Assembly: GCA_964354855.1 (NCBI GenBank)
Contig: CAYHBO010000001.1
Coordinates: 31,045-95,044, forward strand
Length of the DNA: 64,000 bases
Direction: 5' to 3'
Origin: an uncultured Pseudomonadota bacterium
Lineage (GTDB): Bacteria; Babelota; Babeliae; Babelales; RVW-14
The notes beneath the pieces are model-generated. The model was not told the origin of the DNA and did not search any database. It saw only the letters and a list, made by a program, of their open reading frames with translations. A program made the position numbers and the translations under genes. Shown here piece after piece: positions 1 through 64,000 of this stretch; positions within the stretch are counted from its first letter, which is position 1, and every line of letters begins with the position of its first letter.

Positions 1-97
1 GTTACTATGTGGCGAAAATCGACGATGACCTCGTTGCATAGAATAAACCTGTGCCTGCACAAGAACCAATATTATAAGAAAAAATAGATAATTTGTC

Positions 98-568
98 CTA
101 CGCTGCATTCGGAACCGATTTAAACAATTGAGAAAACTTATGATCTTGAATCGCTTTACAACAAAGGCTTTCTAATGCAATCAAATCACAAATAGAAAAC
201 GGAACTTCGGGGCCCCTTTGAGTATCTTTTGCACGAAACTGATACGTTTTTTCGTCTTTTGAATCGACTACTCCATACTTACCCAACTCATTTACTGCTA
301 CTTTTATAACAACAAAAACACGTTCATTGTTCTCTTCCTCATGTTTAGCTAAACATGATTTCCACCCACTCTCTTCAATAAAAATTATTGAATCTTTTTC
401 TTCTCCAAAAGGCTCCAAATACCCTCTAGTTTCATAAATCTCAATAATTTTTTTAGGAAGAATTTTGTAAAGACATTCTGGGAATTCTGCTCTAGGCTGC
501 ATAGCAATCAATCCCGATCGCATGACAAATAATAAACAAAAACCTAACATTAATTTTTTAATCTTCAT
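98..568 (-). CDS. secreted hypothetical protein carrying the MKIK...AMQP leader
   Basis: 156-aa ORF. The N-terminus MKIKKLMLGFCLLFVMRSGLIAMQP has a basic n-region, a hydrophobic core and an AMQ junction, as in the 32.9-37.3 kb array. No domain recognised. Confidence 0.5.
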   Translation of the reverse strand: MKIKKLMLGFCLLFVMRSGLIAMQPRAEFPECLYKILPKKIIEIYETRGYLEPFGEEKDSIIFIEESGWKSCLAKHEEENNERVFVVIKVAVNELGKYGVVDSKDEKTYQFRAKDTQRGPEVPFSICDLIALESLCCKAIQDHKFSQLFKSVPNAA

Positions 569-966
569 CGAATAAACCCTTCATAACAAAATCGCTTAGG
601 AATCCAATATCCCTTAAGAAAATAAGCAACTCTTCCTAATGTATCTAGCTCGTATTCCAAAGAACACCCAACAGATTTCATCTCTTTTAATGACACTAAA
701 TATCGGCTTTCTTTCCAGTGGACACTTTCTTGTTCTGTGTACAGGCGTGTACGTCCACCAATGATGTAAACATCATACTCAAGCGCTGAATGTGACGGGA
801 TAAACGTCACTCCATTAGGATTATCACAAACAAGAACATCTCGCGCCTTGCCATTAATTTCGTTTTTGAACTGAATCCACACTGGAACCTTAGTTGCTTT
901 AATGTAAAGCAAAGGCAGATCTTGGTACTGCATCGCAACCAACCCATCTTGAGCCCCAACCAGCAA
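565..966 (-). CDS. hypothetical protein, possibly a pseudogene with an interrupted leader
   Basis: 133-aa ORF from a TTG start. Directly upstream and in frame is GTG-H-K-I-L-M-I-I-TGA (967-993), so the family-type leader ...LLVGAQDGLVAMQ is split by a stop codon. The 4-nt overlap with the downstream ORF suggests an operon. Confidence 0.4.
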   Translation of the reverse strand: MLVGAQDGLVAMQYQDLPLLYIKATKVPVWIQFKNEINGKARDVLVCDNPNGVTFIPSHSALEYDVYIIGGRTRLYTEQESVHWKESRYLVSLKEMKSVGCSLEYELDTLGRVAYFLKGYWIPKRFCYEGFIR

Positions 967-1002
967 TCAAATAATCATCAAAATTTTATGCACACCTTAC
1001 AT

Positions 1003-1428
1003 TTAAACTCCCTTGTAACCCATATCTTTTGTTATAAGAGAAAAATCTTGAAGCGAGATAATAAAGCAACCGCGGCGAAATGGGAAGCCCCAGTGCTGCT
1101 TATTTTTTATAAAGGTTAATTCATTAATCAATGGTTCGATAGAAATGTCCTTAATTTTCTTGAATGCTACGTCACGTCGCCAGGGAATAAAATCATCACT
1201 CATCTTGAATTGATAAGGCTCACCTTCTTGCACTTGTCCCAATGCGGTAAATTTTCGGTACGGCGTTTTTTCACCAAAAATTTCTACGGGAGAGTAGTAC
1301 AAAACCCAGTCTCCTGGCTTGATTCGTTGCAAGGGGCCACATTTACCATGGCACACTTGCATGATGCCCGCCTTAACCCCAAGTCGCACATGTTCGCGAC
1401 TTGCAACCGCTATCCAATAAGACGTCAT
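1003..1428 (-). CDS. EVE (PUA-like) domain protein
   Basis: 141 aa. YWIAVASREHV...GIMQVCHGK...IKPGDWVLYYSP matches the typical N-terminal pattern of the EVE/DUF55 family. Confidence 0.7.
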   Translation of the reverse strand: MTSYWIAVASREHVRLGVKAGIMQVCHGKCGPLQRIKPGDWVLYYSPVEIFGEKTPYRKFTALGQVQEGEPYQFKMSDDFIPWRRDVAFKKIKDISIEPLINELTFIKNKQHWGFPFRRGCFIISLQDFSLITKDMGYKGV

Positions 1429-1796
1429 ACAGGCTCCTCAGGCCAAAACACTCTAATGCGGTGTCCATCTGGATCAAGCGCAACAAAAGTACGCCCGGCT
1501 TCATCAGTTGTTGGTTCTTGCGCCATTGAAATACCAAGGCCACGCCATTTACGATATGTATCGTCGACCTCTTTTTCAGCAAACGCAATCTCACTTGCTC
1601 CTGGAAGCCCGGTAACTTTTGGCATCGCAGTAACCGCTGACCACAAGCCAAGGCTTATCCCATTAGGCATCGTAAACATCACGAATGTTGCTGATTCCTG
1701 TGTCGGCTCAAGATTTAAAAGACGCGCATAAAAGTCACCACTGATTAATGGATCTTTTACAAACAAAATAACAAAGTTAAGTGATTGAACTGACAT
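1425..1796 (-). CDS. VOC (glyoxalase/bleomycin-resistance) family protein
   Basis: 123 aa. FVILFVKD...FY..LL and FVALDPDGHRIRVF are typical VOC beta-alpha-beta-beta-beta module motifs. Overlaps the EVE gene by 4 nt. Confidence 0.7.
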   Translation of the reverse strand: MSVQSLNFVILFVKDPLISGDFYARLLNLEPTQESATFVMFTMPNGISLGLWSAVTAMPKVTGLPGASEIAFAEKEVDDTYRKWRGLGISMAQEPTTDEAGRTFVALDPDGHRIRVFWPEEPV

Positions 1797-1865
1797 AACA
1801 AGCCTTTCATTTTAGTAGTTATTAATATTATATGTATACATACTATAATAATGGATTTTGAGAAT

Positions 1866-1930
1866 TACGTCAAATGGGGCGCTTAGCCGCTCGTACCCCT
1901 CTACTCACTCGTTCCATCGGGGCGAACGGC
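1866..1930. repeat. PE2 GC-rich element (left module), intergenic
   Basis: ...CCCCTCTACTCACTCGTTCCATCGGGGCGAACGGC matches 20842-20890 and the reverse complement of 8490-8536. Confidence 0.7.
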
Positions 1931-2017
1931 ATTTTAAAAAAGGCCCCCTTCTTTTTTTATGCATATATGCTAAAATGCAACCCTAGCGTTATATAATCAC
2001 AAAACAAAGGAGCCTCC

Positions 2018-2677
2018 ATGAAGAAATTATTAACCCTACCTTTTCTCCTCTCATCATTACACGCACATACATTAACTCTTAACCCGACCGACACAAAGCC
2101 AACAAAAATTGACCCTCTTTCAAAAATCACCGTAACCAGCAAGAAAGCAATTGGAAAAAAAGACAAAGACTGCAAATCAGCTTTCAGCTTTAGTTATCAA
2201 GGGGATGTAAAAACAACTTTTGCTGACGGCAGCACTATAACCTCTGATCAACTTGATATCGCCATTGATAAAGATGCTATCTCCACAAATAATGTTGTTT
2301 CTTCTCTTACCAAAGAAATTAAGCATGATGCTACATCACAACTTAAAAAAGTTTCTTTTTTACGCAACGTATCCATCAAACATAACAAGCAAGTTATCTT
2401 AGCTGATCGTGTCGAACTAGATCCACAAAGACGCTGTTGTATACTTCAAGGAAATGTCTCGGTTACTCAAAGTAAAACAAAGGCATCCGATGTTCCTATC
2501 AGTTTAAAAAGCGACCAAGCGGTTTTATCACTTGATTCAGGCACCGTTACCTTTTTGGGTTCAAGCATGAAGCCAGTAAGTACCGTCATCAACGTAACCG
2601 ATGTTAAAATTTTTGATAAATTAGATAAGCCAAAGAAAAAAAAGCGTGAACAAAATACATCTCCTACCCGCGCATGA
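2018..2677 (+). CDS. periplasmic LptA/OstA-like protein (tentative)
   Basis: Signal peptide MKKLLTLPFLLSSLHA. ILADRVELD....CILQGNVSVTQ resembles the OstA/LptA beta-jellyroll repeat. Lys-rich tail. Confidence 0.4.
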   Translation: MKKLLTLPFLLSSLHAHTLTLNPTDTKPTKIDPLSKITVTSKKAIGKKDKDCKSAFSFSYQGDVKTTFADGSTITSDQLDIAIDKDAISTNNVVSSLTKEIKHDATSQLKKVSFLRNVSIKHNKQVILADRVELDPQRRCCILQGNVSVTQSKTKASDVPISLKSDQAVLSLDSGTVTFLGSSMKPVSTVINVTDVKIFDKLDKPKKKKREQNTSPTRA

Positions 2678-4577
2678 AGCTCAGAAGATTGCTGCAGGGG
2701 AAGTTATTGAACGGCCCGCACATATCATAAAAGAGCTTCTTGAAAATGCGCTGGATGCAGGCGCCACTAAAATTGATATTTATCTTGAACAAGCCGGAAA
2801 AAAACTTATTCGCATTGTTGATAACGGATCTGGCATGTCACCTGATGACGCTCGTCTCTGTTTTGTTAAACATGCTACCAGTAAAGTTACCTCGCTAGAT
2901 GATCTTGAACATATTAGCTCATTTGGCTTTCGTGGGGAGGCGCTTGCAAGTATTGCTGCCGTCAGCAGAACGACCCTTAAAACTAACACAAACAACACTG
3001 ACGGCAACACTTCTCTAGGCATTGAAATTGATTATGAACAAGGCAACATCATTCGCGAACAAGCCATCGCTTATCAAACTGGCACTGAATTTATCGTTCA
3101 AGATCTTTTTTACAACATGCCAGCTCGACGAAAATTTTTACGACAAGATGAAACTGAAATTAACCAGGTAAACCAACTCATTAATGCGGCCAGCTTAAGT
3201 CATCTCAATGTGAATTTTCGATTTTATGTTGATAATAAACTGGTCCTCAATGCTCCTGCGAACAACAACCTTTCTGAACGCATTACGCAGCTCTGGGGAT
3301 ACAACACGGCACAAAATTTGGTGCCCATGCTCTCACCGCTCATCCTGAGGAGCCCGCAGGGCGTCTCGAAGGATAACAAGCATTCCTGGGTATCCATCAC
3401 TGGCGCCGTATCACAAAACAGTTTTTGGCGTCACGGACGTGACCGTATTTTCTTTTTTGTTAACAATCGTTGGATTAAAAACAATGAGCTAAGTAAAGCC
3501 GTTTTAAAAGGCTACGCAAATGCATTGCCTCCAGCAAAATTTCCTATGGCGTTTATTTTTATCACCATCGATCCAAGTTATGTTGATATCAACGTACACC
3601 CTAAAAAAGAAGAAGTTAGATTTCTAAAACCTGGGATCATTGAAACACTTTTACAAAAATCCGTACAACAGGCACTTGAGAATCAAATCACACAATTACT
3701 AAGCGCAAGCACACAAGAATTTATTCCCGCACCTGAACCTATTTTTTCAGGTCAAAAAAGCACTTCTATGCCTCGAGAATTTTCACCAAGCTTCCCTGGA
3801 TTTTCAATGCCGTCTTTTTTTAGACAGCCGCAAGAAGTTGAACCTAATAAGGCCGCCATGACTCAAAACGATACGCTCCTAACCACGAACGACGATAAAC
3901 AAATTTTCCAAAATAATCCCAAAGAAGTAGAAAAAACGCACAAACAAGACCCACTCGTCCCAAGAAGCCAACAGGGCATCTCGAAAGATTTGAGCAACCC
4001 GACCTACACCATCATGGGACAACTTTTCAACACCTACATCGTTTTAGAAAAAACTGACGAATGCATCATTATTGATCAGCACGCGGCCCATGAGCGCATT
4101 TTGTATGAACAATGGAAAAGTAATTTTGAAGGATTAGAAGGGATCAGCTTACTGTTTCCAGAAGTTATCACGATCCCAGAACACCAGGTTGCCATGATCA
4201 TGCAAGCACAAGATATTTTTGCAAAACTTGGCATTACCTTAGAGCAATTCGGCAAACAAGAACTGATCATTAAATCATCGCCACCAAAAATTCAAGGCAC
4301 CAACTTAAGTAACACCATTAAAGAAGCAGCAATTTTTATTGAAGAACACAACACTCTTGATGAAAATGATCTTCGCAAAAAACTTTATGAACACATACAT
4401 AGCCATATGGCTTGCAAAGCAGCGGTGCGCGCGGGCGACACCCTTACTCCCAGCATGATCAAACAACTCATTAACGATTTATTAACCGTCGAAAATCGCT
4501 TCCAATGCGTCCACGGTCGTCCGACCATGTGGACAATCACTAAGCTTGAATTTGAAAAAAAATTCAGGCGCTGTTAA
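2646..4577 (+). CDS. mutL: DNA mismatch repair protein MutL (endonuclease type)
   Basis: GTG start. GHKL ATPase motifs are present (AAGEVIERPAHIIKELLENALDAG, DNGSGM, GFRGEALASI). The C-terminal region has DQHAAHERILYE, ACKAAVRAGD and QCVHGRPT. Carries two in-frame PE2 repeat insertions. Confidence 0.95.
   Translation: MNKIHLLPAHEAQKIAAGEVIERPAHIIKELLENALDAGATKIDIYLEQAGKKLIRIVDNGSGMSPDDARLCFVKHATSKVTSLDDLEHISSFGFRGEALASIAAVSRTTLKTNTNNTDGNTSLGIEIDYEQGNIIREQAIAYQTGTEFIVQDLFYNMPARRKFLRQDETEINQVNQLINAASLSHLNVNFRFYVDNKLVLNAPANNNLSERITQLWGYNTAQNLVPMLSPLILRSPQGVSKDNKHSWVSITGAVSQNSFWRHGRDRIFFFVNNRWIKNNELSKAVLKGYANALPPAKFPMAFIFITIDPSYVDINVHPKKEEVRFLKPGIIETLLQKSVQQALENQITQLLSASTQEFIPAPEPIFSGQKSTSMPREFSPSFPGFSMPSFFRQPQEVEPNKAAMTQNDTLLTTNDDKQIFQNNPKEVEKTHKQDPLVPRSQQGISKDLSNPTYTIMGQLFNTYIVLEKTDECIIIDQHAAHERILYEQWKSNFEGLEGISLLFPEVITIPEHQVAMIMQAQDIFAKLGITLEQFGKQELIIKSSPPKIQGTNLSNTIKEAAIFIEEHNTLDENDLRKKLYEHIHSHMACKAAVRAGDTLTPSMIKQLINDLLTVENRFQCVHGRPTMWTITKLEFEKKFRRC
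3338..3374 (+). repeat. PE2 element (right module) in frame in mutL
   Basis: GCTCATCCTGAGGAGCCCGCAGGGCGTCTCGAAGGAT, giving peptide LILRSPQGVSKD. Confidence 0.8.
3952..3989 (+). repeat. PE2 element (right module, diverged) in frame in mutL
   Basis: CACTCGTCCCAAGAAGCCAACAGGGCATCTCGAAAGAT, giving peptide LVPRSQQGISKD. Confidence 0.7.
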
Positions 4578-4646
4578 ACAAATTTCTTGTAAATTAACTG
4601 CCCCATTGCTTATACCAAGAACAAACCTTTAATAAAAAGAAAAATC

Positions 4647-5594
4647 ATGAGACATTTTATGCTATTTATTTTGTTTTTTTTAAATTATTGTTTTGTGGAA
4701 AATATAAACACCATGCAGCCAAACAACCCATTAGAAACAACAGCTCAACAAAATCCACAAAGATCCTGTATGGAGTTATTTCAAGCAATATCAAATAGAA
4801 ATGAATCAGAATGCTTGAGAATCATTGCTCGCCTTAATCATATTTTAATTACATGGCCTGATGAATATGGCTGCAAACCAATGCACTATGCAGCTTGTTT
4901 CTTGCCAGAACAATCTGCTTTGAAAGTAATAAAAGCACTTATTGATCGCGGAGAAAACTGTAATTCTACGGATAATAGTCAAAAAACACCCGCTCATTAT
5001 GCCATGGAAACAGGAAAATTTAATTTAGTTAAATATCTTGTTAAAGAAATGCGAACATTTCTAATTAAAGATTCGAATGGAAACTCCTTAATGGATATTG
5101 CCAGAAAAACAAATAACAACGACATGCTTACCTATTTTCAAAATCTTTATGATGAAATAGGCCTTACTTGTGCAACTGGACTATTTCCTTATGGCTTCTT
5201 TTTTAAATTTCAAAATATAGCGTATTTTTATACTGATCTTTATTGTGGACTAACATGGCGAATTAAGAATTATCTAGATCAATTTCCCGAACACGTAAAT
5301 ATTACAATCGGAGAAACTCAACGAACCCCTCTTCATTATATAGCAATGGCATCCAAAAACATTGTACAAGAAGATCTTGCAATAGAAATAATTGAATATC
5401 TCCTTTTAAAAGGCGCAAATCCAAGAATTCAAGACGCACAAAGAAGAACCCCTATGCACTATGCCGCAGAAAACGGCAGTCTTGTTCTTATGATTATTCT
5501 TGCAACAGACGAAAGCGATCTTGATACTCCTGATCATAATCAAGAAACTCCTACAAGTATTTCCGTGCGATGTAAATTTATTAATACTCCCTAA
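4647..5594 (+). CDS. secreted ankyrin-repeat protein
   Basis: Leader ends ...NTMQP. ANK motifs include GCKPMHYAA, KTPAHYAMETGKFNLVKYLV and RTPMHYAAENGSLVLMIIL...GANP. Confidence 0.8.
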   Translation: MRHFMLFILFFLNYCFVENINTMQPNNPLETTAQQNPQRSCMELFQAISNRNESECLRIIARLNHILITWPDEYGCKPMHYAACFLPEQSALKVIKALIDRGENCNSTDNSQKTPAHYAMETGKFNLVKYLVKEMRTFLIKDSNGNSLMDIARKTNNNDMLTYFQNLYDEIGLTCATGLFPYGFFFKFQNIAYFYTDLYCGLTWRIKNYLDQFPEHVNITIGETQRTPLHYIAMASKNIVQEDLAIEIIEYLLLKGANPRIQDAQRRTPMHYAAENGSLVLMIILATDESDLDTPDHNQETPTSISVRCKFINTP

Positions 5595-5640
5595 CAATCT
5601 GACTATTTACTCCAGTCCGTATCAATGAAATCGTAGCTAT

Positions 5641-5860
5641 AAAGTTATCGGTACTAGTAATACTTACAATTTCATGCTGAAGCGACACAGTTGAAATCGA
5701 AACAAGAATTGCATCAGCCAAGAAACAGAAAAGTTCAAAAATATAATATGCTTTACTAATAATGAGTCCAACATGTTTTTCTGATTGCGTCCAATGCTCA
5801 GTAGTAAGGTGGAAATCTTAGAATTTGTGATGAAAATAGCGATTCTCCTGTTGGTATCAT
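5641..5860 (-). pseudogene. degenerate fragment of the Gfo/Idh/MocA C-terminal region of the 7469-9655 oxidoreductase
   Basis: DNA similarity to 7821-8030 is visible by eye. Example: tttttctgattgcgtccaatgctcagtagtaaggtgg versus cttttctgactgcgtccaatgctcagtagtaagatagcc. The reading frame is broken. Confidence 0.55.
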
Positions 5861-5890
5861 GATGTGGCTTGAAATGAGACAAGATGAAGA

Positions 5891-6724
5891 TTAAGGCTTT
5901 GTCTCCGTTAATTCAGCCTTAAAATAATCCCATGGGAATGCGTCTATTAATTTTTTCTTATCAATAAATCCAGGAGGCTCTCCTCCCATTTGCAACGCAT
6001 CTTGCACCGAGGTTGCATAACGAAAGTTTGGCCTGCCGGTAGATTCATAGTAATCTTGATACTTTAGCAATGGCTCAATCCAGGTCATTTTCAGTAATCG
6101 AGCAGGGATTCCAAATGATTCAGCAACAATAATGCCATGAAGCGAGCTAGAGATGACAAACTTGCTTTGTGTTATTTTTTTTATAATCTCATCCCATGAC
6201 CAGACAGGATACACAACATTTTTATACGAGCTAAAACAATCCATCTCTCCTATGTTTGGAATGATAATGTAATCATACACAGGTTTTACATTCTTAAATT
6301 CTGGAAATAAATCTGCCATTAATACCGCTGGATCACCATACACTTCGGGGCAATCTATTCCCATCTCGAGAAGGAATGCTCGCGTTCGAGGTCCTCTAAC
6401 AGCTCGAATATTAAGACGAGTAAATCTATTTTCTAATAAAGGATTTTCTCGAAATCCACTACCCCAAATAACATCGTCATTACGCGCAAAATGCAAAATT
6501 GACCCTGCCGCTAACAATGTGTTTTGGCCTTTATTCAATGTTAAATTATTATGCTCAAGCGGATAACCAACAATTTTTTCTACAATTACTCTAGATAATT
6601 CATCACCAAAATTAATACTTCCACGATCTGTCTTCCACCAAAACATACTTTTTTCTAATGAAAAACAAGGTAAAGAGATCGTAATCAACATACCAAAGAC
6701 AATGCCTCTATTTTTAGTCTTCAT
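5891..6724 (-). CDS. polysaccharide pyruvyl transferase family protein
   Basis: 277 aa. INFGDELS near the N-terminus and SSSLHGIIVAESFGIPA near the C-terminus resemble PF04230-type pyruvyl transferases. Confidence 0.6.
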   Translation of the reverse strand: MKTKNRGIVFGMLITISLPCFSLEKSMFWWKTDRGSINFGDELSRVIVEKIVGYPLEHNNLTLNKGQNTLLAAGSILHFARNDDVIWGSGFRENPLLENRFTRLNIRAVRGPRTRAFLLEMGIDCPEVYGDPAVLMADLFPEFKNVKPVYDYIIIPNIGEMDCFSSYKNVVYPVWSWDEIIKKITQSKFVISSSLHGIIVAESFGIPARLLKMTWIEPLLKYQDYYESTGRPNFRYATSVQDALQMGGEPPGFIDKKKLIDAFPWDYFKAELTETKP

Positions 6725-6744
6725 AGACCTCTCATTCGTGATTT

Positions 6745-7461
6745 TTAACTACTTATTAATTTTTGTGCATTCTTACTTCGTTGTTCGTCTTTGCGAAAAA
6801 GAAAATAACTCGCCGAAGAGGAAAACGAAGATATGAGCTCAGTTCTTTCTAATAAAAAAACTAATGTCTTTTTCATACTCCACGAATTTGGATCGTTAAG
6901 TAATATATATCCACCATTTTTTACTTTAAAAAAATAAGTCGTCGCATCTTGATAAAGGGTCGTTTCATTTTTACTTCCATCAAAGTGAATAAAATCTATG
7001 GTTTCATCTTCAAACAAATGAATGGCCGTTTGTGATGTCTGCCTTACTAAAGAACCGTATTGATTCAATTTATTTTGATTAAGTAATAAGATTGCTTGCC
7101 GATAGAAATGCTCATAATCCAAGCTATTCCACCAAGCATGATTGGGATCATTAACATTAAACCCCTTAATCGCTTCTTGAGCACTCCAAGCATCAATACC
7201 AAAAGCATACCCTGCACCATTATACTGCAATGTTTTAATGATAGGGAACAATGACTTTCCCGAAAAAGTTCCAATTTCAACACAGTACCGTAACTGTTTT
7301 TCTTTTATCAAGTCCATCATCAATCCAGCCTTCTCTGGAGAACACCATCCAGAAATATTTTCTATTTTCACGACAACTTCATCTTTAAAAGATTGCCAAT
7401 CACCTTGTGCTATCAAAGACAACGTTGTTACAGATAAAACAAATGAAATTAATTTAATCAT
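6745..7461 (-). CDS. class I SAM-dependent methyltransferase (O-methyltransferase-like) with N-terminal hydrophobic leader
   Basis: CVEIGTFSGKS (motif I-like) and IDFIHFDG. The start is placed at the internal ATG (MIKLISFVL...) to avoid overlap with the upstream gene. Confidence 0.6.
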   Translation of the reverse strand: MIKLISFVLSVTTLSLIAQGDWQSFKDEVVVKIENISGWCSPEKAGLMMDLIKEKQLRYCVEIGTFSGKSLFPIIKTLQYNGAGYAFGIDAWSAQEAIKGFNVNDPNHAWWNSLDYEHFYRQAILLLNQNKLNQYGSLVRQTSQTAIHLFEDETIDFIHFDGSKNETTLYQDATTYFFKVKNGGYILLNDPNSWSMKKTLVFLLERTELISSFSSSASYFLFRKDEQRSKNAQKLISS

Positions 7462-7468
7462 ACAATTT

Positions 7469-9655
7469 TTACCCCAAAAAGGCCTGGTTGCCGCCTCCAT
7501 TTAGTACTAACTTATTTACCGTTAGCGTCAATTCAGTAGTTATCAATAAACGCTCATATGATACCTGAGGCTTAACGTCTTTGTTTTTTACTTCTTTAAA
7601 AAATGCCCTTAATAAATGTTCATGTCCTTTGTTAGGACTGCTTGTCTTAAGATTATCTGCAACAGCAATACCATAGCCCCGTAGTTCACGATAATCATCC
7701 ATCGTGATCGACTTGCCATCAAAAAAAATTTCCATATATTCTTTATTCATACTCGATGAGCCAGTCGAAGTAAACGTCAACGTACACACAGAACCATCAG
7801 ACATTTGCACCGTGGCAATAAAATTATCGGTACACGCAATACTCGCGATATTATGTTGTAATGGAATGGCCGAAACTGACACTGGCACTGCATCAGTTAA
7901 GAAACAAAAAAGCTCAAAGATATGACACGCTTCACCAATAATGCGCCCACCATGCTTTTCTGACTGCGTCCAATGCTCAGTAGTAAGATAGCCGACATTC
8001 ATCCGATAATTGATCATCAACGGCGTTGTTCTTTGAGTAATAAGTTTTTTGGTATGCACCATGAAGGGTGCCCATGATCGGTTAAAATCAACTGATAATA
8101 AACTTTGTGGATTATTAGCTAAGCAATTTTTTAATTGCTTAAGCTGCTCGAAATTTACGACGGCAGGTTTTTCGGCAAAAACTGCTTTACCATACTCAAG
8201 AAATTTTATGATTTGTTCGCTATGAAAATAGTGAGGCGTTGCTATGACTACGGCATGAATATCAGGATTATCTAACAACTGTTCATAAGTTGTACTTACG
8301 TTTTGGATTTTGTACTGGCGAGATGCATTGATTGCAACACTATTCACCGTATCAACCACTGTATGTAATGAAACATTTTTAATCGATGACAGTATCGGCA
8401 GTAACTTAACTTTACAAAAACCACCGGCGCCGATAACGGCAACATTGATAGTGGAATGTCCTTCGACAGGTTCAGGATGAGCGGGATAGTAAGTAATGTC
8501 GTTGCGCCCCGATGGAGCGAGTGAGTAGAGGGGAGCTATGGCATCCTTATACCTCAATACAATTCCTAAACTCTGCTGCGTCTGCAACTTTTCATAAGCA
8601 AGATCAGCCTGCTCAAAAGAAAATTCATGTTGAATCAGCGGCTCAATAGAAACTTTACCATCTTCAACTAATCGGGCAAAAAGTTCCATGTTACGATTCT
8701 CCGTCCAACGAACATAGGCATACGGATAATCATTTCCTTCACGCTCATAAGTCGCATCATAACGACCAGGTCCGTAAGAACATGAAATCAGCAGATCGAT
8801 TTCTTTGGTGTAAAACTGCTCACGATCAAAATCAAGTTTCACATCACCAACAATTACTACCTTACCTTTGCGGCGCGTAACCTGCATCGCGTCATTAATC
8901 AAATCACCCGTGCTACTTGCAGCGGTAATAATAACCGTATCAACCCCCTGATGACTTGTTGCGAACGCAATGCTCTTACGCCAATCTTCTTGTTTAGGAT
9001 TAAAAACATAATCGGCTCCAAACTTTTTAGCGAGCCCTATACGACTATCTTGTACATCAACACCAAAGACCCGCGCACCAGAAAGCTTACAAAGTTGAAC
9101 CGTAAGCTGACCTAAAAGCCCGAGCCCAACTACGCACACATTTTCACCAAGCTCAACATGCGCACGACGAACGGCTTGCATCGCAATCGCCCCAATGGTA
9201 GTAATGCTGGCATCTTTTAATGAAGCCTCATGATTAAGTTTAACCATAAGATTTTCCGGAACGACTACAACTTGCGCATGATTTGCGCTGCCGGATCCCC
9301 CACAAGCCACAAAATCTCCAACATGAAATCGCGTAACTCTAACCCCTACACCAATCACTACCCCTGAACAGGAATAACCAACTGGCAACACTTGAGTCAT
9401 AGAGCCTTTAATGAGTGACGTAGTCCCCTGCAGACCATTTTCTTTAAGCGAACCAAGAACTTTAGTCGTACTTTGACTTATGTTTGAAACAAACTTTTGA
9501 TAAATATTTTTACCAGAATTCGTAACGGTTGCATACTCGGTTCCACTGCTGATAAATGAATAATGAACTTCAACAAGAACTTCTTTTTCCCCAAGAAGGG
9601 GAATGTCTGTATCGAATAATTGCGCTTTCCCGGCCTGCAAAAAAACCTGTTTCAT
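7469..9655 (-). CDS. bi-domain oxidoreductase (MDR zinc-ADH-like N-terminus plus Gfo/Idh/MocA C-terminus)
   Basis: The N-terminal half has an MDR fold (GDFVACGG...VVGLGLLG). The C-terminal half has INVAVIGAGGF plus a Gfo/Idh/MocA C-terminal region. A PE2 repeat is inserted in frame at the domain junction (APSGRN...AHPEPVEGHS). Start could be TTG at 9664. Confidence 0.8.
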   Translation of the reverse strand: MKQVFLQAGKAQLFDTDIPLLGEKEVLVEVHYSFISSGTEYATVTNSGKNIYQKFVSNISQSTTKVLGSLKENGLQGTTSLIKGSMTQVLPVGYSCSGVVIGVGVRVTRFHVGDFVACGGSGSANHAQVVVVPENLMVKLNHEASLKDASITTIGAIAMQAVRRAHVELGENVCVVGLGLLGQLTVQLCKLSGARVFGVDVQDSRIGLAKKFGADYVFNPKQEDWRKSIAFATSHQGVDTVIITAASSTGDLINDAMQVTRRKGKVVIVGDVKLDFDREQFYTKEIDLLISCSYGPGRYDATYEREGNDYPYAYVRWTENRNMELFARLVEDGKVSIEPLIQHEFSFEQADLAYEKLQTQQSLGIVLRYKDAIAPLYSLAPSGRNDITYYPAHPEPVEGHSTINVAVIGAGGFCKVKLLPILSSIKNVSLHTVVDTVNSVAINASRQYKIQNVSTTYEQLLDNPDIHAVVIATPHYFHSEQIIKFLEYGKAVFAEKPAVVNFEQLKQLKNCLANNPQSLLSVDFNRSWAPFMVHTKKLITQRTTPLMINYRMNVGYLTTEHWTQSEKHGGRIIGEACHIFELFCFLTDAVPVSVSAIPLQHNIASIACTDNFIATVQMSDGSVCTLTFTSTGSSSMNKEYMEIFFDGKSITMDDYRELRGYGIAVADNLKTSSPNKGHEHLLRAFFKEVKNKDVKPQVSYERLLITTELTLTVNKLVLNGGGNQAFLG
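8458..8536 (-). repeat. PE2 composite element in frame in the bi-domain oxidoreductase
   Basis: The reverse complement reads GCTCCCCTCTACTCACTCGCTCCATCGGGGCGCAACG...CGCTCATCCTGAACCTGTCGAAGGAC. Confidence 0.8.
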
Positions 9656-9664
9656 AAACAACAA

Positions 9665-10975
9665 CTAGAACGTTGCTGTTTCTAAATTGCCAATTGCATG
9701 GGTAAAGTTTGCAAAAGAAGATTGAAGATTCTTTTTATTAAGATCATAAAGAAGGCCGCATGTATCAAGAACAACTTTTCCTTCAAGAACTTCCTGAGAA
9801 AGTGACATAAAAACTTTATGTTTTACTAAAACAAGAATGATATCGGCATCAAGCATAACACGTTGCAATTTGGTGGTAAAAGAAACCTCAAACTTTGCCA
9901 ATTCACTCAAATCTATATGCGGATCATACGCAACAAAATTCAACTGATCCTGTTTCTTAGTTAGTGCTTGTGAGATCATAAGCGCAGGAGACTGTCTAAA
10001 ATCATTTACATCTGGTTTGAACGTAAGCCCGAGAGCCAAGACTGTTGGCTTATCTTTACCAAGCGTCTTCATTCTTTGTACTTGATCCATCACCTGCTGA
10101 ATAACCTGGTGTGGCTTTTGATCATTAATATCACGCGCTTTACGTAACAACTCAGTTTGCTCAGGGAAATCATTAATCAAAAACCATGGATCAACAGCAA
10201 TACAATGACCACCAACCCCACAACTTGGAGATAAAATATTAACACGAGGATGCTTATTGGCGAGTTCAATAACTTGGTATGGATCAAGCCCCGCAGCATC
10301 ACACAGCGCGGCTACTTGGTTAGCAAACGCAATTTGCACATCACGATTACTATTTTCAATCAACTTAATTGCTTCAGCGGTCTTTGCATCGGTTATATGC
10401 AGAATGCCTTTAACAAATTTTGTATAAAATGCTAACGCCATCTCAGATGATTTGTGACAAACGCCACCAAGAACACGCGCATTACTAATCAGTTCATCAA
10501 AAATTTTACCAGGCAGAACACGCTCAGGACAATGAGCTACAAAGAAGTCTCGACTACATTTTAACCCGGAAAATTCCTCAAGTAAGGCCGCAACTTTTTC
10601 AGTCGTACCCATAGGAACGGTTGACTCAATAATCACCAAGTTACCCGGCATTAATCGCTTTGCAATCTCTTTTGATGCGTCAAAGACATGGTCAAGAACT
10701 GCTTTTTTTTGTTTATTAAAAGGAGTTTGTACGGCGATAATAAAACAGTCGGCATACTCTAAAGTAGACCCAACTTTAAATTTTTTCTTTTTAAGCGCTT
10801 TATCAAGACGCTCATTAATTTCATCTTCTTGGATATCTACGGAAGCGCTGTTGATTTTATTGATCTTGTTAATATCAATATCAAATCCAAAAACATCGTA
10901 GCCAGACTCGGCAGCTACTATTGCAGTTGGGATTCCGATGTACCCAAGTCCCAAAATAGAAACGCGCTTCATCAA
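9665..10975 (-). CDS. wecC: UDP-N-acetyl-D-mannosamine dehydrogenase-like nucleotide-sugar dehydrogenase
   Basis: VSILGLGYIGIPTA Rossmann motif, catalytic GVGGHCI, and adjacency to wecB. Confidence 0.8.
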   Translation of the reverse strand: MMKRVSILGLGYIGIPTAIVAAESGYDVFGFDIDINKINKINSASVDIQEDEINERLDKALKKKKFKVGSTLEYADCFIIAVQTPFNKQKKAVLDHVFDASKEIAKRLMPGNLVIIESTVPMGTTEKVAALLEEFSGLKCSRDFFVAHCPERVLPGKIFDELISNARVLGGVCHKSSEMALAFYTKFVKGILHITDAKTAEAIKLIENSNRDVQIAFANQVAALCDAAGLDPYQVIELANKHPRVNILSPSCGVGGHCIAVDPWFLINDFPEQTELLRKARDINDQKPHQVIQQVMDQVQRMKTLGKDKPTVLALGLTFKPDVNDFRQSPALMISQALTKKQDQLNFVAYDPHIDLSELAKFEVSFTTKLQRVMLDADIILVLVKHKVFMSLSQEVLEGKVVLDTCGLLYDLNKKNLQSSFANFTHAIGNLETATF

Positions 10976-11029
10976 ATTATCTCCGCTTCGTCTTTTAAGT
11001 TTTTAATACAGGGTACAGAGTAACAGAAT

Positions 11030-12202
11030 TTATATAACGTGCAATTGAGATGTACTTTGAGTAACAAATTTTTTTTCCATCAAATTCTGCTTAATTACCC
11101 CGATGATTTTTTTACCCGCCTGACCATCGCCATAAATGCCATTAAGTACGATTGATGCTGATAAATGAGCATTATAAAAGTCATGCATCGCCCTCAATAA
11201 AAATCCTTCATTAGTCCCGGCAAGCACCCCAAATCCTTCCAAAACCCCCTCAGTACGTTCGGTAGTATCCCGTAAAATGATCACCTTCTTGCCCAGGCTA
11301 ATTGCCTCCTCCTGGATCCCCCCTGAGTCAGTCATTACCCAATGCGCATTTATTAAAAGATACACAAGGTCAGGGTACGCAGTCGGTGGAGCAAAAATAA
11401 TATTTGAAACATTATGAAGTGAAGTCTCTTGGATTGCTTTATGAACGTTTGAATTTGGGTGCACGGGAAAATAAATCAACACATCAGAATGTTCAAGTGC
11501 AAATTTTTTGATACTCGAAAAAATTCTTATTAAGCCACCATCAAAAGATTCACGTCGATGAGCCGTCAATAAGATAAGTTTTTTCTGTTGGTTTTGTGCT
11601 TGTACAACCATGCCCTGTACGAAAGGATCAATATTAATCAGTTTTTCTTCAATTTTTTTCTTAATCACCAATAATGCATCAACAACCGTATTCCCCGTAT
11701 AAAAAATCTTATCCCGTGGGATTCGTTCAGCTAACAGGTTGGCAACATTTAAATTCGTTGCAGCAAAATGATAGTCAGCAACCATCGAAATAAAACAACG
11801 ATATGCTTCCTCAGGAAAGGGCGCTTGCATATTACCAGTGCGCAACCCGGCTTCAACATGCCCGATTAACACTTTAAAATAATAAGCAGCCAATACCGTA
11901 GCAAAGGCGGTTGCCGTATCACCCTGAATCAACACCAGATGTGGTTTTTTATCATGAATCACATCACGCATTTTTTCTAAAATAGTCGCGGTAAGATAAG
12001 CAAGGTCCTGATCTTTACGCATCACATCAAGGCGAATATCGGGAATTACCCCAAACAAATCAAAAACTTGTTGTAAAAGTTCATCATGTTGAAAGGTCGC
12101 ACACAATAAAACCTTAAAATGTTCTTTTTTTAATGCTTGATAAAGAGGGATGAGTTTAATGGCATCGGGACGCGTCCCGACAACAACAAGGATCGTTTTC
12201 AT
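11030..12202 (-). CDS. wecB: UDP-N-acetylglucosamine 2-epimerase (non-hydrolysing)
   Basis: VVGTRPDAIKLIPL, QGDTATAFA, HVEAGLRT, TDSGGIQEEA. Confidence 0.9.
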   Translation of the reverse strand: MKTILVVVGTRPDAIKLIPLYQALKKEHFKVLLCATFQHDELLQQVFDLFGVIPDIRLDVMRKDQDLAYLTATILEKMRDVIHDKKPHLVLIQGDTATAFATVLAAYYFKVLIGHVEAGLRTGNMQAPFPEEAYRCFISMVADYHFAATNLNVANLLAERIPRDKIFYTGNTVVDALLVIKKKIEEKLINIDPFVQGMVVQAQNQQKKLILLTAHRRESFDGGLIRIFSSIKKFALEHSDVLIYFPVHPNSNVHKAIQETSLHNVSNIIFAPPTAYPDLVYLLINAHWVMTDSGGIQEEAISLGKKVIILRDTTERTEGVLEGFGVLAGTNEGFLLRAMHDFYNAHLSASIVLNGIYGDGQAGKKIIGVIKQNLMEKKFVTQSTSQLHVI

Positions 12203-13101
12203 GGAAAAGAAATAAAAGCTTTACCTAAAAGCTCTTCTTGAAACGATTGTCCAAAGGAGGTACGTTTTTCGAGTTGCAATGTCTTTTCAATATCGCCATA
12301 ACGTTCTTCAAGACTTAAGATTCGACCATCCTCTTTTGCAATAAGCTTAATTACTACATACTTATTGTTAACTTCAATCGGAGGCGTCACGGCTCCGATT
12401 GTAAGCTTAGTAGCCGCAGCATAGCGAGGATCAAGCTCATCTACATCAACAAACCCAAAATCTTTCCAGGTAAGTTTATCTTGAGCGAGAAGAGACTTGT
12501 AGTTATCAACATCTTCACGATCAAGTACGCCCATACTCAAATGAAATTTTTCTTTTATGGTTGCAGGATTCTGTTGGTAATAATCTTCAACTTCTTGCGA
12601 AGTAATCAAAACTTTTTCGCTAATTTCAGCCTGCTTGGCATTATTTACCGCCAAAAGCCTGCCCAGTTGTTTTCGGTAACTTGCCAAGGTAAAGCCATAC
12701 TCTTTAAGATGTTCTTCAAATTGTTCATTAGAAGCGGTATTAAGATTAAGTTGCATTTTAAAAGACACAATCTGACGATCTATGTCAGTCGATGTTGGTA
12801 ATAGATGTTTCTCATGTGCCCGTTGAAAAAGTAACTCTTCACCAATAAACTCATTAAGGGTATAAAATCCACCTTCTTTGCCAACCTGAGGCCTTTCCAG
12901 GTCTGACTTCAACACATTCGCTCCGTTAACACGCGCAATAATTTTATCAATAACCCATTTTGTACCAACACGAACAGCTTTTTTTGGTTCGACTGGTTCA
13001 GTAGCTATTACAGGAGATGCGTTCAACACAAAACCTGTCAACATCATACCAGCAACAATATTTACTAAATTCTTCTTTTTCATATGGCTTCCTATCCTCA
13101 A
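12199..13101 (-). CDS. SurA/PrsA-like periplasmic chaperone
   Basis: Signal peptide, then a SurA N-domain-like IIARVNGANVLKSDLE. The C-terminal segment is parvulin-like but degenerate. Confidence 0.5.
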   Translation of the reverse strand: MRIGSHMKKKNLVNIVAGMMLTGFVLNASPVIATEPVEPKKAVRVGTKWVIDKIIARVNGANVLKSDLERPQVGKEGGFYTLNEFIGEELLFQRAHEKHLLPTSTDIDRQIVSFKMQLNLNTASNEQFEEHLKEYGFTLASYRKQLGRLLAVNNAKQAEISEKVLITSQEVEDYYQQNPATIKEKFHLSMGVLDREDVDNYKSLLAQDKLTWKDFGFVDVDELDPRYAAATKLTIGAVTPPIEVNNKYVVIKLIAKEDGRILSLEERYGDIEKTLQLEKRTSFGQSFQEELLGKAFISFP

Positions 13102-13229
13102 TGTAAAAATATGCCCTTTCGTTATACCAATCTTTTAAGTATCTCTCAAGATCATTGAATTCTAACAGCCAAAAAACTATGTTGAGTATTATTTCAAACG
13201 ATACCTATGGTGTTATTTTAAGGAGTCAT

Positions 13230-15254
13230 ATGAAATCACTCAGCTTTTTTTGTAAATTTATTACCGGGGTTATCTTATCTTTAGGGATCATTATTTCTGA
13301 AACTATACACGCCCAAGAAATAAGAATTATTTCTTCTAATATTTTAGGTGAAGATGCTTATAAGAAATTTGTAAAGTGCGAAAAAATGGACTTTACAAAA
13401 CGCGCAAAAGCTTTTACAGCCTTCTTAAAAACCCAAGGGCCTGACGTTATGTGCTTACAAGAAGCAGATGCTTCATGGGCTACTGAACTACAAAAAATAA
13501 CTGACTACACCTTCCATTGTAACCAAAGCTCATATCTTGCCATCTTATTTAATCCTAAAAAATTAATTTTGATAGAAACAATTACTGACATTCAACATGA
13601 AAACCAAAGCAAAGGTATTCAAGCTTATCGATTTAAAACCATGACAGGACAAGAATTCGTTGTGATAAATATTCATGCATTGTTTAAGCCTGCAGCTCAA
13701 ACGTATGAATATGATCACCAAAAAACCTTAACCCCTCTAACAAACATTCCCGTCTTCGCCATGGGTGATTTAAATACAGGGTCAACTAATAATGCCACGT
13801 TCTTTCCAACACTATTCAAAGATTTTCAAGAACTTACAAAAGAAATTACCGTTACTTCACGAAATGTTAACACTAATCAGCCAGAAAAACTTGATTACAT
13901 CTATGGCCGCAACATTGATAAACTTGGCATAATAGACTCTGTATGTACCGTTCCCTCTTGCAGTAAAAATAATGTTAAATTACTTTTACCACACGTCGCC
14001 AGCAAAGCATTTAATACAGCTGACGAAAACAATTTCTACTCAGATCATGCCGCCGTTATAGTAACTATTACTCTCCCGGAAAAAGAACCTACCTATAGCC
14101 ATCCTACAATACTTGGAATTGTAGAATGGGACACTGATGGATTCTTAATTTTGAAAAAAGATAATGGAACGATAGTTAGGGTTGCACCTAATTCAAAAAA
14201 TCCTATACAGGTTTACATCATCGACAGATCCAAGCCGGGACAAGAAAATTTTGGGTTTAAGAAAGACGATAAAGTGGCTCGCGATTACTCCACAACAACG
14301 CTCACGCCTCCACCAGCAAACATTCCGGGCAAAGCCACCGTCAACGAACTTTCCAAACTCAAAGGATCTCTAGAACAAGTCGGCGAAACCATTAAGTTCT
14401 TACAAAAAAAATTAAAAAACTTACAAAAAACAATCCCACAAGCACCATCGCAACAAAAAGAACCTCAATTAAATACAACAGACAATGTTTACATCACGCT
14501 TGTACAAGGCGCCGATCTTCCATACCAACGCTTTGTAAATTGGCAAAAATCAGCAACAGTAAACCCTGCAAATTCAAGTTTAAATTCTGGAGGACTCGGA
14601 GAAGGTGCTTTTATTGAAGCAGCAACCGGCAATAGCGCTTGGGGAGATTTACTTAAAAAAAATAGAACATACTGGGAAGGTAAGGGTTGGACATCTGGCG
14701 ATAAGGCAAAAGGAAATGCCGTTATTTCTGATGCTGGCAACTTATGCACAGCGCAACTTATGAATTATATCATTCATGCCGTAGGGCCCTGTTTAGGTAA
14801 AACAGAGGGTAGAAAGCTCATATTAAAAGAAACGTACGAAAGTATTTTGGCGTTTGCCGACATGAAGCCATCAGATGATCTTGTTAAAATCGGACTTGGA
14901 GATAAAAATAATTACAAAGGCCTTGAGGCTGTTGCGATAAGCCTCGCTGGACTAGGCTCATGGGTGGGGGACCAAGGATTAGGAGTTGAAAGCAAACTTG
15001 TTATTGGCTATGTCCTCGATTACCTTAAAGCTTATCCAACATCACAACTCAAAGAGGTTCGATTTATTACCTACTCTAAAGAAGAATACGATATTTTTAA
15101 GACAGCACTTACATCTTTTGTCTCCCAAAATCGCCTCAAAATAGCAAACAACATTCCCTCTAATTTATTAACTACACTAAATCAAAGTTGCGTAAAAAAT
15201 CCAACAGGATATAAATCAAAAAATACCCCTTTAATTTTCACACTAATACGATAA
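13230..15254 (+). CDS. secreted endonuclease/exonuclease/phosphatase (EEP) domain - macrodomain fusion protein
   Basis: AAGGAG RBS precedes the ATG at 13230. EEP motifs: DVMCLQEAD, GDLN, YSDHAAVIV. Macro motifs at about 14487-15120: VNPANSSLNSGGLGEGAFIEAATG, YIIHAVGP, VRFITYSKEEYDIF. Confidence 0.8.
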   Translation: MKSLSFFCKFITGVILSLGIIISETIHAQEIRIISSNILGEDAYKKFVKCEKMDFTKRAKAFTAFLKTQGPDVMCLQEADASWATELQKITDYTFHCNQSSYLAILFNPKKLILIETITDIQHENQSKGIQAYRFKTMTGQEFVVINIHALFKPAAQTYEYDHQKTLTPLTNIPVFAMGDLNTGSTNNATFFPTLFKDFQELTKEITVTSRNVNTNQPEKLDYIYGRNIDKLGIIDSVCTVPSCSKNNVKLLLPHVASKAFNTADENNFYSDHAAVIVTITLPEKEPTYSHPTILGIVEWDTDGFLILKKDNGTIVRVAPNSKNPIQVYIIDRSKPGQENFGFKKDDKVARDYSTTTLTPPPANIPGKATVNELSKLKGSLEQVGETIKFLQKKLKNLQKTIPQAPSQQKEPQLNTTDNVYITLVQGADLPYQRFVNWQKSATVNPANSSLNSGGLGEGAFIEAATGNSAWGDLLKKNRTYWEGKGWTSGDKAKGNAVISDAGNLCTAQLMNYIIHAVGPCLGKTEGRKLILKETYESILAFADMKPSDDLVKIGLGDKNNYKGLEAVAISLAGLGSWVGDQGLGVESKLVIGYVLDYLKAYPTSQLKEVRFITYSKEEYDIFKTALTSFVSQNRLKIANNIPSNLLTTLNQSCVKNPTGYKSKNTPLIFTLIR

Positions 15255-15313
15255 TCACTTTGCAATAATTACGATGTACGCTAAGCTTTCTACCAAAAGT
15301 AACGGAGTAGGAA

Positions 15314-16426
15314 ATGAAGCGTACATCGATATTATTACTCTTAGTGCCCAATAATTTTTGGCGCATTTTTACCGTATCATTTGATCTTATAAGACGTCAT
15401 CCTCGCGAAAGCGGGGATCCAGGGCTTACTTCTTTTTTAATTCTTTTTTTTGAATTACTTTTTATTAAAAAGACCTGGATCCACGCTTTCGCGAGGATGA
15501 CGTGCGGATTACTTATCTGCTTCTTCAATCAACAGATTTTTTGCAAAGAAAAAGAAACAGTACAAGAAATAATCGACACCCACAAAAAAACACTTTTTCA
15601 AACATATCCAACCAAAACAGAGCAACAGCAATTTACCAATGACCTTGTTGAGCAATCGTTCTCAGGCAAACAAGCAGATCTCTTTTTAAAAATGCATAGC
15701 GATAAAACTCAACACGAATCACTCCAATTTTTGTACACAACCATGTGGTCAGTGCTTGCTGAACATGGCTGGTGTACGTGGGATAGCTCCTGCCTCAAAG
15801 CACTCAAACAAGAACATGATTCTGGAAAAACGATTGTATACATCGGCGGGGGCTGTGATATTTACGAGCTCATCACCAATGGCATCTACAACATCATCGT
15901 CATAGACCCCATTTTACCAACCCAAAAAAATTATTACCCTGATGATTATCTTTATTTAATCCAAGGTTCAGGCCCTGATCATGGCCTGAATGATCAAATC
16001 ACCGGGCTTGCCGGCAACAAAAGGCTTACACTTAAGCGTAGCGGGTTTGAAAGTATGCCTGACTACATAAGCTTTAGCTTACCATCCGGGCAACAACGCT
16101 GTACTCAAGTATCAAAAACAACCTGGACCGTTCTTGATAAAAAACAACATCCGATTGGCACCATTATCTTTGATCGTAGATTTACCACACAAAAAGATTT
16201 TGAATTAGCACCAGACAGAGTGCTATTGTTTTCATGGAACGAGCTATTTTTTGTGATCAATGGTGAATGGGGGATCAAAACAAATCAATTTCAAGATGAC
16301 ATCACGCTTTTTATCAAGCAGCTCAGAAAGCCCATTACCAAAGAAATGATCGATAACATGCATCACGCCCATGAACTTAATCGTTCGAAGTTCAAATTTA
16401 TTGGCCTAGGAAGTCATGTTGTTTAA
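15314..16426 (+). CDS. paralog 1 of a triplicated secreted family (GG-x-D-[IV]-Y / IDP-x-LP-[TS]-Q domain)
   Basis: The roughly 230-aa C-terminal domain aligns with the next two ORFs (TIVYIGGGCDIYELITNGIYNIIVIDPILPTQKNYY, FDRRFTTQKDF, IKQLRKP). A full PE1 element lies in frame in the N-terminus. Confidence 0.6.
   Translation: MKRTSILLLLVPNNFWRIFTVSFDLIRRHPRESGDPGLTSFLILFFELLFIKKTWIHAFARMTCGLLICFFNQQIFCKEKETVQEIIDTHKKTLFQTYPTKTEQQQFTNDLVEQSFSGKQADLFLKMHSDKTQHESLQFLYTTMWSVLAEHGWCTWDSSCLKALKQEHDSGKTIVYIGGGCDIYELITNGIYNIIVIDPILPTQKNYYPDDYLYLIQGSGPDHGLNDQITGLAGNKRLTLKRSGFESMPDYISFSLPSGQQRCTQVSKTTWTVLDKKQHPIGTIIFDRRFTTQKDFELAPDRVLLFSWNELFFVINGEWGIKTNQFQDDITLFIKQLRKPITKEMIDNMHHAHELNRSKFKFIGLGSHVV
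15394..15503 (+). repeat. PE1 palindromic element, full copy (inside CDS)
   Basis: ACGTCATCCTCGCGAAAGCGGGGATCCAG ... CTGGATCCACGCTTTCGCGAGGATGACGT with an AT-rich spacer. Confidence 0.9.
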
Positions 16427-16457
16427 AGAAAAATTAATTTTATTCAGGAATACTTAC

Positions 16458-17840
16458 ATGCTTAAAAAGTTAAATTACTTATTGCAGACATTGCAACGCC
16501 TTACGTCATCCCAGCCTTCGCTGGGATCCAGGTCTACTCTACTACTGCTTCTTCTGACTACTTTTCTTACCTCTCATGCCACCCCCGTTATAAAAAACGG
16601 ACCCAATGTATTTGAAAAATGGGTAACGAAACAAACGATCCTAACTGATCGATCTCCAACCGAAATGGCCGCACTCCTCAACGATCACTACTTAACTCAA
16701 TTTCGTGCTTACTACGAAAGTAATTTTGCACTACTAAAACCATTAACTGGATTTTTAAATAGGTTAACCGCAGAGCAAATTAACCAGCATGGATACCGAT
16801 TTGAATCAATATTACCAGCGCCTATGACATCAACTTTAACCTCTTTATACGATCAACTTGAACACAATCAACAAGCATTTGTTAATACCTTAAAGCACCT
16901 CCAATTTTCATCTCCTATGATTAATCACATTGAAGAATCGTGTAAATATGACTTCACCGTTGAAAAATATAAAATGCTGTCACGGTTGCTTTTCAAACAA
17001 GAAAACCGATTTAAAGAAGACGAGTTTCTTCTTGGGATGGCCAATAGAATTTTTGAATACTGTTTTCAAGAAGTCTCTTTTCCCCACTACCAAGCATTAC
17101 TTAATAATCAAAGTGATTATCCCCTCGTACGATTTTTACACAGCACTCTATGGTACAACTTAGTTGGCAGCAACTGGCTCAACTGGCATAAAAATAGCTT
17201 AGAATTAATAGAACAGTCAGCCGATGCAGGCAATAGAATTATGTACCCAGCAGGCGGAACCGATGTATACATGCTCCTACAAAACGGCGTATACAATATC
17301 ACCATTGTTGATCCATTTTTACCAACACAAAAAGATTACTACACAGAAGGGTGGGATTGGTTAGTAAGAAGCAATACTCAAGATGGTGGCATCAATGATG
17401 AAATCAACTTTAATCCACCATACCGGCACCTTACATTAAAGCGAACCGCTTTTACCGAAGGCGATTCATTTTATGCTAAACTTTCTACCGGCGATGCCGT
17501 AATGATCAAAAAAAGCACCACCACCTGGACTGTTCTTGATGGTAGCACCAATGCAACGCTTGGTTCCATCATTATTGATCGACGTTTCACAAACCAACAC
17601 GATTTCACCGTTAAGAATAATCCCATTGTTATGTCATACGATGAACTTGTATGTGCCATATCTCCAGAGATGCTGAGTGGCTGGGGCATCGACCCTGACC
17701 TAATACATGATGATCAAGTCATCATCGTTAAGCAATTACGTAAACCGGTTCCCAAAAAAATACTGCAAAACTTGCGCATTGCAATTGCAATGAATGCCGT
17801 AAATATGAAGTTTATTAGTTTTGCATCAGATCCAACATAA
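16458..17840 (+). CDS. paralog 2 of the triplicated secreted family
   Basis: RIMYPAGGTDVYMLLQNGVYNITIVDPFLPTQKDYY, IDRRFTNQHDF, VKQLRKP. A solo PE1 arm lies in the leader (RLTSSQPSLGSRS). The start could be 16416. Confidence 0.6.
   Translation: MLKKLNYLLQTLQRLTSSQPSLGSRSTLLLLLLTTFLTSHATPVIKNGPNVFEKWVTKQTILTDRSPTEMAALLNDHYLTQFRAYYESNFALLKPLTGFLNRLTAEQINQHGYRFESILPAPMTSTLTSLYDQLEHNQQAFVNTLKHLQFSSPMINHIEESCKYDFTVEKYKMLSRLLFKQENRFKEDEFLLGMANRIFEYCFQEVSFPHYQALLNNQSDYPLVRFLHSTLWYNLVGSNWLNWHKNSLELIEQSADAGNRIMYPAGGTDVYMLLQNGVYNITIVDPFLPTQKDYYTEGWDWLVRSNTQDGGINDEINFNPPYRHLTLKRTAFTEGDSFYAKLSTGDAVMIKKSTTTWTVLDGSTNATLGSIIIDRRFTNQHDFTVKNNPIVMSYDELVCAISPEMLSGWGIDPDLIHDDQVIIVKQLRKPVPKKILQNLRIAIAMNAVNMKFISFASDPT
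16503..16532 (+). repeat. PE1 solo arm (variant hairpin CCCAGCcttcGCTGGG), inside CDS
   Basis: ACGTCATCCCAGCCTTCGCTGGGATCCAGG. Confidence 0.75.
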
Positions 17841-17850
17841 GGAGCGCGCC

Positions 17851-19365
17851 ATGATATTTTTTTTAACTATTTTTTTGGCATTATTATTTTTTATGCTGTT
17901 ACTTTTTACCTCTAAGTCATCCTCGCGCATGCGGGGATCCAGTCTTTTTCTTAAAAATAAGCAGCTTTTAACAAAGAAGGCATGTATCCCCGCATGCGCG
18001 AGGATGACGTCACAAGAACCTCATTGGCTTCTCTCAACCACAAAGAAAATAACATTAAACGTTCTTTTAATTCTACTTATCATCCCCTCCATCAACGCCA
18101 TCGAAGCAAAACGCGCCTCCGATGTCTTTAAAAAATGGCTTACCTGGCAAGAGTGCTTTACCCCAGTAAACCTTGCTGACGAACAAGAAAAACTTGCTCA
18201 ACAATTTTCAAAGAACTTTAAAACTGTTTATGAACAATACCTTCCGCTCCTTCGCACTTACCACACGCCATTTTTGCAAAAACTTACTGATAGCCAAGTA
18301 AGCGAAGCTGGACATCAGATCACTGATTTAAGACATGAAAATATTCGATCAACATTAACCAAACTCTACGTGGCGGCACAAAACGATATGCCAACATTTA
18401 TCAACATGCTCAATAATTTATCATTCAACGAACATTCTCTAAGTATTCCTCAAGCATTTACACAAGATGTCATTGATAACAGCTTACGAACCAATGCCGC
18501 TCTATGTTCTTGTATCTTTGGTCAAGACAACCAACACAGCTCAGTTAACACGCTAAAAGACACTGCTATCCTTTTTGAAGTTGCCAACAAGTTTGCTAAT
18601 TTTTGTTTTGAGCCTAAAACATTCCCCCTATTTCAAGAAATGTTACTCCAAAAAAAATACCGCGCTACCGCACAGTTCCTCTTTTCAACCATGCATCAAC
18701 GCTTTTCAGGTTCAGGCTGGCACAATTGGAGTACACAATGTTTAAGCGATCTCAAAACAGCATCAGAAGAAGGAAAAACAGTTGTTTATGTCGCAGGAGG
18801 GAGTGATATTTATCAACTCATCACTCATGGCATTTACAACATTAAAGTGATTGATCCTCAGTTGCCATCACAACCACAATACTATGCTGATGAGTGGGCA
18901 TGGATTATAAAAGGCGACATTGGAGATCAAATTGTTTTTGACACACAGAACATCATCATGACGAGAACAAGTTATCAAGAAGAGAATAAGTCATTCATAG
19001 CTCGATTAGAAGATGGACAAGAAGCAAGTATTAACCCAAGTAAAACAGTCTGGTTTATTGCTAATATCGATGGGAAAAAGCTTGGATCATATACATTAGA
19101 ACGTCGTTTTGTGAGACAAGAAGATTTTAAAGAAGCGCCCGATCAGGCGCTTCTTATGTCATTTAATGAACTCTTTTTTATCGCATTGCCTGATGTATTG
19201 CAAGGCTGGCATATCGAACCGAGTAAATTTACTGATGATCTTAACATTTTCATCAAACAGCTTCACGAGCCAGTCACTAAGGCAGAAGTGTGTAATATGC
19301 GCAATGCAAGCTTATTGAATGCAACAGATTTTAAGTTTATCCCACTAGGCTGCAGAATTAATTAA
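17851..19365 (+). CDS. paralog 3 of the triplicated secreted family
   Basis: AAGGAG RBS. TVVYVAGGSDIYQLITHGIYNIKVIDPQLPSQPQYY, LERRFVRQEDF, IKQLHEP. A PE1 element lies in frame between two hydrophobic segments. Confidence 0.6.
   Translation: MIFFLTIFLALLFFMLLLFTSKSSSRMRGSSLFLKNKQLLTKKACIPACARMTSQEPHWLLSTTKKITLNVLLILLIIPSINAIEAKRASDVFKKWLTWQECFTPVNLADEQEKLAQQFSKNFKTVYEQYLPLLRTYHTPFLQKLTDSQVSEAGHQITDLRHENIRSTLTKLYVAAQNDMPTFINMLNNLSFNEHSLSIPQAFTQDVIDNSLRTNAALCSCIFGQDNQHSSVNTLKDTAILFEVANKFANFCFEPKTFPLFQEMLLQKKYRATAQFLFSTMHQRFSGSGWHNWSTQCLSDLKTASEEGKTVVYVAGGSDIYQLITHGIYNIKVIDPQLPSQPQYYADEWAWIIKGDIGDQIVFDTQNIIMTRTSYQEENKSFIARLEDGQEASINPSKTVWFIANIDGKKLGSYTLERRFVRQEDFKEAPDQALLMSFNELFFIALPDVLQGWHIEPSKFTDDLNIFIKQLHEPVTKAEVCNMRNASLLNATDFKFIPLGCRIN
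17914..18010 (+). repeat. PE1 element, diverged full copy (inside CDS)
   Basis: AAGTCATCCTCGCGCATGCGGGGATCCAG ... ATCCCCGCATGCGCGAGGATGACGT. Confidence 0.85.
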
Positions 19366-19432
19366 TTAAAAGAGACTCGTTTTTTCACCAAGCCTCTTTT
19401 ATAAACTTAATGCAATATTTTTATCTTAATTC

Positions 19433-20290
19433 TTACGCTGCAAGCAACAAGCCCATTTGATAATATATATTTAATCCAACAGAATCTAGCCTTTGTGACG
19501 CTATCACTCTAGCAGTTACATTAACAGGAGTTTCGCCATTACAAACAATATTTCGATTCGCCCCTGCAATAATTAATGTATGCATAATTTTTAACGCATC
19601 TTCATTTGCATGAACATCAACATTGGCAACAATATGCAACGCTGTTTCACCAAAACAATTTGTGTGATTAATAAAAGCTAGAATATCAGACCGTGAACAA
19701 AGCTGACGCACTTTTACCAAACTACCAACCAAGCAAGCATCTAAGAGTATATCCCCGAAAGAATTATCTTGAGAATCAAAAACGCCTTGTATTCTCAAAC
19801 ACTCACACACATCCTGGTCATTACAAGTTGTTACCGCAGAAACAAGAGAGACTCCTTGCTTACTGACAACTTGTAAGGCAGTTTTCCCCTCATGATTTTT
19901 AACATACACAGATGCCCGACCTTCTTTTATCAAAATAAAAGCTTTAGTCCATTGCCCACCCATTACAGCAAAATGTAACGCTGTATTGCCATCTTCATCT
20001 TTGGCATTAACCATAGCGCTTTCACTATGAACTATTGCTCGCAACTGTTCAACGTCACCAGACATTACCGCAACCATCAAAGGCGTCGTCCCTGTTCTAT
20101 GAGTTACCGCGAAATTTACCCCCGCATCAACTTGACGATAGAGATCTTTAGTTTGTTGATAATAAACAACCAAAACAGCATCAGTTTTTTGTCCAAATGC
20201 CCCTAAAGTATATGAATTAACATCCGGATTCATAGCATACATATTACTAATAAAACAAAGGCCAGTCGCAATTAACATTAATTTTTTCAT
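19433..20290 (-). CDS. secreted ankyrin-repeat protein
   Basis: Leader ...NMYAMNP. ANK motifs: GTTPLMVAVMSGDVEQL, DGNTALHFAVMGG, GKTALQV, GETALHIVA. Confidence 0.85.
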   Translation of the reverse strand: MKKLMLIATGLCFISNMYAMNPDVNSYTLGAFGQKTDAVLVVYYQQTKDLYRQVDAGVNFAVTHRTGTTPLMVAVMSGDVEQLRAIVHSESAMVNAKDEDGNTALHFAVMGGQWTKAFILIKEGRASVYVKNHEGKTALQVVSKQGVSLVSAVTTCNDQDVCECLRIQGVFDSQDNSFGDILLDACLVGSLVKVRQLCSRSDILAFINHTNCFGETALHIVANVDVHANEDALKIMHTLIIAGANRNIVCNGETPVNVTARVIASQRLDSVGLNIYYQMGLLLAA

Positions 20291-20458
20291 TAGGAAATCC
20301 TTCTCAAAAATTGTTATTAAAAATACCTAGGGAGAGATAAGATACTTATATTTTTTAAAAACACCATTTAATTATCAAAAAGTACAAAAAGTAGCTATGC
20401 TTTATCGATCAACGTAATTCAATCTTTTTTTCATATAGAGTTTTAAAAACGAGTTGTC

Positions 20459-20728
20459 GTGTTCCCGTTATTTTTCCCCTACTTACATATTTTTATTGTT
20501 ATCATAGCGCTTGTTATTGCTTGGTATGCGCTTGTTATTAAGCCACAACGAATCATGCAAAAACAAATAGCCAAGCTTCAAGCAGCGCTCTGCGAAGGGG
20601 CTATTATTACCACCAATACCGGCATCCAGGGCACAATCATCACTATTATGACTAATGCCATTATCATCAGAACTGTTGATGGCGAACTTATTGAAATACT
20701 CCCATGGTCCATAACAAGCCTACCGTAA
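20459..20728 (+). CDS. yajC: preprotein translocase subunit YajC-like
   Basis: 89 aa with a single TM segment, then KPQRIMQKQIAKLQAAL..GAIITTNTGIQGTII, which is YajC-like. Confidence 0.55.
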   Translation: MFPLFFPYLHIFIVIIALVIAWYALVIKPQRIMQKQIAKLQAALCEGAIITTNTGIQGTIITIMTNAIIIRTVDGELIEILPWSITSLP

Positions 20729-21909
20729 ACGCATTATTCGCTTTTCCCCTTGTCGGCCTTATAGCCGGGATTACCCTGCAATCTTTTATTGGGTGCTCGT
20801 TAGTATGGGGGATAGGTATTTCGATGGTTATAGGGCTAGTCGCTCTCCTCTACTCGCTCATTACATTCACTCCATCGGGGCGAACGGAATCGCCTCTCGC
20901 TCATCCTGAGGAGCAGCGCCAAGCTACGTCTCGAAGGACCATTCTCATTACCCTCCTGTTTTTTTGTGTCGGTCTCATCATCTATCCCCTCCAACGCAAC
21001 CATAACGATTATCTGCGAGATCATTACACCGGCAAATCATGCACTATTATTGCCGAAGTTGATGATGTGCAAACCTCTCCCGGTAATTTATTTGAAGGCA
21101 TTGCCCACTTAACGGTTAACCGTATAAAACCAATCGAAGATGACCACTATGAAAACACATCATTTTCTTTTCTCTGTTACAATAAAGAGGCTTTTGACCT
21201 TGAAGTTGGTGATGAATTATTCTTTGAAAATATCACCCTACCCCTTCCTTCAAGCAGCTCTCTTGCTCAAAATACCCCATTCGGCGATTATCTGATAAAA
21301 GAAAATATTGTCTCTGCCGTGTTTTTACAAAAAAAGGACATGTTTAATATTATCAACAGAATTAATTTTTCACTCAGCAAATGGATCTGGCAGCAAAAGA
21401 CTCGCGTTTTAAGTACCATCAAAAAAAGCGTTTCTCCACTAGCGTACTCATATTTTGCACTCATCTTTTTAGGGTATAAACAACTCGCACAAAACCATGA
21501 ACTTCGCAAAGTCTTTAACCTCTGGGGACTGGCACATTTTCTTGCACGCGCCGGCCTACACATCATGCTTTTTATCTGGCTCTGGCAATTATTCTTAAGT
21601 TTTTTACCGCTATCTATCATTGTCAAAAGAATCATCCTCTTTTTAGTGTGCTTCACGTATGCATTATTTTCCTGGTCAAGCATCCCCTTCTTCCGCGCTT
21701 ACGTTGTGTTTGTTTTAGCAAGAATAGCCCACTTTCTCGATCAGCAAACGCATTTTTTACATTTACTTACGGTCACCTGCCTGTTTGTGTTACTACTAAA
21801 CCCCATACAACTATTTTTCCTAGACTTCCAACTCACCTTTGCACTGACCTTTGTTCTAGGATGGTTCTCACAGATAAGTTCGGTTAAACAGGTAAAAAAA
21901 ATAATCTAA
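20704..21909 (+). CDS. ComEC/Rec2-like membrane channel protein (no beta-lactamase domain)
   Basis: Polytopic. WGLAHFLARAGLHIMLF corresponds to the ComEC competence-domain motif. A composite PE2 repeat is inserted in frame (TPSGRTESPLAHPEEQRQATSRRT). Confidence 0.65.
   Translation: MVHNKPTVNALFAFPLVGLIAGITLQSFIGCSLVWGIGISMVIGLVALLYSLITFTPSGRTESPLAHPEEQRQATSRRTILITLLFFCVGLIIYPLQRNHNDYLRDHYTGKSCTIIAEVDDVQTSPGNLFEGIAHLTVNRIKPIEDDHYENTSFSFLCYNKEAFDLEVGDELFFENITLPLPSSSSLAQNTPFGDYLIKENIVSAVFLQKKDMFNIINRINFSLSKWIWQQKTRVLSTIKKSVSPLAYSYFALIFLGYKQLAQNHELRKVFNLWGLAHFLARAGLHIMLFIWLWQLFLSFLPLSIIVKRIILFLVCFTYALFSWSSIPFFRAYVVFVLARIAHFLDQQTHFLHLLTVTCLFVLLLNPIQLFFLDFQLTFALTFVLGWFSQISSVKQVKKII
20842..20939 (+). 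repeat. PE2 composite element in frame in comEC
   Basis: GCTCTCCTCTACTCGCTC...TCCATCGGGGCGAACGG...GCTCATCCTGAGGAGCAGCGCCAAGCTACGTCTCGAAGGAC. Confidence 0.85.
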
Positions 21910-21933
21910 GTATAAAAAACATACGGGAGCGTT

Positions 21934-23211
21934 ATGAAAAACAGATATGGTCTATTATTTGTTATCTTTTTAGAGGGAGTATCTATTTGCGCAACTCCAG
22001 CCACCATTACTAAATCAAAAGAAATATCAAAAGTAGGAACCAAGCAACTTAACGTCATGGTGTATTTTGCCGGCAACAATGACCTTTACGACATATGCGT
22101 TAAACAGATGCAACAGATGGCGGTCATTGGCTCTTTGTTTCATGTAAATTTTATTACGCAGCTTGATGTTTTAAATGAACACAAAGTAAAAAGATATTAC
22201 ATAGCAAAGAACGATATTATTGAACTTGAAGAAATATCAGAAGGCCCTGAAGCCATTAGTGGCACCCCCGCAAGCCTCGCATCCTTTGTACAATGGGGTA
22301 TGGAAAAATTTCCTGCACGAGATTTATTTTTAATTATTTCTAACCATGGTGATGGCATCAAAGATCGCAATTACTGGAGTCACGCTAAAACCAAACGCGG
22401 TATAGCCATCAATAACCATGCCAACTGTTATCTCACCAATCAAGGCCTTGAAGAAGCTCTTAGGTTTATTTCCCAACGCGTTCTTGGTGGACGCAAGATT
22501 TCGCTCGTACTTACGGATGCATGCTTTATGTCAATGGTCGAAATTTGCTCTCAAATTAAGCGCTCGGTAAAACTTTTCGTAGGCTCTCAAGACACAGAAC
22601 CATTTCTTGGCTATAATTATACCGATCTTTTTAGCGTTTTCACCGACTCTGATGGAGATCATCTAAATTCAGAAAGATTTGCTCGATGGGCAGTAGATAG
22701 TTATATCAACGAACATAAAAATTCCGGGAAATCAATCACACATGCAGCTATTAACCTAGAATCCATTGAAAAAGTTGAAGACAACCTTAAACAATTAGCA
22801 CTCTTATGTTCCGAATGCATCGACCAAAAACCTGAGTTTTTTGAAGCAATATATAACATTAGAGAACATACGAACATCAAATTTAGAGACTTAGATTATA
22901 TCGATTTGCACCACTTTTATAACGACTTAATCAACATTATTACTCCAATGCTATCAGAAAAGTCTCATCGACGTCGCGAGGTTGTACGCCTTGCACTCGA
23001 AGGAAAATCATTACTGGGTGATTGTATTCTTGCAAACCAAACCGGCCCTATAAATCCTGGGGCCATGGGCCTGTCACTTTATTTTCCAATACACACGATC
23101 CATCAATCATATTATCCAACTATTTTTAATCAAAAAACGGGCTGGAGTACATTTTTAAAGACGTACTTATACCGCTTGTATCACACATTAAGCAGGAAAG
23201 CAGGGGCCTAG
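21934..23211 (+). CDS. clostripain-like (C11) cysteine peptidase, secreted
   Basis: Signal peptide. NVMVYFAGNNDL, His motif ISNHGDG and Cys motif TDACFMS have C11-like spacing. Confidence 0.65.
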   Translation: MKNRYGLLFVIFLEGVSICATPATITKSKEISKVGTKQLNVMVYFAGNNDLYDICVKQMQQMAVIGSLFHVNFITQLDVLNEHKVKRYYIAKNDIIELEEISEGPEAISGTPASLASFVQWGMEKFPARDLFLIISNHGDGIKDRNYWSHAKTKRGIAINNHANCYLTNQGLEEALRFISQRVLGGRKISLVLTDACFMSMVEICSQIKRSVKLFVGSQDTEPFLGYNYTDLFSVFTDSDGDHLNSERFARWAVDSYINEHKNSGKSITHAAINLESIEKVEDNLKQLALLCSECIDQKPEFFEAIYNIREHTNIKFRDLDYIDLHHFYNDLINIITPMLSEKSHRRREVVRLALEGKSLLGDCILANQTGPINPGAMGLSLYFPIHTIHQSYYPTIFNQKTGWSTFLKTYLYRLYHTLSRKAGA

Positions 23212-23260
23212 AAAAAACATCCACTTTGTTATAGTCATTTGATAATCGATAGGATATCCC

Positions 23261-23824
23261 ATGGAAAAAAAGACGTTACTCAATGAGCTCACCAAAAAAT
23301 ATAAAAATTGCCAAGGCTGCCCACTCGCAAAGCTCGGTAGAACTCAAGTTGTTTTCGGCGTCGGCAACCCTGATACCAAGCTTATGTTTATCGGTGAAGC
23401 TCCGGGACGAGATGAGGATCTTAACGGCGAACCATTCATAGGTCGCTCTGGAAAATTACTCACACAAATTATTGAAGACATGGGTCTTTCACGGAGCGAA
23501 GTTTATATTACTAATGTCGTCAAAAGCAGACCACCCAATAACCGAACCCCAATAAAACAAGAACGCGAAGCTTGTAAAACATTAATTTTGGTAAAAGAGA
23601 TCGACATCATTAAACCAAAAATCATCTGTACCCTCGGGTCACCGGCAACTAAAGCACTTCTTGGAGATGATATACAAATTTCACAGGCTCGTGGTAAATT
23701 TGCTGAGTATCGCGGCATCCCAGTCATGCCAACCTATCACCCGGCATATTTACTACGTAATCCCATTGCAAAACATACAGTGTGGGAAGATATGAAAAAA
23801 ATTATGGAAGAACTTAAAGATTGA
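23261..23824 (+). CDS. uracil-DNA glycosylase, family 4
   Basis: C..C...R.QVVFG.GNP, GEAPGRDEDLNGEPFIGRSGKLL, HPAYLLRNP. Confidence 0.9.
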   Translation: MEKKTLLNELTKKYKNCQGCPLAKLGRTQVVFGVGNPDTKLMFIGEAPGRDEDLNGEPFIGRSGKLLTQIIEDMGLSRSEVYITNVVKSRPPNNRTPIKQEREACKTLILVKEIDIIKPKIICTLGSPATKALLGDDIQISQARGKFAEYRGIPVMPTYHPAYLLRNPIAKHTVWEDMKKIMEELKD

Positions 23825-23887
23825 GAAAAAGTAACTAAAACTTATAAACTCCATCTTTTATTTTTTTAGCAGCTGATTCTTAGACTT

Positions 23888-23975
23888 GTCATCCTGAACT
23901 TGCCTGCCCGCCGAAGCTCCTGGCTCGACGTAGCTTTAGCGTAGGCGGCTTGGCGTAGGTTGGTTTCAGGATGAC
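23888..23975 (+). repeat. PE3 palindromic element, long form, intergenic
   Basis: GTCATCCTGAACTTGCCTGCCCGCCGAAGC...CTTGGCGTAGGTTGGTTTCAGGATGAC. Confidence 0.85.
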
Positions 23976-23990
23976 AATTAAGAAGACAAA

Positions 23991-25448
23991 TCAACTTTTC
24001 GTCACCGGGTCAGGGATTAATAGAATATTCAACGGATCTTGCGGCCAGGTTCTGCCTGATGGTACCCATAAAAATCGCTTACCGGTACGCTCCTGAATCG
24101 ATCTTAATGGATAATCATAAACCTTCATAGCACAAGCATCATACGTTTCAGCAAGGATAATCTCAACACATCCCTCACTATTCAACTTAGAGCCTGATAC
24201 GGTAGACACGGTAAACACCGGTCCGTAATGTTGCATGTAAAATTGTGGGCTTTCACCAGAGACCACTTCTTTCCAGTCCAAAGGCCTGTTTTTAGGATCT
24301 TCAAATGGCTTTCGTAGCAAGTCTGCATCGATATTTATTTCTTTATCTCTGAACAACTTTAACACCGCAATAGAATCTTGATGGCCGCGAATAAGGGCAT
24401 CTACCTGTTGATTATTAAGTATACATTCAACGGCAAACAGATCCGCACTATGAATATCATTCCCACGATTAGATTTCGAAAATAATTTTCTACGCAAGCT
24501 TTCTTCGATTGCTTCATTATCACAATTTTGTTTAACCAATATGGCCCTTTCTGGATCATGATGAATGATATCCGTCCATAAGTAATGTGAAAAATAAACC
24601 CCTACAATCGGATTATAAAGATCTTTCAAAAAAATTGGTTTAAAGGAAGCCTGGCTACTCAATAATAGCTCCTTAGGATCAAATTTAGGCTCAGGAGCAC
24701 CGTGACAAAATTGAAGAATTGCACCCCCACAGCGCACATAGTGTGTCAATGCAAAACATGAGTAAAGTGTATCTAGTTGCTCAATAAGACCTTCAGGTTC
24801 ATTAAACAAATACTTATCCATAATTTCTCGGATGAGGCCTTTAGCTCCATAATATCTATTAATCTCTACCCATTCATGATTCCCGCGCAACAAAATAACA
24901 CGATCAAAATTAAGCATTTTAAGACAAAGCAAGAGAGCTAGGCATTCAACACTATATTTTGTTCTATCAACATAATCGCCAATAAAAATAAGAGAACATC
25001 CAGGGTTGAGCGTTAAATCTTCATTGAGCACTCCCTCAATAACCCAACGCCGCAACTGCCGCAATAACGTAAAATAAGATCCATGAATATCTCCAACGAC
25101 AAAAAGATGATCTTCTGGCGTTAAATGCCATGATGAAGCATGGCCAACATGGCCATCTTTATTGCTGATGCCAAAATCAGCAAGTTGCCTTTCTGTCTCT
25201 ATGATAAACATATCAATCAATGCAGAAAAATCTTTCTGATAAATAAGAGCATCCAGATGCTTATCTAACAATGGAATTTCTGGATAATTTTGTTCACTCC
25301 ACCATACCGTCTCTTCAAGTTCTTGTAGGGTTTTGAAATCATAGAAATCTTTAAGTTGCTTAAAATCATCAGGACCTGCAAGAAGGGCCGGATGCAGAGA
25401 AAGAAAGATAGCGAGAAGAAGTTGTGTAATTAGAAATTTAAATTTCAT
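23991..25448 (-). CDS. secreted PPP-family (calcineurin-like) Ser/Thr phosphatase, paralog A
   Basis: Signal peptide. GDIHG, GDYVDRT and LLRGNHE are the PPP signature GDxHG/GDxVDR/GNHE. Confidence 0.8.
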   Translation of the reverse strand: MKFKFLITQLLLAIFLSLHPALLAGPDDFKQLKDFYDFKTLQELEETVWWSEQNYPEIPLLDKHLDALIYQKDFSALIDMFIIETERQLADFGISNKDGHVGHASSWHLTPEDHLFVVGDIHGSYFTLLRQLRRWVIEGVLNEDLTLNPGCSLIFIGDYVDRTKYSVECLALLLCLKMLNFDRVILLRGNHEWVEINRYYGAKGLIREIMDKYLFNEPEGLIEQLDTLYSCFALTHYVRCGGAILQFCHGAPEPKFDPKELLLSSQASFKPIFLKDLYNPIVGVYFSHYLWTDIIHHDPERAILVKQNCDNEAIEESLRRKLFSKSNRGNDIHSADLFAVECILNNQQVDALIRGHQDSIAVLKLFRDKEINIDADLLRKPFEDPKNRPLDWKEVVSGESPQFYMQHYGPVFTVSTVSGSKLNSEGCVEIILAETYDACAMKVYDYPLRSIQERTGKRFLWVPSGRTWPQDPLNILLIPDPVTKS

Positions 25449-25501
25449 ATGAGGTGCTCAACTATTTTTTACTTCGTTCATAAAACATTCTTCGCAGCCA
25501 T

Positions 25502-25634
25502 ACGTCATCCTCGCGAACGCGGGGATCCAGGCCTTACTTACTTTTACAGACCTTCTAAAAACTTGTTAGAAAAGAAGTATAAAAATTTTAAAGTAGAAAA
25601 AAGTTCTGGATCCCCGCATTCGCGAGGATGACGT
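25502..25634 (+). repeat. PE1 element, full copy (intergenic between the two phosphatase genes)
   Basis: ACGTCATCCTCGCGAACGCGGGGATCCAGG ... CTGGATCCCCGCATTCGCGAGGATGACGT. Confidence 0.9.
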
Positions 25635-25715
25635 AGTCAAAAACCCAATTTCTCATAAAATTTCATAAAATCTCAAATCCTCAGAAGATATCGTTCTTTC
25701 TAAAAAAGTAACCGT

Positions 25716-27338
25716 TTATTGAGGCCAATCTTCAGGATTTTGTTGAGCAGAAGGCCACCGACCTGTAACCGTTCTGACTTCAGGTTCTACATCAGCAGCA
25801 GTTTCTCTTCGCTGCCGCATAAACCTATCTCCACCATATTCTTCATCTAAATCCCCAGTATGAGACAAGTCTAAAAGGCTAAAGGGAATATCTTCATCTT
25901 CACCACCTCGTCGCTGTAACCGCGCCAAATTACGTCTTGGCGGCAATGGCGTTAACGATCTATCCTGAGGTGAAAGATCTCTTACAGGCTCAATCACTAA
26001 TGGATCTTGAGGCCAAACATTGCCAGATGGTCGCCACCTAAAACAGTTATTCACGCGCTGATTATAAGGGAGCAAGGGATAATCATACACTTTCATCACA
26101 CATTTATCATAAGTTTTTGCAAGAATAATTTCTACACACCCCTCACTATCAATTTTTGATCCAGACGCCGCAGATAAGGTAAAAACAGGGCCATAGTTTT
26201 TCATATAAAATTCTGGATTACGACCCTCTACAACATCTACCCAGTTAAGTGGAGCATTTCTTGGATCAGTAAATGGATTAACCATTGTATCCGTATCAAT
26301 AATCACTTCTTTCTCTCTAAATAATTTTAATACTGCTATCATATCCTGATGCCCACGAATAAGAGCATCAACAAAGGTTGACTTAAGAATACGATCTATA
26401 GCAAATAAATCAGCACTAACCAAATCATGCCCTCGAGCAGAAGATGAAAATAAGTTTGCATTCAAGCTCGATTCAATAGCCAAATAATCACCTTGCTTTA
26501 GAAAAGCCTCTCTTGCTGGATCATGATGAATAATGTCGGTCCACAAGTAGTGTGAAAGATTAACATTTTTCGATTCTAATTCTTCTTTTTCAAGTAAAGA
26601 AAAAAACGAATCCTGACCCAATATTAATTCAATTGGAGGATTTTTTGGCTCAGGAGCCCCATGACAAAACTGCAACAGCGTACTGCCACAACCAACATAG
26701 AGCGTTAATGTAAAACATAAATACAATTGATCTAGCTGATCAATAACTTCTTGAGCCTCCCTAGAGTACTTATTTCTAATCTCTTGTGTAAAGCCATAAT
26801 CTGCATAAGAATTATTCATTGCAACCGATTCATGATTACCTCGTAATAACACAACCCGATCTTCATTAATTAATGCTAATAAAAGCATAATCGTTAAACA
26901 TTCTAAGCCGTACACTGTTCGATCAACATAATCACCAATGAAAACAAGTGAGTACCCCGAGAGAAGTCTTAAATCTTCCGTCATCACTCCTTCAAGAACC
27001 CAACGATCAAGTTGCCGCAACAATGAAAATAATGATCCATGAATATCTCCAACCACAAAAATTCGATGTTCAGGGCCTAGCACCCATCCCTGAGCATACC
27101 CAACCCCACCTGAAGCATTTGCGCCCTTAAGCTTACGCTGTATAACGCTTATAAACTCATCCATCAAGGCACAAAAGTCTTTTTTAGAAATAGAAATTCT
27201 TGTATTAGAGAAATGCGGAATTTCTGGATAGGTAGAAAAAAGCTGCCTGAGCCCAGAAACTGTTTTAAATTCGTCGGGAATGGCAAGTAAAGATGGTATG
27301 ACCAGTAAAAAAAAAAGGTTTAAAATTTTCAACCTCAT
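25716..27338 (-). CDS. secreted PPP-family Ser/Thr phosphatase, paralog B, with extended charged C-terminal tail
   Basis: GDIHG, GDYVDRT, LLRGNHE. Collinear with paralog A, plus about 85 extra C-terminal residues rich in R/E/D/P. Start placed at MRLKILNLFF. Confidence 0.8.
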   Translation of the reverse strand: MRLKILNLFFLLVIPSLLAIPDEFKTVSGLRQLFSTYPEIPHFSNTRISISKKDFCALMDEFISVIQRKLKGANASGGVGYAQGWVLGPEHRIFVVGDIHGSLFSLLRQLDRWVLEGVMTEDLRLLSGYSLVFIGDYVDRTVYGLECLTIMLLLALINEDRVVLLRGNHESVAMNNSYADYGFTQEIRNKYSREAQEVIDQLDQLYLCFTLTLYVGCGSTLLQFCHGAPEPKNPPIELILGQDSFFSLLEKEELESKNVNLSHYLWTDIIHHDPAREAFLKQGDYLAIESSLNANLFSSSARGHDLVSADLFAIDRILKSTFVDALIRGHQDMIAVLKLFREKEVIIDTDTMVNPFTDPRNAPLNWVDVVEGRNPEFYMKNYGPVFTLSAASGSKIDSEGCVEIILAKTYDKCVMKVYDYPLLPYNQRVNNCFRWRPSGNVWPQDPLVIEPVRDLSPQDRSLTPLPPRRNLARLQRRGGEDEDIPFSLLDLSHTGDLDEEYGGDRFMRQRRETAADVEPEVRTVTGRWPSAQQNPEDWPQ

Positions 27339-27535
27339 ATCTACCCCCCGTAGAAGAAACATCACATTTAATTAAAAATTACCCACATAAAAAGCATGCT
27401 TGTTTTAGTTTAAAAAAGTAAACGGTTACTCAATTACTCACAAAAACTCTCTATCTTAAACTGTTAACGCTTTCTTGCCATTTTGATTCATATGTGTAAG
27501 ATATTTCTTAGGTTTTTTTCCAAAGGAGTTCTATT

Positions 27536-28141
27536 ATGAAAAAACAGACGTTACTGCTCATTACTGCATTGTCTGCAGTAAGTTTCGGATTCGTATCTGC
27601 TAAAAATGAACCGCTTGTTTCAATCGACAGCGTGCACATTATGCAAGAATCCAAAGAAGGAAAAATTTTAGCCGAAAAACTTAAAGGCAAAATTACCGAC
27701 TACCAAAATTTTGTTCAAAAGTCACAACAGGAGATGGTTGCGCTACAAGATGAAGTCACCAAAAAAGCTGATGTCTTAAGCAAAGAAGCTCTCCAAGAAA
27801 AAACAGAAAGTCTTACACGTAAAAAGAAAGATTTCGAAAGAATTCTTGCTGACCGCGAAGAAGGGCTTCGTGCTGAACTTCAACGTGAACAAATCAAACT
27901 TCGTGATAAACAACTTCTTGTAGCTAATACTATAAGCGAAGAAGAAAAATGGGGCTTAGTTGTTGATAAAAATACTCCTGGCGTTTTATTCGTTAACAAA
28001 GCAATCGACAGAACAAGTGTCGTGCTTAAAAAAGTTGATGAAGTATTCGGCCAAACAAGCACCATGAAACAAGATGGTGTTGTTATAGCAAGCAATAAAC
28101 CAGCTACCGTTAAGCCAGTAGCCGAAGCTAAAAAGGCGTAA
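27536..28141 (+). CDS. skp: OmpH/Skp periplasmic chaperone
   Basis: Signal peptide, long coiled-coil OmpH-like body, and position directly upstream of lpxD. Confidence 0.75.
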   Translation: MKKQTLLLITALSAVSFGFVSAKNEPLVSIDSVHIMQESKEGKILAEKLKGKITDYQNFVQKSQQEMVALQDEVTKKADVLSKEALQEKTESLTRKKKDFERILADREEGLRAELQREQIKLRDKQLLVANTISEEEKWGLVVDKNTPGVLFVNKAIDRTSVVLKKVDEVFGQTSTMKQDGVVIASNKPATVKPVAEAKKA

Positions 28142-28147
28142 TCGATA

Positions 28148-29203
28148 ATGCAGCTTAACCTCACGTCAACACAACTTATCGAAATTATCGGTGAGGGGGT
28201 CTTAACAGCCCCCCTCACTCATTCTATCGTTCGTCTAGCATCCCTTACCAGCGCAACCAAAAACGACCTCGCCTTGGTCTTTGACCGTGGTGATGCTTCA
28301 GTTTTCAGCGCCGTTAACCAAGAAATTATTAAAAAGTCACAAGCAGGACTCATCATTACTTCACAAACAGTGGTTCCTTATAAAAATTACTTAATCGTTA
28401 AAGACCCGCTTGATGCTTTTCAAAAGCTTGCTTTATACGCACAAACACAGAAAAACATTATAGCAGCCACCAAAACTACCATTATTCCAGATTCAACCCA
28501 TATCGCATCAACCGCCATTATTAAACCGGGCTCCGTCATTGGTAAAAAAAGTATCATCATGGATCAAGTTTATATTGGTTATGACTGTATTATTGGCAAT
28601 AATGTACTACTCTATCCAGGCGTTAAAATTCTTGATGAATGCATTATTGGAGATGGCACCATTATACATGCCGGCACCATTATCGGCTCCGATGGATTTG
28701 GTTACCAAATAACCAAACAAGGATTGCGCAAAATTCCTCAAATCGGCATTGTTAGAATTGGCAGCCAGGTTGAAATTGGCGCAAACTGTACCATCGACCG
28801 CGCCGCTTTTGATGAAACAATTATTGAAGACCTCGTTAAAATAGATAATTTAGTTCACCTTGCACATAACGTAAAAATTGGAACTGGTTCAGCAATTCTT
28901 GCACAAACAGCAGTTGCAGGAAGTACCTCCATAGGAAAAGGTTGTCAAATTGGCGGACAAGTCGGAATAAAAGACAATATCATTATCGGTGACGGTGTAA
29001 AAATTGTTGGAAAATCTGCCGTTATGACATCAGTTAATCCTGGTGAAACAATAGCAGGCATTCCCTCTATATCATTCATTCAGTGGAAGCGTACTACCGT
29101 TATGCTTACCAAGCTCCCAGAATTATTCAAACAAGCTCAAATAATTTCCGAGATGCTCAATAAAAAACGATCATCCTGGTGGTCACGCTTATTTAAATCA
29201 TAA
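28148..29203 (+). CDS. lpxD: UDP-3-O-acylglucosamine N-acyltransferase
   Basis: N-terminal LpxD domain, then hexapeptide left-handed beta-helix repeats (IG.N..I..G..IG) and HLAHNVKIG. Confidence 0.9.
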
Positions 29204-29211
29204 AAAATCAC

Positions 29212-30099
29212 ATGCTAAATTACATAATTACTTCTGATCAACACTCAACACTGGCACCTTCCCTTGCATCACAACTTGACAAAGAACATCTGATTATTCA
29301 CGTTGGCCAATTTCCAAGTTCTGAAACTAAGGTTACTAGTTTTGAAGACAAAAGATTAACCGGCAAGCATATTTTACATGTACATCAGTTTTCTTCTGGA
29401 TCGCAAGCCATAAACCAATCGCTCTTCGACCTGCTACTCATCTTAGAATCACTCAAAGTTATAGGAGTAAGCAACATCAGACTTCTTATGCCTTATATGC
29501 CCTATGCACGACAAAACACAACCATGCCTCTTATTATAAACATGCTATACCAAGCAGGCGTCAAAATTATCATCACCTATGACATTCATAACCCATCACT
29601 CATCAACCAGGAGCCTTCAGGTATTAAAAATATAAGTACAACCGACTATTGGGTTGATCTTATAAAAAACATTCCACCTGACTTAAAAAACATATGTATA
29701 GCAACCCCTGACTACGGAGCAATGGCACGCACCATGCCGATTGCACAAAAACTTGGGGTCCCATTAGTCTGCTTGACCAAGAAACGTATCGAAAATAACC
29801 AAGTAATTATTACCGCCATCGATAGTAATGTTGCTGGAAAAAAAATCATTATGATTGATGACATTCTAGACACCGGCAATACAGCCATCGCAGCATGTAA
29901 TGCATTGCTAGAGCAGGACGCCTTAAGTGTTTCTGGCTTATTTTCTCATGCTGTTTTATCTGAAGGAGCTGTTAAAAAACTTCAGGAAAGCAGGTTTGAA
30001 AAGATTTTTGTGGGCAACTCGTTGCTGGGGTTAGAAGAGCTTGGGGATAAGTTTGTGATTGTAGATTTGTATGGGCATCTTTCAGAAGAAGTCTTGTAG
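29212..30099 (+). CDS. prs: ribose-phosphate pyrophosphokinase
   Basis: MPYMPYARQ, TPDYGAMAR and the PRPP-binding loop IIMIDDILDTGNT. Confidence 0.85.
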   Translation: MLNYIITSDQHSTLAPSLASQLDKEHLIIHVGQFPSSETKVTSFEDKRLTGKHILHVHQFSSGSQAINQSLFDLLLILESLKVIGVSNIRLLMPYMPYARQNTTMPLIINMLYQAGVKIIITYDIHNPSLINQEPSGIKNISTTDYWVDLIKNIPPDLKNICIATPDYGAMARTMPIAQKLGVPLVCLTKKRIENNQVIITAIDSNVAGKKIIMIDDILDTGNTAIAACNALLEQDALSVSGLFSHAVLSEGAVKKLQESRFEKIFVGNSLLGLEELGDKFVIVDLYGHLSEEVL

Positions 30100-30133
30100 T
30101 TTTTAATATCTTTTAACACACAATTCTCGCCTT

Positions 30134-30163
30134 ACGTCATCCCCGCATTCGCAAGGATGACGT
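30134..30163. repeat. PE1 collapsed/minimal palindrome
   Basis: ACGTCATCCCCGCATTCGCAAGGATGACGT. Confidence 0.7.
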
Positions 30164-30178
30164 GTCCTGCGATCAAGC

Positions 30179-30206
30179 CTGGATCCTGAAATAAGTTCAG
30201 GATGAC
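30179..30206 (-). repeat. PE3 minimal module
   Basis: CTGGATCCTGAAATAAGTTCAGGATGAC, which is the reverse complement of GTCATCCTGAAC..TTCAGGATCCAG. Confidence 0.7.
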
Positions 30207-30299
30207 AAGTCCAAAAATCAGCATCATAAAAGTATCCATGTGCAGAAAAATTCAGAGTGACATATCCTACACTAAAACCTAAACCCTCAACATAGCCCC

Positions 30300-32021
30300 T
30301 TACACCAATGTCGGTGTAATAAAAATCAACAGTTGTTTATCCTCAAGCTTCTTGCGTTTACCCTTAAAAAGCCATCCAATTACCGGAATCTCCTGAATCC
30401 ATGGCACCCCGGTATGAATAACATCTTTCGAGTTTTCGATAAGCCCACTGATCATGGTCGTCTGTCCGTCACACAACACTACTCGATTACTAGAGCGAGA
30501 CGTCATAATCGTGTAAGGAAATGATCCAAGCTGTGAAGTATTAGACGAACTTGAAATAGTTGCGGTACTGGCTTTAACAAAAGAATTTTGCACAAAAATA
30601 TCTAAGAAGATCGATTTCTGATCAGGCGCCACCGTCGGCTTAACTTTTATTTTCATCCCGATATCTTTATACCCAATCGTTGTAACATTGGTTGGGCTCC
30701 CCGCAACCGTCTCTTGCAACACGGTTGCCTGTGGCATTTCTTGTCCAACCAAAATCTCTGCACACTCCTGGCTTTTTACGAGCAGTGATGGCTTTAGAAT
30801 GGTTTCTAACTCATGCTTTGTTTCCGCAGCATTAAGCATAACATTTAACCGATTGGTACTCAGATTTTTATTTCCGAAAGAAAACGGAATTTGTACAGTT
30901 TTGATGCTAGAAATCGAAGTTGGAATAAAATTTAATGCCCACCCCAAAAGATTCTCAAAGCCGGACGGTTCACTTCCATTTTTTGTACCAACACCAATCC
31001 CTGCAAACTGAAAACCATTCTGAGAGATACTTGCACTACGATCATACATACCGGACCATTCAAAACCAATAGCCTCTTCAAAATCTTTTGATACCATAAC
31101 AATGCGTGCATCAATTCTCACTTGTGGCACATGCATATCAATTTCCTGTAGCGCTTTTTTGAAATCAATTACAAAGTTTTTTCTGCCACGACAAAAAATT
31201 TTACGTGATTCATCATCAAACACAATGTAATGACTTTTAATAAGAATATGGCCAACAATACCATTCCAAAGTTGCTCAATGCGCTTTTTAAATTCAGCAT
31301 TCCAATTTACATAGTGAATGGTAATGTAGTCGGCAACAGTATCCTGCTCGATCGATTTTTCAGCCTTCACTTTTAACTCTTCTATAGCTACATTTTGCTT
31401 AAGAATACGCCATACACCACGGTCATTAATCAACGCAAGTCGTGGAAGATTATTACTCAATAAAATTGAAAGCACCGCAGCTAAAGACGCATCATTGAAC
31501 GAAAAATTTCTGATATACCCATCAACATCGGCATCCATAACAAAATTAATATCGGTAAGCTTACCCACAAGTTCTATTGCCTTACGTAAACTTACTTCGT
31601 GTAATTTTATGGTTACTTTTTTTTCGGTTAACAAAATATCATCATACTGCTTTTCCAATAAGAGCCTGATCTCAGGAACCAAGAGATCTACAACTGCTTT
31701 GGTGGCAGCCTGCTGTTGCGTATTTCCGCGAGGACACTTCGTACAATTTTTATGTTTATTTTTTTTACGCTTTTTCTGGGCAGGCTTTTTGTCATAACAC
31801 TCTTCGTTTTCTTCATTTACCACACGCTCAACAATCGAATTTATGTTTTGAAGTTGCTTCTTTTCTTTCCGATCATACTCCTGTTTTGCAAGTAACGAAT
31901 TGGTTGGCGGAATGGTTATACCATAATGTTCATGCGGCCAGAAGTCTTCTTTCTGTTCTTGTTCATCAGCCCCAAGAACCGATACACCCATAAGAACGGC
32001 TAACAAAAACATTCTTTTCAT
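30300..32021 (-). CDS. pilQ: secretin (PilQ/GspD family)
   Basis: Signal peptide, an STN-like N-domain (VSLRKAIELVGKLTDINFVMD) and a secretin C-domain ending GVPWIQEIPVIGWLFKG......LLIFITPTLV. Confidence 0.85.
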   Translation of the reverse strand: MKRMFLLAVLMGVSVLGADEQEQKEDFWPHEHYGITIPPTNSLLAKQEYDRKEKKQLQNINSIVERVVNEENEECYDKKPAQKKRKKNKHKNCTKCPRGNTQQQAATKAVVDLLVPEIRLLLEKQYDDILLTEKKVTIKLHEVSLRKAIELVGKLTDINFVMDADVDGYIRNFSFNDASLAAVLSILLSNNLPRLALINDRGVWRILKQNVAIEELKVKAEKSIEQDTVADYITIHYVNWNAEFKKRIEQLWNGIVGHILIKSHYIVFDDESRKIFCRGRKNFVIDFKKALQEIDMHVPQVRIDARIVMVSKDFEEAIGFEWSGMYDRSASISQNGFQFAGIGVGTKNGSEPSGFENLLGWALNFIPTSISSIKTVQIPFSFGNKNLSTNRLNVMLNAAETKHELETILKPSLLVKSQECAEILVGQEMPQATVLQETVAGSPTNVTTIGYKDIGMKIKVKPTVAPDQKSIFLDIFVQNSFVKASTATISSSSNTSQLGSFPYTIMTSRSSNRVVLCDGQTTMISGLIENSKDVIHTGVPWIQEIPVIGWLFKGKRKKLEDKQLLIFITPTLV

Positions 32022-32023
32022 TA

Positions 32024-32326
32024 CTACCCAATCTCAACACGTTTAATCTTATTTTTCTTCATAAACTCAACATAATCCGTTGCAATTGTATGCAGCGTAT
32101 AACCTTTTATTTTATCCCCAACCCCCAACGTACGCTGCTTCTCACCATCCTGCACAAGAATGCCACGTAATTTTTTATACTGTACAACCCCGATAATATG
32201 AAAAAGCTTTTTGCGTTTTCGCTGCTGATCAACAGATATTGGAAAAGAAAAAGGGTCTCGAAGTTTTTTTGGGGTAGCAAAAATTGATGCAGACGCCACG
32301 AACAAGAATAAAACAGCCCTAATCAC
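32024..32326 (-). CDS. PilP-like pilus/secretin-associated protein
   Basis: 100 aa with a signal peptide, the RDPF motif (LRDPFSF), and a beta-rich segment GILVQDGEKQRTLGVGDKI.GYTL..I. Adjacent to the secretin gene. Confidence 0.5.
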   Translation of the reverse strand: MIRAVLFLFVASASIFATPKKLRDPFSFPISVDQQRKRKKLFHIIGVVQYKKLRGILVQDGEKQRTLGVGDKIKGYTLHTIATDYVEFMKKNKIKRVEIG

Positions 32327-32856
32327 ACGTCCCCCATATTTATTGAAAGATCAATCTGAAGAAGGCCATGCCCTCCTGATTGTACCGCAAGCCTGATTAC
32401 CACTATCGATAGTTTTTTTACCGCTATAAGTTCAAAAAAACGAAGCAAGTTGCTATACGAACCATTAAGACCCATCACAATCTCACCAGCAACCTTCGAT
32501 GTCACTGGTGGCGCAAACTGGTAGCAGATAAGCCCGGAATTTTTAAATACATGAAAGAGATCGTCAATAAGCCCTTGATGCTCTCCATAACTTTTATACT
32601 GCTCTTTTAGATCATGATATTGTGTCTTAAGTTTTTCATGAACGCCTACAGAATCAGTATATTTTATATGCTTCTCATGTAAATTCTTTAACAAGCTCTC
32701 ATGAGTATTTATGTCTATTTTTTTAGGATGAAGGAGGTGAAGATAGATGATACCGGTCGTCAATCCCAGTACCGTCATCGACAGCATAACGCGCTTAGGA
32801 AAATCAATCCCACGCAGGCCTGCTTTCATTTTTGATTCATGAAGCCAGAAGGACAT
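32323..32856 (-). CDS. PilO/PilN-like bitopic membrane protein (tentative)
   Basis: 177 aa with one TM segment, a coiled-coil and an alpha/beta C-terminus. Overlaps the PilP-like gene by 4 nt. Assignment rests on context only. Confidence 0.35.
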   Translation of the reverse strand: MSFWLHESKMKAGLRGIDFPKRVMLSMTVLGLTTGIIYLHLLHPKKIDINTHESLLKNLHEKHIKYTDSVGVHEKLKTQYHDLKEQYKSYGEHQGLIDDLFHVFKNSGLICYQFAPPVTSKVAGEIVMGLNGSYSNLLRFFELIAVKKLSIVVIRLAVQSGGHGLLQIDLSINMGDV

Positions 32857-32953
32857 ACATTTCCCATTAAGACGAATTTTCTAATCTTGCTGTAAGATAT
32901 GATGCTCAATAAACATAAGTAAATAATTTTAGAAATTTTTATTCTTCTCGAGA

Positions 32954-33685
32954 CTATATTTTATCAATTTCTTCTTCCCAAGCCCCCTGAGCATCTTCCG
33001 GATCTGGTTCAAAACGTCGCCTTAAAAGCTCATCTTTAAAGCCTTCAGGATTCTCATTACTTACCTGTTCTCCTTGAGCATAAATCTCTGCTTCGTCTGT
33101 CCCCGGAAGCCTATTTCTTAAACATTCTATATATCTCACCGCAAGAGCTTTATGATATGCATGCAGCAAGCGCCCCTCGCTTTGTGAATACGAATCAATC
33201 ATCTGAATCATCATTAGAAGACCTCCCAATATTTCTGCATTCTTAAAAAGAGAATAAAAAAAAGCATCATAAGCTTCTTCTTCATGTTTATTTATTAAAT
33301 CTCTTATCACCACACGAGCCTTATCCGATAATCGTACACCTATAATATTTCGAACAACCTCTATCAAATCAGTATCACTGGCACTTGCTTGAGTAGTCCT
33401 CGTTTTTCTACAAAGATCATCATAAATTGCGTTAACAATAGCATCATGTTGCTGTTCAGTCAGCTCAGTAACTTCTTGCTCTTCTTGTGGATGCGCTAAC
33501 GCAGGCAATAACACAGAGCAAGTTGAACCTGGTTGTTGAGGAGAGGATCTCAAGTAAGGCGATCTAACAGAACCCTTCGGCCATTGAGTCCCTTTTTTAC
33601 CAGACGGTTTAGGATTCATAGCACTCACACCACCACCGTAAGCCAAACAGAACATTATCAACATCAATATATTTTTTATCGTCAT
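32954..33685 (-). CDS. array paralog P1 (secreted, unknown function)
   Basis: Leader MTIKNILMLIMF...VSAMNP. Core motifs: IVNAIYDD, LIEVVRNIIGVRLSD, HEEEAYDAFF....NAEILGG, YHKALAVRYI. C-terminal motif FKDELLRRRF. Confidence 0.6.
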   Translation of the reverse strand: MTIKNILMLIMFCLAYGGGVSAMNPKPSGKKGTQWPKGSVRSPYLRSSPQQPGSTCSVLLPALAHPQEEQEVTELTEQQHDAIVNAIYDDLCRKTRTTQASASDTDLIEVVRNIIGVRLSDKARVVIRDLINKHEEEAYDAFFYSLFKNAEILGGLLMMIQMIDSYSQSEGRLLHAYHKALAVRYIECLRNRLPGTDEAEIYAQGEQVSNENPEGFKDELLRRRFEPDPEDAQGAWEEEIDKI

Positions 33686-33757
33686 AACACCACCCCCCTT
33701 GAGTTACTCGTTTTATAAAAAATCGATATTTAATGTACACCCCAGTAATTCAACACA

Positions 33758-34714
33758 TCAAGGCTTCTCACGTTTACGCATGAGACTAATGCCTTTAATT
33801 GCTAGTTCAAGCTGTTTTATTGAGTTAATAGCAGGGGGCCTTGGGGTTAAGCATTTTACAACTATTTCAGGAATAGCTTCGTATTGAGGCTTACGGCGCT
33901 GCTTAAAAAGGGTCTTGTTAAAGCTTTCTTGATCATTTTGGCGAAATTTTATCGCCTTACGATACTTTTTATCCTCATCCACCGTAAAGAATTTTGAACG
34001 AATGCCATTTATATTCCTTATTGCAAGAGCTTTATAAAATGCGCATGAAAACTTAGAATCTTTACATTCATGATAAGAATAAAGGTAAATATACTCCGCT
34101 ACCAGCATAATACCCCCAAGGGCCTCAGCATTATTTAAAACAGCATCAAAATAAAGATCATAAGCCTCTTCTTTGTGCTCTTTGATTAAAATTTCTATGT
34201 CTTCGATAGGTAATTGATTTTTTACAATTTTTTGAACCTCATCGATAAGAGCCGCACGATCATTACATCCTTCACAGCAGGCATTGCGAACTTCATGATC
34301 ATAAATAGCAGTAACAATAAACCCTCGCTGCTTACCATTCAGCAGAGCAAGAAGAGAGTTTTTTCTAGATGCTATTGAAGAAAAAGAGGTAATCTGTTGC
34401 TCTAATAAATCGAGTGATTCTTTTGATGGGATGTGAAGTTGCGGATCAGAAGTTTTATGATGATTAAAAATATTTTTGCCTTGGAAATGATGCGGGGGCC
34501 GATGATAAGCATCAGATCTTATAATAGGCAAATGAAAAGAATCACTTGAATCAGTTTTTTGTGGAGACCTTGACGAAATACCACAAGAAGAGGCATTAGA
34601 ACAAAATTTACGCGTAGACCGAGGACCTTGTTCAGATTGAGGCTTGCTGGGTTGCATGGCAGAGCTGAATTCACCATAAAACATCATCAATATAAATATA
34701 TTTTTTATTTGCAT
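33758..34714 (-). CDS. array paralog P2
   Basis: Leader MQIKNIFILMMF...SSAMQP. Core motifs: IVTAIYDH, LIDEVQKIV, HKEEAYDLYF....NAEALGG, FYKALAIRNI. C-terminal motif FNKTLFKQRR. Confidence 0.6.
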   Translation of the reverse strand: MQIKNIFILMMFYGEFSSAMQPSKPQSEQGPRSTRKFCSNASSCGISSRSPQKTDSSDSFHLPIIRSDAYHRPPHHFQGKNIFNHHKTSDPQLHIPSKESLDLLEQQITSFSSIASRKNSLLALLNGKQRGFIVTAIYDHEVRNACCEGCNDRAALIDEVQKIVKNQLPIEDIEILIKEHKEEAYDLYFDAVLNNAEALGGIMLVAEYIYLYSYHECKDSKFSCAFYKALAIRNINGIRSKFFTVDEDKKYRKAIKFRQNDQESFNKTLFKQRRKPQYEAIPEIVVKCLTPRPPAINSIKQLELAIKGISLMRKREKP

Positions 34715-34762
34715 AACACCCCCCCCAGTTATTAATTTACAAAAAATTTAGTCAAAATAAAT

Positions 34763-35266
34763 TTATCGATTCACTGACTTTATAAAATCTTCATTTGTGT
34801 ACAAAGGCTTCACTTCAAGATCATTCAGTACAGCATCATAAGCAGCAAGAAGTTTTAACTCCCCTTCACCTGGCTTGCACCTAGATAAGATAAGACATAC
34901 TTCCCAATGTTTGAGGTCTGGATTACGGTGCAGTGTATTAAGAAATCTTTTTTTTAAATAATTAAAGAAAACATCGAAAACATATGTATTAACCAAAAGA
35001 ACTGCTTCTTGAAGGCTAAACCCCTCTTTTACAATACTGTCCAAAAGAACTCTTTTTGGATCAGTGTTTATAACCATTATCGCTTCCCCAAAGCGCAACA
35101 AACAGTAACCCTTGATAATTGCCTTAATTTTATCAATCTTATCCGGCACCAGCGTTCGAATAAATTCGGGAATTTCCACAGCAGGCTGCTCTGGTTGATT
35201 CATTGCTATAATATTGCCAAAGAAGCTACTCACAAAAGTCACGTAAAGAATATTTTTAATCTTCAT
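34763..35266 (-). CDS. array paralog P3 (divergent)
   Basis: Leader MKIKNILYVTFV...IIAMNQP. LLDSIVKEGFSLQEAVLLVNTYVFDVFFNYL aligns with P4 and P1. Confidence 0.55.
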   Translation of the reverse strand: MKIKNILYVTFVSSFFGNIIAMNQPEQPAVEIPEFIRTLVPDKIDKIKAIIKGYCLLRFGEAIMVINTDPKRVLLDSIVKEGFSLQEAVLLVNTYVFDVFFNYLKKRFLNTLHRNPDLKHWEVCLILSRCKPGEGELKLLAAYDAVLNDLEVKPLYTNEDFIKSVNR

Positions 35267-35298
35267 AACTACTCCCCTTAAGTTAATTTGATAAAAAA

Positions 35299-35781
35299 TT
35301 ATGCGTTAGATTCAGCAAATTCTATATAAATATCAAGAAGAAAAGCTATGTCGAGACTAGGCCTACAAGCTTTAAGAACTTTAATTTTATCTTCATGATC
35401 GTTAGTAGTATTCAATCTAAGCACAAGATATTCACGGTATACAACAGGAGCATAAACACTAACTAATTCAGACACTTGATCATCAGAAAGAGAATTTCCA
35501 AAGCCTCCTTTGACAACATCTACAAGAGACAGTGAACGATGAGGCCCTTTTGGATAAAATCTTGAATGAAGTGCATCTCTCAAGGTTTTCTTAACTGCTG
35601 TTTTTTGATCTTTAGATAGCGCCTTAATCCACTCAGCAGCCATTGGCGATGCTGGTTCTTGAAAAGAATTATTTGGGACAACAAGTTGTCCATCTAGTCC
35701 AGTAGGACGTTGCTCCATCGCAACAATATTACCAGTAAAACCACAAGCGAGAATTAACATCATAATATTTCTTATCGTCAT
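35299..35781 (-). CDS. array paralog P4 (divergent)
   Basis: Leader MTIRNIMMLILA...IVAMEQ. LVDVVKGGFGNSLSDDQVSELVSVY aligns with the P1 segment LIEVVRNIIGVRLSD. Confidence 0.55.
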   Translation of the reverse strand: MTIRNIMMLILACGFTGNIVAMEQRPTGLDGQLVVPNNSFQEPASPMAAEWIKALSKDQKTAVKKTLRDALHSRFYPKGPHRSLSLVDVVKGGFGNSLSDDQVSELVSVYAPVVYREYLVLRLNTTNDHEDKIKVLKACRPSLDIAFLLDIYIEFAESNA

Positions 35782-35953
35782 AGAAAGATCCTTATAATTA
35801 ATTTATTTTTGTACGCTATTCTTCGATTGTCGCTGGTACAAGGCGATTTAAGGAAATGCAGTATATTTTTAATCGACCTACTCGTCAATAGGTTTCGCTA
35901 ACAAATTGTAATTATCAAGTTTTTTTAACAGATTGTTCTTGTAGAACCTGAAC

Positions 35954-36688
35954 TCATCGTTTGTATAAAGCTCCATAGTATTCAACTGGACTAACAACGC
36001 TCAAGTTTCCTGCAGTTTCATATTTTTGCTCATCTATTTTTTCAAACACTCTCCCACCTTCACAAAGAAGCAGATTGTCTCTTACCATCGCAAGAGGCTT
36101 CCATAAGACTCCCCATCCTTTGGGTACAATTTTTTTTATAACTTCATCTCTAAAGAAATCCGCCACCTCTCTTACTAATTGACGCCCGCCTAAATCTCTA
36201 GCATTAATAAATGTATCTCGAATAAAATTGGTGATTGCTTTTTTCTTAGCTTCAAGAATGACCCTGGAGCCATCTTCATCCTCGATTACATCACTTACTA
36301 GCCCCTGCACCAATCTATTTAATTCTTCTACTTCTGGACCCATTCTGAGCAAAACAGTAGAGACATATTGATGAAATAATACCTGATCAAAACTTTTAAC
36401 CTCTTCTTCTTGATTAAAAAATTTCATAATTTCACCATAATAATAACCATGAAGAACATCAATGAGTGGTTTATCCAAGGCTCCCAAGCGAGTTGGGTTC
36501 TCTTCACTTGATTCTAAGGACCACCCCGGCGTTTTAACCGCAACAACGCCCACCCCTTCTTCGTCTGTAACCGTTATGCCTTCTTGTGTTAATTCCCGAT
36601 TTAAGTTCTCGTCTGCTGACTGCATGGCAATAACATTTGATCCAAAGCCCCACAACCAAAACAGTACCGCTAAGTTTTTTATTTTCAT
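35954..36688 (-). CDS. array paralog P5
   Basis: Leader MKIKNLAVLFWL...VIAMQS. FINARDLGG aligns with the NAE.LGG motif. Its ATG overlaps the P6 stop codon (ATGA). Confidence 0.55.
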   Translation of the reverse strand: MKIKNLAVLFWLWGFGSNVIAMQSADENLNRELTQEGITVTDEEGVGVVAVKTPGWSLESSEENPTRLGALDKPLIDVLHGYYYGEIMKFFNQEEEVKSFDQVLFHQYVSTVLLRMGPEVEELNRLVQGLVSDVIEDEDGSRVILEAKKKAITNFIRDTFINARDLGGRQLVREVADFFRDEVIKKIVPKGWGVLWKPLAMVRDNLLLCEGGRVFEKIDEQKYETAGNLSVVSPVEYYGALYKR

Positions 36689-37287
36689 CCTCCCCCTCCA
36701 CCACCCATTTTTGATCGTCTTCGCAATAAGCGCTCTCCAAACTCGTTGCTATCTCTGGCCTTAAGTCTTTCTACTCGTTCACTTTTTACCCAATCTTGCT
36801 CTGTCTTAGGTCGATTATAAAGCGCTCGTATAACCGAATGATTCAGCACTTCATCATACATTGGTAATAACCATTGATCGCTTGGTTTAAACCGCAGCCA
36901 CGCATCAAAAACATATTCATACCCACTCACAACTTTCGCAACAAGATCAATCCCTCCAAGCTCTTCTGCATTAAGAAGAACGTCGGTAAAAAATTGAAAA
37001 TAAGCCTCAGGTCGATAGCCATTTCTCAAAGTAAAAATCGCATCAGGAGTTAACCTCAATTCAGGAACACTGGCTTTTATGTCTTGCTCAAGCTTTACTC
37101 GAGCATCAGGGTCCCTTTTATACAATCGAATTATATCATCATGAAGAGCGGTAATTATTTTATGTGTTTGAATCTTAGAATGAGCCTGTACCCATGCCGG
37201 TCGCTTATCTTGATTAACCTGCATAGCAAATATAAATTGATAGGTAGAAGAAACAACGCAGCACAAGAGAATATTTTTTATCTTCAT
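36685..37287 (-). CDS. array paralog P6
   Basis: Leader MKIKNILLCCVV...IFAMQ. Motifs: IITALHDD, PEAYFQFFTDVLLNAEELGG. C-terminal FGERLLRRRS followed by a Gly6 tail. Confidence 0.6.
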   Translation of the reverse strand: MKIKNILLCCVVSSTYQFIFAMQVNQDKRPAWVQAHSKIQTHKIITALHDDIIRLYKRDPDARVKLEQDIKASVPELRLTPDAIFTLRNGYRPEAYFQFFTDVLLNAEELGGIDLVAKVVSGYEYVFDAWLRFKPSDQWLLPMYDEVLNHSVIRALYNRPKTEQDWVKSERVERLKARDSNEFGERLLRRRSKMGGGGGG

Positions 37288-37352
37288 AACGCCTCTCTCC
37301 AGTAATCAAACGCCTTTTAACGCATTTTTATGACATTATTTAATTTTTCAGC

Positions 37353-37455
37353 ACGTCATCCTCGCGAATGCGGGGATCCAGACCTTCGAATAAAATAATC
37401 CAAAGACCAACAAGAAAGAAGTAAGACCTGGATCCCCGCATTCGCGAGGATGACG
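37353..37455 (-). repeat. PE1 element, full copy, spacer inverted (intergenic between P6 and pilB)
   Basis: ACGTCATCCTCGCGAATGCGGGGATCCAG ... CTGGATCCCCGCATTCGCGAGGATGACG. Confidence 0.9.
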
Positions 37456-37490
37456 CCTCAAAGAACTAAAATAACCTATTAATAGGTAAC

Positions 37491-39197
37491 TTATATTTCA
37501 TTAGCCTCTTCAAAATGCGCCACACCTAGAACCTCTTCAATTGTGGTAATTCCCAAAGCAACACAACGAATACCATCATTAATCAATAGCGTCATCCCTT
37601 GTTCTAGCGCTTTATTTTTAATGGTTACCGCATCGGCTTTTTGAATAATCAACGTAGCAATCTGATCGGTAATTTCCATAATTTCGAACAATGGCAAGCG
37701 TCCTCGGTAGCCTTTATTAAGACACTCATCACACCCAACCGGCTCATAAAAAGTTATTCCTTTTGCGGTTACTGGTGTTAAACCAATGCGCAACAGCGTA
37801 TCTGAGGTTGGAATATATGCTCGCTTACATTTTTTACACAATCTTCGTACAAGCCGCTGAGAGATAACACAGATCAACGAAGAGGCAATTAAAAATGGCT
37901 CAATGCCCATATCAATCAATCGCGTCACCGTTGCGGGAGCACTGTTTGTATGAATTGTACTAAGCACCAAGTGACCGGTTAATGCTGCTTGCGTTGCGAT
38001 CTGCGCCGTTTCGGTATCTCGAATTTCCCCGATCAGTACAATGTCAGGATCTTGTCGCAAAATTTCACGCAATGCAGTCGCAAACGTTAGCCCAATTTTA
38101 GCGTTAACGTTCACCTGGTTAATCCCATTAATGGTATATTCAACCGGATCTTCGACGGTAACTAAGTTAACATCAGGCTCATTAAGCCGAGAAAGTATCG
38201 AATAAAGCGTTGTGGTTTTCCCGGAACCAGTTGGTCCACTGACCATAATAATCCCGTTAGGGCGCTGAATAATGTTCACCACTTTATCATAATCTGTTTT
38301 ACTAAGATTAAGATTCTCAAGCTCTTGCGTGCCGGTTGATTTGTACAACAAGCGCATTACCACTTTTTCACCAAAGTTTGTCGGCAGCACCGATACCCGA
38401 AGATCGAGTGGCTTGTCGGCAACCTTAATCATGATCCGTCCACTTTGAGGAAGCCGCTTTTCAGCAATATTCATGTTCGACATAATTTTTATACGAGAAA
38501 CAATGGCGCCTTGAAATCGTTTGGGGGGGATCATCCGTTGATACAAGTTGCCATCAATACGATAGCGCACCCGTAACTCTTTTTCGTATGCTTCAATGTG
38601 AATATCAGAAGCCCCTTCTTTAGCCGCTTGAAACAAAAGATGGTTTACCAATTTAACAATGGGAGCTTCATTGGCCATCTCCATGATATCTTTTTCTTCA
38701 ATATCCCCCATGATGCCAAATTCAGCCTCTTCTTCTTCTTTAAGTTCTTCCATCATCTCCCCACCGGTCTCAAGCGGGTAATATTTATTGATGGCATCAT
38801 TAATGCTAATTTCAGTTGCAACCGCATAACGAACATCGCCCGACATCAATAATGCAAGGTCATCAAGTGGTTGTAGATCCCGCGGGTTTGCGGTAACAAT
38901 AGTTTTTTGGCCTTCAAACATGATTGGGATAACGCAATTTTGACGTAGAAATTTCAACGGGGTCTTTTTTAGTAGGCTTACATCGGCCATTTGCTCAGTC
39001 ACCATTTCAATGAACGGAACTTCAACCTGGGCTGCGAGCGCACGTGCAAGATCAATTTTAGAAACGAGCCCTTGCTCAAGTAGTAATTGCCCAAGAAGCT
39101 TGCCTGTTTTCTTTTGCTCTTTTAAACATTCCTGTAACTGTTCTTCGCTGATAATATTGAGGTCTATAAGAAGATCGCCGATACGTTTTCGCAACAT
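37491..39197 (-). CDS. pilB: type II secretion / type IV pilus assembly ATPase (GspE/PilB family)
   Basis: MshEN-like N-domain, Walker A GPTGSGKTTTLYS, Asp/His boxes and the tetracysteine CKKC...CDEC. Confidence 0.9.
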   Translation of the reverse strand: MLRKRIGDLLIDLNIISEEQLQECLKEQKKTGKLLGQLLLEQGLVSKIDLARALAAQVEVPFIEMVTEQMADVSLLKKTPLKFLRQNCVIPIMFEGQKTIVTANPRDLQPLDDLALLMSGDVRYAVATEISINDAINKYYPLETGGEMMEELKEEEEAEFGIMGDIEEKDIMEMANEAPIVKLVNHLLFQAAKEGASDIHIEAYEKELRVRYRIDGNLYQRMIPPKRFQGAIVSRIKIMSNMNIAEKRLPQSGRIMIKVADKPLDLRVSVLPTNFGEKVVMRLLYKSTGTQELENLNLSKTDYDKVVNIIQRPNGIIMVSGPTGSGKTTTLYSILSRLNEPDVNLVTVEDPVEYTINGINQVNVNAKIGLTFATALREILRQDPDIVLIGEIRDTETAQIATQAALTGHLVLSTIHTNSAPATVTRLIDMGIEPFLIASSLICVISQRLVRRLCKKCKRAYIPTSDTLLRIGLTPVTAKGITFYEPVGCDECLNKGYRGRLPLFEIMEITDQIATLIIQKADAVTIKNKALEQGMTLLINDGIRCVALGITTIEEVLGVAHFEEANEI

Positions 39198-39330
39198 GGA
39201 AAAAACCCTTAATTATTTATTGTTCAATACGCCATTCTTACCGTGTACAACTATTCTAAGTGTTGGTATAGTAAATTGTAAGAGTTAATCGTTAACGTAA
39301 TCATTTTATTCATTTTTTTGAAAGAAAATC

Positions 39331-40620
39331 ATGAACGAACAAGGAAAGATTTCATTCTTTACGGCGGTTTTGATGAGCATCAATGTGATGATCGGTGTTG
39401 GTATTTATTTCAACTCACAGCTCATGGTACAAAAAGCCGGGGAGTGTAGTTTCCTTGGTTGGATTGCGGCAGCAGTTCTTTTACTTCCCGTTATTTGGGT
39501 TACCGCACTTGCCGCCCGTGTATTTCCAGGAGAAGGTGGTTTTTACAACTACGGAAAAAGTGGCATCAATGAATCGATTGGTTTTATCTCTATCTGGTCG
39601 TACCTTGTTGGTTATGTTGGCATGGTTTCAGCTCAAGTCCTTGCATTGACCGGTGTGGTTAAAACACAGTTCCCAGCTGTTGCTCACTTCCCCATTCTTT
39701 TCAATGTTTTATTTATTGTTGGACTAGCGCTATTCAGCATGCTCAGTATTGCCTGGGTAAGTCGCATCCAAGGAATTGCAACGATTCTCAAGTTGACCCC
39801 TATCATTCTGGTCATTGGGTTACTTTATTTTTACTGGGATCCACAAATTTCTTACGCCGCTTGTTCATATGCCGGGATTGGTTCTACGATTTCATATGCA
39901 TTGTTTGGATACTTCGGATTCGAAGCATGTAGTAACATCGGACAATACTTAAAAGGCGGACCTCAAACAGTTTTTAAAGTAATTTTAACCGCTTTTTTTA
40001 CAACAACGATACTTTACAGTTTATTTCATCTTGGTGTTATGCACATCATGGGAGCGCAAGATTTTGGCGCATCAGGAATTCAAGCGTTACCATTATTTCT
40101 CGGCATTAATTCAACCACAATGCTGGCATGGTTCAATATCATTTTTGGTTGGATTTTAATTTTAACTTACTCAAATGCCGTTTATGGAAACATGCTTTCT
40201 AACGTAACCAATCTCGCCAACATTGCAGAACGCAAGCTCATCTTTGGATCTTCAATATTAACCATATTGAATCGCTTCAGCCGTCCTGTTATGGCTGTAG
40301 TTGTACAATGTCTTGCAACTTTCTTAGTAATTACCTTTGTTCCAAACATCAAAGTAGTTGTTGAGTTGGCAAACTTAGCAGTAGTACTAACCTTAGTCTT
40401 AACAACACTAAGCGTTCTTTGTGCTCAACTTCGACAAAAAGCTTATATTGCAAGTGTTGTTACCGTCCTCAGTTTTGGATCATGTGGCGCTCTTGCTTAC
40501 TTCTGCTGGATGAATTTGAGTGATACAAATCCATTACGCATCATGTACGCGGGGATGTTGCTCGGCGTAATCGCTCTTGGTTATGCCATGTTTAAAGCAC
40601 TGCGTTGCTGTAAGGCTTAG
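39331..40620 (+). CDS. APC-superfamily amino acid permease
   Basis: 429 aa with about 12 predicted TM segments. The N-terminus FFTAVLMSINVMIGVGIY is typical of APC transporters. Confidence 0.75.
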   Translation: MNEQGKISFFTAVLMSINVMIGVGIYFNSQLMVQKAGECSFLGWIAAAVLLLPVIWVTALAARVFPGEGGFYNYGKSGINESIGFISIWSYLVGYVGMVSAQVLALTGVVKTQFPAVAHFPILFNVLFIVGLALFSMLSIAWVSRIQGIATILKLTPIILVIGLLYFYWDPQISYAACSYAGIGSTISYALFGYFGFEACSNIGQYLKGGPQTVFKVILTAFFTTTILYSLFHLGVMHIMGAQDFGASGIQALPLFLGINSTTMLAWFNIIFGWILILTYSNAVYGNMLSNVTNLANIAERKLIFGSSILTILNRFSRPVMAVVVQCLATFLVITFVPNIKVVVELANLAVVLTLVLTTLSVLCAQLRQKAYIASVVTVLSFGSCGALAYFCWMNLSDTNPLRIMYAGMLLGVIALGYAMFKALRCCKA

Positions 40621-40649
40621 TAACTTTAATAAAAATAGCTCTTATGTAG

Positions 40650-40683
40650 AAACCCCCGCAGATCTTAGATCAACGGGGGTTTT
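40650..40683. terminator. bidirectional rho-independent terminator hairpin
   Basis: aaacccccg-(15 nt)-cgggggttt lies between convergent genes and is flanked by A/T runs. Confidence 0.7.
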
Positions 40684-40713
40684 AAATTAGTTACAAGAAT
40701 TAAGTCTTCAAGG

Positions 40714-41781
40714 CTACCGTAATGGGGTAGGATCTTTTCTACATAAAGGGCACGTAGGATTACTCTTTAAGCAATCGTTAATACACTTTTTATGAAACTG
40801 ATTTTTGCAACAGTTAGTAAAGACAACATTCTTTACAAGCGACTCAAGACAAATAGGACATATATCACTTTCAGCCCCCGCAACAACCCCAGAAGAAGTA
40901 CCACTTTCTGCTTCTTGAGTAAGAGTAACAATAGCCGCTGTTAATTCAATAATCTTTTCGGAAAGTCGCGCTGAAGAGGAAAGAAGATTTTTATTCTCTT
41001 CTTTTTGTTTCTGAAGAACAGCTTTAACCTGATTGTATTTAGTAATTTTTGGTTCAAGAACTTTCTTTTTATATTCTTCATAACAAGATTGAAACTCATG
41101 ATGATTTCCTATTCTTTGAACACATTCTGCAACAGGAATAAAGGCATCTTCAAGTTTCTTTACCATAACAGCTATCTGTGGCTGTAAGCCTTCAATTTTA
41201 GTTTTAATTCCTTGCACATCAACCTTTGTTTCTACAAATTTAGCGGCAATTGAACCCTTGTTTTCCGACAACTGCTTCTTAAGTTCTTCGCTTATCTTTG
41301 ACGCTTGAACTCTTAATTTTTTCAAGTCTCTGTAGGCCACATAAAGAGAGGCTTCCCCTGGGTAGCTTTTTTTCGCATACGCCACCAAGTCTTCATTCTT
41401 TAATGGCAATTTTCCTGGAATAGATTCAACGAATTTTTTTGCATCATCAAGCTGTTTTGCAATATCATTATGCAAGGATTCAAACACACCACGCTCTTGA
41501 TTTTCTTTCCACTCAACTGTTTGAGGAAGTACCGCTAAACAGGTCAAGCCCCCAGCAAATAGCCCACAAATTGAAGCCCAAAGCATTTCTTTTGTGCCAA
41601 TAGTCTTCTCTTTTTTATATTTATCCCAAGCAAGCTTTCCACATAATCCCGCAAGCCCTACTCCGGCTGAAATACCAAATACTGCATTTTTACTTACATC
41701 TATACTTGGACTTGTTTGTCCTGCACAAGAAAGCATAAATAATAAAATAAGCGCTTTAATTCGTCTATAATTAAATAACAT
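40714..41781 (-). CDS. membrane-anchored coiled-coil protein with C-terminal RING-H2-like zinc finger
   Basis: Leader plus 2 TM segments and a long coiled-coil. The C-terminus CPICLESLVKNVVFTNCCKNQFHKKCINDCLKSNPTCPLCRK (about 40717-40860) matches the eukaryotic RING-H2 pattern C-x2-C...C-x-H-x-F-H-x2-C-I..W-L.....CP-x-CR. The H4 position is N, and an extra adjacent Cys is present. Confidence 0.75.
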   Translation of the reverse strand: MLFNYRRIKALILLFMLSCAGQTSPSIDVSKNAVFGISAGVGLAGLCGKLAWDKYKKEKTIGTKEMLWASICGLFAGGLTCLAVLPQTVEWKENQERGVFESLHNDIAKQLDDAKKFVESIPGKLPLKNEDLVAYAKKSYPGEASLYVAYRDLKKLRVQASKISEELKKQLSENKGSIAAKFVETKVDVQGIKTKIEGLQPQIAVMVKKLEDAFIPVAECVQRIGNHHEFQSCYEEYKKKVLEPKITKYNQVKAVLQKQKEENKNLLSSSARLSEKIIELTAAIVTLTQEAESGTSSGVVAGAESDICPICLESLVKNVVFTNCCKNQFHKKCINDCLKSNPTCPLCRKDPTPLR

Positions 41782-41824
41782 AATAAATCCCCTAAAAACC
41801 CACCAACCCTAGATACTATAATTC

Positions 41825-42712
41825 TTAACCAAATTTTAGTCTTAACTTATTTATATCTTCTTGTAGTTGTCTTATTTGTGCAAATTTAACCTTATCCTCA
41901 TCCCGAAGACGGGCATTTGTTTCAGTTATATTTTTAAGATCAGCTTCAAGCTCATCATACTTTGCTATTTTTTGCTCAAGCTCATGTTGCTCACAATGAA
42001 ATGCATAATATGAATGACCCTGTATTTCTTTTATACACGAAGTAACATCACCAATAACAGCATTAAGACTTGCTATCAAAGCCGGCAATTCTTTAACTAA
42101 AGCATCAATGCGCGACTTAAAGCCCTGAATGTTAAATTTTGAAGAAGTAAACTTAGGCATAATCGTCGCTGTTATTTCTTCCTGTTGTTTTACCAACGCA
42201 TCATGTATCTTTACCACTTGTTCTCTTAATGGATTCAAATTTTTATCAGCTAAACACAGCGACCATGATTCTTTATAAACTCTAGCAGCATAAGCTCGAA
42301 TATCTTCTTTAACTCTTGGTAGCTTTGCTCGTATATTTTGAGTAAGAAGTTTTGCCTCTTCAAGTTTTTTTTCACCAGAACTACAAAAGCTCTCAAAAAG
42401 CTCTTGCTCTTTTTGTTCTTGCCATTCAACAGATTGCGGCAATAAAACGGCACAGGTAATACCCCCTAAAAACAAGCCACAGAAAGAACCCCACAGCATT
42501 TCTTTCATGCCAATAGTTTTACTATTTTTAAACTTATCCCAAGCAAGTTTCCCACATAGCCCTAAAAAGCCTGCTCCAGCGGAAATACCAAATGCCGTAT
42601 TTTTAGTTAAACCAGCCATTAAACCATTTTCTGATTCCGACCTTATCTGGCTAGCTAAAGAAAGCACGAGCATCAAAACAACAGCTTTAATTAGTTTATG
42701 ATTGAATAACAT
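41825..42712 (-). CDS. RING-less paralog of the 40714-41781 protein
   Basis: The N-terminal roughly 120 aa and the 5' UTR are nearly collinear with the neighbour (MLFNHKLIKAV... versus MLFNYRRIKAL...). It ends in coiled-coil with no zinc finger. The ORF-track extension to 42778 reads through a PE2 repeat. Confidence 0.6.
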   Translation of the reverse strand: MLFNHKLIKAVVLMLVLSLASQIRSESENGLMAGLTKNTAFGISAGAGFLGLCGKLAWDKFKNSKTIGMKEMLWGSFCGLFLGGITCAVLLPQSVEWQEQKEQELFESFCSSGEKKLEEAKLLTQNIRAKLPRVKEDIRAYAARVYKESWSLCLADKNLNPLREQVVKIHDALVKQQEEITATIMPKFTSSKFNIQGFKSRIDALVKELPALIASLNAVIGDVTSCIKEIQGHSYYAFHCEQHELEQKIAKYDELEADLKNITETNARLRDEDKVKFAQIRQLQEDINKLRLKFG

Positions 42713-42749
42713 AATAAATCTCCTAAAAAATCCCACCAACCCTAAATGT

Positions 42750-42787
42750 CGCTCGTCCTGAGGAGCCCGTAAAGGCATCTCGAAGGA
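42750..42787 (+). repeat. PE2 element (right module), in the 5' leader region of the RING-less paralog (opposite strand)
   Basis: GCTCGTCCTGAGGAGCCCGTAAAGGCATCTCGAAGGAT. Confidence 0.8.
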
Positions 42788-42895
42788 TCAACATTATTAA
42801 CCATATCATTCAGATTGAATTAATAACTTTATAAGCCATACCGAAAGACTAAAGCATTAAACCGTGAAGGTCAAACGCCCCTCTGGGTAGATATG

Positions 42896-43888
42896 TCAGG
42901 TTGAAAATATAATTAAGGACCATAAGATAAAAAAGGCCACAGAAAGCGTTATTAGGGAATAAATCAATAGGAACCCGGTTAAATAAGCCATTGATGCGGC
43001 AAAAATTAATAAACTTACACAGGCAACAAATATAAGGATTTTAACCTTAGACCACCCCTTTTTCATTAAATAAATAGAAAAGTGATGAGGGCTACCCTTG
43101 TAAAAGGGTATACCAAGCCACGTACGAATAACCACAAGATAAAAGAGCTCTAATAAGGGAATAGCAAAGATAACGGGAGCAGCGTAGTATGCATCAAATG
43201 ACTGAGAGCTCCAGGATAATAATAATGGCACTGCTGACAAGAACCCACCAACAAACAAAGCCCCTGCATCTCCTAAATAAATCTTTGCCGGGGGTTTATT
43301 GTGCAGAAAGAATGCCAGGATTGACCCCATAAACGCCAAGAGAAGTAAACTAATATCATACTGCTGGAAAAAAAGCGCCATAAAAAAGAATGAACCTGCA
43401 ACAATAAGCGCCACCAAAGAAGACAGCCCATCCATTACATCAATCAAATTAAAGGCATTAATAATAGAAAGCATCCAAAGTCCGGATAAAAAGAAATTAA
43501 AGAAAGAAGAAAAGAAGGCCGTTTTAAGCCAAAATCCACCTTTTAAAAAGCAGAGCACCGCAAATAGCTGCCCTGCAAATTTCTGACCAGGCTTTAACAC
43601 GGCTAAATCATCAATCAATCCCACAAACAAAAGAATAGTTGAGCCGAGGAGTAACCATAAAACCATATTCTTAAATGGGTAGAAAAGTGCCAGAGTCATA
43701 ATAAAAACGCCATAAACCGCAACACCTCCAAGGTACGGAATAGGCGCTTCATGAGTTTTAATAGAACCATCAGGACGATCTAAAATACGTAAACGATATG
43801 CAGCACGAGCGATCATGGGAACCAAAGAATACCCAAGCAGCAAAGAAACCATAAATACCAATATATGACGAATAATAATTTCATACAT
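42896..43888 (-). CDS. polyprenyl-phosphate HexNAc-1-phosphate transferase (MraY/WecA family, GT4)
   Basis: Polytopic. GLIDDL, NLIDVMDGL, YLGDAGALFVGGFLS. Confidence 0.8.
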   Translation of the reverse strand: MYEIIIRHILVFMVSLLLGYSLVPMIARAAYRLRILDRPDGSIKTHEAPIPYLGGVAVYGVFIMTLALFYPFKNMVLWLLLGSTILLFVGLIDDLAVLKPGQKFAGQLFAVLCFLKGGFWLKTAFFSSFFNFFLSGLWMLSIINAFNLIDVMDGLSSLVALIVAGSFFFMALFFQQYDISLLLLAFMGSILAFFLHNKPPAKIYLGDAGALFVGGFLSAVPLLLSWSSQSFDAYYAAPVIFAIPLLELFYLVVIRTWLGIPFYKGSPHHFSIYLMKKGWSKVKILIFVACVSLLIFAASMAYLTGFLLIYSLITLSVAFFILWSLIIFST

Positions 43889-43909
43889 GTTAAACTGCTC
43901 CCTTTTTGC

Positions 43910-45043
43910 TTATAGCCCCGCCCCATTCACAAGTGCCATAAAAAAACTCAGCTCTTCTTGAGATAAAAACGCAAATTCTACCCGTAAAATATACCAGGAA
44001 ACCTTATCATGTAACTGATTAGAGCTCAATAACGGCTTAATTTTCACCCAGTCTTTTTCAGTAGTAATTACCTGCTGTAAACCAAAATCACGCATTGACT
44101 TTATGATTGCAGCGATATCATCAAGAGAGTAATTATGGTGATCTTCAAATCTTGCTTGAGCCCCAACAACAACCCCTACTTGCTTTACACTTGCTACAAA
44201 GCCATTCCATGACCCAATACCTGCACAAATAAAAAATGGTGCTTGTAACGTAGAGCCCGCTACGCGTTCATAATTTTCAAAAAATAAGCCAGAAACGTGA
44301 TGATTTCCGGTAAACACAGGGACGTTCGCGCGAACCGTTTTTTTAAGATCATTCTTAATCACTTGCAAGGCTCTTAAATTCACCTGATCAGCATGAGTCA
44401 GAACAATAACATCTGCGCGTGTAATATCTTTTTCTCGCAATCTTCCAGCAGGAACACAATGCCCGTTTTCAAATGGATAGCGCGCATCAAGCAAAAGTAT
44501 TTCAAGATTTTTATAGAGCGAATGGTGCTGATATGCATCATCAAGAATAATTGCAACGATATTTTCATGTGATTGTTTAAGGTGCTGTTCAAGCAACTTA
44601 CATGACGCAGCCCGATCTTTACCAATAACAACAGGGCCCTTAAGTGCTTGTGCCAACATAAACGCCTCATCACCACTTGTTACTACATCAACAAACACCG
44701 TACGCCCATCACTAACCATAAGACTTCCCTTGGTAGTGCCCCCATACCCTCGCAATAAGACAGCAGGGTTTCCAGGGCAAATGGTCATCAAAAATTGAAC
44801 AAAGACCGATTTTCCAGTTCCACCAAGCGAAATATTTCCAACCGATATTACCGGCCAAGGGGCCCGATATGGTTTACGTAGTAACTTAAAGCGATTAATG
44901 ACATAAAAGAAGAGGCAATATAACGTTTCTAAGAAAAAAAGTAAGAACCATAGAAGTTTTTCTACGATTCTTACTTTTTTATGATCTCGTGTTTTATTCC
45001 AAAAATGTTGTAGCCATGCGCTAATGTTTTGTACGATCTTCAC
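43910..45043 (-). CDS. lpxK: tetraacyldisaccharide 4'-kinase
   Basis: N-terminal TM segment, P-loop GNISLGGTGKS, DDAYQH, TTEKD. Confidence 0.85.
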   Translation of the reverse strand: MKIVQNISAWLQHFWNKTRDHKKVRIVEKLLWFLLFFLETLYCLFFYVINRFKLLRKPYRAPWPVISVGNISLGGTGKSVFVQFLMTICPGNPAVLLRGYGGTTKGSLMVSDGRTVFVDVVTSGDEAFMLAQALKGPVVIGKDRAASCKLLEQHLKQSHENIVAIILDDAYQHHSLYKNLEILLLDARYPFENGHCVPAGRLREKDITRADVIVLTHADQVNLRALQVIKNDLKKTVRANVPVFTGNHHVSGLFFENYERVAGSTLQAPFFICAGIGSWNGFVASVKQVGVVVGAQARFEDHHNYSLDDIAAIIKSMRDFGLQQVITTEKDWVKIKPLLSSNQLHDKVSWYILRVEFAFLSQEELSFFMALVNGAGL

Positions 45044-45045
45044 AA

Positions 45046-47391
45046 TTAGTCGTTAACTTCAACCTCGGTGAAACACTGTACAATGTCATCTTCTTGCCAT
45101 TCATGGAAAACATCTGAGGAGAATGCAAATTCGAATCCGGTATGAATTTCTTTAACCGACTTACGATCACGCTGCAAGCTAGTAATTTTGCCTTCGCCAA
45201 CTTTTCTGCTATCGCGCATACAAATAACTTTACTTGTACGAGAGCAGATCCCTTCGCGAAGATAACAACCAGCAATAATACCAATTCCTTTGATATCAAA
45301 TACTTTTCTTACAACAGCTTCCCCGGTTTTTTTCCAAACTTTTTTAATTACTTTTTTAGCATCTAGTGATTTTTCAATATATTCAATCAACTCATAAATG
45401 ATACCGTATAACTCAATAATAACGCGCTTTTCTTTTGCAATTAACATCGCGTTCTTTTCAGCTTTAACACTAAACCCAATAATCTCAGCCCCGATACCAG
45501 CAGCAAAATCTATATCATTTTCAGTAATATCGCCAATAGTACTTGAAGCAATAACGATTGAACAGCCTATATCTTTTTTAGCTTTTGAAAGTTTTTCTAT
45601 GGAATTAAGAATCGCTTCAAGAGAGCCTCGTGTATCTGCTTTGATCATGAGAGTGATTTGATTTTTGGTCAGCGCAAATGGATCTTGTTGTTGCAAGAAC
45701 CCTGTTGCGCTACTCTTATCATCACGTTTTCCAGCACGAGCCTTTAAATAAACATCAACTGGAACTACAGTAAGCCAATCACTCATTGCATTACTACCAT
45801 TAAATCCTACGATATTGATCGGAGTTGATGGGCCTGCGACTTCTAAGCGTTTACCAAAAGGATCAATTAACAACCGAACCTTTCCAACCGCGTCACCACA
45901 GATAAAGTAATCACCAACCTTAATGGTTCCTTCTGTACAAATTGCCGTAGCAACTGGACCATACCCTTTATCAAGGCGAGACTCTACAATAAATGCCTTA
46001 CCCGGCTCTTCAGCATGACCTTTAAGTTCCATCATTTGAGCTTGAAGTGTAATCATATCAAGCAGATTTTCAACACCTTCACCGGTTTTAGCAGAAACTG
46101 GAGCGAAAATAACATCGCCACCCCAATCTTCAGACATTAAATTTTGTTGAGCAAGTTGACGTTTGATTGTTTCCAATCCGGTCATCGAGCCAAGCTTATC
46201 AATCTTATTAATAGCAACGATAATTGGAACTTTTGCTTCTTGTGCGTGCTTAATTGCTTCTATAGTTTGCGGCATAACACCATCATCAGCAGCAACGACA
46301 AGAACAACTATATCAGTAACACGTGCACCACGCTTACGCAAGTAAGAAAAGGCTTCATGTCCAGGAGTATCAAGAAAAACTATTTTGCCACGAGAACTCT
46401 CAACTTGATAAACACTAATATGTTGAGTAATGCCACCTTTTTCTCGTGCAGCAACTTTGGTCTTTAAAATATAATCGAGAAGAGATGTTTTTCCATGATC
46501 AACGTGACCCATGATTACAACAACCGGCCAACGATATTTTCCACCGTCTACCGTAAGATCTTTTTTGGATAATTCTGTTTTCGCTACAACAGGAGCATTT
46601 GAGAAAGTAATCTCAAACTGTTGCGCCAAATTTTTGATAATATCAGTCGATAGAATTTGATTTTTATTACAAACTTTTCCTTGTTTCAACAAGGTAGAGA
46701 TTAATTCTGAGGCTGGCTTTCCCATAAGTTCTGCAATTTCAAACAACGGCCGCTCTTTATCTATAACCATTTCGGTAACTGCAATTAACTCAGTAACCTG
46801 TTCTTGTTGTGTGCGTCTTTTTCTTCTTCTTGAAGAGCGTCTTTTTGGTTTAGATATCGCAAAGCGACGAGCGAATTTATCTTCTCCCTTAAGCCCTAAA
46901 ACTTTCCCGCCTTCTGAAACAGCTTCTTCAACGACTTCACGTAATATCGCCTCTTCTTCTTTAGTTACGGCACGAAGCTCAGTTGCTTTTCTTCTAGGTT
47001 CCTCATAAAACATATCACTCTGCGACTCATAAGAACGAGGCGTTTCAGCACGAGGAGCCTGTTGTAATTTTTCCAATTTTTCCACTTCTTGATTAGGAGT
47101 TGTTTTCTGATGTTCTTTTAAAGCAGTTTTTGAAGAAGCCACCGGTTTAGCAAAGGGGACAACATTTTTATTCACCGAAGTTTCTTTTTTTTGATTTTCT
47201 TTAGTGACATTCTTTTCAGGGACTTCTGGAGACACGCTTTTGCTAAATTTTTTACGTGCAAGTTCACAATCTTGGTCAGATAACATAGACATATGACTTG
47301 ATGCATCTACCCTTGCATCTTGAAAAAAAGCCAATAAATCTTTGCTTGAAAGACCTAATTCTTTAGCCAACACATAAACACGCGTATCCAC
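45046..47391 (-). CDS. infB: translation initiation factor IF-2
   Basis: GTPase motifs [26 protein letters not shown]-2 domain order. Confidence 0.95.
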
Positions 47392-47418
47392 AATTCATAT
47401 CTTTCATTAAAACTAATT

Positions 47419-48564
47419 TTATTCTAAATCTTCATTACTTTTATCATCAAGAATGGTATCAGTATCCAAGAAACTATTATTAATACTTTCCCGATCTATA
47501 GCACTAAGAGAACCTTCTTCAGCTCTTTGTCCAACAACATCTTGTAATTGAATTTCAACTCCCACAAGTTTAGCTGCCAAGGAAATATTTTGTCCCATTT
47601 TTCCAATGGCAATTGAGCGTTGATCTTGTGCCAACCAAACAATGGCTCTGCCATCTTCAGTAATTTCAACATTATCAATTTCAGCAGGCTTAAGACTTTG
47701 AGCAACTAATTTTTCAAAATCTTCTGTCCATTCAATTAAATCAATTTTTTCCTGGCCAAGCTCACGAAGTATCGGTTTAATACGAGCTCCACCAACTCCA
47801 ACACAGGTTCCAACAGGATCAATTTCTTTTGAACTAGATGCAACAACCGCTTTGGTTTTGTATCCAGCAATGCGTACTATTTTTTTTACCTCAACGGTAC
47901 CTTCATAAACTTCTGGAATTTCTAACTCAATTAATTTTTTAACAAATTCAGCGGAAGATCTGTCAAGAATAAGTTGATAATCTCCACGTGCAACTGACAA
48001 TACTTCTTTAAGTAAGGCTTTAATTTGGAACCCTACACGAAACTGTTCTGCTTGGGCTGATTTATCAACAGGAAGAATTGCTAAGACTTCTCCAATCTTA
48101 ACCACAAGTCCTGCGTGCTCTTTTTTATGAGCAACCCCAGTAACAATAGAGCCTTTTTTATCTTTAAATTCGTTACAGATGGCCATTTGCTCAAGTTCTC
48201 TGATCTTGGTTGCAATAATATTTTTTGCCGCAAGTATTTCTATGCGTCCAATAACTCCATCAAAGGGAACTAATATAATATCATCCAATTTTGCAGTAGC
48301 ATTAATGGCCTTTGCTTTACGAGGTGTAATCTCAATATCTTCATCTTCAACAACGGAAACTATTGTTTTTTCCGCAAGAATTTCCATATCGCCAACTTTT
48401 TTATTAAGCGATACGCTGAATTTTACGTGAGGATATTTCTTTTCATAAGCGGCTAAGATTCCGTCACAAACAATCTCTGAGACTTGCTCTCGATTAAGGC
48501 CACGTTCTTCGATTAGGCTATCAATTACTTCGGTTAGCTTCACAAGCCATCCTTTTTTTAACAT
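47419..48564 (-). CDS. nusA: transcription termination/antitermination factor NusA
   Basis: NusA N-domain, S1 and two KH modules (GPVGTCVGVGGARI-like, IAIGKMGQNISLAAKL). Lies upstream of infB. Confidence 0.95.
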   Translation of the reverse strand: MLKKGWLVKLTEVIDSLIEERGLNREQVSEIVCDGILAAYEKKYPHVKFSVSLNKKVGDMEILAEKTIVSVVEDEDIEITPRKAKAINATAKLDDIILVPFDGVIGRIEILAAKNIIATKIRELEQMAICNEFKDKKGSIVTGVAHKKEHAGLVVKIGEVLAILPVDKSAQAEQFRVGFQIKALLKEVLSVARGDYQLILDRSSAEFVKKLIELEIPEVYEGTVEVKKIVRIAGYKTKAVVASSSKEIDPVGTCVGVGGARIKPILRELGQEKIDLIEWTEDFEKLVAQSLKPAEIDNVEITEDGRAIVWLAQDQRSIAIGKMGQNISLAAKLVGVEIQLQDVVGQRAEEGSLSAIDRESINNSFLDTDTILDDKSNEDLE

Positions 48565-48846
48565 TCATTTAACTTAAGATCTTTTTCTTGGAGATATAAA
48601 AAAAGAATTATCAACAACCCACGTAGTCTATCGGAACTTTTCCAAAAAGTGAAGGCATACCGAGTACGCTTTAAGACATTTCTCATTTTTAATCTTTTCT
48701 TATTGAAAAAAAACTTTTTCTCTCCTTCTTCTTAAATATAAATATTTATATTTAGTAGTAGTAGTAGGCTCGGCGAAAATTGTTGATAACTCAAAAAAAA
48801 ATCAAAATTATATCGTTCTATAACGCGTTATCAACCGGTTTTGAAT

Positions 48847-48901
48847 TGTTGATAACTTGTGGATAACTTGTTGATAACTTGTGGATAACTTGTTGATAAC
48901 T
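48847..48901 (-). repeat. five tandem 11-bp units TTGT[T/G]GATAAC (DnaA-box-like, complementary orientation)
   Basis: Read directly. Units at 48847, 48858, 48869, 48880 and 48891, alternating the TGTTGATAA and TGTGGATAA forms. Confidence 0.9.
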
Positions 48902-48997
48902 TTTTAAGTCTTTCATTTAATCGTGCTATAAGCCTTATTCAATGGATAATTCTCTATAATAACTACCCAATAGACCTTTTCATGACAAGAAAAAAAG

Positions 48998-49042
48998 TTA
49001 TCAACAAGTTATCCACAAGTTATCAACATAGTTATCAACAAT
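48998..49042 (+). repeat. four 11-bp units GTTATC[A/C]ACAA, inverted relative to 48847-48901
   Basis: Read directly. Units at 48998, 49009 (perfect TTATCCACA), 49020 and 49032. Confidence 0.9.
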
Positions 49043-49238
49043 GAAATTTTCCCTATTTATTTCAACCTGAAACATTTAAAGATTAGATGTAATTTTTATT
49101 ATCTGAAGTTAAAAAGTTATTTATAATGGCTTATAAGTCATTAATTTCTATTAGTATATTGATCAAGGGTGGATAAATGTCCTAGGATGGTGAAGATAAG
49201 CAATTGGGCTTAAAAACGAATTATCCTAGGGGGATGCA

Positions 49239-50666
49239 ATGAAGATCTTTAGTACACAGAGCGTTTATCTTTTGAGTAAAAAAATCACATACTTGGTATC
49301 TTTTTTTGTTGTTTTCGCAGCAGGGCTTGAAGTCACTCCTGCTGCTCCTACTGCAGCAGAAAATGCTGATTGGACTATTCTTGTTTATGTGCAAGCACGT
49401 AATAATTTAAGTTCTTTTTCTGGAAGAAATTTTAGTGATATGGCGGCAGTAGGCTCAACAAAAAACCTTAATCTCTTGGTGCAATGGTATAAGCCTGAAG
49501 ATCAAGGGGTATGGCGCTATAAGATTGAAAAAAATCAACTTAATCTAGATGCTCATCTTCCTTCCCCTTCTGATGGGAATAGTGCACAGGATCTTGTTGA
49601 AGCAATGCGTTGGGCGGTCAAAAAATATCCCGCTAAAAAATATTGTTTAATTTTATGGAACCATGGAGTAGGTATTTTGGATCCAATATGGGGTAATTCC
49701 TCAGTTCAAATTAACAAAAAATATTTAATTAATAACCCAAAAATACAAATAGCGGGGATTACTACTGAAGATACAGGTTATGAGTTTGATGAAACAATGA
49801 TGCTTATGGCTGAAAATAATGTTAATAAAGGGATTCTTTTTAATGAACAAAGTAAAACCTATATGAATAATCAAGTTTTGGCTGCTGCATTAAAACAGAT
49901 TAAGAATGAGGTTTTAGATGGGAAAAAAATTGACATAATAGGCATGGATGCGTGCCTTATGGGAATGATTGAGGTTGCTTATCAGATAAAAGACTGCGCA
50001 GACTTTATGGTTACTTCTCAAGAGGTCGAACTTGCTTATGGATGGAATTATTTAGGATGGTTACAAGATCTTTCAGTAAAAATAATTTCTCCGGCTCATG
50101 TTGCTAAAGCAATTGTGCAGTCTTATGAGTCTATGTATAAAAGCAAGATTCCTTTTTATACTCAATCAGCAGTTGACTTAAATAAGGTAGAACAGCTTAA
50201 GAAGGCCGTTGATGATGTTTCTATTAATATGATGACCTGTTATGCCGTAGATGGCCTATCATTCAGCCAGGTGGTAAAAAGAGCTCGGCAGAGTTGTCAG
50301 CAATTTAGCTCGGTAAGTTATGTAGATTTACATTCTTTTATGAAAGAGCTTTCCCGTGAAGTGAAAGCTTTCTATAAGTTTGATGAAAATTTATCTACCG
50401 ATCTTATTGTTGCAATTAACATGTTAAATGGGTCTCTTGATCTGGGTGTTAAAAATGTTGAAGACATTGTCATTTCAAACGTTGCAGGGAAGCATATGAC
50501 ACAAGCACGAGGGGTATCAATTTACTTTCCCCGCTATATGATTGATCCTTCTTATGAGAGGACCTCTTTTGCTCAGGATGGTATGTGGACCGATCTTTTA
50601 AAGCATGTTTTAATTAATAGAAATCACTATCTTTCTTTGATGGGGGATGGGGTGGTAACGCCGTAA
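49239..50666 (+). CDS. clostripain-like (C11) cysteine peptidase, secreted, paralog 2
   Basis: Leader/TM segment. WTILVYVQARNNL, His motif WNHGVGI, Cys motif MDACLMG. Collinear with 21934-23211. Confidence 0.65.
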   Translation: MKIFSTQSVYLLSKKITYLVSFFVVFAAGLEVTPAAPTAAENADWTILVYVQARNNLSSFSGRNFSDMAAVGSTKNLNLLVQWYKPEDQGVWRYKIEKNQLNLDAHLPSPSDGNSAQDLVEAMRWAVKKYPAKKYCLILWNHGVGILDPIWGNSSVQINKKYLINNPKIQIAGITTEDTGYEFDETMMLMAENNVNKGILFNEQSKTYMNNQVLAAALKQIKNEVLDGKKIDIIGMDACLMGMIEVAYQIKDCADFMVTSQEVELAYGWNYLGWLQDLSVKIISPAHVAKAIVQSYESMYKSKIPFYTQSAVDLNKVEQLKKAVDDVSINMMTCYAVDGLSFSQVVKRARQSCQQFSSVSYVDLHSFMKELSREVKAFYKFDENLSTDLIVAINMLNGSLDLGVKNVEDIVISNVAGKHMTQARGVSIYFPRYMIDPSYERTSFAQDGMWTDLLKHVLINRNHYLSLMGDGVVTP

Positions 50667-50674
50667 TAAACCTG

Positions 50675-50714
50675 TATACTAAGCCTTTGTTTTAAAAAAT
50701 AAAGGCTTAGTATA
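50675..50714 (+). terminator. perfect 14-bp stem hairpin (terminator and/or RBS-sequestering structure)
   Basis: tatactaagccttt-(12 nt loop)-aaaggcttagtata. The 3' arm ends at the A of the ATG of the 50714 ORF. Confidence 0.55.
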
Positions 50715-50974
50715 TGAATCAAGAAATTAGTCAGCCGTTTATGGCTTGTGTGTATTATCAAGCTAATGTTGACAAGAAGCGCGCCTGGTTTGTTATGGGT
50801 GTGTTCCGAAATGAAGACAACGTTGCCTTTGTGCGTGCGCTAGATGGTCGTAGTGATAAGTTTGAGTTCTTTGTTCCAAGGGGCCTTGTAGAGGAATTTC
50901 TTCACGCAGCAAAATATCTTACGACACATGGGTACATTGATGGACTTGAGCAGATGAAAAATAGGTTGGCTTAA
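50714..50974 (+). CDS. small hypothetical protein
   Basis: 86-aa ORF with no leader and no recognised motif. Confidence 0.4.
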   Translation: MNQEISQPFMACVYYQANVDKKRAWFVMGVFRNEDNVAFVRALDGRSDKFEFFVPRGLVEEFLHAAKYLTTHGYIDGLEQMKNRLA

Positions 50975-51756
50975 CCGGCTCGTTCGAATCGCTTAACGAT
51001 CATTTTAGCGTCGATTTCTGTTTGTTTTCTGGGCTGAGGGACAGGGGCCTGTGTATCAAAAATTGGCTCATGCACATAGAAAGAGAGTCGGCTCGTCCTT
51101 TGTAAATCGCGTAGCTTAAATCCAAAGTCATGTTTTGATAGATTTTCATCTTTATTATTACAAGCTATAGATTCATGTATATACATTGGCGTCTTGAGGG
51201 CAAGTGCGTCATACATTGATAACTGTAATGCCGTATTATTTAAGTGATCTTCTCCGCGAATGACATGGCTGATTTCCATCAGAACATCATCAACAAAATT
51301 ACTAAAAATAAAGGTGAATGACCCGTCTTGAAGGGTAAGGGCAAAATCTGCAAAGTGTTGCATGTCAATCGTGTGGGTTTTGTGATTAATGGTGTTGAAT
51401 AACAGCGCTTGATGTTCATTAATTTTAAAACGCCAGATGTAAGGTTGTTTGGCTTCCATTTTTTGTGTAATGCAATCGGTAGAAAGATTCAAGCAGCGGC
51501 GATCATAATGTGGTAGCTTTTTCATAGCAATCTGTTTTTTCCCCATTATTTCAAGTCGTTCTTCTGAGCAAAAGCAACGGTATGTACGTCCCATGTTGAC
51601 AAACTCAATTAGTTTTTCTTCATAAAAATGAATTCTTTGAGATTGAAGAGAGGGCTCGTGTTGGCTGCCAATAATAGGGATTTTGTCATAGTTTAATTCA
51701 CGCCATTTTATCTGAGTAAGCAATATGTTGGCGTTACGTGTGATATTGGTTGACAT
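50971..51756 (-). pseudogene. N- and C-terminally truncated glutamyl-tRNA synthetase-like catalytic core
   Basis: RTYRCFCSEERLE...HYDRRC and FVDDVLMEISHVIRGEDHLNNT...NLSKH align with the GluRS core. The first roughly 50 residues (HIGH, RIEDTD) and the anticodon-binding domain are absent. KMSKS is degenerate (NLSKH). Confidence 0.6.
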
Positions 51757-51851
51757 GAAAAATCCTCTGGAAAAATCATCTGGATACGATAGGCAAAATC
51801 GACGTTAAAAATGTAATAAAGAGGTTATCTCATGCACGTATTCCGTCAAGG
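51746..51851. repeat. direct repeat copy 1 (divergent promoter plus two gene 5' ends)
   Basis: About 85% identical by eye to 52878-52968. Contains the MST start on the minus strand and a remnant pgeF-like start (MHVFRQGPL, 51832-51912) on the plus strand. Confidence 0.8.
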
Positions 51852-51862
51852 GCCTTTGTTTA

Positions 51863-52888
51863 TTAAAGCCTGGAAAAAAGGCGCCCCTGTAAGAGTGCGT
51901 AATAAAATTTGATGATATCTTCGGGTTGTAAAACTTTACATCCGCCACGTCTTTCCTGTGGTGTAATGAGGGTGAGTTGTTCTGCAATCTCAGGGCAACG
52001 AAAAAGCTCTAAACAAAGTTTTAGTTGTAATTCAGCTGATTCTTTAATTCTTTCTTGAATTGCAGACATTTTATTTATTTCGGCTTCTTCTTGGCCATAT
52101 TTTTCTAGACTTCTCCTAGAATTAACTTCTGATGCGGCATGAAGTGTATAGAGTTGGGCCATGTATAATTCAAGAGCGTCTGCTGTTAGAGCTCGTCCAA
52201 AAACTTTAATTGATGCTTCAATGGTTTTTTTTATTGATGCAAGATTTCGTTTGGCTATTACATTGTAAATGGCTTCTCTAACCTTATTTTCGGATGTTTC
52301 TAATTTAATAGTCAGGGTATTGATATAATTATGTTGTTTTACCACTAAGCATTTGAGTCGTGTATATAACTCTTCTCTTTTTACCCACATAATTGCTGTG
52401 GTGCATTCAACTTTTTCTCCATTTGGCACTATGTTGGGAATATTCATGTATCCCATCATTAAAACTATAACAGTTAGAATATCCGAGGTCATTGTGTTTA
52501 TGATGTTAGCCAGCATTTTTTCTTCATTATTATTGAGGGTACTTATATTATTTATGCCGAGTTCTCTAAGTTCTTGTATAAATTGAGTCATCAAATCTTC
52601 TATGTTGTCTATACGTCCTGCTTTGGCTTCTTTAAGTTCTTCTATGAACCGGTCTTTTATCGTTGTTATGTAATCATTGAGCGCCTCTATGTACATAGAG
52701 TGCTCCAGCTCGTGGTGAGCGAGCTCTTCTAGGGTTGCAAGCTTTTGTATAAAGCTATTCGTTAACTCTTTTACTTTTGTATAAAAAAACATTCCATGAA
52801 TAGGTTCACTTGAGAGGAAAAACGTTATAAGAAAAACCATTAAGCTTGTTGTCGGTGGAACGAAGAGTCCGCGAGTTTTGGTTGACAT
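51863..52888 (-). CDS. coiled-coil protein with N-terminal TM/leader
   Basis: Start placed at MSTKTRGLFVPPTTSLMVFLITFFL, which shares its 5' end with the repeat. Long helical, heptad-like sequence. No domain recognised. Confidence 0.5.
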   Translation of the reverse strand: MSTKTRGLFVPPTTSLMVFLITFFLSSEPIHGMFFYTKVKELTNSFIQKLATLEELAHHELEHSMYIEALNDYITTIKDRFIEELKEAKAGRIDNIEDLMTQFIQELRELGINNISTLNNNEEKMLANIINTMTSDILTVIVLMMGYMNIPNIVPNGEKVECTTAIMWVKREELYTRLKCLVVKQHNYINTLTIKLETSENKVREAIYNVIAKRNLASIKKTIEASIKVFGRALTADALELYMAQLYTLHAASEVNSRRSLEKYGQEEAEINKMSAIQERIKESAELQLKLCLELFRCPEIAEQLTLITPQERRGGCKVLQPEDIIKFYYALLQGRLFSRL

Positions 52889-52968
52889 GAAAAATCCTCT
52901 GGATACCATAGCAAAATCGACATTAATATTATAAAAAGAGGTTATCGTATGCTTACATTCCGTCAAGG
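52878..52968. repeat. direct repeat copy 2
   Basis: See 51746-51851. Contains the functional pgeF start (MLTFRQGSL). Confidence 0.8.
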
Positions 52969-53689
52969 ATCGTTACGCATTTTTTGGGGCGATAAGGCAT
53001 CATGCCCGGTCTCCAAAGAGGCTCCCGAGTTTAAAGATTTTTGCATAGGTTTTGCCCAGAGGCTTTCACTTGATGAATTAGCTATTTTATATCAAGAACA
53101 CGGCGTTGTCGGTTATGAGGCACATGAAGAGCTTTCGCCCGGGGTTTCCGTTTTTGAAAAATCTGGCGATTGGCTTATGACGAATAAACCTGGCCTTGGG
53201 GTGGGCGTTCTTTCGGCCGATTGCTTACCAGTTGTTTTTTATGATCCTGAGCATCATGCTGCCGGCGTTGCGCATGCTGGGTGGAAGGGGGCGGTAAAAA
53301 ATGTGGTAGGGGTTACGTTAGATTCTATGGTCAAAAAATTTAGAACAGATCCGTCACGGGTCCAGATATTTTTTGGGCCGGCTGCGCGTACCTGTTGCTA
53401 TGAAGTGTCGCCTGGGTTTGAACGAGAAATTCCTGAAGGGTTTGATCGTGAAGAATTATTGATCAAGCGTGATGGTAAAATTTATTTTGATACGGCATTG
53501 CTGTGTATGCGTATGTTGGGAAAGTCTGGGGTTGACCAAAAAAACATAAACCAAGACTTTAATGTTTGTACGATGTGTGATGATCGTTGGCACTCGGCCC
53601 GGCGGGACAAAGGGATGGAAAGAAATATTACAATGGTTTCGCTTGATAATGTTACGGTTGCATCAGTTTTACAAAGCACGCAGGAGTAA
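52949..53689 (+). CDS. pgeF: YfiH/PgeF-family (DUF152) purine nucleoside phosphorylase / peptidoglycan editing factor
   Basis: SADCLPVVFYD, AHAGWKG, TCCYEV, C..C....HSARRD. Confidence 0.85.
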   Translation: MLTFRQGSLRIFWGDKASCPVSKEAPEFKDFCIGFAQRLSLDELAILYQEHGVVGYEAHEELSPGVSVFEKSGDWLMTNKPGLGVGVLSADCLPVVFYDPEHHAAGVAHAGWKGAVKNVVGVTLDSMVKKFRTDPSRVQIFFGPAARTCCYEVSPGFEREIPEGFDREELLIKRDGKIYFDTALLCMRMLGKSGVDQKNINQDFNVCTMCDDRWHSARRDKGMERNITMVSLDNVTVASVLQSTQE

Positions 53690-53691
53690 CT

Positions 53692-54471
53692 ATGAAAAGA
53701 ATATTTATTTTAGTAGCAGTTTTTAATTTAAATGCTTATGTCGAACTTGGTGCAATGCGGCGCTTTGTGTCTCTAGGCGTCTCTGATGCTGCGGTTGCAG
53801 CAAGAAAATCGCAAGGGTTTATGGCGTTAGCTTCTTACTATGCTCATTTAGTGGATGCATTGTCATGGTCAAAAATTCATAATGTTATGGGGCAGAAGTC
53901 TTTACCTATAACAAGTCCTGAAGATGGGGTAGTTCTTGGATTGGTAACCTCAATATTTCACCCTGATGGGGTTCAGTGTTATCACCTGGATGATGATACT
54001 AAAATTGGCTTGATATCAGAAGAGGGCAAGGTGCAAAGAGTAAGTACCTGTATTTCTTTTGAGTGTCCTTATCAAGGTATTTTATCCGAACGGTTTATTG
54101 CTGAGTTTGAAACCCTTAATGCGTGTATCCGTAAGAATTGGCATCTTTCAAATGAGCATTGTTCAGAGACTCTTGAGAAAGAATTTTCCGAATATAACTC
54201 AAGCGAATGGCTTTGTTACACTAAGGTTGTTGAGTTTTATTTAGATCATGAGCTTATTGAGTCTGATGCGCCCGTAAAAAGTGGGGGATTAGATGTTATA
54301 ACAAGCGAAGAGATGTTGATTCGGTTTCTTATCTTAAAGTGCCATCTCTGGCCAAATATTGTTATTAAAAGCACATCAGGACTATCTCGTCGCATTCTTA
54401 TCTTATTTGTCAGGAATACTCCTGAGGGAATTGAGGCAGCAGAAGAGTTTTTTGGGATTAATATTGAATAA
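53692..54471 (+). CDS. secreted hypothetical protein
   Basis: 259 aa. Leader MKRIFILVAVFNLNAYVELGAM. No recognised domain. Confidence 0.45.
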   Translation: MKRIFILVAVFNLNAYVELGAMRRFVSLGVSDAAVAARKSQGFMALASYYAHLVDALSWSKIHNVMGQKSLPITSPEDGVVLGLVTSIFHPDGVQCYHLDDDTKIGLISEEGKVQRVSTCISFECPYQGILSERFIAEFETLNACIRKNWHLSNEHCSETLEKEFSEYNSSEWLCYTKVVEFYLDHELIESDAPVKSGGLDVITSEEMLIRFLILKCHLWPNIVIKSTSGLSRRILILFVRNTPEGIEAAEEFFGINIE

Positions 54472-54545
54472 TCTTGCCTAACCCGCTATGCTTATTTTTG
54501 CTTTCAAAATGGTAATAAAAACACTTTATCCCTTGAGTTATTATT

Positions 54546-55523
54546 ATGTTTAATAAAAACACCTTATCGCTTATCGGCAATACACCTTTAGTAAAACTTG
54601 ATATTGACGCTAAACCAACCGTTTATGCAAAATTTGAATTCTTGAATCCAGGCGGCAGCATTAAAGATCGTAGTGCTTTGTATATGGTTGAAGATGCTGA
54701 GCGCAAAGGGCTCCTTAAAGAAGGTGGTACCATTGTTGAAGCAACGTCTGGCAACCAAGGAATAGCGCTTGCTATGATTGGTAAAATTAAAGGCTATCGT
54801 GTGGTTATCACCGTTCCTGATCGCACCTCAGAAGAAAAAGTGGCTATCTTAAAAGCGTATGGCGCAGAAGTTTATGTGTGTCCAAATACCGCTAACCATC
54901 ATGATCCAGCTGGGTATGTGGCTCGTGCGCAAGCTATGACTAAACAAATTCCAGGGGCGTTTATGCCCGATCAATATGTTAACCCGGTTAACGCTGATGC
55001 ATACTATCAAGGCCTAGGCCCAGAAATTTGGGAACAAACTAACGGTACTGTGACGCATTTCATTGCGGGTGCGGGGACCTGTGGAACCATTTCAGGTGTT
55101 GGTCGTTATCTTAAAGAAAAAAATCCGAACGTAAAAATTATCGGTGTAGACGCGGCAACTTCATTCTTTTCAAGCAAAGAGCCTAAAGCATACAATGTTG
55201 AAGGCCTTGGTATCGATATTATCAGTGATGTGTTTGACCAAAAAGTGGTTGATGAAATTATTACGATTACCGATGATGACGCTTTTTCTGCTACCCGCAG
55301 ACTTGCATTCAAGCAAGGCATTATGGCGGGGATCAGCAGTGGTGCAGTGATGCATGTTGCTGCGGAGTATGTTAAAACCCTTGCTCCAACCGATGTTGTG
55401 GTGTTGATTTTTGCTGACTCTGGTCGTGCTTACTTGAGTAAAGTGTTTAATCCTCAGAAGGTTCAAGCGTCGATTCTTGAAAAATTCAAAGACGTTGCGC
55501 CATCAAAAAAGCATTGTTGTTAA
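54546..55523 (+). CDS. cysK: PLP-dependent cysteine synthase / cystathionine beta-synthase family
   Basis: NPGGSIKDR, TSGNQGIALA, GTCGTISG. Confidence 0.8.
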   Translation: MFNKNTLSLIGNTPLVKLDIDAKPTVYAKFEFLNPGGSIKDRSALYMVEDAERKGLLKEGGTIVEATSGNQGIALAMIGKIKGYRVVITVPDRTSEEKVAILKAYGAEVYVCPNTANHHDPAGYVARAQAMTKQIPGAFMPDQYVNPVNADAYYQGLGPEIWEQTNGTVTHFIAGAGTCGTISGVGRYLKEKNPNVKIIGVDAATSFFSSKEPKAYNVEGLGIDIISDVFDQKVVDEIITITDDDAFSATRRLAFKQGIMAGISSGAVMHVAAEYVKTLAPTDVVVLIFADSGRAYLSKVFNPQKVQASILEKFKDVAPSKKHCC

Positions 55524-55584
55524 AATTCTTTTGACTCTTGATGATTAAGTTAAGTTAGTATTTTTTAAGTTATCATTATTTCTT

Positions 55585-55688
55585 ACGTCATCCTCGCGAA
55601 AGCGGGGATCCAGTCCTTACTTCTTTCTTTTTTCTTTTGGATAATTTTTATAAGAAGATCTGGATCCCCGCTTTCGCGAGGATGACGT
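55585..55688 (+). repeat. PE1 element, full copy (intergenic between cysK and dapF)
   Basis: ACGTCATCCTCGCGAAAGCGGGGATCCAG ... CTGGATCCCCGCTTTCGCGAGGATGACGT. Confidence 0.9.
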
Positions 55689-55757
55689 AACAGAGATAAC
55701 CTTGAATAACTTAGAATCTGGCTGAAAAATGTTAGAACTAATAAGATTGGTTAAAAA

Positions 55758-56582
55758 ATGTTAAATCTCAACCCTTCTCTTCAACTCTTCTTTAAATACC
55801 AATCCCTTGGGAACGATTTTATCGTGTTCGATTGGTATGAAAATTCTGAAGAACACACGCAACAAATGCTTTCAGGCCCCTCTTGGCCTCAACGGGTTAT
55901 CAGGCTTTGTGATCGTCATACCGGTATTGGTGCTGACGGGATTCTAATCATTATGCAAAAAAATCAGAAATCGTTTATGCGTATTTTTAACGCTGATGGA
56001 ACCGAAGCTGAAAATTGTTTAAACGGCCTACGGTGCGTAGCACAGCACTTGGGCACTTATCACAAATTTTCAGGATACTTTGCAATTGGCATTGGCAATA
56101 AAGAAGTTTTTTGTACGGTGACTGGTCTTGGAGTATCGACTATAATTCCATTTGTTCAGTACCAGCAACCTCACGAACTAAGTTTTTCAGGTGGTATTTT
56201 GCAGGGGCATCAGGCAGATGCGGGAAACCCGCATTTCATTGTATTTCAAGAAAAAACGTGCGCATGGCTTTATCAGTACGGCAAAGAGCTTGAATCACAT
56301 GCTGATTTTCCCAAGAAATCGAATATTTCTTTTGTGTGGAAGCGTGAATGCGACTATGTCGTTCTTACTTTTGAGCGTGGGTGTGGGATCACTCAAGCGT
56401 GTAGCTCGGCTGCTTCGGCTATTCTTAAAACGCTTTCTGTTCTTAATAAAATCCAGTTAAACGAAAACATTAAGCTCAATTTTCTTGGCGGGGCTGTTTC
56501 TGGTTTTATTGATGATCAAAATCGGGTGGTACTTCAAGCCCAAGCTCATGAAGTTTTTAGCGGATTTATCGCACTTTTTTAG
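55758..56582 (+). CDS. dapF: diaminopimelate epimerase
   Basis: GNDFIVFD, FNADGTEAENCLNGLRC, ERGCGITQACSSAA (both catalytic Cys contexts). Confidence 0.85.
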   Translation: MLNLNPSLQLFFKYQSLGNDFIVFDWYENSEEHTQQMLSGPSWPQRVIRLCDRHTGIGADGILIIMQKNQKSFMRIFNADGTEAENCLNGLRCVAQHLGTYHKFSGYFAIGIGNKEVFCTVTGLGVSTIIPFVQYQQPHELSFSGGILQGHQADAGNPHFIVFQEKTCAWLYQYGKELESHADFPKKSNISFVWKRECDYVVLTFERGCGITQACSSAASAILKTLSVLNKIQLNENIKLNFLGGAVSGFIDDQNRVVLQAQAHEVFSGFIALF

Positions 56583-56703
56583 CTTTTTGTTCAGATTTTT
56601 TATTAGGGCGTTAATCCAATAACTTAATTATTTACTTCTGATCTCTTTTAGTTATATAATTTATATTAGGAATTTTATTATCTAGTTTCAAAAGGAGACA
56701 AGT

Positions 56704-57231
56704 ATGATGAAAAGAAAAAAAATGTACCTTGTAGGTATGTTAGCGTTGCAAATACTTAGCCCGTTAGGACTGCCTGTTCTAATGTGTAGAGATGATTTAG
56801 AAGCTAAAGAAAATGCGTCTCGACGACCTCTGAAGGGGGCATGGAAATGTAGGGTTTGCCATAAAACTGTTTATAGGGGGAAACATACGTGTCCTGGAAG
56901 AGGAATATTAGATGAGGATACTCAGGAATCACGACCTAGTCTCTCTCAAGAAGAAAATGCGCCTCGACGACCTCTGAAGGGGACATGGCAATGTAAGTCT
57001 TGTGGAAAAACGGTTTATCGTGGAAAGCATACGTGTTCTAGAAGAGAAGAGGGTGAACATCATCAGAGGCCTTTCTCTCGTCGACTTACAGGAGACGTGA
57101 CTGGCAGAGATTCAGAAGCTGAAGAAAGACGACCGAGGCCTATGAAAGGGGTTTCTCGATGCCGCTCTTGTTCTGAGGTCTTTCGTTTAAATCAAAAACA
57201 TCAATGTCCAGAGAAAGAATCGTTGGATTAA
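56704..57231 (+). CDS. secreted protein with three tandem C-x2-C-x(8-10)-H-x-C modules
   Basis: Leader, then RRPLKGAWKCRVCHKTVYRGKHTCPGR, RRPLKGTWQCKSCGKTVYRGKHTCSRR and RPMKGVSRCRSCSEVFRLNQKHQCPEK. The DNA repeat has a period of about 141 bp. Confidence 0.55.
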   Translation: MMKRKKMYLVGMLALQILSPLGLPVLMCRDDLEAKENASRRPLKGAWKCRVCHKTVYRGKHTCPGRGILDEDTQESRPSLSQEENAPRRPLKGTWQCKSCGKTVYRGKHTCSRREEGEHHQRPFSRRLTGDVTGRDSEAEERRPRPMKGVSRCRSCSEVFRLNQKHQCPEKESLD

Positions 57232-57233
57232 AA

Positions 57234-58064
57234 TTATAACGAATATTTATTCTGATTGGGGCGCTTATTATGGCGTCCTTTATCTTTTGGTAGAATTTTT
57301 TCAGAGTCAGGCGCGTACGCGTCGACTATTTTAAAGCATTCAACATAATCACCTTTTTCTGTCATAACCCCGCGATAGCGATTAAGGGCTCTTACTCCTT
57401 CGTCATACTGAATATCTTTAATTTGAGACTTATGGAAGCGTAATGCTTCTATTTTTTTGTCTATTACGTTAGTAATATTTTCAACATAAGACGGCTGTTG
57501 AATAGGTGTCCAGACTTCATAGCAGAGTATTTTTTTTATATCTTTTGCTGATTGTGTAACGGCTTCCCTTACGATCTGAAATGTAACTACGTGATCTTGA
57601 TGATTATCTTCGCTATGGGGCGCGTAAATAATATCGGGATGTTTATCTTTAATAAGCTGCGCGCAGATATCGATTGATGATTGATTGCAGGTTACGTTTC
57701 CATCGGGTATATGTAAAAAAGTTATATCAGTTACGCCTAAAAAAGTTGTAGCCACGCGTGCTTCATGTTCACGAATAGTTCCTAAATTCTTTGGGTGCTT
57801 CTTGCTTGGATTTCCCACTTCTCCTGAGGTCATGTAGACGATTGCGACATAATTTCCTGCTTGTAGGTGGTTAATGATGCTGCCGCCACAGCCGATAATA
57901 TCGTCGTCAGGGTGTGGAGAGAAGACGAGAATGTTGAGGGGGCGGTTGTTAAAGAAGGAGTGGTAGGAAAGCCGCTCAAATGGTTCGAGACGCTGCACTT
58001 CGTTTCGCTCCTCACCACGAACGGCACTCATGAGGAGTATTAATAAAAAACATCCGAACGTCAT
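57234..58064 (-). CDS. PIG-L/LmbE-family N-acetylglucosaminyl deacetylase
   Basis: VFSPHPDDDIIGCGGSI, H..DHQDH. The start is placed at the ATG lying inside the PE1 terminal repeat (ARMTFGCFLLILL...). The ORF stays open to a GTG at 58256 but only through repeat sequence. Confidence 0.7.
   Translation of the reverse strand: MTFGCFLLILLMSAVRGEERNEVQRLEPFERLSYHSFFNNRPLNILVFSPHPDDDIIGCGGSIINHLQAGNYVAIVYMTSGEVGNPSKKHPKNLGTIREHEARVATTFLGVTDITFLHIPDGNVTCNQSSIDICAQLIKDKHPDIIYAPHSEDNHQDHVVTFQIVREAVTQSAKDIKKILCYEVWTPIQQPSYVENITNVIDKKIEALRFHKSQIKDIQYDEGVRALNRYRGVMTEKGDYVECFKIVDAYAPDSEKILPKDKGRHNKRPNQNKYSL
57982..58037 (-). repeat. PE2-like element in the N-terminal region of the PIG-L gene
   Basis: The reverse complement reads CTCCTCATGAGTGCCGTTCGTGGTGAGGAGCGAAACGAAGTGCAGCGTCTCGAACC. 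Confidence 0.6.
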
Positions 58065-58164
58065 CCTCGCGAATGCGGGGATCCAGGCTTTACTTCTGTT
58101 TTTCTTTTTTTTTTGAATAATTTTTATAAGAAGACTTGGATCCCCGCATTCGCGAGGATGACGT
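58058..58164 (+). repeat. PE1 element, full copy (5' end of the PIG-L gene)
   Basis: ACGTCATCCTCGCGAATGCGGGGATCCAGG ... TGGATCCCCGCATTCGCGAGGATGACGT. Confidence 0.9.
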
Positions 58165-58183
58165 ACATAAGGGCTCAAATGGT

Positions 58184-64000: not shown

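Follow-up and report, generated by a model that had tools for sequence, protein, structure and literature searches.

The 64,000-nucleotide stretch of DNA analysed here (the window) contains a single intact gene (13230–15254, + strand) for a protein of 674 amino acids that joins an EEP phosphodiesterase-type domain and a macrodomain behind an N-terminal export signal. This architecture had been proposed in a preliminary description made from the letters alone, and domain profiles, structure models and a readable signal peptide now bear it out. The window is from a deep Dependentiae (Babeliales-like) lineage, the best named matches of its IF-2 being Candidatus Babeliales/Dependentiae, and sequence comparison shows the gene to be a recent, derived and clean fusion. 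Our preferred reading, which we offer tentatively, is that an obligately intracellular Dependentiae bacterium exports the product, a protein with two enzymes, by the Sec route, and that this protein acts on host-derived ADP-ribose-containing substrates.

Gene start and signal peptide

The open reading frame containing the EEP-macro gene runs uninterrupted from 13155 to 15254 (+) and offers two earlier starts, TTG 13155 and ATG 13179. Both were dropped in favour of ATG 13230, because a strong Shine-Dalgarno sequence, AAGGAG (13220–13225, +; direct reading of the sequence), lies 4 nt 5' of this codon, and because the alignment with P0001, a homologue of the EEP half, begins at residue 1. ATG 13230 is thus the predicted true start. 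The protein so defined begins with a predicted Sec-type signal peptide, residues 1–28 (MKSLSFFCKFITGVILSLGIIISETIHA, followed by QE; 13230–13313, +), in an n-h-c layout: K2 and K9 supply a basic n-region, F10–I22 a hydrophobic core, and IHA, ending at residue 28 before Q, an A-x-A-type site. The call was made by direct reading together with a hydropathy heuristic (2.50), and as the two agree, the signal or anchor sequence suspected earlier at the N-terminus can be specified as a signal peptide. The signal peptides of the EEP-macro protein and P0001 also align by BLASTP.

An EEP domain with a complete catalytic set

The EEP domain covers residues 31–283 (13320–14078, +), as delimited by Pfam, a family alignment, an AF2 model and Foldseek. 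Pfam PF03372 (Exo_endo_phos) matches residues 35–228 with an E-value of 2.6e-10 and 40.9 bits (curated cut-off 24.5), and NCBIfam returns EEP as well as MacroD/YmdB-type matches for the fusion protein, all of them far under the equivalog cut-offs. The motifs named in the preliminary description are present, namely DVMCLQEAD (with E78), GDLN (D180 and N182) and SDHAAV (D272 and H273), and with N37, H149 and D222 they complete the EEP catalytic set, the columns of which are at least 90% conserved among 22 relatives. We take N37, E78, H149, D180, N182, D222, D272 and H273 to be the equivalents of the APE1/TDP2 catalytic residues.

The AF2 model of this half (pLDDT 85, pTM 0.77) was matched by Foldseek at a probability of 1.0 to TDP2, nocturnin and PDE12 in the PDB, with a target-normalised TM (TMt) of approximately 0.45–0.76. 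At E ≤ 1e-3 the PDB gives 87 matches, of which every one listed is an EEP enzyme or an EEP-family entry; the EEP half is predicted to form the alpha/beta sandwich fold common to the solved EEP enzymes. The closest solved structures among those listed are nucleotide or nucleic-acid phosphoesterases (TDP2, nocturnin with NADPH, PDE12 and ANGEL2), and LINE-1 endonuclease is also among the closest folds, while no sphingomyelinase, inositol phosphatase or DNase I is found among the nearest PDB structures listed by Foldseek. The top matches are approximately tied (E 1e-14 to 1e-12, TMt 0.45–0.76) and favour no single substrate class, and the subfamily placement is by Foldseek against the PDB only. 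With the TDP2/nocturnin/PDE12/ANGEL2 branch, which gives the best structural matches, the target has the metal-binding and catalytic residues in common but only 13–19% identity, and unlike that branch it belongs to a small family of its own, approximately 25 mostly secreted representatives with LLPH and TAR.V motifs. The EEP half is predicted to carry out metal-dependent phosphoester hydrolysis.

The segment between the two domains

A linker of about 140 residues had been thought to join the two halves. An intervening segment does join them, but it is not a plain linker, as a beta-rich domain and a helix belonging to the macro module lie within it. The former, residues 289–353 (14094–14288, +), is a small, conserved middle domain with 54% identity to the C-terminal 65 aa of P0001 (BLASTP) and four strands in the AF2 model (pLDDT 56–81); a profile search with it gave a single non-significant match, BPL_C. 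BLASTP homology to P0001 stops at residue 353, and residue 369 is paired with residue 25 of the stand-alone macro protein P0049, immediately past the signal peptide of the latter. These boundaries define the putative fusion junction, residues 354–368 (STTTLTPPPANIPGK; 14289–14333, +). Residues 369–401 (14334–14432, +) make up a predicted long, coiled-coil-like N-terminal helix of the macro module, which AF2 places at residues 2–28 of the macro fragment (approximately 27 residues, pLDDT 92–95). In their mature form, the stand-alone macro proteins P0004 and P0049 begin with a homologous stretch.

A MacroD-like macrodomain with remodelled ligand loops

Pfam, AF2, Foldseek and alignments agree on a MacroD-like macrodomain at residues 420–632 (14487–15125, +). 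Pfam PF01661 (Macro) matches residues 444–545 (E 1.5e-6, 28.6 bits, curated cut-off 22), so that each of the two domains is above its curated Pfam threshold; the best NCBIfam macro match is the O-acetyl-ADP-ribose deacetylase model, far under its cut-off. The macro motifs read earlier are there as well: VNPANSSLNSGGLGEGAFIEAATG (residues 444–467), YIIHAVGP (513–520) and VRFITYSKEEYDIF (610–623). The AF2 model of the macro half (pLDDT 89, pTM 0.85) is matched at a Foldseek probability of 1.0 to YmdB, Af1521 and MacroD2 (TMt approximately 0.65–0.83, with YmdB and Af1521 at 0.74–0.83), and viral macrodomains too match structurally, while no PDB sequence matches this half better than E 0.1. A profile built from the macro family of the target recovers hundreds of YmdB-like proteins. 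The fold, the NxxN asparagines, the HAVGP strand and the loop positions are those of the MacroD type (E. coli YmdB, Archaeoglobus Af1521, human MacroD1/MacroD2), from which the target differs in being secreted, in its extra N-terminal helix and C-terminal strand motif, and in the ligand loops themselves.

The glycine loop, flagged as diverged in the preliminary description, indeed reads GGLGEG (residues 454–459). Against the canonical GGG[VI][DA]G(AIH), loop 1 of the target is GGLGEGAFI, with Asp replaced by Glu458 and His by Ile462, N445 and N448 being kept. Loop 2 (ISLAGLGSWVGD; ISLAGLGSW, residues 570–578) contains inserted residues and does not match the MacroD motif ISTG[IV][FY]G, a form also seen in P0004 and P0049. 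In the adenine-contact strand, GD[IL]T in the canonical case, the target has QGADLPY, where the Asp is shifted and two residues are extra, and the Asp is absent in the orthologues P0004 (QGNALPY) and P0049 (QGKGLPY). The macro half may bind or hydrolyse ADP-ribose derivatives, but since the canonical motifs are altered and the adenine-contact Asp is shifted or absent, the ligand could be other than ADP-ribose. The ligand loops GGLGEGAFI.AATGN and GSWVGD.GL appear to be under selection, because they are identical in all three orthologues despite an overall identity of just 52–57%.

The conserved C-terminal motif PLIFTLIR (residues 667–674; 15228–15251, +) follows the pattern P-x(1-3)-[FWY]-x-[LIVF], which occurs within the last 14 residues in approximately 16 of 30 relatives. 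A role as a sorting signal was considered and dropped, because AF2 predicts a beta-strand paired into the fold, assigned by DSSP at residues 295–299 of the macro fragment (pLDDT ~92).

Replacement of the classical MacroD Asp and His by E458 and I462, together with the remodelled loop 2, would fit a silent macrodomain whose only task is to bring the EEP enzyme, as the damaging nuclease or phosphatase, to places in the host that are ADP-ribosylated or rich in poly-ADP-ribose, for example damaged chromatin, stress granules or modified organelle proteins. The fully intact EEP catalytic set would suit such a role, as would the DNA-/RNA-end-processing enzymes TDP2, LINE-1 endonuclease and ANGEL2 among its closest folds. 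Many active macrodomains, for example those of the viral Mac1 type, nevertheless do without the classical Asp and His, and loss of activity is therefore not readable from the macro sequence. In addition, P0004 and P0049 are conserved secreted macro proteins without a partner domain, which argues for a function of the macro module's own, and we regard a purely targeting macrodomain as unlikely.

Origin of the fusion

The gene order wecB, surA-like, macro gene, par gene is common to the window and the loci L002 and L003 of two relatives (tblastn synteny and gene tables). In these relatives, the orthologues are macro-only proteins of 332 aa (L003) and 329 aa (L002), each with a signal peptide of its own, and the EEP half occurs elsewhere as a separate secreted protein of the P0001 type. 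It is because the syntenic relatives are macro-only and the EEP half is separate elsewhere that we consider the fusion recent and clean; the homology boundaries fall exactly at the C-terminus of P0001 and the mature N-terminus of P0049. In this reconstruction, a P0001-type secreted EEP phosphodiesterase, C-terminal beta-domain included, would have lost its stop codon and become joined, via the 15-residue junction, to the mature part of a resident secreted MacroD-like protein, the signal peptide of which would have been replaced in the process. The unfused orthologues in sister genomes thus provide a natural control for what the fusion adds.

No second copy of the fused gene was found in word-indexed protein, HMMER, genome-collection or metagenome searches. 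A word-indexed protein search with the full-length query gave three relatives, all EEP-only, and an exhaustive HMMER search of 1.84 billion cluster representatives gave 47 matches, none of which has the target architecture and only one of which, MCB9493333.1 (P0026), has both domain types. The genome collection yielded no relatives, whether scanned with the single protein or with an alignment of 8 EEP sequences. Metagenomes, scanned both with the single protein and with the three orthologues aligned, gave no match, nor did a viral scan. EEP-family and macro-family genes were not adjacent anywhere in the relatives' contigs L001, L002, L003 and L006–L010, and the argument for functional coupling therefore comes from the two fusions only.

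A fused form in one sequence only, halves that function apart in relatives and the lack of a conserved EEP/macro neighbourhood in the other loci examined could also point to an accident: a neutral deletion or insertion, or else a faulty assembly, would have joined two independently acting secreted proteins, and the halves would work on unrelated substrates without cooperating. We find this distinctly improbable. The reading frame is unbroken, the junction sits precisely where one domain ends and the next begins, the second signal peptide, which would be redundant, has been removed, and EEP and Macro have been fused independently in another genome. Collinearity of the flanks with L002 and L003 speaks against a gross chimera.

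A parallel fusion in MCB9493333.1

MCB9493333.1 is a protein of 1009 aa, annotated as 'macro domain-containing protein', from the MAG GCA_020633995.1, a Dependentiae-like genome whose IF-2 has 47% identity to that of the window and is among the matches labelled Babeliales. It consists of a signal peptide, EEP, DnaJ, EEP and Macro, the second EEP copy being degenerate. As in the target, there is a signal peptide, and the N-terminal and C-terminal domains belong to the EEP and macro families of the target, whereas the DnaJ domain and second EEP copy between the outer domains, the canonical loops GGGVDGAIH and ISTGIFGY, the lack of the C-terminal strand motif and the other genomic context set it apart. 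It is an independent fusion, as yet uncharacterised, and the EEP/Macro pairing thus recurs. As a J-domain requires Hsp70 and ATP, its presence suggests that MCB9493333.1 acts in the host cytosol rather than in the periplasm. The macro family has in addition given rise to many secreted proteins of several domains, with as many as four macro repeats.

The target architecture is unrepeated in the 1.84 billion representatives, but the EEP/Macro pairing as such is not unique, given MCB9493333.1. The preliminary description knew of no characterised effector type with this combination, and we found none either: a literature search for EEP plus macrodomain effectors and for Dependentiae macrodomains gave nothing relevant, no significant sequence relatives of the whole protein, the EEP half or the macro half exist in the PDB, and nothing equivalent occurs among the cluster representatives. 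At least two independent fusions to one small EEP family hint, in "Rosetta-stone" fashion, that the EEP and macro enzymes share one substrate.

Proposed function and genomic context

According to our preferred reading, the exported protein would act upon ADP-ribose-containing substrates derived from the host. The macrodomain would bind the ADP-ribose moiety of a modified protein, a nucleic-acid end or an NAD-derived nucleotide, and possibly hydrolyse it, and the tethered metal-dependent EEP domain would cut a nearby phosphoester or phosphodiester bond, with the net effect that host ADP-ribose signalling is erased or dismantled. That the protein travels further than the periplasm, that it binds ADP-ribose, what its substrate is and that the domains cooperate are points that we infer; the earlier suggestion that the protein binds ADP-ribosylated host targets and then processes the modification is plausible.

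A Sec signal by itself leads to the periplasm only, and signal peptides are very common in the phylum; to reach the host cytosol, the protein would also have to cross the outer membrane. Delivery is favoured circumstantially by the lifestyle, by the DnaJ domain of MCB9493333.1 and by the secretin and T2SS/T4P ATPase carried in the window. The window also encodes an ankyrin protein with a signal-like N-terminus, and two Metallophos phosphoesterases and two C11 peptidases that are secreted hydrolases. In the cultured Dependentiae C. destructans, Sec signal peptides are found on 44% of proteins and 78% of ankyrin proteins, and secreted nucleases and C11 peptidases have been proposed to be host-directed (PMC6561590).

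There are precedents for parts of the proposed function in Legionella. Lpg0081/Larg1 is a secreted macrodomain effector that reverses host ADP-ribosylation, undoing the modification of ADP/ATP translocases by Ceg3/Lart1 (PMC9191684, PMC10989772), and MavL, likewise a secreted macrodomain effector, takes ADP-ribose off ubiquitin (PMC11668277). Like the target as we read it, these macrodomain proteins are exported by a bacterium that lives inside protists and are aimed at host ADP-ribosylation. They are, however, Dot/Icm (type IV) substrates paired with a bacterial ADP-ribosyltransferase, whereas the target carries a Sec signal and a covalently attached EEP enzyme, and no writer gene is recognised in its vicinity; they show no specific sequence match to the target and are not among its best 50 structural matches. 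A conceptual analogue is the SidE family (mART plus phosphodiesterase), in which ADP-ribose chemistry and a phosphodiesterase cutting the pyrophosphate of ADP-ribose occur together in a single exported effector (PMC8120803, PMC11668277), although SidE has an ADP-ribosyltransferase and a non-EEP phosphodiesterase, is without a macrodomain and is non-homologous.

The main rival to our preferred reading is nutrient scavenging, with the protein serving as a digestive enzyme, either secreted or in the periplasm, whose EEP domain degrades host nucleic acids or dephosphorylates nucleotides and whose macrodomain processes NAD-derived metabolites (ADP-ribose-1''-phosphate, O-acetyl-ADP-ribose), the products being imported by a bacterium unable to make its own nucleotides. 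Dependentiae have incomplete metabolic pathways and have been proposed to secrete nucleases, proteases and hydrolases against host material (PMC6561590), in line with the secreted phosphoesterases and peptidases of the window. Likewise, nocturnin, a close structural neighbour of the EEP half, works on the free dinucleotide NADPH, and MacroD-type domains use free metabolites such as O-acetyl-ADP-ribose, the deacetylase model being the best, if far sub-threshold, NCBIfam match. Still, a DnaJ domain as in MCB9493333.1 is ill-suited to a purely digestive extracellular enzyme, the multi-domain macro expansion would suit the recognition of targets better than the turnover of metabolites, and no transporter is linked to the EEP-macro gene. 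Scavenging is on balance doubtful, albeit a serious alternative.

Directly 3' of the fused gene lie three tandem paralogous genes, par1–3 (15314–19365, +), and in both L002 and L003 a single par gene occupies this position (tblastn synteny and gene tables), so the par genes may be an operon partner of the macro gene. They have no match in Pfam (E ≤ 10), a PDB profile search or PADLOC, and the genes neighbouring the EEP-macro gene gave no match to an ART, sirtuin or DarT profile; a novel ADP-ribosyltransferase writer among the homology-free par genes is possible. DarTG is one of several conflict systems based on ADP-ribose in which macrodomains occur (PMC8120803, PMC9967889), and the EEP-macro protein might by analogy be a DarG-like antitoxin or an anti-phage defence component within the cell. 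With an N-terminal signal peptide on the protein, no PADLOC match for its gene or neighbours, no ART/DarT-like gene detected alongside and housekeeping and envelope genes around it, such an intracellular role is highly improbable, and we discarded the defence and toxin-antitoxin readings.

Returning to host-directed action, a bolder and rather unlikely extension is that there exists a hitherto unrecognised Dependentiae class of Sec-secreted ADP-ribose erasers; in its fused members, the present gene and MCB9493333.1, the macrodomain would dock on the ADP-ribosyl mark of host proteins or nucleic-acid ends and the EEP enzyme would cut the phosphodiester or phosphoanhydride linkage of ADP-ribose; the par genes could be a further component, for example a writer or substrate adaptor. 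We know of no EEP enzyme with the chemistry needed for such two-step removal of ADP-ribose.

Macrodomains are central in host-pathogen conflict over ADP-ribosylation, as illustrated by viral Mac1 domains and by Legionella Lpg0081 and MavL, and in Dependentiae, little-studied parasites of protists, we find an expanded family of macrodomain proteins bearing signal peptides. If the two domains do not cooperate, the locus is still a well-documented recent domain fusion in effector evolution. If their cooperation is real, the EEP-macro protein would represent a new route for dismantling ADP-ribose marks and a new substrate class for EEP enzymes.

An EEP domain and a macrodomain in one secreted protein

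One unbroken open reading frame spans positions 13155–15254 (+ strand), and we take ATG 13230 as the biologically sensible start of a predicted 674-aa protein, because it is preceded at 4 nt by a perfect AAGGAG and because the alignment with the closest N-terminal homologue starts at that protein's Met1. Pfam Exo_endo_phos matched aa 35–228 (E 2.6e-10, 40.9 bits against a curated cut-off of 24.5) and Macro matched aa 444–545 (E 1.5e-6, 28.6 bits, cut-off 22); the NCBIfam matches were the same in kind, to YmdB/MacroD-type and EEP models, each far under the equivalog cut-off. AlphaFold2 models of each half, built from family alignments, were confident, with pLDDT 85 and pTM 0.77 for the EEP half and 89 and 0.85 for the macro half. 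Compared with solved structures in Foldseek, the former matched TDP2, nocturnin, PDE12, ANGEL2 and the LINE-1 endonuclease, and the latter YmdB, Af1521, MacroD2, macroH2A1.1 and an Oceanobacillus macrodomain, all with probability 1.0; viral macrodomains likewise matched the macro half. The EEP + macrodomain protein of the preliminary description is confirmed far beyond chance: the motifs quoted for both domains, including the diverged glycine loop GGLGEG, are all in place, and both Pfam profiles exceed their curated cut-offs. Most features tested for membership of the two known superfamilies were found; the MacroD loop 2 motif was absent in its canonical form.

The N-terminal signal noted earlier is a predicted Sec-type signal peptide at aa 1–28 (K2 and K9, a hydrophobic core and IHA/QE), as judged by direct reading and a heuristic. 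The EEP domain (aa 31–283) and the macrodomain (aa 420–632), both placed by Pfam, AlphaFold2 and Foldseek, had been thought to be joined by a linker of about 140 aa, but homology boundaries with the EEP-only secreted relative P0001 and with the macro-only orthologues P0004 and P0049 leave aa 354–368, STTTLTPPPANIPGK, as the only true junction. Residues 289–353 are a conserved small beta-rich domain rather than linker (four predicted strands, 54% identity to the last 65 residues of P0001), and homology with the N-termini of mature stand-alone macro proteins assigns the long helix at aa 369–401 (pLDDT 92–95) to the macro module. Beyond a tail that is variable in alignment and model (aa 633–666), the protein ends in PLIFTLIR (aa 667–674; window 15228–15251, +), modelled as a paired beta-strand with pLDDT about 92; we set aside a sorting signal on this ground, and read the segment as a structural strand that would complete the sheet. 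The motif P-x(1-3)-[FWY]-x-[LIVF] occurs at the extreme C-terminus in about 16 of 30 relatives.

Catalytic and ligand-binding residues

Residues N37, E78, H149, D180, N182, D222, D272 and H273 fall in columns at least 90% conserved in the 22-member family alignment, and the EEP half thus has the superfamily's complete catalytic set, with roles that we take to be those established for APE1 and TDP2. Its nearest solved folds (Foldseek against PDB) are all enzymes acting on nucleotides or nucleic-acid ends, namely TDP2 (substrate 5'-tyrosyl-DNA), nocturnin (structure with NADPH bound), the phosphodiesterase PDE12 and ANGEL2 (2',3'-cyclic phosphates), matches that are near-tied at merely 13–19% identity.

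The macro half is MacroD-like in fold, and its family profile pulls out YmdB-type proteins. In the target, P0004 and P0049, loop 1 reads GGLGEGAFI where GGG[VI][DA]GAI[H] is canonical, loop 2 reads ISLAGLGSWVGD in place of ISTG[IV][FY]GY, and the strand normally offering the adenine-contacting Asp carries a two-residue insertion; in the alignment the target has this Asp at a shifted place, and the two orthologues lack it. That the loops are identical or nearly so at an overall identity of just 52–57% shows the ligand site to be under selection, and what it binds may depart in detail from canonical ADP-ribose. By its sequence the macro half could be either a hydrolase or a reader; a catalytically silent "reader" that steers an EEP nuclease or phosphatase seems to us clearly unlikely.

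Origin of the fusion

Searched exhaustively with HMMER, 1.84 billion cluster representatives gave only 47 matches, falling into EEP-only and macro-only proteins, with P0026 the one that holds both. P0001 (463 aa, 44% identical) spans the signal peptide, EEP domain and middle domain and stops exactly at target residue 353, while P0004 (329 aa) and P0049 (332 aa) match residues 369–674 at 52–57% identity, each with its own signal peptide and with homology starting at the mature N-terminus. The contigs of P0049 (L003) and P0004 (L002) are syntenic with the window in the order mutL, ADH/GFO, ugd, wecB, a surA-like gene (opposite strand), macro gene and par-family gene, and collinearity with L003 goes on through comEC, C11 peptidase, Metallophos, ompH, lpxD, prs and pilQ. 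Since a macro-only gene holds the orthologous position in these two nearest relatives, and most other family members are likewise built as signal peptide, helix, macrodomain and C-terminal motif, the stand-alone macro form is ancestral. A P0001-type EEP gene was, in the lineage of the window, set before the resident macro gene and fused with it; the EEP stop codon was lost, as was the macro protein's own, now redundant, signal peptide. The P0001 gene lies in a different genomic context; a second, divergent EEP paralogue follows it (L001 4303–5253).

Sequence searches found no second instance of the target architecture (signal peptide, EEP, beta-domain, helix, macrodomain, C-terminal strand), and this one sequence is the sole record of the fused gene. 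The broader pairing does occur in P0026 (MCB9493333.1), annotated just as "macro domain-containing protein", with a signal peptide, EEP, DnaJ, a second degenerate EEP, a low-complexity linker and a canonical macrodomain. Its gene (L005 8001–11030, JACKCO010000004.1) has lpxC on one side and an M50 peptidase gene on the other, with ribosomal protein genes nearby. The NCBI label of this MAG (GCA_020633995.1), Epsilonproteobacteria/Campylobacterota, is probably wrong, judging by an IF-2 that is 47% identical to the window's and ranks among Babeliales matches, and by nusA-infB-lpxK synteny in common with a closer, Dependentiae-like relative. The P0026 fusion is independent of the target's, because the latter post-dates the split from L002 and L003 and because the two differ in both their intervening domains and their genomic surroundings. 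That the same two small families were fused twice independently is an argument of the Rosetta-stone kind that they share a substrate or pathway. Counting against a shared pathway, an EEP-family gene beside a macro-family gene was not found in any other locus examined (contigs L001–L003 and L006–L010); a fusion that is accidental or without functional coupling, or that was made in assembly, is in our view improbable. On the P0038 contig, at L009 7230–7649, an EEP gene and a NUDIX hydrolase gene converge, a single adjacency that may be chance; NUDIX enzymes also act on ADP-ribose.

Neighbouring genes and the organism

Three tandem par paralogues follow the target gene (15314–19365), and single copies occur in L003 (11023–11946) and L002 (1467–1898). 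In both relatives the copy lies 23 bp downstream of the macro gene, and par is therefore a conserved partner, possibly in one operon with it; the par genes could be relevant partners of the target. Their products have N-termini resembling signal or transmembrane segments and gave no homology in Pfam, PDB or PADLOC searches; on our own reading, the invariant motif GG.D.Y...IDP may resemble a Rossmann nucleotide-binding motif. The three par genes carry MITE-like palindromic repeats at their 5' ends (15393–15503, 17916–18008 and 16503–16535): one with 34-nt arms that are 94% complementary and a 42-nt spacer, a second copy with 26-nt arms at 96%, and a half copy. They account for odd translated strings such as RHPRESGDPGL and IPACARMTS, and suggest that par1 and par3 start further downstream than annotated.

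Among named relatives, the window's IF-2 (45046–47391, − strand) is closest to those of Candidatus Babeliales/Dependentiae (40–50% identity), and two further relatives are closer still, at 79% and 71%; genome-collection scans found no close genome for the lineage in the public reference set. Several other features of the window are in keeping with an obligate intracellular Dependentiae (TM6) bacterium: about 38% GC, C11 peptidases, putatively secreted Metallophos enzymes, an ankyrin protein whose N-terminus is signal-like, and both a secretin and a T2SS/T4P ATPase. Adjoining the secretin and ATPase genes are six tandem small paralogues (32954–37287, − strand; 160–318 aa) with near-identical N-terminal signal peptides (MKIKNI...AMQP/AMNP). 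The AT-rich intergenic region at 48565–49238, between nusA and a C11 peptidase gene and not beside dnaA, looks like a chromosomal replication origin from its sequence: GC skew turns from negative to positive at about 48–50 kb, and a dense DnaA-box cluster includes perfect TTATCCACA at 48858, 48880 and 49009 and TTATCAACA variants in 11-bp register at 48847–48899 (−) and 48998–49040 (+), with 48 matches in the window against 19.6 expected.

Proposed function

In Chromulinavorax destructans, a cultured member of the Dependentiae, 44% of proteins and 78% of ankyrin proteins carry Sec signal peptides, and secreted nucleases and peptidases, C11 included, are proposed to be host-directed (PMC6561590). 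Putative secreted hydrolases in the window (21934–27365 and 49239–50666) comprise two C11 (clostripain-like) peptidases and two tandem calcineurin-like Metallophos phosphoesterases, all four with signal-like N-termini; L003 has one Metallophos gene at the corresponding place. A digestive enzyme for nutrient and nucleotide scavenging is the main alternative for the target, and an unlikely one. A defence or toxin-antitoxin role is very improbable, given the signal peptide, the housekeeping context and the lack of PADLOC matches.

The reading we favour, at a little short of an even chance, is an exported two-enzyme effector. By the mechanism we infer, the macrodomain would engage an ADP-ribose-containing host substrate and the EEP domain would cut an adjacent phosphoester or phosphodiester bond. 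The signal peptide and the lifestyle of the phylum argue for such an effector, as does the DnaJ domain of P0026, since J-domains need Hsp70 and ATP and the periplasm is without these. Secreted macro proteins have also expanded, with as many as four repeats, which points the same way. Legionella macrodomain effectors are a precedent (PMC9191684, PMC10989772, PMC11668277). The combination had been presented as unknown among characterised effectors, and indeed the literature on such effectors and on Dependentiae macrodomains yielded no description of one, the broader pairing being present in one other, uncharacterised protein. Both domains belong to superfamilies that are already known.

The evolutionary history of the fusion is clean, and the organism is uncultured. 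Dependentiae hold an expanded family of signal-peptide macrodomain proteins (P0014–P0050, relatives from metagenomes), with signal-like N-termini in at least 23 of 30; many combine a coiled-coil helix with one to four macro repeats, and many end in the conserved motif P-x(1-3)-[FWY]-x-[LIVF]-x-[KR]. This secreted family deserves the attention of specialists.

Follow-up and report, generated by a model that had tools for sequence, protein, structure and literature searches.

The three head-to-tail genes described here form an ancient array whose triplication is older than the split from its closest relative, and the palindromic elements (PE1) in their 5' ends are later, independent and relatively young insertions. 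We lean towards the explanation that the genes are an old tandem set into which three NTS/SRM-type repeats were separately inserted at gene boundaries, where they were tolerated in the 5' ends encoding the leaders. The whole stretch of DNA analysed, 64 kb in length, is referred to below as the window.

The gene array and the elements in its leaders

Three plus-strand open reading frames (ORFs) lie end to end, about 10-30 nt apart. Their features, with the elements given as unstranded, are as follows.

15314 to 16426, plus strand: paralog 1, an ORF of 370 aa (likewise 370 aa in the NCBI call), short par1-type, C-domain with the tail of the N-domain
16458 to 17840, plus strand: paralog 2, par2-type, 460 aa from the ATG at 16458 or 474 aa from the ATG at 16416
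17851 to 19365, plus strand: paralog 3, an ORF of par3-type, 504 aa from the ATG at 17851
15686 to 16423, plus strand: conserved C-terminal domain of paralog 1 (alignments)
17118 to 17837, plus strand: conserved C-terminal domain of paralog 2 (alignment; domain-only model with pLDDT 88.5)
18628 to 19362, plus strand: conserved C-terminal domain of paralog 3 (alignments)
15394 to 15503, unstranded: full PE1 of paralog 1, 110 nt, a T-rich interior between two inverted 30-nt arms of NTS/SRM type
16503 to 16535, unstranded: solo PE1-type arm of paralog 2, 33 nt, with the variant stem CCCAGC/GCTGGG; it encodes LTSSQPSLGSR within the signal peptide n-region
17914 to 18010, unstranded: full PE1 variant of paralog 3, 97 nt, with GCGCATGCG in both arms
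16533 to 16580, plus strand: hydrophobic core and AxA-like site of the paralog 2 signal peptide (STLLLLLLTTFLTSHA), from hydropathy, aligning with ortholog leaders
18043 to 18099, plus strand: signal peptide of paralog 3 with basic residues, hydrophobic core and cleavage-type site (KKITLNVLLILLIIPSINA), from the ORF, ortholog alignment and hydropathy

The preliminary description of this DNA was right about three genes with a common C-terminal domain, which is about 240 aa long and 30-38% identical among the paralogs. Three of the four motif blocks that it gave for this domain are exact in all three paralogs, and the long block needs I or V, not V alone, at its first position. The additional helical N-domain that it assigned to paralogs 2 and 3 was seen both in the alignment and in the AF2 model (helices 48-237); this domain is all-helical, and only about its last 60 aa are retained in paralog 1.

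PE1 sequence lies within the first ~65 codons of each paralog, as a full element, a solo arm and a second full element, which agrees with what had been noted before. It was also said to stand between the start codon and the hydrophobic leader. This is true of paralogs 2 and 3, where it separates the candidate start codon from the hydrophobic core of the signal peptide, but in paralog 1 hydropathy places it between two hydrophobic segments. The arms of the paralog 1 copy have 0 and 1 mismatches to the genomic consensus and both match the SRM motif; its reading frame (RHPRESGDP...WIHAFARMT) is stop-free with an interior encoding a hydrophobic 14-mer, and its RNA hairpin reaches -63.5 kcal/mol (z = -10.9). 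The solo arm of paralog 2 has mismatches at 7/30 positions, and compensatory changes have preserved its perfect 8-bp stem (-15.1 kcal/mol). A derivation of the hydrophobic core of this paralog from a PE1 interior was not detectable (p = 0.63). In paralog 3, the arms have 4 mismatches each, are 96% mutually complementary and carry the same derived bases, and the hairpin has -59.8 kcal/mol (z = -9.7). The copies are thus three distinct variants with intact hairpins; their earlier reading as decay states was an interpretation and not an observation.

The elements belong to a described class of hairpin repeats

PE1 is a doublet of about 100-130 nt composed of inverted NTS/SRM-type hairpin repeats, a class that has been described already and includes the dRS3 and NIME units of Neisseria (PMC11893778); the preliminary description missed this. 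The PE1 arm CGTCATCCTCGCGAAAGCGGGGATCCAG is identical to the Neisseria NTS consensus CGTCATTCCCGCGMAVGCGGGAATCYRG at 25/28 positions and conforms to the degenerate Ssn-related motif (SRM). A scan of the window with this motif, taken from PMC11893778, gave 10 matches against 0.14 expected, and a search with the PE1 arm gave 12 matches against none in shuffles. PE1 is not lineage-specific: the exact arm is present on at least 120 metagenome contigs, and the first 80 arm-bearing loci analysed span a GC range of 33-69%. Arms flank small GIY-YIG genes at two arm-bearing loci (L083 and L101), and such genes also occur on the arm-bearing contigs of two others (L132 and L143), so that a GIY-YIG gene was seen on only 4/120 such contigs; within the window no GIY-YIG or ssn gene was found. 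We infer that in this organism the repeats are mobilised or targeted by an enzyme of the Ssn type.

The likeness to the NTS/SRM class extends to the oriented CGTCAT flank and semi-palindromic hairpin core of the arm, to the dispersal of the copies with clustering at particular genes, and to the arms that elsewhere flank small GIY-YIG genes. However, the host of PE1 is a member of the Dependentiae, a phylum unmentioned in PMC11893778, the window lacks an ssn gene, and the copies are discrete doublets of ~104-110 nt with a conserved asymmetric T-rich interior. The leader copies also differ in lying inside ORF 5' ends and in being at least partly translated. PE1 is built like NIME units flanked by dRS3, or like REPIN doublets. 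Like the REP/BIME/REPIN doublets (RAYT transposases) and MITEs such as Correia, it is a short, non-autonomous hairpin repeat in inverted doublets with a strongly intergenic placement between co-directional genes. In contrast to these, no RAYT or IS transposase and no consistent target-site duplication of PE1 copies were found, and the arm is of the Ssn-linked class, not the GTAG-type REP class.

The Rickettsia palindromic elements (RPE, Ogata et al. 2000) are ~100-150-bp sequences within protein-coding genes that leave the frame open and are read as an extra peptide (PMC10969869). They are like PE1 as palindromic repeats in coding genes of an obligate host-associated bacterium, a comparison at the level of architecture. 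However, RPE are found in the mature protein while the PE1 insertions of the array are in the leader, either ahead of the signal peptide or inside it, and most PE1 copies of the window are intergenic.

Age of the array and of the insertions

Tandem pairs of par2-type and par3-type genes were found by tblastn at about 20 Dependentiae loci, and a third, short upstream copy is present in L003, L007 and L028. L028 is the locus of the closest relative, and its genes are called par1', par2' and par3'. In the NJ tree, paralog 1 pairs with L028 5296-6408 (bootstrap 99%), paralog 2 with L028 6442-7761 (100%) and paralog 3 with L028 7780-9255 (98.5%), which places the triplication before the L028 split. 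The signal peptides of par1' and par2' are plain, without such an element, and par3' has an unrelated palindrome of 75 nt (25 codons) at the corresponding place. Because PE1 is missing from two genes of L028 and a different palindrome occupies the third, the PE1 copies, themselves differing variants, are later and independent insertions. The solo arm is missing from the paralog 2 orthologs P0002 and P0003, and no element was found in P0003 and all the other homologs compared.

It had been suggested that a single insertion preceded the triplication and then decayed in frame in each copy. The similar position near the 5' end in all three genes is what such an event would leave, but we regard it as refuted by the order of events in the tree and by the state of the L028 genes. 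In addition, the paralogs are only 30-35% identical whereas the paralog 1 element is within 0-1 mismatch of the consensus in each arm, and neutral decay would not have kept perfect hairpins in the variants.

Placement of the elements

Outside the array, the window contains the following copies.

25502 to 25634, unstranded: reference PE1 in the intergenic spacer of a tandem pair of secreted Metallophos paralogs, next start codon 54 nt downstream
37353 to 37456, unstranded: reference PE1 in a spacer between co-directional genes, next start codon 66 nt downstream
55585 to 55688, unstranded: reference PE1 with perfect arms in a spacer, dapF-like gene 70 nt downstream
58058 to 58212, unstranded: PE1 with an extra arm at the 5' end of a mechanical ORF for an LmbE/BshB1-like deacetylase (57234-58256, minus strand)

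Elements of this class have an intergenic bias. At the metagenome loci, 66% of them were outside ORFs compared to 23% of random positions, and 8% were internal to ORFs compared to 38%. Placement at ORF 5' ends was not enriched (14% compared to 26%), and three 5'-end insertions in one array are therefore unusual. Boundary preference alone may not be the full explanation for them.

A sequence- or structure-specific hotspot in the 5' ends of this family, repeatedly drawing in palindromic elements, would account for the three variants in three paralogs despite the general lack of 5'-end enrichment, and also for the different palindrome in par3' and for the SRM-like repeat and GIY-YIG remnant directly 5' of the L002 family gene. 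We nevertheless consider it improbable. No specific target motif was detected across the 5' DNA of the paralogs, and a perfect-arm scan of about 25 other Dependentiae family loci revealed no GC-rich inverted repeat near family genes; the only perfect-arm match within a few hundred nucleotides was L005 4252-4299, directly after the array. A PE1 also sits at the boundary of the second tandem secreted pair (Metallophos), which argues for a general boundary effect. Of the repeated target proposed earlier, a preference for gene boundaries with tolerance in the leader is what stands, without evidence of a specific target sequence.

Probable translation through the elements

An SD-like motif (GGAGTAGGAA) precedes the paralog 1 ATG at 15314, and a strong one (TAAGGAGCGCGCC) precedes that of paralog 3 at 17851. 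Such motifs, found at 35% of ORF starts and 7% of random positions, stand before the upstream ATGs and are absent before the ATGs inside the arms. Between the solo arm and the hydrophobic core of paralog 2 there is no in-frame ATG, GTG or TTG, and between the palindrome and the hydrophobic core of L028 par3' no canonical start codon. Translation through the element is therefore forced in both of these genes, and it is likely in paralogs 1 and 3. In these two, the arm ATG is in frame and initiation there is possible; for paralog 3 the gene callers disagree, with the NCBI start at 17929, within a PE1 arm. With about -60 kcal/mol, hairpins in the first 60 codons could hinder translation.

These observations bear on whether the elements are untranslated parts of 5' leaders or spacers, through which the ORFs pass merely for want of stops, with the right-arm ATGs at 15497 and 18004 as the true starts of paralogs 1 and 3. 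Other PE1 copies indeed lie between genes, at 54-70 nt from the start codon that follows, and the T-rich 'codons' 5' of the paralog 3 element resemble spacer. The lengths of the full leader copies (110 and 97 nt) are not divisible by 3, and a plain in-frame insertion of either needs extra bases or later frame repair. Paralogs 1 and 3 and the LmbE-like gene all have an in-frame ATG in the right arm, with hydrophobic segments after it, and the NCBI start of paralog 3 is within the element. However, paralog 2 and par3' have no canonical start after the element, and the arm ATGs, hidden in stems of ~30 bp, have no suitably spaced SD-like motif while the upstream ATGs have good ones. In paralog 1, conserved coding reaches ~15630 and there is no start codon in 15504-15691. 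We judge untranslated elements to be unlikely, although they deserve more credence than the hotspot.

Still less credible, in our view, is a co-opted function, in which the PE1 peptides form an additional membrane hairpin or lengthen the leader so as to alter localisation, or in which NTS-gene-NTS cassettes modulate recombination at genes for secreted proteins as proposed for Neisseria. There, surface-protein genes are surrounded by clusters of NTS repeats, which affect transformation (PMC11893778), and the window encodes ComEC, a PilB-like ATPase and a secretin. The hydrophobic 14-mer in the paralog 1 frame and the several intergenic copies with one stop-free frame per orientation are also compatible with a peptide function. 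However, open frames could stem from the shared ancestry of the copies, and since relatives lack the elements, the peptide is not conserved among them. The window has no ssn gene, and no element follows paralog 3.

The protein family

The proteins belong to a small orphan family, mostly from Dependentiae; it accounts for 202 clusters out of 1.84 billion, and 192 of these 202 are at E<=1e-10. It is a real family without assignment, in triplicate and with signal peptides, as had been recognised; none of 34 members matched Pfam. A hydrophobic N-terminus is present in 117/159 members. The predicted architecture, based on models and alignments, is a Sec-type signal peptide, the all-helical N-domain (shortened in par1) and the conserved ~240-aa alpha/beta C-domain. 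We infer a set of exported periplasmic or envelope proteins, of which par2 and par3 probably work as a pair. An AmiC-type amidase and MurB adjoin the family gene in one basal clade, a weak synteny that is the sole functional pointer.

A Rossmann-like or SAM-binding fold had been suggested and was not borne out. No NCBIfam or PDB sequence match was found for the family, and Foldseek gave no match at E<0.001, and none in PDB or BFVD, with the paralog 2 AF2 model (pLDDT 92.3) or the C-domain alone (pLDDT 88). In the model, a beta strand of the C-domain leads through the GG-x-D loop and a short helix to a second strand, which ends in Asp-Pro. The spacing is like that of motif I and post-I in class I SAM-dependent methyltransferases, but the remainder of the domain consists of antiparallel strands of 9-17 residues each, in contrast to the alternating beta-alpha pattern of those enzymes. 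Among the Foldseek hits, methyltransferases were no more than noise (TylM1 at E = 0.22, TM 0.17).

Proposed origin and tolerance of the leader elements

In the explanation we favour, the three genes are an old tandem set of par1-, par2- and par3-type, and PE1 belongs to the hairpin repeats recognised by Ssn GIY-YIG single-strand DNA nucleases, which in this genome accumulate between co-directional genes. The three independent insertions, later than the divergence from the nearest sequenced relative, would have landed just 3' of the start codons because the genes of the array abut. The ORFs would remain open because the arms are stop-free in 5/6 frames, and the elements would persist because the leader upstream of the hydrophobic core tolerates extra residues, which are then removed at cleavage. 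The leader insertions would be an unusual yet explicable variant of known selfish-repeat biology.

Structure and class of the PE1 repeat

PE1 sequence lies within the 5' ends of all three head-to-tail genes of the secreted array (paralogs 1 to 3), in agreement with the preliminary description: a full copy, a solo arm (one arm of the inverted doublet alone) and a second full copy. These features are listed together with an unrelated palindrome in the closest relative, locus L028 (GCA_964459565.1; genes par1', par2' and par3').

Features of the array and of the related locus
15314-16426, plus strand: paralog 1, ORF of 370 aa
15394-15503: full PE1 copy in paralog 1, 110 nt
16416 or 16458-17840, plus strand: paralog 2, ORF of 474 or 460 aa
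16503-16535: PE1 solo arm in paralog 2, 33 nt
17851-19365, plus strand: paralog 3, ORF of 504 aa (mechanical ORF from the TTG at 17821)
17914-18010: full PE1 copy in paralog 3, 97 nt
L028 7828-7902: unrelated palindrome GTATCCTTCGGCAGGCTCAGGACGAGC...GCTCGTCCTGAGCTTGTCGAAGGATAC in par3', 75 nt (exactly 25 codons), after the ATG and ahead of the signal-peptide core

The arm, ACGTCATCCTCGCGAAAGCGGGGATCCAGG, was matched 12 times in the window at up to 3 mismatches and not at all in shuffles. Full copies form hairpins of -60 to -74 kcal/mol (z -10 to -13) and the solo arm one of -15.1 kcal/mol (z = -3.2). Every arm has an 8-bp stem with a 4-nt loop and a conserved, oriented CGTCAT flank, and the interior of the element is conserved, asymmetric and T-rich. 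Set against MITEs, PE1 has terminal inverted repeats of ~30 nt, flanks with no consistent target-site duplication (TA/TA at 2 of 5 copies) and no transposase beside the arms examined. A role as intrinsic terminator was rejected (a T-run after the element was absent and the terminator scan was unremarkable), and no Rfam family was recovered in the window. A mini element of 30 nt (ACGTCATCCCCGCATTCGCAAGGATGACGT, 30134-30163), with both PE1 termini around a single hairpin, has a PRPP synthetase gene on one side and a secretin gene on the other. Apart from PE1, the window holds a perfect 37-nt inverted repeat of tandem DnaA-box-like 11-mers (TGTGGATAACT / TGTTGATAACT) at 48846-49028; because it sits exactly at the sign change of the GC skew (48-50 kb), this is probably the chromosomal replication origin.

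A text search with the arm core led us to the hairpin repeat NTS of Neisseria, CGTCATTCCCGCGMAVGCGGGAATCYRG, which contains dRS3 and for which a degenerate motif, SRM, has been defined (PMC11893778). The PE1 consensus arm is identical to NTS at 25 of 28 positions, and the SRM, used as HGTCWYN(0-2)YYVSBRHN(0-5)WNVSBRGN(0-2)RNCYNB, had 10 matches in the window compared to 0.14 expected. Judged by sequence, PE1 is an inverted doublet of NTS/SRM-type hairpins, comparable to NIME units with dRS3 flanks or to REPINs. Both arms of paralog 1 and the left arm of paralog 3 fit the motif; the solo arm of paralog 2 and the right arm of paralog 3 do not fit the strict expression and have the termini and hairpin in common with the others. 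At least 120 metagenome contigs carry the exact arm, and the first 80 loci analysed range from 33 to 69% GC. This range implies that the arm is spread across very different bacteria, and it is therefore not lineage-specific.

In Neisseria, NTS/SRM hairpins are the sites at which SsnA, a GIY-YIG nuclease that modulates transformation, cuts single-stranded DNA (PMC11893778). Of 120 contigs with the exact arm, four (L083, L101, L132 and L143) carry a GIY-YIG gene of ~95 aa. In L083 (600-1500) and L101 (6784-7680), the small genes are directly flanked by arm arrays, the GIY-YIG genes being situated in tandem arrays of compact doublets in which an 11-nt loop joins a PE1-type arm to an NTS-type arm (CTGGATTCCCGCCTGCGCGGGAATGACG). 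No GIY-YIG gene was found in the 64-kb window by motif scan. Just upstream of a family gene in a Dependentiae MAG (L002, 5598-5850), there are a short tblastn match to a GIY-YIG C-terminus (minus strand, E = 7e-4) and an ORF that reads ...GWIPDQARDD; together they resemble a decayed Ssn gene with an SRM-like repeat. The window also encodes a ComEC-like protein (Competence PF03772, 20704-21909, plus strand), a secretin (30300-32021, minus strand) and a PilB-type T2SSE ATPase (37491-39197, minus strand); these are relevant because SsnA and NTS act on natural transformation in Neisseria (PMC11893778).

Age of the array and of the insertions

The array itself is old. A tblastn survey of the fetched loci found a tandem pair of par2-type and par3-type genes, the types of paralogs 2 and 3, in ~20 Dependentiae loci, and a third, short upstream copy in L003, L007 and L028. 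In a neighbor-joining tree of the C-terminal domain, every paralog of the window pairs with its L028 counterpart (bootstrap 99%, 100% and 98.5%), and the par2-type proteins of the two loci are 62% identical. In L028, the signal peptides of par1' and par2' are plain and lack the element, and par3' bears a different palindrome, of a type that we sought in the window and did not find. The PE1 insertions therefore happened after the triplication, and after L028 had split off, and are independent of one another. The preliminary description had offered two explanations, an insertion older than the triplication that was decaying in frame and a repeatedly used target. The first is refuted by the ortholog pairing and by the missing PE1 in par1' and par2'. 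Regarding the second, a sequence-specific hotspot is possible but unproven.

Nor are the three copies stages of decay, as had been suggested; they are distinct variants with intact hairpins. Both arms of paralog 3 carry the same derived GCGCATGCG and are still 96% complementary, and the arm of paralog 2 has kept a perfect 8-bp stem through compensatory changes. No insertion was seen in the other homologs of the aligned set. A scan for perfect arms in L001-L027 found zero palindromic elements near the 5' ends of family genes, although it also missed the imperfect element of L028 par3', so that diverged ones could escape it. Palindromic elements at the 5' ends of this family appear to be lineage-restricted.

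Possible translation through the elements

The ORFs of all three paralogs are open through their elements. In paralog 2 there is no in-frame ATG, GTG or TTG between the arm and the hydrophobic core, and in L028 par3' no canonical start codon follows the palindrome before the core. Any signal peptide made from these two genes would thus have to be translated through the element. Translation is only likely for paralogs 1 and 3, on the basis of the good SD-like motifs ahead of their upstream ATGs (15314 and 17851). No spaced SD-like motif accompanies the ATGs inside the arms, which lie buried within long stems. In the window, such motifs precede 35% of ORF starts compared to 7% of random sites. 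The public gene calls make three different start choices for these genes, the one for paralog 3 (17929) lying inside an arm. Start codons annotated around such repeats are hence unreliable, and annotators should be warned.

The survival of the ORFs can be explained by the arm being stop-free in 5 of 6 frames and by the frame RHPRESGDP...WIPAFARMT, which is open in several copies and in both orientations. In three copies of ~104-107 nt (37353-37456, 55585-55688 and 58058-58164), this frame is stop-free in both orientations despite the AT-rich interior, which could reflect shared ancestry or selection for ORF compatibility. Two other roles for the element were considered and rejected. A start codon donated by the in-frame ATG of the right arm was not significant, since only two arm frames are open (3 of 3 in frame, p ~0.125). 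The hydrophobic core of paralog 2 is not a recycled PE1 interior, as the local alignment was no better than shuffles (p = 0.63) or than the leaders of orthologs.

A precedent for palindromic repeats read as protein is given by the Rickettsia palindromic elements, RPEs (PMC10969869). Set beside RPEs, PE1 lies in ORFs that stay open through it; its full copies, at 110 and 97 nt, are not multiples of 3, which, like the lack of a clear target-site duplication, counts against a simple in-frame insertion.

Elsewhere in the window, PE1 copies occupy the spacers that separate co-directional genes, at 54-70 nt ahead of the next start codon. At the metagenome loci, 66% of the elements were outside ORFs compared to 23% of random positions, and only 8% were internal to ORFs compared to 38%. 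One copy (25502-25634) lies between tandem Metallophos/PPP-type phosphoesterase paralogs (23991-25448 and 25716-27365, both on the minus strand), which both bear signal peptides and are 54% identical; it lies 54 nt ahead of the start codon of the downstream gene and is an untranslated counterpart of the case in the array. Since the array genes abut each other in relatives as well as in the window, an element that inserts at a boundary would come to lie just inside the next gene. An LmbE/BshB1-like deacetylase ORF (57234-58256, minus strand), which overlaps at its start with the stop codon of a PEP-utilising enzyme gene upstream of it, has one and a half PE1 copies (58058-58212) in its first ~65 codons, reading ...VRHPREGRDP...VRHPRECGDP...WIPAFARMT and then a hydrophobic segment.

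The putative secreted protein family

Alignment showed that paralogs 1-3 have a C-terminal domain of ~240 aa in common (30-38% identity). Among the four motif blocks proposed for it, three fit all paralogs as written, and the long block does so only with [IV] at position one. The helical N-domain attributed to paralogs 2 and 3 was borne out by the alignment and by an AF2 model; it is all-helical, and paralog 1 retains its tail only. Paralogs 1-3 matched no family in Pfam, NCBIfam or PADLOC, the 34 aligned members had no Pfam family in common, and PDB sequence-profile searches found nothing. A word-indexed search yielded 32 relatives, none of them named, and a profile search that covered all of 1.84 billion cluster representatives gave only 202 matches (192 at E<=1e-10), which marks the family as small and sharply bounded. 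Most of its genome matches are MAGs of Dependentiae/TM6/Babeliales; a few Leptospirales and a single Verrucomicrobia genome make up the rest.

The AF2 model of paralog 2 is confident (pLDDT 92.3, pTM 0.87; C-domain by itself, pLDDT 88.5), and Foldseek found no PDB match at E<0.001 with either model (best E 0.027 with the full-length model and 0.046 with that of the C-domain, TM <= 0.24) and no match in the BFVD viral structure library. The conserved domain thus matched no known family, and the preliminary description could not assign one either. The suggestion made there of a Rossmann-like or SAM-binding fold (class I SAM methyltransferase) is unsupported, because Pfam, NCBIfam, PADLOC, PDB profiles and Foldseek gave it no backing. 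The modelled C-domain begins with a beta strand, the GG-x-D loop, a helix and beta-DP, and is then dominated by long antiparallel strands.

Nearly all homologs display a Sec-type pattern, namely a short basic n-region, a hydrophobic core and a small-x-small site ~10 residues ahead of a conserved VFxKW motif. A hydrophobic 11-mer is present within the first 40 aa in 117 of 159 members starting with M. We infer from these leaders that the family proteins are Sec-exported. An AmiC-type amidase and MurB are downstream, convergent neighbours in six loci of one basal clade, which is a weak hint at the role of the protein; amino-acid transporters are neighbours in other loci. Par2 and par3 may, with low confidence, form a periplasmic or envelope pair. 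In the window, the array is flanked by two more signal-peptide-bearing, effector-like proteins (13155-15254, plus strand, and 19433-20290, minus strand), one an endonuclease/exonuclease/phosphatase domain fused to a macro domain and the other an ankyrin-repeat protein.

Discussion

Our preferred reading is that hairpin repeats of a known class inserted independently, and fairly recently, into the 5' ends that encode the leaders of orphan exported proteins, whose tandem gene set is ancient. New aspects are the position of the repeats in signal-peptide leaders, their NTS/SRM identity and the phylum of their host. The paper defining NTS/SRM mentions neither Dependentiae nor coding insertions (PMC11893778), whereas PE1 is found in a Dependentiae genome and inside the 5' ends of ORFs. 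Our literature search found nothing on palindromic elements in Dependentiae, nor on RPEs in signal peptides. Apparently translated NTS/SRM repeats in leaders represent an RPE-like behaviour that is undescribed for that class.

On a more speculative reading, NTS/SRM doublets would bracket each gene of the array, whose proteins have no PDB Foldseek match, in a Dependentiae parasite with competence and type IV pilus genes. It is conceivable, although we consider it improbable, that the doublets were co-opted both as translated leader modules altering membrane insertion or export and as NTS-gene-NTS cassettes tuning recombination at the array genes. If this were true, the Neisseria Ssn/NTS system would reach into a distant phylum and gain a coding role.

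A repeat noticed by eye is now tied to the recently defined Ssn/NTS-SRM system. The orphan tandem-pair family, with a confident model and no detectable PDB relative, is a reasonable structural and functional target at the envelope or host interface of the little-known Dependentiae parasites, and the PE1-bearing leaders offer a clean natural experiment on the amount of additional sequence tolerated by a Sec leader. The NTS/SRM class reaches Dependentiae, where it can sit, apparently translated, in signal-peptide leaders.

Follow-up and report, generated by a model that had tools for sequence, protein, structure and literature searches.

What are the six tandem genes that separate the assembly ATPase gene from the pilO-like, pilP-like and secretin genes in the genome of an uncultured Babeliales bacterium: cargo of the machine, parts of it, or genes whose location is incidental? 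The locus lies in a stretch of 64,000 nucleotides, here called the window. The first-pass annotation had ascribed it to a host-dependent bacterium, which agrees with its assignment to the Babeliales (Dependentiae/TM6) and with its RING and ankyrin proteins. The most likely reading, to which we give a probability of about 0.5, is that the array encodes Sec-exported cargo or effector-like proteins that are co-expressed with the secretin machine. All six ORFs (P1-P6) are present on the minus strand at 32954-37287, as first described, and belong to the following set of features:

37491..39197, minus strand: assembly ATPase of the PilB/GspE type, carrying an MshEN domain at its N-terminus; opens the same-strand cluster (Pfam T2SSE 1.9e-137, MshEN 5e-12)
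37354..37455, no strand: dispersed palindromic element in the 203-bp pilB-P6 gap, perfect 28-nt inverted arms (37354-37381 and 37428-37455), 46-nt spacer
36685..37287, minus strand: P6, 200 aa; leader MKIKNILLCCVVSSTYQFIFA, then MQ; all-helical core; basic tail LLRRRSK, then Gly6
36685..36705, minus strand: Gly6 codons of P6 (GGT GGT GGA GGG GGA GGA), which are the P5 Shine-Dalgarno (SD) sequence; ATGA stop/start overlap
35954..36688, minus strand: P5, 244 aa; leader MKIKNLAVLFWLWGFGSNVIA, then MQ; acidic extension at the N-terminus; NARDLGG in the core
35299..35781, minus strand: P4, 160 aa; leader MTIRNIMMLILACGFTGNIVA, then ME; short and divergent, covering only the N-terminal half of the core
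34763..35266, minus strand: P3, 167 aa; leader MKIKNILYVTFVSSFFGNIIA, then MN; most divergent member
33758..34714, minus strand: P2, 318 aa; leader MQIKNIFILMMFYGEFSSA, then MQ; S/P/H-rich low-complexity N-terminal region of ~80 aa; core; basic tail
32954..33685, minus strand: P1, 243 aa; leader MTIKNILMLIMFCLAYGGGVSA, then MN; N-terminal region rich in S/P/Q; core; tail LLRRRF
32323..32856, minus strand: PilO-like protein, bitopic, whose N-terminus is conserved (M[SP]FW.HES); it has a single TM segment plus a periplasmic domain
32024..32326, minus strand: PilP / GspC-HR-like small periplasmic protein; 4-nt overlap with the pilO-like gene
30300..32021, minus strand: secretin of the PilQ/GspD family; closes the cluster and is convergent with prs (Pfam Secretin 2e-35)

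Against NCBIfam, the ATPase scores 620 bits with GspE and 606 bits with PilB, both slightly under the cut-offs, and the secretin 174 bits with PilQ and 140 bits with GspD, both below cut-off. The PilO-like protein has no Pfam match; the best PDB match of a profile built from five orthologues is M. xanthus PilO (3jc8; E=0.0035, collinear). The PilP-like protein matches GspC in NCBIfam (E=0.002) and T2SSC in Pfam (E=0.04), in both cases below cut-off, and its best PDB profile match is the GspC HR domain 3oss (E=0.26).

The array proteins are united by their leader. Each begins with M-x-I-[KR]-N-[IL], followed by a hydrophobic stretch of 14-17 residues and A-M-[QNE]. A search of all six frames for M-x-I-[KR]-N-[ILVMF] recovers the six ORFs, so the near-identical leader reported at the outset is real. 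It is also not due to chance, because the only further matches are two short opposite-strand fragments of 6 and 30 aa. Position 4 is K or R in 6/6 leaders, and position 2 is K in P6, P5 and P3, T in P4 and P1, and Q in P2; the positive charge thus directly follows the Met, as in a Sec/signal peptidase I signal peptide. The h-region of such a peptide measures about 7-15 residues, is followed by a short polar c-region and is too short for a TM helix. The leaders conform to this pattern, with 14-17 residues between N5 and the cleavage Ala and G/N/S/T/Y/Q breakers within the last 6. All of them end in [IVS]-x-A/M-[QNE], a forward slash indicating the predicted cleavage site (I-F-A/M, V-I-A/M, I-V-A/M, I-I-A/M, S-S-A/M and V-S-A/M). 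The von Heijne -3/-1 rule, which calls for Ala, Gly or Ser at -1 and for a residue at -3 that is small or aliphatic, is obeyed throughout. On this anatomy, the leaders fit signal peptides that would be cut at A/M by signal peptidase I, in line with the secreted type originally claimed. Inspection of the leaders revealed no RR. With GRAVY values of -0.02 to -0.63, the mature parts are hydrophilic, and they contain no second hydrophobic segment.

Two other classes of exported protein were considered and rejected. A lipoprotein processed by SPase II, such as a secretin pilotin, does not fit, as there is no lipobox L-[AS]-[GA]-C and position +1 is Met rather than Cys in 6/6. Class III signals comprise a short basic leader with Gly as its last residue, then F or M, with Glu at +5 and ~20 hydrophobic residues that are kept in the mature protein. 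A type IV pilin or pseudopilin does not fit either: the G/F..E motif is missing, cleavage is predicted after the hydrophobic segment, and the mature parts are hydrophilic. Leader endings of the type (A or T)-M-[QN] are also found in the window on ankyrin-repeat proteins (19433-20290 and 4647-5594).

Sequence comparison clearly identifies P1, P2, P5 and P6 as paralogs. The P1-P2 comparison yields 83 bits (E=5e-22), and P2 is a duplicate of P1 specific to the window lineage. The core motifs described as common to the array have a narrower distribution than was claimed: EAY..FF....NA..LGG stands in P1, P2 and P6 and is degenerate in P5, and YKALA.R occurs in P1 and P2 and nowhere else among the six. 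P3 and P4 are shorter: they have no LGG motif, and their C-terminal part is missing. Searched without their leaders against a profile trained without either of them, mature P4 gives E=2e-6 and mature P3 E=0.18. A sub-profile of P3, P4 and L2_b aligns collinearly with the long members (hhalign, 83% probability, E=9e-6). The membership of P4 is supported by these comparisons; P3 is joined to the family at this level solely by profile-profile comparison, in addition to its leader and position.

The array was initially regarded as an undescribed family with no known domain, and this holds: profile searches, structure prediction and Foldseek give no confident match to a characterised family, and none of the six proteins matches Pfam, NCBIfam or PDB. 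The best Pfam hit, below threshold, is TetR_C_30 at residues 161-203 of P1 (E=2.5e-4, 21.7 bits vs a cut-off of 26.3), NCBIfam returns no match for P1-P6, and the best E-value of the family in a PDB profile search is 0.03. The AF2 model of mature P6 has 9 helices (pLDDT 82.9, pTM 0.81) and no PDB analogue; that of the P1 core is all helical (pLDDT 76.8, pTM 0.73), with no PDB or BFVD analogue. The best Foldseek match against PDB and BFVD has E about 0.9, with TM at most 0.35. The models suggest that the members are small, soluble, all-alpha-helical proteins. The sole faint similarity is to C-terminal helical bundles of the TetR family, several structures of which are among the Foldseek matches (TM 0.26-0.35). 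It is below all thresholds, and the array proteins, unlike TetR, have no DNA-binding HTH domain and are predicted to be exported; the relationship was rejected as generic helical-bundle noise. Neither conserved catalytic-looking residues nor eukaryote-like domains pointing to a host target were seen in the array proteins.

A profile search over 1.84 billion representative proteins finds 11 family members in total, six in the window and five from two close relatives (L002 and L003), and no detectable relation to any other Dependentiae protein. No additional member was found in any window ORF, in 18 Babeliales loci or in the JGI metagenomes searched. Throughout the three genomes with the family, every member lies between pilB/gspE and the pilO-like, pilP-like and secretin genes. 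The expected synteny with pilQ and pilB is thus found in the relatives, where the array has the identical position. Random scatter across genomes, which had been named as an argument against a secretion system, is not seen, 11/11 members being at one locus. P1 is the member kept in 3/3 genomes, always adjoining the pilO-like gene (orthologues at L002 13022-13627, 78 bits, and L003 5569-6162, 79 bits). P6 has an orthologue at L003 5012-5524 (72 bits), and the nearest relatives of P5 are located at L003 2836-3477 and 3477-4232 (40 bits each). There is an L003-specific triplication besides the window-specific P1/P2 duplication, and one L003 copy is broken into pieces of 109 and 97 aa. This is a genus-level orphan family that arose between the pilB/gspE and pilO-like genes in the common ancestor of the three Babeliales genomes. 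Copies have since been gained and lost through tandem duplication, giving 6 genes in the window, 5 in L003 and 3 in L002.

The neighbourhood as a whole is collinear among the three close relatives. The linkage to pilB and pilOPQ is therefore inherited and does not represent independent evidence for a functional tie. In the next-closest genomes, L004 and L005 (PilB 71-72% identical), pilB is followed after ~110 bp by the pilO-like, pilP-like and secretin genes, without an array. This arrangement implies that the array is a recent insertion, neither a core part of the machine nor a substitute for PilM/PilN, and it takes all weight from the earlier comment that the array occupies the usual place of pilM and pilN. 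In type IVa pilus operons (pilMNOPQ), PilM and PilN share with the array a gene position directly before a co-oriented pilO-like gene, and I-[KR]-N-[IL] is faintly like the INLLP motif of PilN, a resemblance that serves as a lead only. PilN (PF05137) combines this cytoplasmic motif with a ferredoxin-like domain in the periplasm and a TM anchor. In the array proteins, however, no cytoplasmic spacer separates the motif from the hydrophobic segment, and the latter is predicted to be a cleavable signal peptide and not a TM anchor because of its 14-17 residues, its G/N/S breakers and its AxA-type site. The modelled mature domain is all-helical and not ferredoxin-like as in PilN/PilO, Pfam matches to PilN, PilM or pilins and NCBIfam matches are lacking, the prepilin signature G/F...E5 is absent, copy number varies, and the slot is empty in the ancestral arrangement. 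It is therefore hardly credible, and largely refuted, that the array proteins are alignment proteins of the PilN/PilM type, or pilin-like subunits, that have diverged strongly.

It is also unlikely that the array proteins are periplasmic accessory parts of the machine, such as species-specific adaptors, chaperones or secretin-associated factors, instead of cargo. Such a role would suit genes embedded between the ATPase and the alignment/secretin genes, the retention of P1 and its orthologues beside the pilO-like gene, and the fast evolution of the neighbouring machine proteins (26% identity between relatives for the PilO-like and 40-61% for the PilP-like protein). The closest outgroups nevertheless keep an intact pilB-pilO-pilP-secretin cluster without array genes, which disfavours the accessory role first envisaged. 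In addition, copy number varies from 3 to 6, the proteins have neither membrane anchor nor lipobox, and they share no sequence or fold similarity with any solved T2SS/T4P component.

Array orthologues are 31-36% identical, vs 88-92% for PilB and 70-77% for the secretin, and their dN is ~14-fold that of PilB (0.73 vs 0.05). Synonymous sites are saturated (dS 1.3 to >3), which makes a test of positive selection impossible, and at this saturation the nominal dN/dS of the orthologues is <1. The description of the family as "diversifying" is thus justified for its fast divergence but not as a statement on positive selection. The very high divergence, the truncation of P3 and P4 relative to the other members and the broken L003 copy could also be expected of decaying duplicates or mechanical ORFs. 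That some or all of the ORFs are non-functional is nonetheless scarcely plausible: all six ORFs are intact and preceded by strong SD sequences, gene finders predict them in public assemblies, orthologues are kept across saturated dS with nominal dN/dS <1, and the AF2 models are confident. The public record of P6 is a 179-aa form starting from M22 and hence lacks the leader.

The array genes are probably expressed together, and presumably co-transcribed, with the machine, because they share the strand of the ATPase and secretin genes, no terminator-like site lies between them (none was found on the minus strand from 29900 to 39500), and one pair is translationally coupled. The ATGA overlap of this pair, P6/P5, was correctly recognised, the Gly6 codons GGTGGTGGAGGGGGAGGA being immediately 5' of the P5 ATG; overlaps of this type recur in L003 at 3477 and 4229-4232. 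The transcription unit may be broken by the hairpin between pilB and P6 or in the 172-bp gap before P4, which contains a promoter-like site (35888-35860) of a kind not enriched over shuffles. The hairpin (-72 kcal/mol as RNA, z = -11.5, no U-tail) is that of the palindrome, whose early description is accurate. This repeat is dispersed: the window contains 13 matches to its arms (6-7 elements) vs 0 expected. It is absent from the pilB/array junction of L002 and L003, where the gaps are <25 bp.

The location inside the operon of a pilus/secretion machine makes the array proteins plausible, though unproven, cargo, and the intact cluster of the closest array-less genomes argues that they are not core machine parts. 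Type II secretion substrates are defined experimentally by T2SS-dependent release, and we know of no recognisable sequence signal for them. They pass through a Sec/Tat periplasmic intermediate and are often T2SS-linked; the array has Sec-type leaders and same-strand genes between those of the ATPase and the secretin. An exoprotein encoded beside its own T2SS genes is pullulanase PulA, which adjoins the pul operon of Klebsiella oxytoca. As predicted for the array, T2SS exoproteins have a Sec signal peptide, fold in the periplasm, are linked to GspE-type ATPase and secretin genes, with which they are co-regulated, and are dispensable for assembly. However, those known are single enzymes with recognisable domains, whereas the array is a multi-copy orphan helical family between ATPase and pilO-P-Q genes, for which secretin export is putative. 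In the proposed route, Sec would deliver the proteins to the periplasm, with signal peptidase I cutting between A and M, and they would fold there as a compact helical domain. They would then exit via the co-encoded secretin in a type-II-secretion-like manner and act at the bacterial surface or in a host compartment, like the signal-peptide ankyrin proteins of the same genome. We infer both the secretin-dependent export, purely so, and the host-directed function.

Signal peptides are found on 44% of the CDS of Chromulinavorax, with enrichment in ORFans and ankyrin proteins regarded as effectors, and release by way of outer-membrane vesicles has been proposed there (PMC6561590). The ORFan and ankyrin proteins of Chromulinavorax destructans come from the same phylum and have the same leader type as the array; both groups are lineage-specific, lack known function and often occur in tandem copies. 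The array differs in having no eukaryote-like domain and in its confinement to one locus within a secretion/pilus operon. Since the genome commonly has tandem duplicates and ORFans with signal peptides, the linkage to the machine could be incidental. The array proteins would then be ordinary lineage-specific Sec-exported ORFans (periplasmic, envelope-associated or vesicle-released, as proposed for Chromulinavorax), tandem-duplicated at a permissive spot of the operon, which is possible but doubtful. By a crude heuristic, signal-peptide-like N-termini occur in 139/311 ORFs of Babeliales loci (about 45%) vs 142/818 in other phyla, and three other tandem paralog sets in the window are unlinked to secretion genes (15314-19365, 23991-27365 and 40714-42778). 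The pilB/pilO junction tolerates insertions, as L006 has an unrelated Mrr-type nuclease gene there, and the linkage is inherited among close relatives. An incidental location would, however, leave unexplained that all known members in three genomes are confined to one locus, that the genes keep the operon strand and show translational coupling, close spacing and strong SD sequences, and that the array was retained and expanded inside an operon whose downstream pilO-P-Q genes need expression. In other Babeliales, pilB is directly followed by four tandem signal-peptide ankyrin paralogs (the distant L009) or by true pilin-like N-termini (L007, L008 and L010).

Ten consecutive minus-strand genes span positions 30300-39197 of the window, and the six ORFs of the secreted-protein array, P1-P6, are embedded among them, between the gene for a PilB/GspE-type ATPase and the genes for the other components of a putative secretin machine:

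37491-39197, minus strand: PilB/GspE-type ATPase (Pfam T2SSE 1.9e-137, MshEN 5e-12)
36685-37287, minus strand: P6, array ORF
35954-36688, minus strand: P5, array ORF
35299-35781, minus strand: P4, array ORF
34763-35266, minus strand: P3, array ORF
33758-34714, minus strand: P2, array ORF
32954-33685, minus strand: P1, array ORF
32323-32856, minus strand: PilO-like gene (profile match to PilO)
32024-32326, minus strand: PilP/GspC-HR-like gene (sub-threshold GspC matches)
30300-32021, minus strand: secretin (Pfam Secretin 2e-35)

Judged by their sequences, the ATPase and the secretin are identified with certainty. The best solved relative of the PilO-like protein is Myxococcus PilO (3jc8; E=0.0035 with a profile of five orthologues), and the GspC matches of the PilP-like protein all remain sub-threshold (NCBIfam E=0.002, PDB 3oss E=0.26). 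The PilO-like protein evolves very fast, with 17-26% identity between the window gene (32323-32856) and its orthologues at the Babeliales loci L002, L004, L005 and L006. Its cytoplasmic N-terminus is nearly fixed at the same five loci (M-[SP]-F-[WR]-x-H-x-S) and, by analogy with the PilN N-terminus that binds PilM, may be a docking site for a cytoplasmic partner.

The first-pass annotation had described six same-strand ORFs with a near-identical leader, and a scan of the window in all six frames bears this out. The start M-x-I-[KR]-N-[IL] is present in all six and recurs elsewhere only on opposite-strand fragments of 6 and 30 aa. It is followed by 14-17 mostly hydrophobic residues, a G/N/S-rich end, [IVS]-x-A and then M-[QNE]. 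According to the -3/-1 rule, leader anatomy of this type is that of a cleavable Sec signal peptide, and this is the predicted nature of the array leaders. None of the six has a lipobox cysteine, a twin-arginine motif or the prepilin G|F..E signature. Past the leader, all six are hydrophilic (GRAVY -0.02 to -0.63), and a second hydrophobic segment was looked for there and not found. In the public record, P6 (179 aa) and P1 (236 aa) are annotated from an internal Met, so that the leader is wholly or partly lost in two of the six members. The longer forms have strong Shine-Dalgarno (SD) sequences and leaders that match the other four; that the array ORFs are not genes at all is very hard to credit.

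Gene conversion of the leader was rejected, as conservation covers just the first ~18 nt, where synonymous differences occur, and the SD sequence is all that the upstream regions have in common. A family-specific sorting signal was rejected in part, since ends of the A/T-M-[QNE] type also occur on unrelated proteins of the window and of other Babeliales. Signal-peptide-like leaders with A-M (in one case T-M) and a polar residue were read on the following unrelated proteins:

window: 98-568, 4647-5594, 19433-20290
Babeliales locus L008: 6522-7385
Babeliales locus L011: 3046-3882, 16444-17799
Babeliales locus L012: 1141-1455

Two of those in the window carry ankyrin repeats, and the window's ankyrin proteins have the same kind of leader, ending in A/T-M-[QN]. 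The A-M cleavage-site preference may be typical of the phylum. The ORF at 98-568 (MKIKKL...LIAMQ) was rejected as a family member, its match being confined to the leader (12 bits). It shares a 4-nt overlap with an ORF at 565-966 that starts with an apparent leader tail (MLVGAQDGLVAMQ); the two may be another small secreted pair in which the second gene is truncated at its 5' end or has a mis-assigned start.

Behind the leader, the kinship of P1, P2, P5 and P6 is clear (P1-P2 E=5e-22; P1-P6 E between 1e-8 and 6e-9, according to which protein is the query). With leaders removed and the tested protein left out of training, P4 scores E=2e-6 against the family profile and P3 E=0.18. In a profile-profile comparison, P3, P4 and L2_b, an array member from the close relative L002, align with the long members at 83% probability (E=9e-6, 114 collinear columns). 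This alignment, together with leader and position, ties P3 to the family. The core motifs proposed at first reading are genuine but confined to subsets of the six ORFs.

Searches of the array proteins against Pfam, NCBIfam and PDB sequence profiles gave no significant match, in agreement with the initial impression that no member contains a known domain. AlphaFold2 models from a shallow family alignment are reasonably confident (P1 core, pLDDT 76.8 and pTM 0.73; mature P6, pLDDT 82.9 and pTM 0.81) and entirely helical, with a central helix of 41-46 residues. P1, P2 and P5 have low-complexity N-terminal extensions, and several members have a basic cluster at the C-terminal end. Conservation falls on hydrophobic positions and on N-A and G-G in a helix-turn, and no conserved catalytic-type residues stand out; we infer a binding module, not an enzyme. 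The family is new, an orphan for which homologues and structural analogues were searched and none found.

Among 185,579 species genomes, PilB has its closest relatives (56-72% identity) in MAGs that carry the labels Babeliales, TM6 or Babeliaceae, and the window also codes for RING and ankyrin proteins with signal peptides. On both grounds, the bacterium is assigned to the Dependentiae (TM6), a widespread phylum whose members live as obligate parasites of protists. A profile of the six members, searched exhaustively by HMM against 1.84 billion proteins that represent about 15 billion, delimits a family of 11, the six described here and five from two relatives. The distribution rests on this search and not on a word-indexed one, in which a 13-sequence alignment retrieved three family proteins only and P1 alone retrieved only itself. 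A local search of every ORF of the window and of 18 Babeliales loci found members nowhere outside the arrays, and a JGI metagenome scan with the P1 orthologue alignment found none.

In the two relatives, L002 and L003 (PilB 88% and 92% identical), the array occupies exactly the same pilB/pilO position, so the suspected linkage to pilus/secretion genes holds in relatives. L002 has three array genes, the first of which (11730-12464) was rejected as a family member (E=0.87 with a window-only profile; no BLAST match without the leader). L003 has five, one of them split in two. At the next-closest loci, L004 and L005 (PilB 71-72%), the pilO-like, pilP-like and secretin genes begin ~110 bp after pilB, and at L006 an unrelated Mrr-type nuclease gene occupies the pilB/pilO junction. 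These array-free operons imply that the array was inserted recently into an ancestral operon of the order pilB-pilO-pilP-secretin, that the machine exists without it and that a pilM/pilN-like gene never sat in that slot. The remark that the array occupies the usual place of pilM and pilN thereby loses its force, and an identity of its products with PilM/N or a pilin is extremely improbable. That they are accessory parts of the machine whose operon they share is improbable too, if less so.

The conserved orthologue is the gene adjoining the pilO-like gene (P1; L002 13022-13627; L003 5569-6162), of which P2 is a duplicate in the window lineage. P6 has an orthologue in L003 (5012-5524), where the counterpart of P5 is a triplicated group. 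Between relatives, array orthologues are 31-36% identical, compared with 88-92% for PilB, 70-77% for the secretin and 68-73% for Skp and LpxD; the PilO-like protein, at 26%, evolves as fast as the array. The description of the paralogs as fast-diverging is confirmed by dN between the window and L003, which is 0.73-0.74 for array orthologues, 0.05 for PilB and 0.16 for the secretin. Among the three genomes dS is saturated (1.3 to >3, undefined for two pairs), which makes the nominal dN/dS of 0.2-0.6 unreliable. Three further tandem paralog sets lie in the window (15314-19365, 23991-27365 and 40714-42778): a trio of unknown proteins with 32-36% identity, a pair of signal-peptide Metallophos phosphatases with 54%, and a pair of membrane/secreted proteins with 41%, of which one has a RING finger at its C-terminus. 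This genome generally tends to duplicate exported, eukaryote-like proteins in tandem.

As first noted, P6 and P5 overlap by ATGA, and the six terminal Gly codons of P6 form a GGAGG-rich SD sequence for P5. The remaining five array genes also have a G-rich SD sequence, with no further upstream conservation. Gene spacing in the cluster ranges from -4 to 203 bp, no terminator-like site was found on the minus strand at 29900-39500, and promoter-like matches do not exceed the shuffled expectation. Rfam, tRNA and tandem-repeat scans gave nothing relevant in the array region. The array genes would be co-expressed with the secretin/ATPase machine.

The widest gap, between pilB and P6, contains a palindrome with perfect 28-nt arms (predicted transcript fold -72 kcal/mol, no U-tail). 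It belongs to a dispersed element with inverted arms (CGTCATCCTCGCGAATGCGGGGATCCAG) 40-76 nt apart, for which 13 arm matches were found in the window against 0 expected. The copies in the window are:

15395-15502
17915-18009
25503-25633
37354-37455
55586-55687
58059-58211

As a dispersed repeat that is absent between pilB and the array in both relatives, the palindrome is a later insertion and not part of the array's design. Some copies fall in the 5' parts of mechanical ORFs, with the translation RHPRE[SGC]GDP, and the element recalls the Rickettsia palindromic elements.

The best-supported reading, with a probability of roughly 0.5, is that the array proteins are cargo of the secretin/ATPase machine. 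They would be exported by Sec, would not belong to the core of the machine and would probably leave the cell through it. In Chromulinavorax, 44% of proteins have signal peptides, and ORFans and ankyrin proteins, regarded as effectors, are enriched among them (PMC6561590), a background consistent with the cargo reading. No pili were seen in Babela, and the exit route of the phylum's many signal-peptide proteins is not known (PMC4776705, PMC6561590). At the distant Babeliales locus L009 (MAG RS_12_2, 11880-17023), four tandem signal-peptide ankyrin paralogs directly follow pilB. They have a near-identical leader, MKNLKR[KN][IL]IFILSLAFGLNFISN, and, as read in three copies, an NLS-like stretch, KRKREYNPKEEPSSKKRKL; the ankyrin repeats were identified by Pfam on the first copy only.

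Alternatively, the linkage of the array to the machine genes could be incidental, which is the less likely case. A crude heuristic assigns signal-peptide-like starts to about 45% of Babeliales ORFs, the three other tandem paralog sets of the window lie away from secretion genes, and synteny is inherited among collinear close relatives. The array would then add another fast-evolving family of secreted ORFans to a phylum known to be rich in them. Within the cargo reading, a stronger version is doubtful: the array would be an operon-embedded cargo cassette dedicated to a Dependentiae type-II-secretion/type-IV-pilus hybrid machine. Its proteins would have a helical fold not seen before, would have arisen, perhaps de novo, in a recent ancestor within the pilB-pilO spacer of ~110 bp, and would then have been amplified under host-parasite conflict. 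If true, this would make them the first concrete candidates for substrates of a secretion route in Dependentiae. Secreted proteins of a host-dependent bacterium that are lineage-specific, tandem-amplified, Sec-dependent and linked to type II secretion genes are of a kind already known; the operon-embedded position offers a handle on the exports of the secretin machine, of interest to the Dependentiae specialist and no great surprise. The confinement of the family to the ATPase/secretin operon supplies named candidates for asking if secretion is what this machine does. Set side by side, the array-bearing genomes (3, 5 or 6 copies) and the array-free ones give a small, clean case of how an orphan gene family arises and turns over inside an operon.

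In L003 (GCA_040384425.1), two genes, one of the array and the pilO-like one, are each broken into two ORFs (4229-4889, 6235-6779), and the secretin is interrupted by runs of X/N, reflecting either pseudogenisation or assembly errors. A contig number over 9000 suggests that this bacterium was assembled as a passenger of a larger project, possibly on a eukaryote. In the window itself, 12 DnaA-box-like sites, three of them perfect TTATCCACA, form arrays with 11-nt spacing at 48608-49176. They lie in the intergenic region after nusA, exactly at the GC-skew sign change and 11-16 kb from the array, and this segment is likely the chromosomal replication origin.

Follow-up and report, generated by a model that had tools for sequence, protein, structure and literature searches.

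A variant RING-H2 finger on a predicted export scaffold of Candidatus Dependentiae: a candidate host-ubiquitination effector

Does a RING finger of eukaryotic type, found at the end of a bacterial gene, serve to tag proteins of the host? The question is raised by two adjoining genes on the minus strand of the 64 kb stretch of DNA analyzed here (the window), which an earlier note had described as a tandem pair occupying positions 40714-42787. Both genes are real, as judged from the list of open reading frames and their translations. The downstream one, or RING gene (40714-41781), encodes 355 amino acids followed by a stop codon and comprises, in order, a leader, a hydrophobic hairpin, a helical domain, a linker and the RING. 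Its RING-less twin (41825-42712; 295 amino acids and stop) has the leader, the hairpin and the helical domain only. While the pair stands, the limit at 42787 does not, for it takes in a spurious extension of 22 codons. In the list, the twin runs from 41825 to 42778 (317 amino acids); its real start is Met23, at 42712. This follows from a block of 33-35 nucleotides, with the Shine-Dalgarno sequence inside it, that is duplicated in near-identical form before the ATG of both genes: TAGGGTTGGTGGG(A)TTTTTAGGrGATTTATT-ATG. One copy (41782-41814, minus strand) lies in the 43-nucleotide spacer between twin and RING gene, the other (42713-42747, minus strand) marks the true start of the twin, and exact copies of the 13-mer TAGGGTTGGTGGG occur at just these two sites in the window. 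The shared 5' untranslated region of the earlier description survives in this duplicated block, which is merely a ribosome-binding region of about 33 nucleotides.

The twin is probably co-transcribed with the RING gene. Between the latter and a convergent amino-acid permease gene lies an inverted repeat (40650-40682, no strand assigned) that forms a GC-rich hairpin of -25 kcal/mol (z -3.8; none of 200 shuffled sequences was equally stable). This element is likely a bidirectional terminator closing the twin-RING operon. A scan for consensus promoters and terminators gave nothing above shuffled expectation, and Rfam had no match anywhere in the window. The PE2 repeat thought to sit in the leader of the twin could not be recovered: local alignment of 42713-42895 to the window's palindromic repeat families returned chance-level scores, and a weak hairpin in the same interval did not exceed shuffled sequence in stability (z -0.47).

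The C-terminal peptide CPICLESLVKNVVFTNCCKNQFHKKCINDCLKSNPTCPLCRK is present at 40717-40860 as claimed, and the translations confine the RING to the downstream copy, the twin stopping at the position of the linker. The finger itself (40738-40860, minus strand; residues C308-R348) offers as ligands C308, C311, C325 (preceded by C324), H330, C333, C344 and C347, with N327 at the His-4 position. Set against the RING-H2 pattern C-x2-C-x(9-39)-C-x(1-3)-H-x(2-3)-H-x2-C-x(4-48)-C-x2-C, which it had been said to follow residue for residue, it does so at seven of the eight zinc ligands, but not at the fourth. The zf-RING_2 profile (PF13639) matched with 35.2 bits against a gathering score of 27.3 (E 1.5e-8; profile positions 2-44 of 44), and it also matches all five RING-bearing members of the family described below, at best with 2e-12. 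In the AlphaFold (AF2) model, the RING (pLDDT 74-86) has a predicted cross-brace ββα fold and superposes on RNF165 (5ulk_C; rmsd 1.0 Å, TM 0.83), HRD1 (6a3z; 1.3 Å) and RNF38 in E2~Ub complexes. The top sequence matches in the PDB are RNF4, RNF38, Praja1 and ZNRF3. Ile310, Pro345 and Arg348 are found where E2 contacts and the linchpin are expected, and the Ile before C2, the Pro after C7 and the Arg after C8 are kept in six of six family RINGs. Judged by profile, PDB matches and predicted fold together, the C terminus is a bona fide RING-H2-type finger. A U-box, that is, a RING-like fold held by salt bridges and hydrogen bonds instead of zinc ligands, does not describe it, the Cys/His ligand set being present and the best profile matches being zinc RING families.

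Within its family, the window RING is an outlier, with about 40% identity to RINGs that are 43-54% identical to one another. Its conserved Trp, a usual E2 contact in the helix, is replaced by Cys337, as had been noticed; the same position holds Trp in four of five relatives and Ala in P0005. These features invite a skeptical reading, in which the finger belongs to a degenerate pseudo-ligase. Without His-4 and the Trp, the second zinc site or E2 activation would be crippled, and the protein could serve only as a scaffold, as an E2 trap or in a dominant-negative way, comparable to the twin. That the genome already tolerates a RING-less copy fits such a course of events, as do Asn327, Cys337 and the outlying sequence. 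Against it, seven canonical ligands, Ile310, Pro345 and the linchpin Arg348 have been retained, the Pfam score exceeds its threshold and the fold is confidently predicted. The substitution itself also argues for function. The earlier note had pointed to Asn327 at the ligand-4 position and to Cys324, adjacent to ligand 3, as a possible substitute ligand. Of the 31 related RING motifs that lack both His and Cys at ligand 4, 29 have an extra Cys of this kind, as against 5 of 169 with His (counts 29/5/2/164; Fisher p 1.7e-27, for motifs that are mutually related), and the association extends over many otherwise unrelated proteins. Since the doublet almost always accompanies loss of His-4, the Cys324-Cys325 RING is, on this covariation, a recurrent variant rather than a product of decay. 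All eight ligands are present in P0004, P0005, P0010, P0102 and L125:2-1180. Furthermore, the bacterial protein SneRING is active even though its atypical Zn2 site contains Asn (PMC12591485). We consider it unlikely that the window RING is a crippled ligase.

The RING is carried by a scaffold of several parts. The leader (41710-41781, minus strand; MLFNYRRIKALILLFMLSCAGQTS) has a basic n-region and then a hydrophobic core, in the style of a Sec signal peptide. It is followed by a hydrophobic hairpin (41521-41688, minus strand) of two Gly/Ala-rich helices, residues 32-51 and 65-87, which a hydropathy scan finds moderately hydrophobic and joined by a Lys-rich loop of 13 residues. The AF2 model places these helices at 31-57 and 63-84, and the hairpin is conserved across the family alignment; residues 32-87 are predicted to form a hairpin or "bilobed" membrane anchor. 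The helical scaffold domain (40906-41517, minus strand; residues 89-292) consists of four long helices (89-124, 145-184, 190-225 and 230-292; AF2 pLDDT about 85-94). It is conserved in six family members and has no match among Pfam, NCBIfam or PDB folds. A Gly/Ser-rich flexible linker (40861-40905, minus strand; residues 293-307, ESGTSSGVVAGAESD), with pLDDT below 50 at residues 295-305, leads to the RING. The likeness to eukaryotic transmembrane RING ligases that had been seen in this layout turned out to be superficial; the N-terminal 290 residues have no counterpart among known families. By the positive-inside rule, the leader, the two helices and the Lys-rich loop would together put the C-terminal domain outside the cytoplasm; should the helices insert into the inner membrane of the bacterium, that domain is predicted to be periplasmic. 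A lipoprotein was also considered. FMLS-C at Cys19 fits a loose lipobox, but this Cys is conserved neither in the twin nor in the relatives, and we therefore reject a lipoprotein as a feature of the family.

A HMMER scan of 1.84 billion representatives found the N-terminal domain in P0001, P0002, P0004, P0005, P0010 and P0102 only (phmmer E 7e-58 to 3.5e-5 across query residues 5-284). These six define a previously undescribed scaffold family, sampled in four to five metagenomic genomes, that has as hallmarks the leader, the two hydrophobic helices and a (T)PEW/VEW motif over the N-terminal ~290 residues. An HMM built from the N-terminal part only matches loci L123 and L124 and three reading frames of L125 (1e-143 to 3e-38). 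The gene order NusA-InfB-LpxK-GT4-[family gene] is common to the window, L004 and L123; each of the latter two has one family gene in the syntenic position, with a canonical C3H2C3 RING. Further paralogs occur at other positions in L124 and L125. From one genome to another, the flanking genes are 50-89% identical and the RING protein 22%.

The L125 locus holds three tandem members, and in the middle one a RING1-IBR-RING2 arrangement replaces the RING. This paralog (L125:1459-3081) matches the IBR profile in two stretches (1.3e-12) and aligns with ARIH2/ARIH1 over 194 residues (E 1.9e-15), the catalytic GCDHMTC being aligned to GCNHMQC. It thus has the catalytic Cys in the G-C-x-H-M-x-C motif that we took as diagnostic of RBR ligases. 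Adjacent to the family genes at this locus is an ankyrin-repeat protein whose leader is of the same type, namely MxxxKKIK and a hydrophobic stretch.

Relatives were sought by other routes as well. A word-index homology search returned only the query when run with the full RING protein, only P0005 and the query when run with the family profile, and no candidate when run with the 54-amino acid RING. Scanning the GTDB representative genomes with the paralog alignment gave no relative, which places the species outside that set. In JGI metagenomes, an alignment of four relatives picked up 80 loci, all in the RING stretch only, and the N-terminal HMM matched none of the 80. Nor did the family HMM find a member in the vicinity of GspE/PilB (up to 10 kb on either side) in another 33 loci of Dependentiae/Babeliales type. 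The synteny is limited to a narrow clade. The family, which belongs to a clade of Babeliales, is tiny and fast-evolving.

Against this background the twin can be placed. That the two genes are paralogs was confirmed by their identity of about 41-43% (41% over 282 amino acids, E 7e-72). Both also have the export-type leader, the two hydrophobic helices and the long helical domain ascribed to them; in the twin, a hydrophobic N-terminal leader is accompanied by hydrophobic segments at residues 39-57 and 71-95. The twin ends where the linker of the RING copy begins. It had been viewed as a decoy, a regulator or a decayed copy. The last of these is disfavored: the reading frame is intact, the Shine-Dalgarno sequence and start are conserved, and relative-rate tests against the RING copy (p 0.11-0.79) reveal no acceleration. 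At L004 and L123 the twin is not present. Since the orthologs there are single genes with canonical RINGs, gene content makes the twin a lineage-specific partial tandem duplicate, a scaffold without linker and RING.

The RINGs closest to that of the window (51-59% identity) are found in a set of proteins on giant-virus-like contigs, with a CC-x-N-x-F-H motif (P0023, P0028 and P0052; GVMAG loci L041 and L042; Mimiviridae sp. ChoanoV1 A0A5B8IDX4), which have the same CC doublet and a non-His ligand 4. A viral origin is suggested by neighboring DNA ligase and RNase H genes and by the GVMAG labels. Unlike the window protein, they measure only 80-180 amino acids, with the RING at the N terminus, a membrane helix at the C terminus and no helical scaffold. 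Finding the nearest relatives in small tail-anchored proteins from giant-virus-like contigs raises the specter of an artefact, in which assembly would have attached part of a RING gene from the host or a giant virus to a bacterial contig. However, the identical gene and protein are present on four independent contigs from three independent samples, the reading frame is continuous with a bacterial Shine-Dalgarno sequence and terminator, and two other genomes have RING-bearing orthologs in synteny. Composition is likewise unremarkable, with a GC content of 0.37-0.38 in a window that ranges from 0.34 to 0.42. Contamination or misassembly is, in our opinion, hardly conceivable.

What kind of organism carries these genes? 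The neighboring GspE/PilB ATPase is 57-74% identical to proteins of metagenome-assembled genomes titled Candidatus Babeliales, Dependentiae or TM6, and by sequence the genome is that of a member of Candidatus Dependentiae (TM6, Babeliales), obligate intracellular parasites of protists. On this evidence, assignments to the Chlamydiae and, as REP-like repeats had suggested, to the Legionellales were rejected. The phylum is widespread and almost uncultured; to our knowledge, its effectors and their delivery routes are essentially unknown. The pair adjoins genes for the envelope and for secretion (LpxK, a GT4 transferase and a GspE/PilB-secretin cluster), and T2SS/T4P-type machinery is encoded at a distance of about 1.5 kb. 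The proteins classically exported by a T2SS are soluble.

Such neighbors, together with the predicted extracytoplasmic C terminus, might suggest a protein of the bacterium's own envelope, anchored in the inner membrane, with its helical domain in the periplasm and a Cys/His domain that uses zinc for interaction or redox purposes and has nothing to do with ubiquitin. This seems to us distinctly unlikely. The RING specifically matches those of eukaryotic E3 ligases, down to the E2-contact and linchpin residues; a full Ariadne-type RBR with its catalytic Cys motif, as found in the paralog, would have no conceivable substrate in the periplasm; the protein has a far higher evolutionary rate than the envelope genes around it; and the organism lives inside eukaryotes. 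Alternatively, the RING could serve a ubiquitin-like conjugation or anti-phage system encoded by the bacterium itself, as bacterial ubiquitination-like defense systems are now known (PMC12591485). Yet no gene for an E1, an E2, a ubiquitin-like protein or a JAB/DUB protease occurs within 10 kb, whether in the window or at the syntenic loci, and the leaders and membrane anchors of the family are typical of exported proteins. Moreover, these defense systems are not known to use RING-H2 fingers. We regard this alternative as very improbable.

How does the window protein compare with known ligases and effectors? SneRING (SNE_A12920), from the obligate intracellular, amoeba-infecting bacterium Simkania negevensis, is an experimentally validated E3 that works with UbcH5-type E2s and is found partly at host ER and mitochondrial membranes; it too has a zinc-type RING with an Asn in an atypical second zinc site, N-x2-C instead of C-x-H (PMC12591485). 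It differs in having its RING at the N terminus, followed by an α/β domain, in lacking leader, hairpin and helical scaffold, and in belonging to the Chlamydiota. No homology to it was detected outside the RING, and it was not among the matches of the HMMER scan. Within the Dependentiae, and with the same lifestyle, Babela massiliensis is predicted to exploit host ubiquitin and has a RING finger protein that was annotated as a possible E3, with export by the T2SS proposed for it; this protein was reported as a domain match alone and not tied to the present scaffold family (PMC4378268). Chlamydial Inc proteins resemble the window protein in their bilobed hydrophobic domain (usually taken as about 40-60 residues; ~56 in residues 32-87 here) followed by a long helical or coiled-coil domain, as well as in their fast evolution and tandem paralog arrays. 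In Incs, the domain after the hairpin faces the host cytosol. However, Incs carry a type III secretion signal and are confined to the Chlamydiota, whereas the leader seen here looks Sec-type and the genome, by neighbor-gene similarity, is that of a Dependentiae bacterium, the cultured member of the group, Babela massiliensis, being reported to have a T2SS only; the two kinds of protein show no sequence homology. Eukaryotic RING-H2 proteins (RNF38, RNF165/Arkadia-like, RNF4, HRD1) share the sequence and predicted fold of the RING, including the Ile, the Pro and the linchpin Arg, and ATL and PA-TM-RING proteins (RNF13) also have a membrane anchor N-terminal to a C-terminal RING-H2. They differ from the window RING in its Asn ligand 4, CC doublet and Cys for Trp, and the remainder of the protein is unrelated to them; its gene is bacterial and syntenic in bacterial genomes. 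Finally, Legionella LubX and GobX (the latter membrane-targeted) and EHEC NleG are E2-dependent ligase mimics that bacteria deliver into host cells; these, in contrast, are U-box proteins without zinc ligands, travel by T4SS or T3SS and have unrelated architectures.

The claim that the RING protein is a candidate host-ubiquitination effector emerges as the best reading, on account of its obligate intracellular genome, its export-tagged, fast-evolving and syntenic family, and the RBR paralog on the same scaffold. Specifically, we think it fairly probable that the window protein is a Sec-exported, membrane-inserting scaffold presenting a ubiquitin-ligase module to the host. The family scaffold would consist of a Sec-type leader, a two-helix hydrophobic hairpin and a helical domain of ~200 residues, to which is appended an interchangeable C-terminal ligase module: a RING-H2 in most members, the Cys-Cys variant RING in the window and an Ariadne-type RBR in one paralog. 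Sec export would bring the C-terminal domain outside the bacterial cytoplasm, as the leader and the positive-inside pattern suggest. The protein would then pass to the host side, possibly through the nearby T2SS/T4P-type machinery or in vesicles, routes put forward because the T2SS is the sole secretion system reported for Babela massiliensis (PMC4378268). In Chromulinavorax, signal peptides are found in 44% of coding sequences and in 78% of ankyrin proteins (PMC6561590). Once on the host side, the protein might be anchored by its weakly hydrophobic hairpin in a membrane of the host or of the interface, much as chlamydial Incs are. Sequence and predicted fold suggest that the RING could recruit charged host E2~ubiquitin by way of Ile310, Pro345 and the linchpin Arg348 and hand ubiquitin on to nearby proteins of the host or of the bacterial surface, while covariation suggests that the Cys324-Cys325 doublet stands in for the lost His-4 of the second zinc site. 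One may speculate that the twin acts as a RING-less partner or regulator, either pairing with the RING copy or competing with it by means of the hairpin and helical domain that both possess. It is tempting to go further and imagine a Dependentiae clade that swaps canonical RING-H2, CC-RING and complete Ariadne-type RBR modules captured from hosts or co-infecting giant viruses on an exportable, membrane-inserting scaffold (leader, Inc-like hairpin and helical bundle), tunes them with RING-less copies as heteromeric partners and delivers them without a T3SS or T4SS. We offer this wider scenario as a tentative one.

Most likely, then, the RING copy serves to tag host proteins, a familiar strategy pursued, judging by its predicted features, with a new protein architecture. 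Little is known of bacterial RING and U-box ligases, according to the authors of the 2025 SneRING study, whose protein appears to be the first zinc-RING ligase characterized from a Chlamydia-like bacterium (PMC12591485). If correctly read, the L125 paralog would be the first bacterial RBR ligase. The scaffold family amounts to a natural experiment, in which RING, CC-RING, RBR or no ligase module at all appear to have been exchanged on one and the same scaffold, and it provides a concrete candidate for the point at which Dependentiae may make contact with the ubiquitin signaling of their hosts.

The RING copy and its RING-less twin, both on the minus strand, form a tandem pair of paralogs, as the earlier note had proposed. 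The RING-bearing ORF (40714-41781, 355 aa) and the adjacent twin, listed as 41825-42778 (317 aa, a 22-codon extension included), share 41% identity across 282 residues (E 7e-72). They also have in common a nearly identical block of 33-35 nt, TAGGGTTGGTGGG(A)TTTTTAGGrGATTTATT-ATG, which precedes the ATG at 41781 and an internal ATG at 42712. A Shine-Dalgarno sequence lies 8-9 nt 5' of both ATGs, and a 13-mer of the block has exact copies only at these two gene starts in the whole window. The true start of the twin is therefore 42712, which makes the protein 295 aa long, the 22-codon extension being an ORF-calling artefact. With a spacer of only 43 nt and a strong hairpin 3' of the RING gene (40650-40682; -25 kcal/mol, z -3.8), the two genes appear to form an operon. 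Both proteins begin with a leader (residues 1-24) that is basic and hydrophobic. It is followed by two Gly/Ala-rich helices of moderate hydrophobicity (in the RING copy, residues 32-51 and 65-87), connected by a Lys-rich 13-residue loop, and then by about 200 residues of long helices confidently predicted by AlphaFold (pLDDT about 90). Only the downstream copy continues, through a disordered linker of Gly/Ser, into a Cys/His domain of 41 residues.

This last domain is a real RING, though a variant one. It covers the full Pfam zf-RING_2 profile with 35.2 bits, above the gathering score of 27.3 (E 1.5e-8), and its PDB sequence matches are E3 RINGs throughout, including RNF4, RNF38, Praja1, ZNRF3, RNF126 and Pex10. 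The AlphaFold model is in keeping with a RING fold: its RING domain superposes on RNF165 in the UbcH5b~Ub complex (rmsd 1.0 Å, TM 0.83) and also on HRD1 (1.3 Å) and RNF38. Among the E2-contact residues, Ile310, Pro345 and Arg348 are retained, the last at the "linchpin" position equivalent to RNF38 Arg454 (entry 9q8y). By alignment, C308 and C311 are ligands 1 and 2, C325 is ligand 3, H330 and C333 are ligands 5 and 6, and C344 and C347 are ligands 7 and 8. N327 occupies the ligand-4 His position, an extra Cys (C324) immediately precedes ligand 3, and C337 stands in place of the E2-contact Trp present in most RING-H2 domains; all three peculiarities had been recognized in the earlier note, which suggested the adjacent Cys as a substitute ligand. 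We extracted all RING motifs from the 150 best matches of an exhaustive search. A Cys directly precedes ligand 3 in 29 of the 31 motifs without His or Cys at ligand 4 and in 5/169 of those with His (Fisher p 1.7e-27, a value overstated since motif hits are not phylogenetically independent, yet the pattern recurs across many otherwise unrelated proteins). The position-4 residue is variable, Asn and Lys being commonest in a by-eye reading of the motif list. This co-occurrence supports the view that C324 substitutes for the missing His. Among the search hits, a RING subtype of the form C-x2-C-x(11-13)-C-C-x-[NKSTQ]-x-[FY]-H-x2-C, with an adjacent-Cys doublet where the C-x-H dyad would be, is common to many AT-rich proteins of giant-viral or protist-like appearance, some with multiple RINGs (P0006, P0039, P0086), others with a RING and a C-terminal TM segment (P0023, P0028, P0052, P0090). 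To our knowledge, this subtype has no structural description. The window's RING may instead be catalytically dead, a less likely reading. A precedent for an active bacterial RING with an atypical second zinc site is SneRING of Simkania, which is biochemically active and has a modelled N-x2-C/C-x2-C second site (PMC12591485).

Sequence comparisons also establish the family membership, synteny and fast evolution of the RING protein. Among 1.84 billion cluster representatives searched with HMMER, the N-terminal 280 residues are common to six proteins only: the two window proteins and the relatives P0004, P0005, P0010 and P0102, all four of which end in a canonical C3H2C3 RING-H2 finger. This scaffold family had no match in Pfam or NCBIfam and was not found in full-text literature searches. 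P0005 (locus L004) and P0004 (locus L123) occupy the identical position, NusA-InfB-LpxK-GT4-[gene]; L004 continues as in the window with an opposite-strand permease gene and a GspE/PilB gene, and the L123 contig stops just past the family gene. The family gene is single in both loci; the ancestral state is therefore one gene with a RING, and the twin arose by tandem duplication in this lineage. The alignment of the twin to the RING copy ends where the linker begins, which fits duplication of part of the gene, between -33 nt and roughly codon 293. The twin might have been a decaying remnant, as the earlier note had considered, and this reading is disfavoured by a Tajima-type relative-rate count (run with each of four outgroups): unique changes number 14-29 in the twin vs 24-26 in the RING copy (p 0.11-0.79), no excess. 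Speculatively, the twin would form heteromers with the RING copy as its RING-less partner. Compared with their L004 counterparts, the neighbour genes are 50-89% identical and the RING protein only 22%, a divergence rate typical of host-interaction proteins.

The pair is flanked by bacterial genes (NusA, IF2, LpxK, a WecA/MraY-type transferase, an amino-acid permease, a GspE/PilB ATPase and a PilQ/GspD secretin), and the ATPase shows 57-74% identity to genomes titled Candidatus Babeliales, Candidatus Dependentiae or candidate division TM6. Cultured Dependentiae live as obligate intracellular parasites in amoebae and flagellates, and eukaryote-like ubiquitin domains are a known theme in amoeba-associated bacteria. 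Babela massiliensis is reported to encode "a RING finger domain protein" together with an F-box protein and deubiquitinases, and to have a T2SS as its only secretion system (PMC4378268); in Chromulinavorax, signal peptides are present on 44% of CDS and 78% of ankyrin proteins (PMC6561590). At other Babeliales/TM6 loci, retrieved via the GspE/PilB neighbour gene, unrelated ORFs carry RING-like Cys/His patterns (L008:636-1505 (-), L009:1595-2398 (-), L027:16507-17643 (-)), so RING-type domains may be commoner in the phylum than one would expect from the one Babela case. In the window proteins, the leader would act as a Sec signal, and the charges (N-terminus +3, inter-helix loop +5/-3, an acidic region after helix 3) would place the C-terminal domain outside the bacterial cytoplasm. 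The two Gly/Ala-rich helices have only marginal hydrophobicity; they may avoid stable integration into the bacterial membrane and insert, as Inc proteins do, in a membrane of the host or of the interface.

The pair is 1.5 kb from a T2SS/T4P-type cluster, a proximity that is no evidence of a route across the outer membrane. The cluster runs from the GspE/PilB ATPase to the PilQ/GspD secretin (30300-39197, minus strand), with seven small genes between (160-318 aa) that had no Pfam or NCBIfam match. In several, the 5' end and the sequence preceding it are nearly the same (repeat family D7: 33651, 34680, 35747, 37253), and these genes may be divergent pseudopilin or assembly paralogs. Elsewhere, a 175-aa ORF (56704-57231, plus strand) without Pfam match has a signal-like leader and three RRPLKGxWxCxxCxKTVYRGKHTC repeats, the third degenerate, two of them encoded by a 96-nt direct repeat with starts 144 nt apart; it may be a small protein of Cys-repeat or zinc-ribbon-like type that is secreted. 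Several intergenic sites carry a palindromic element of about 30 nt, GTCATCCTCGCGAAwGCGGGGATCCAG (15396, 16505, 17916, 25504, 37355, 55587, 58060), often in REP- or MITE-like inverted pairs about 36 nt apart (partners at 15470, 17977, 25601, 37423, 55655, 58131, 58179). A second, rarer element, ACTTGTCATCCTGAACTTGCCTGCCCGCCGAAGC, has copies at positions 23884 and 61257 and a partial one in inverted orientation (30193-30231). Perfect inverted repeats of 34-37 nt (48847-49028), built of DnaA-box-like TTATCCACA and TTATCAACA words, sit in a 670-nt gap from nusA to a Peptidase_C11 gene. They coincide with the cumulative GC skew minimum (about 48-50 kb) and mark a probable replication origin, to which no dnaA gene is adjacent.

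The scaffold appears to accept different ligase modules. P0102 is a second paralog in the assembly of P0004, at a different locus, and a Logan contig (SRR22388162; L125) carries three tandem family members, the first (L125:2-1180) and third (L125:3038-4312) ending in RING-H2. The middle one (L125:1459-3081, plus strand) has the common leader, hairpin and scaffold (N-terminal HMM 1.3e-81) and ends in a complete Ariadne-type RING1-IBR-RING2 (Pfam IBR 1.3e-12); ARIH2/ARIH1 match it with E 1.9e-15 over 194 residues, its catalytic motif GCDHMTC aligning with GCNHMQC. We know of no characterised bacterial RBR ligase. Adjoining the array is a 674-aa ankyrin-repeat protein (L125:4402-6426, minus strand) with a leader of similar style (MYSYKKIKILILSMLL...). 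This protein and all RING/RBR family members have a stereotyped leader, M-x3-KKIK/R, 10-12 hydrophobic residues and Q/P-rich residues, which hints at a common export signal for the clade's proteins with eukaryote-like domains. As to the window's own RING, it is about 40% identical to those of its family (43-54% identical to one another) and 51-59% identical to small tail-anchored CC-type RING proteins, with a BLOSUM score roughly double. The latter are found on giant-virus-like contigs (GVMAG loci; neighbours encoding a DNA ligase and an RNase H), their best BFVD match being Mimiviridae sp. ChoanoV1. The window's RING thus looks swapped or heavily remodelled, a comparison of 42 residues that is suggestive only.

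The RBR paralog and the domain's specific E3-type features both undermine a purely bacterial envelope role, quite improbable in our estimate; a bacterial ubiquitin-like defence role is likewise unlikely, as is an assembly artefact. RING fingers have already been predicted in Babela and validated in Simkania. What is new here is the architecture with the scaffold family itself, the CC-doublet ligand variant, the RING-less duplicate and the evidence pointing to exchange of ligase modules, RBR included. RING and RBR modules are mechanistically different and equally E2~ubiquitin-dependent. Their presence on one scaffold is difficult to account for unless the scaffold serves to present a ligase to a eukaryotic ubiquitin system.
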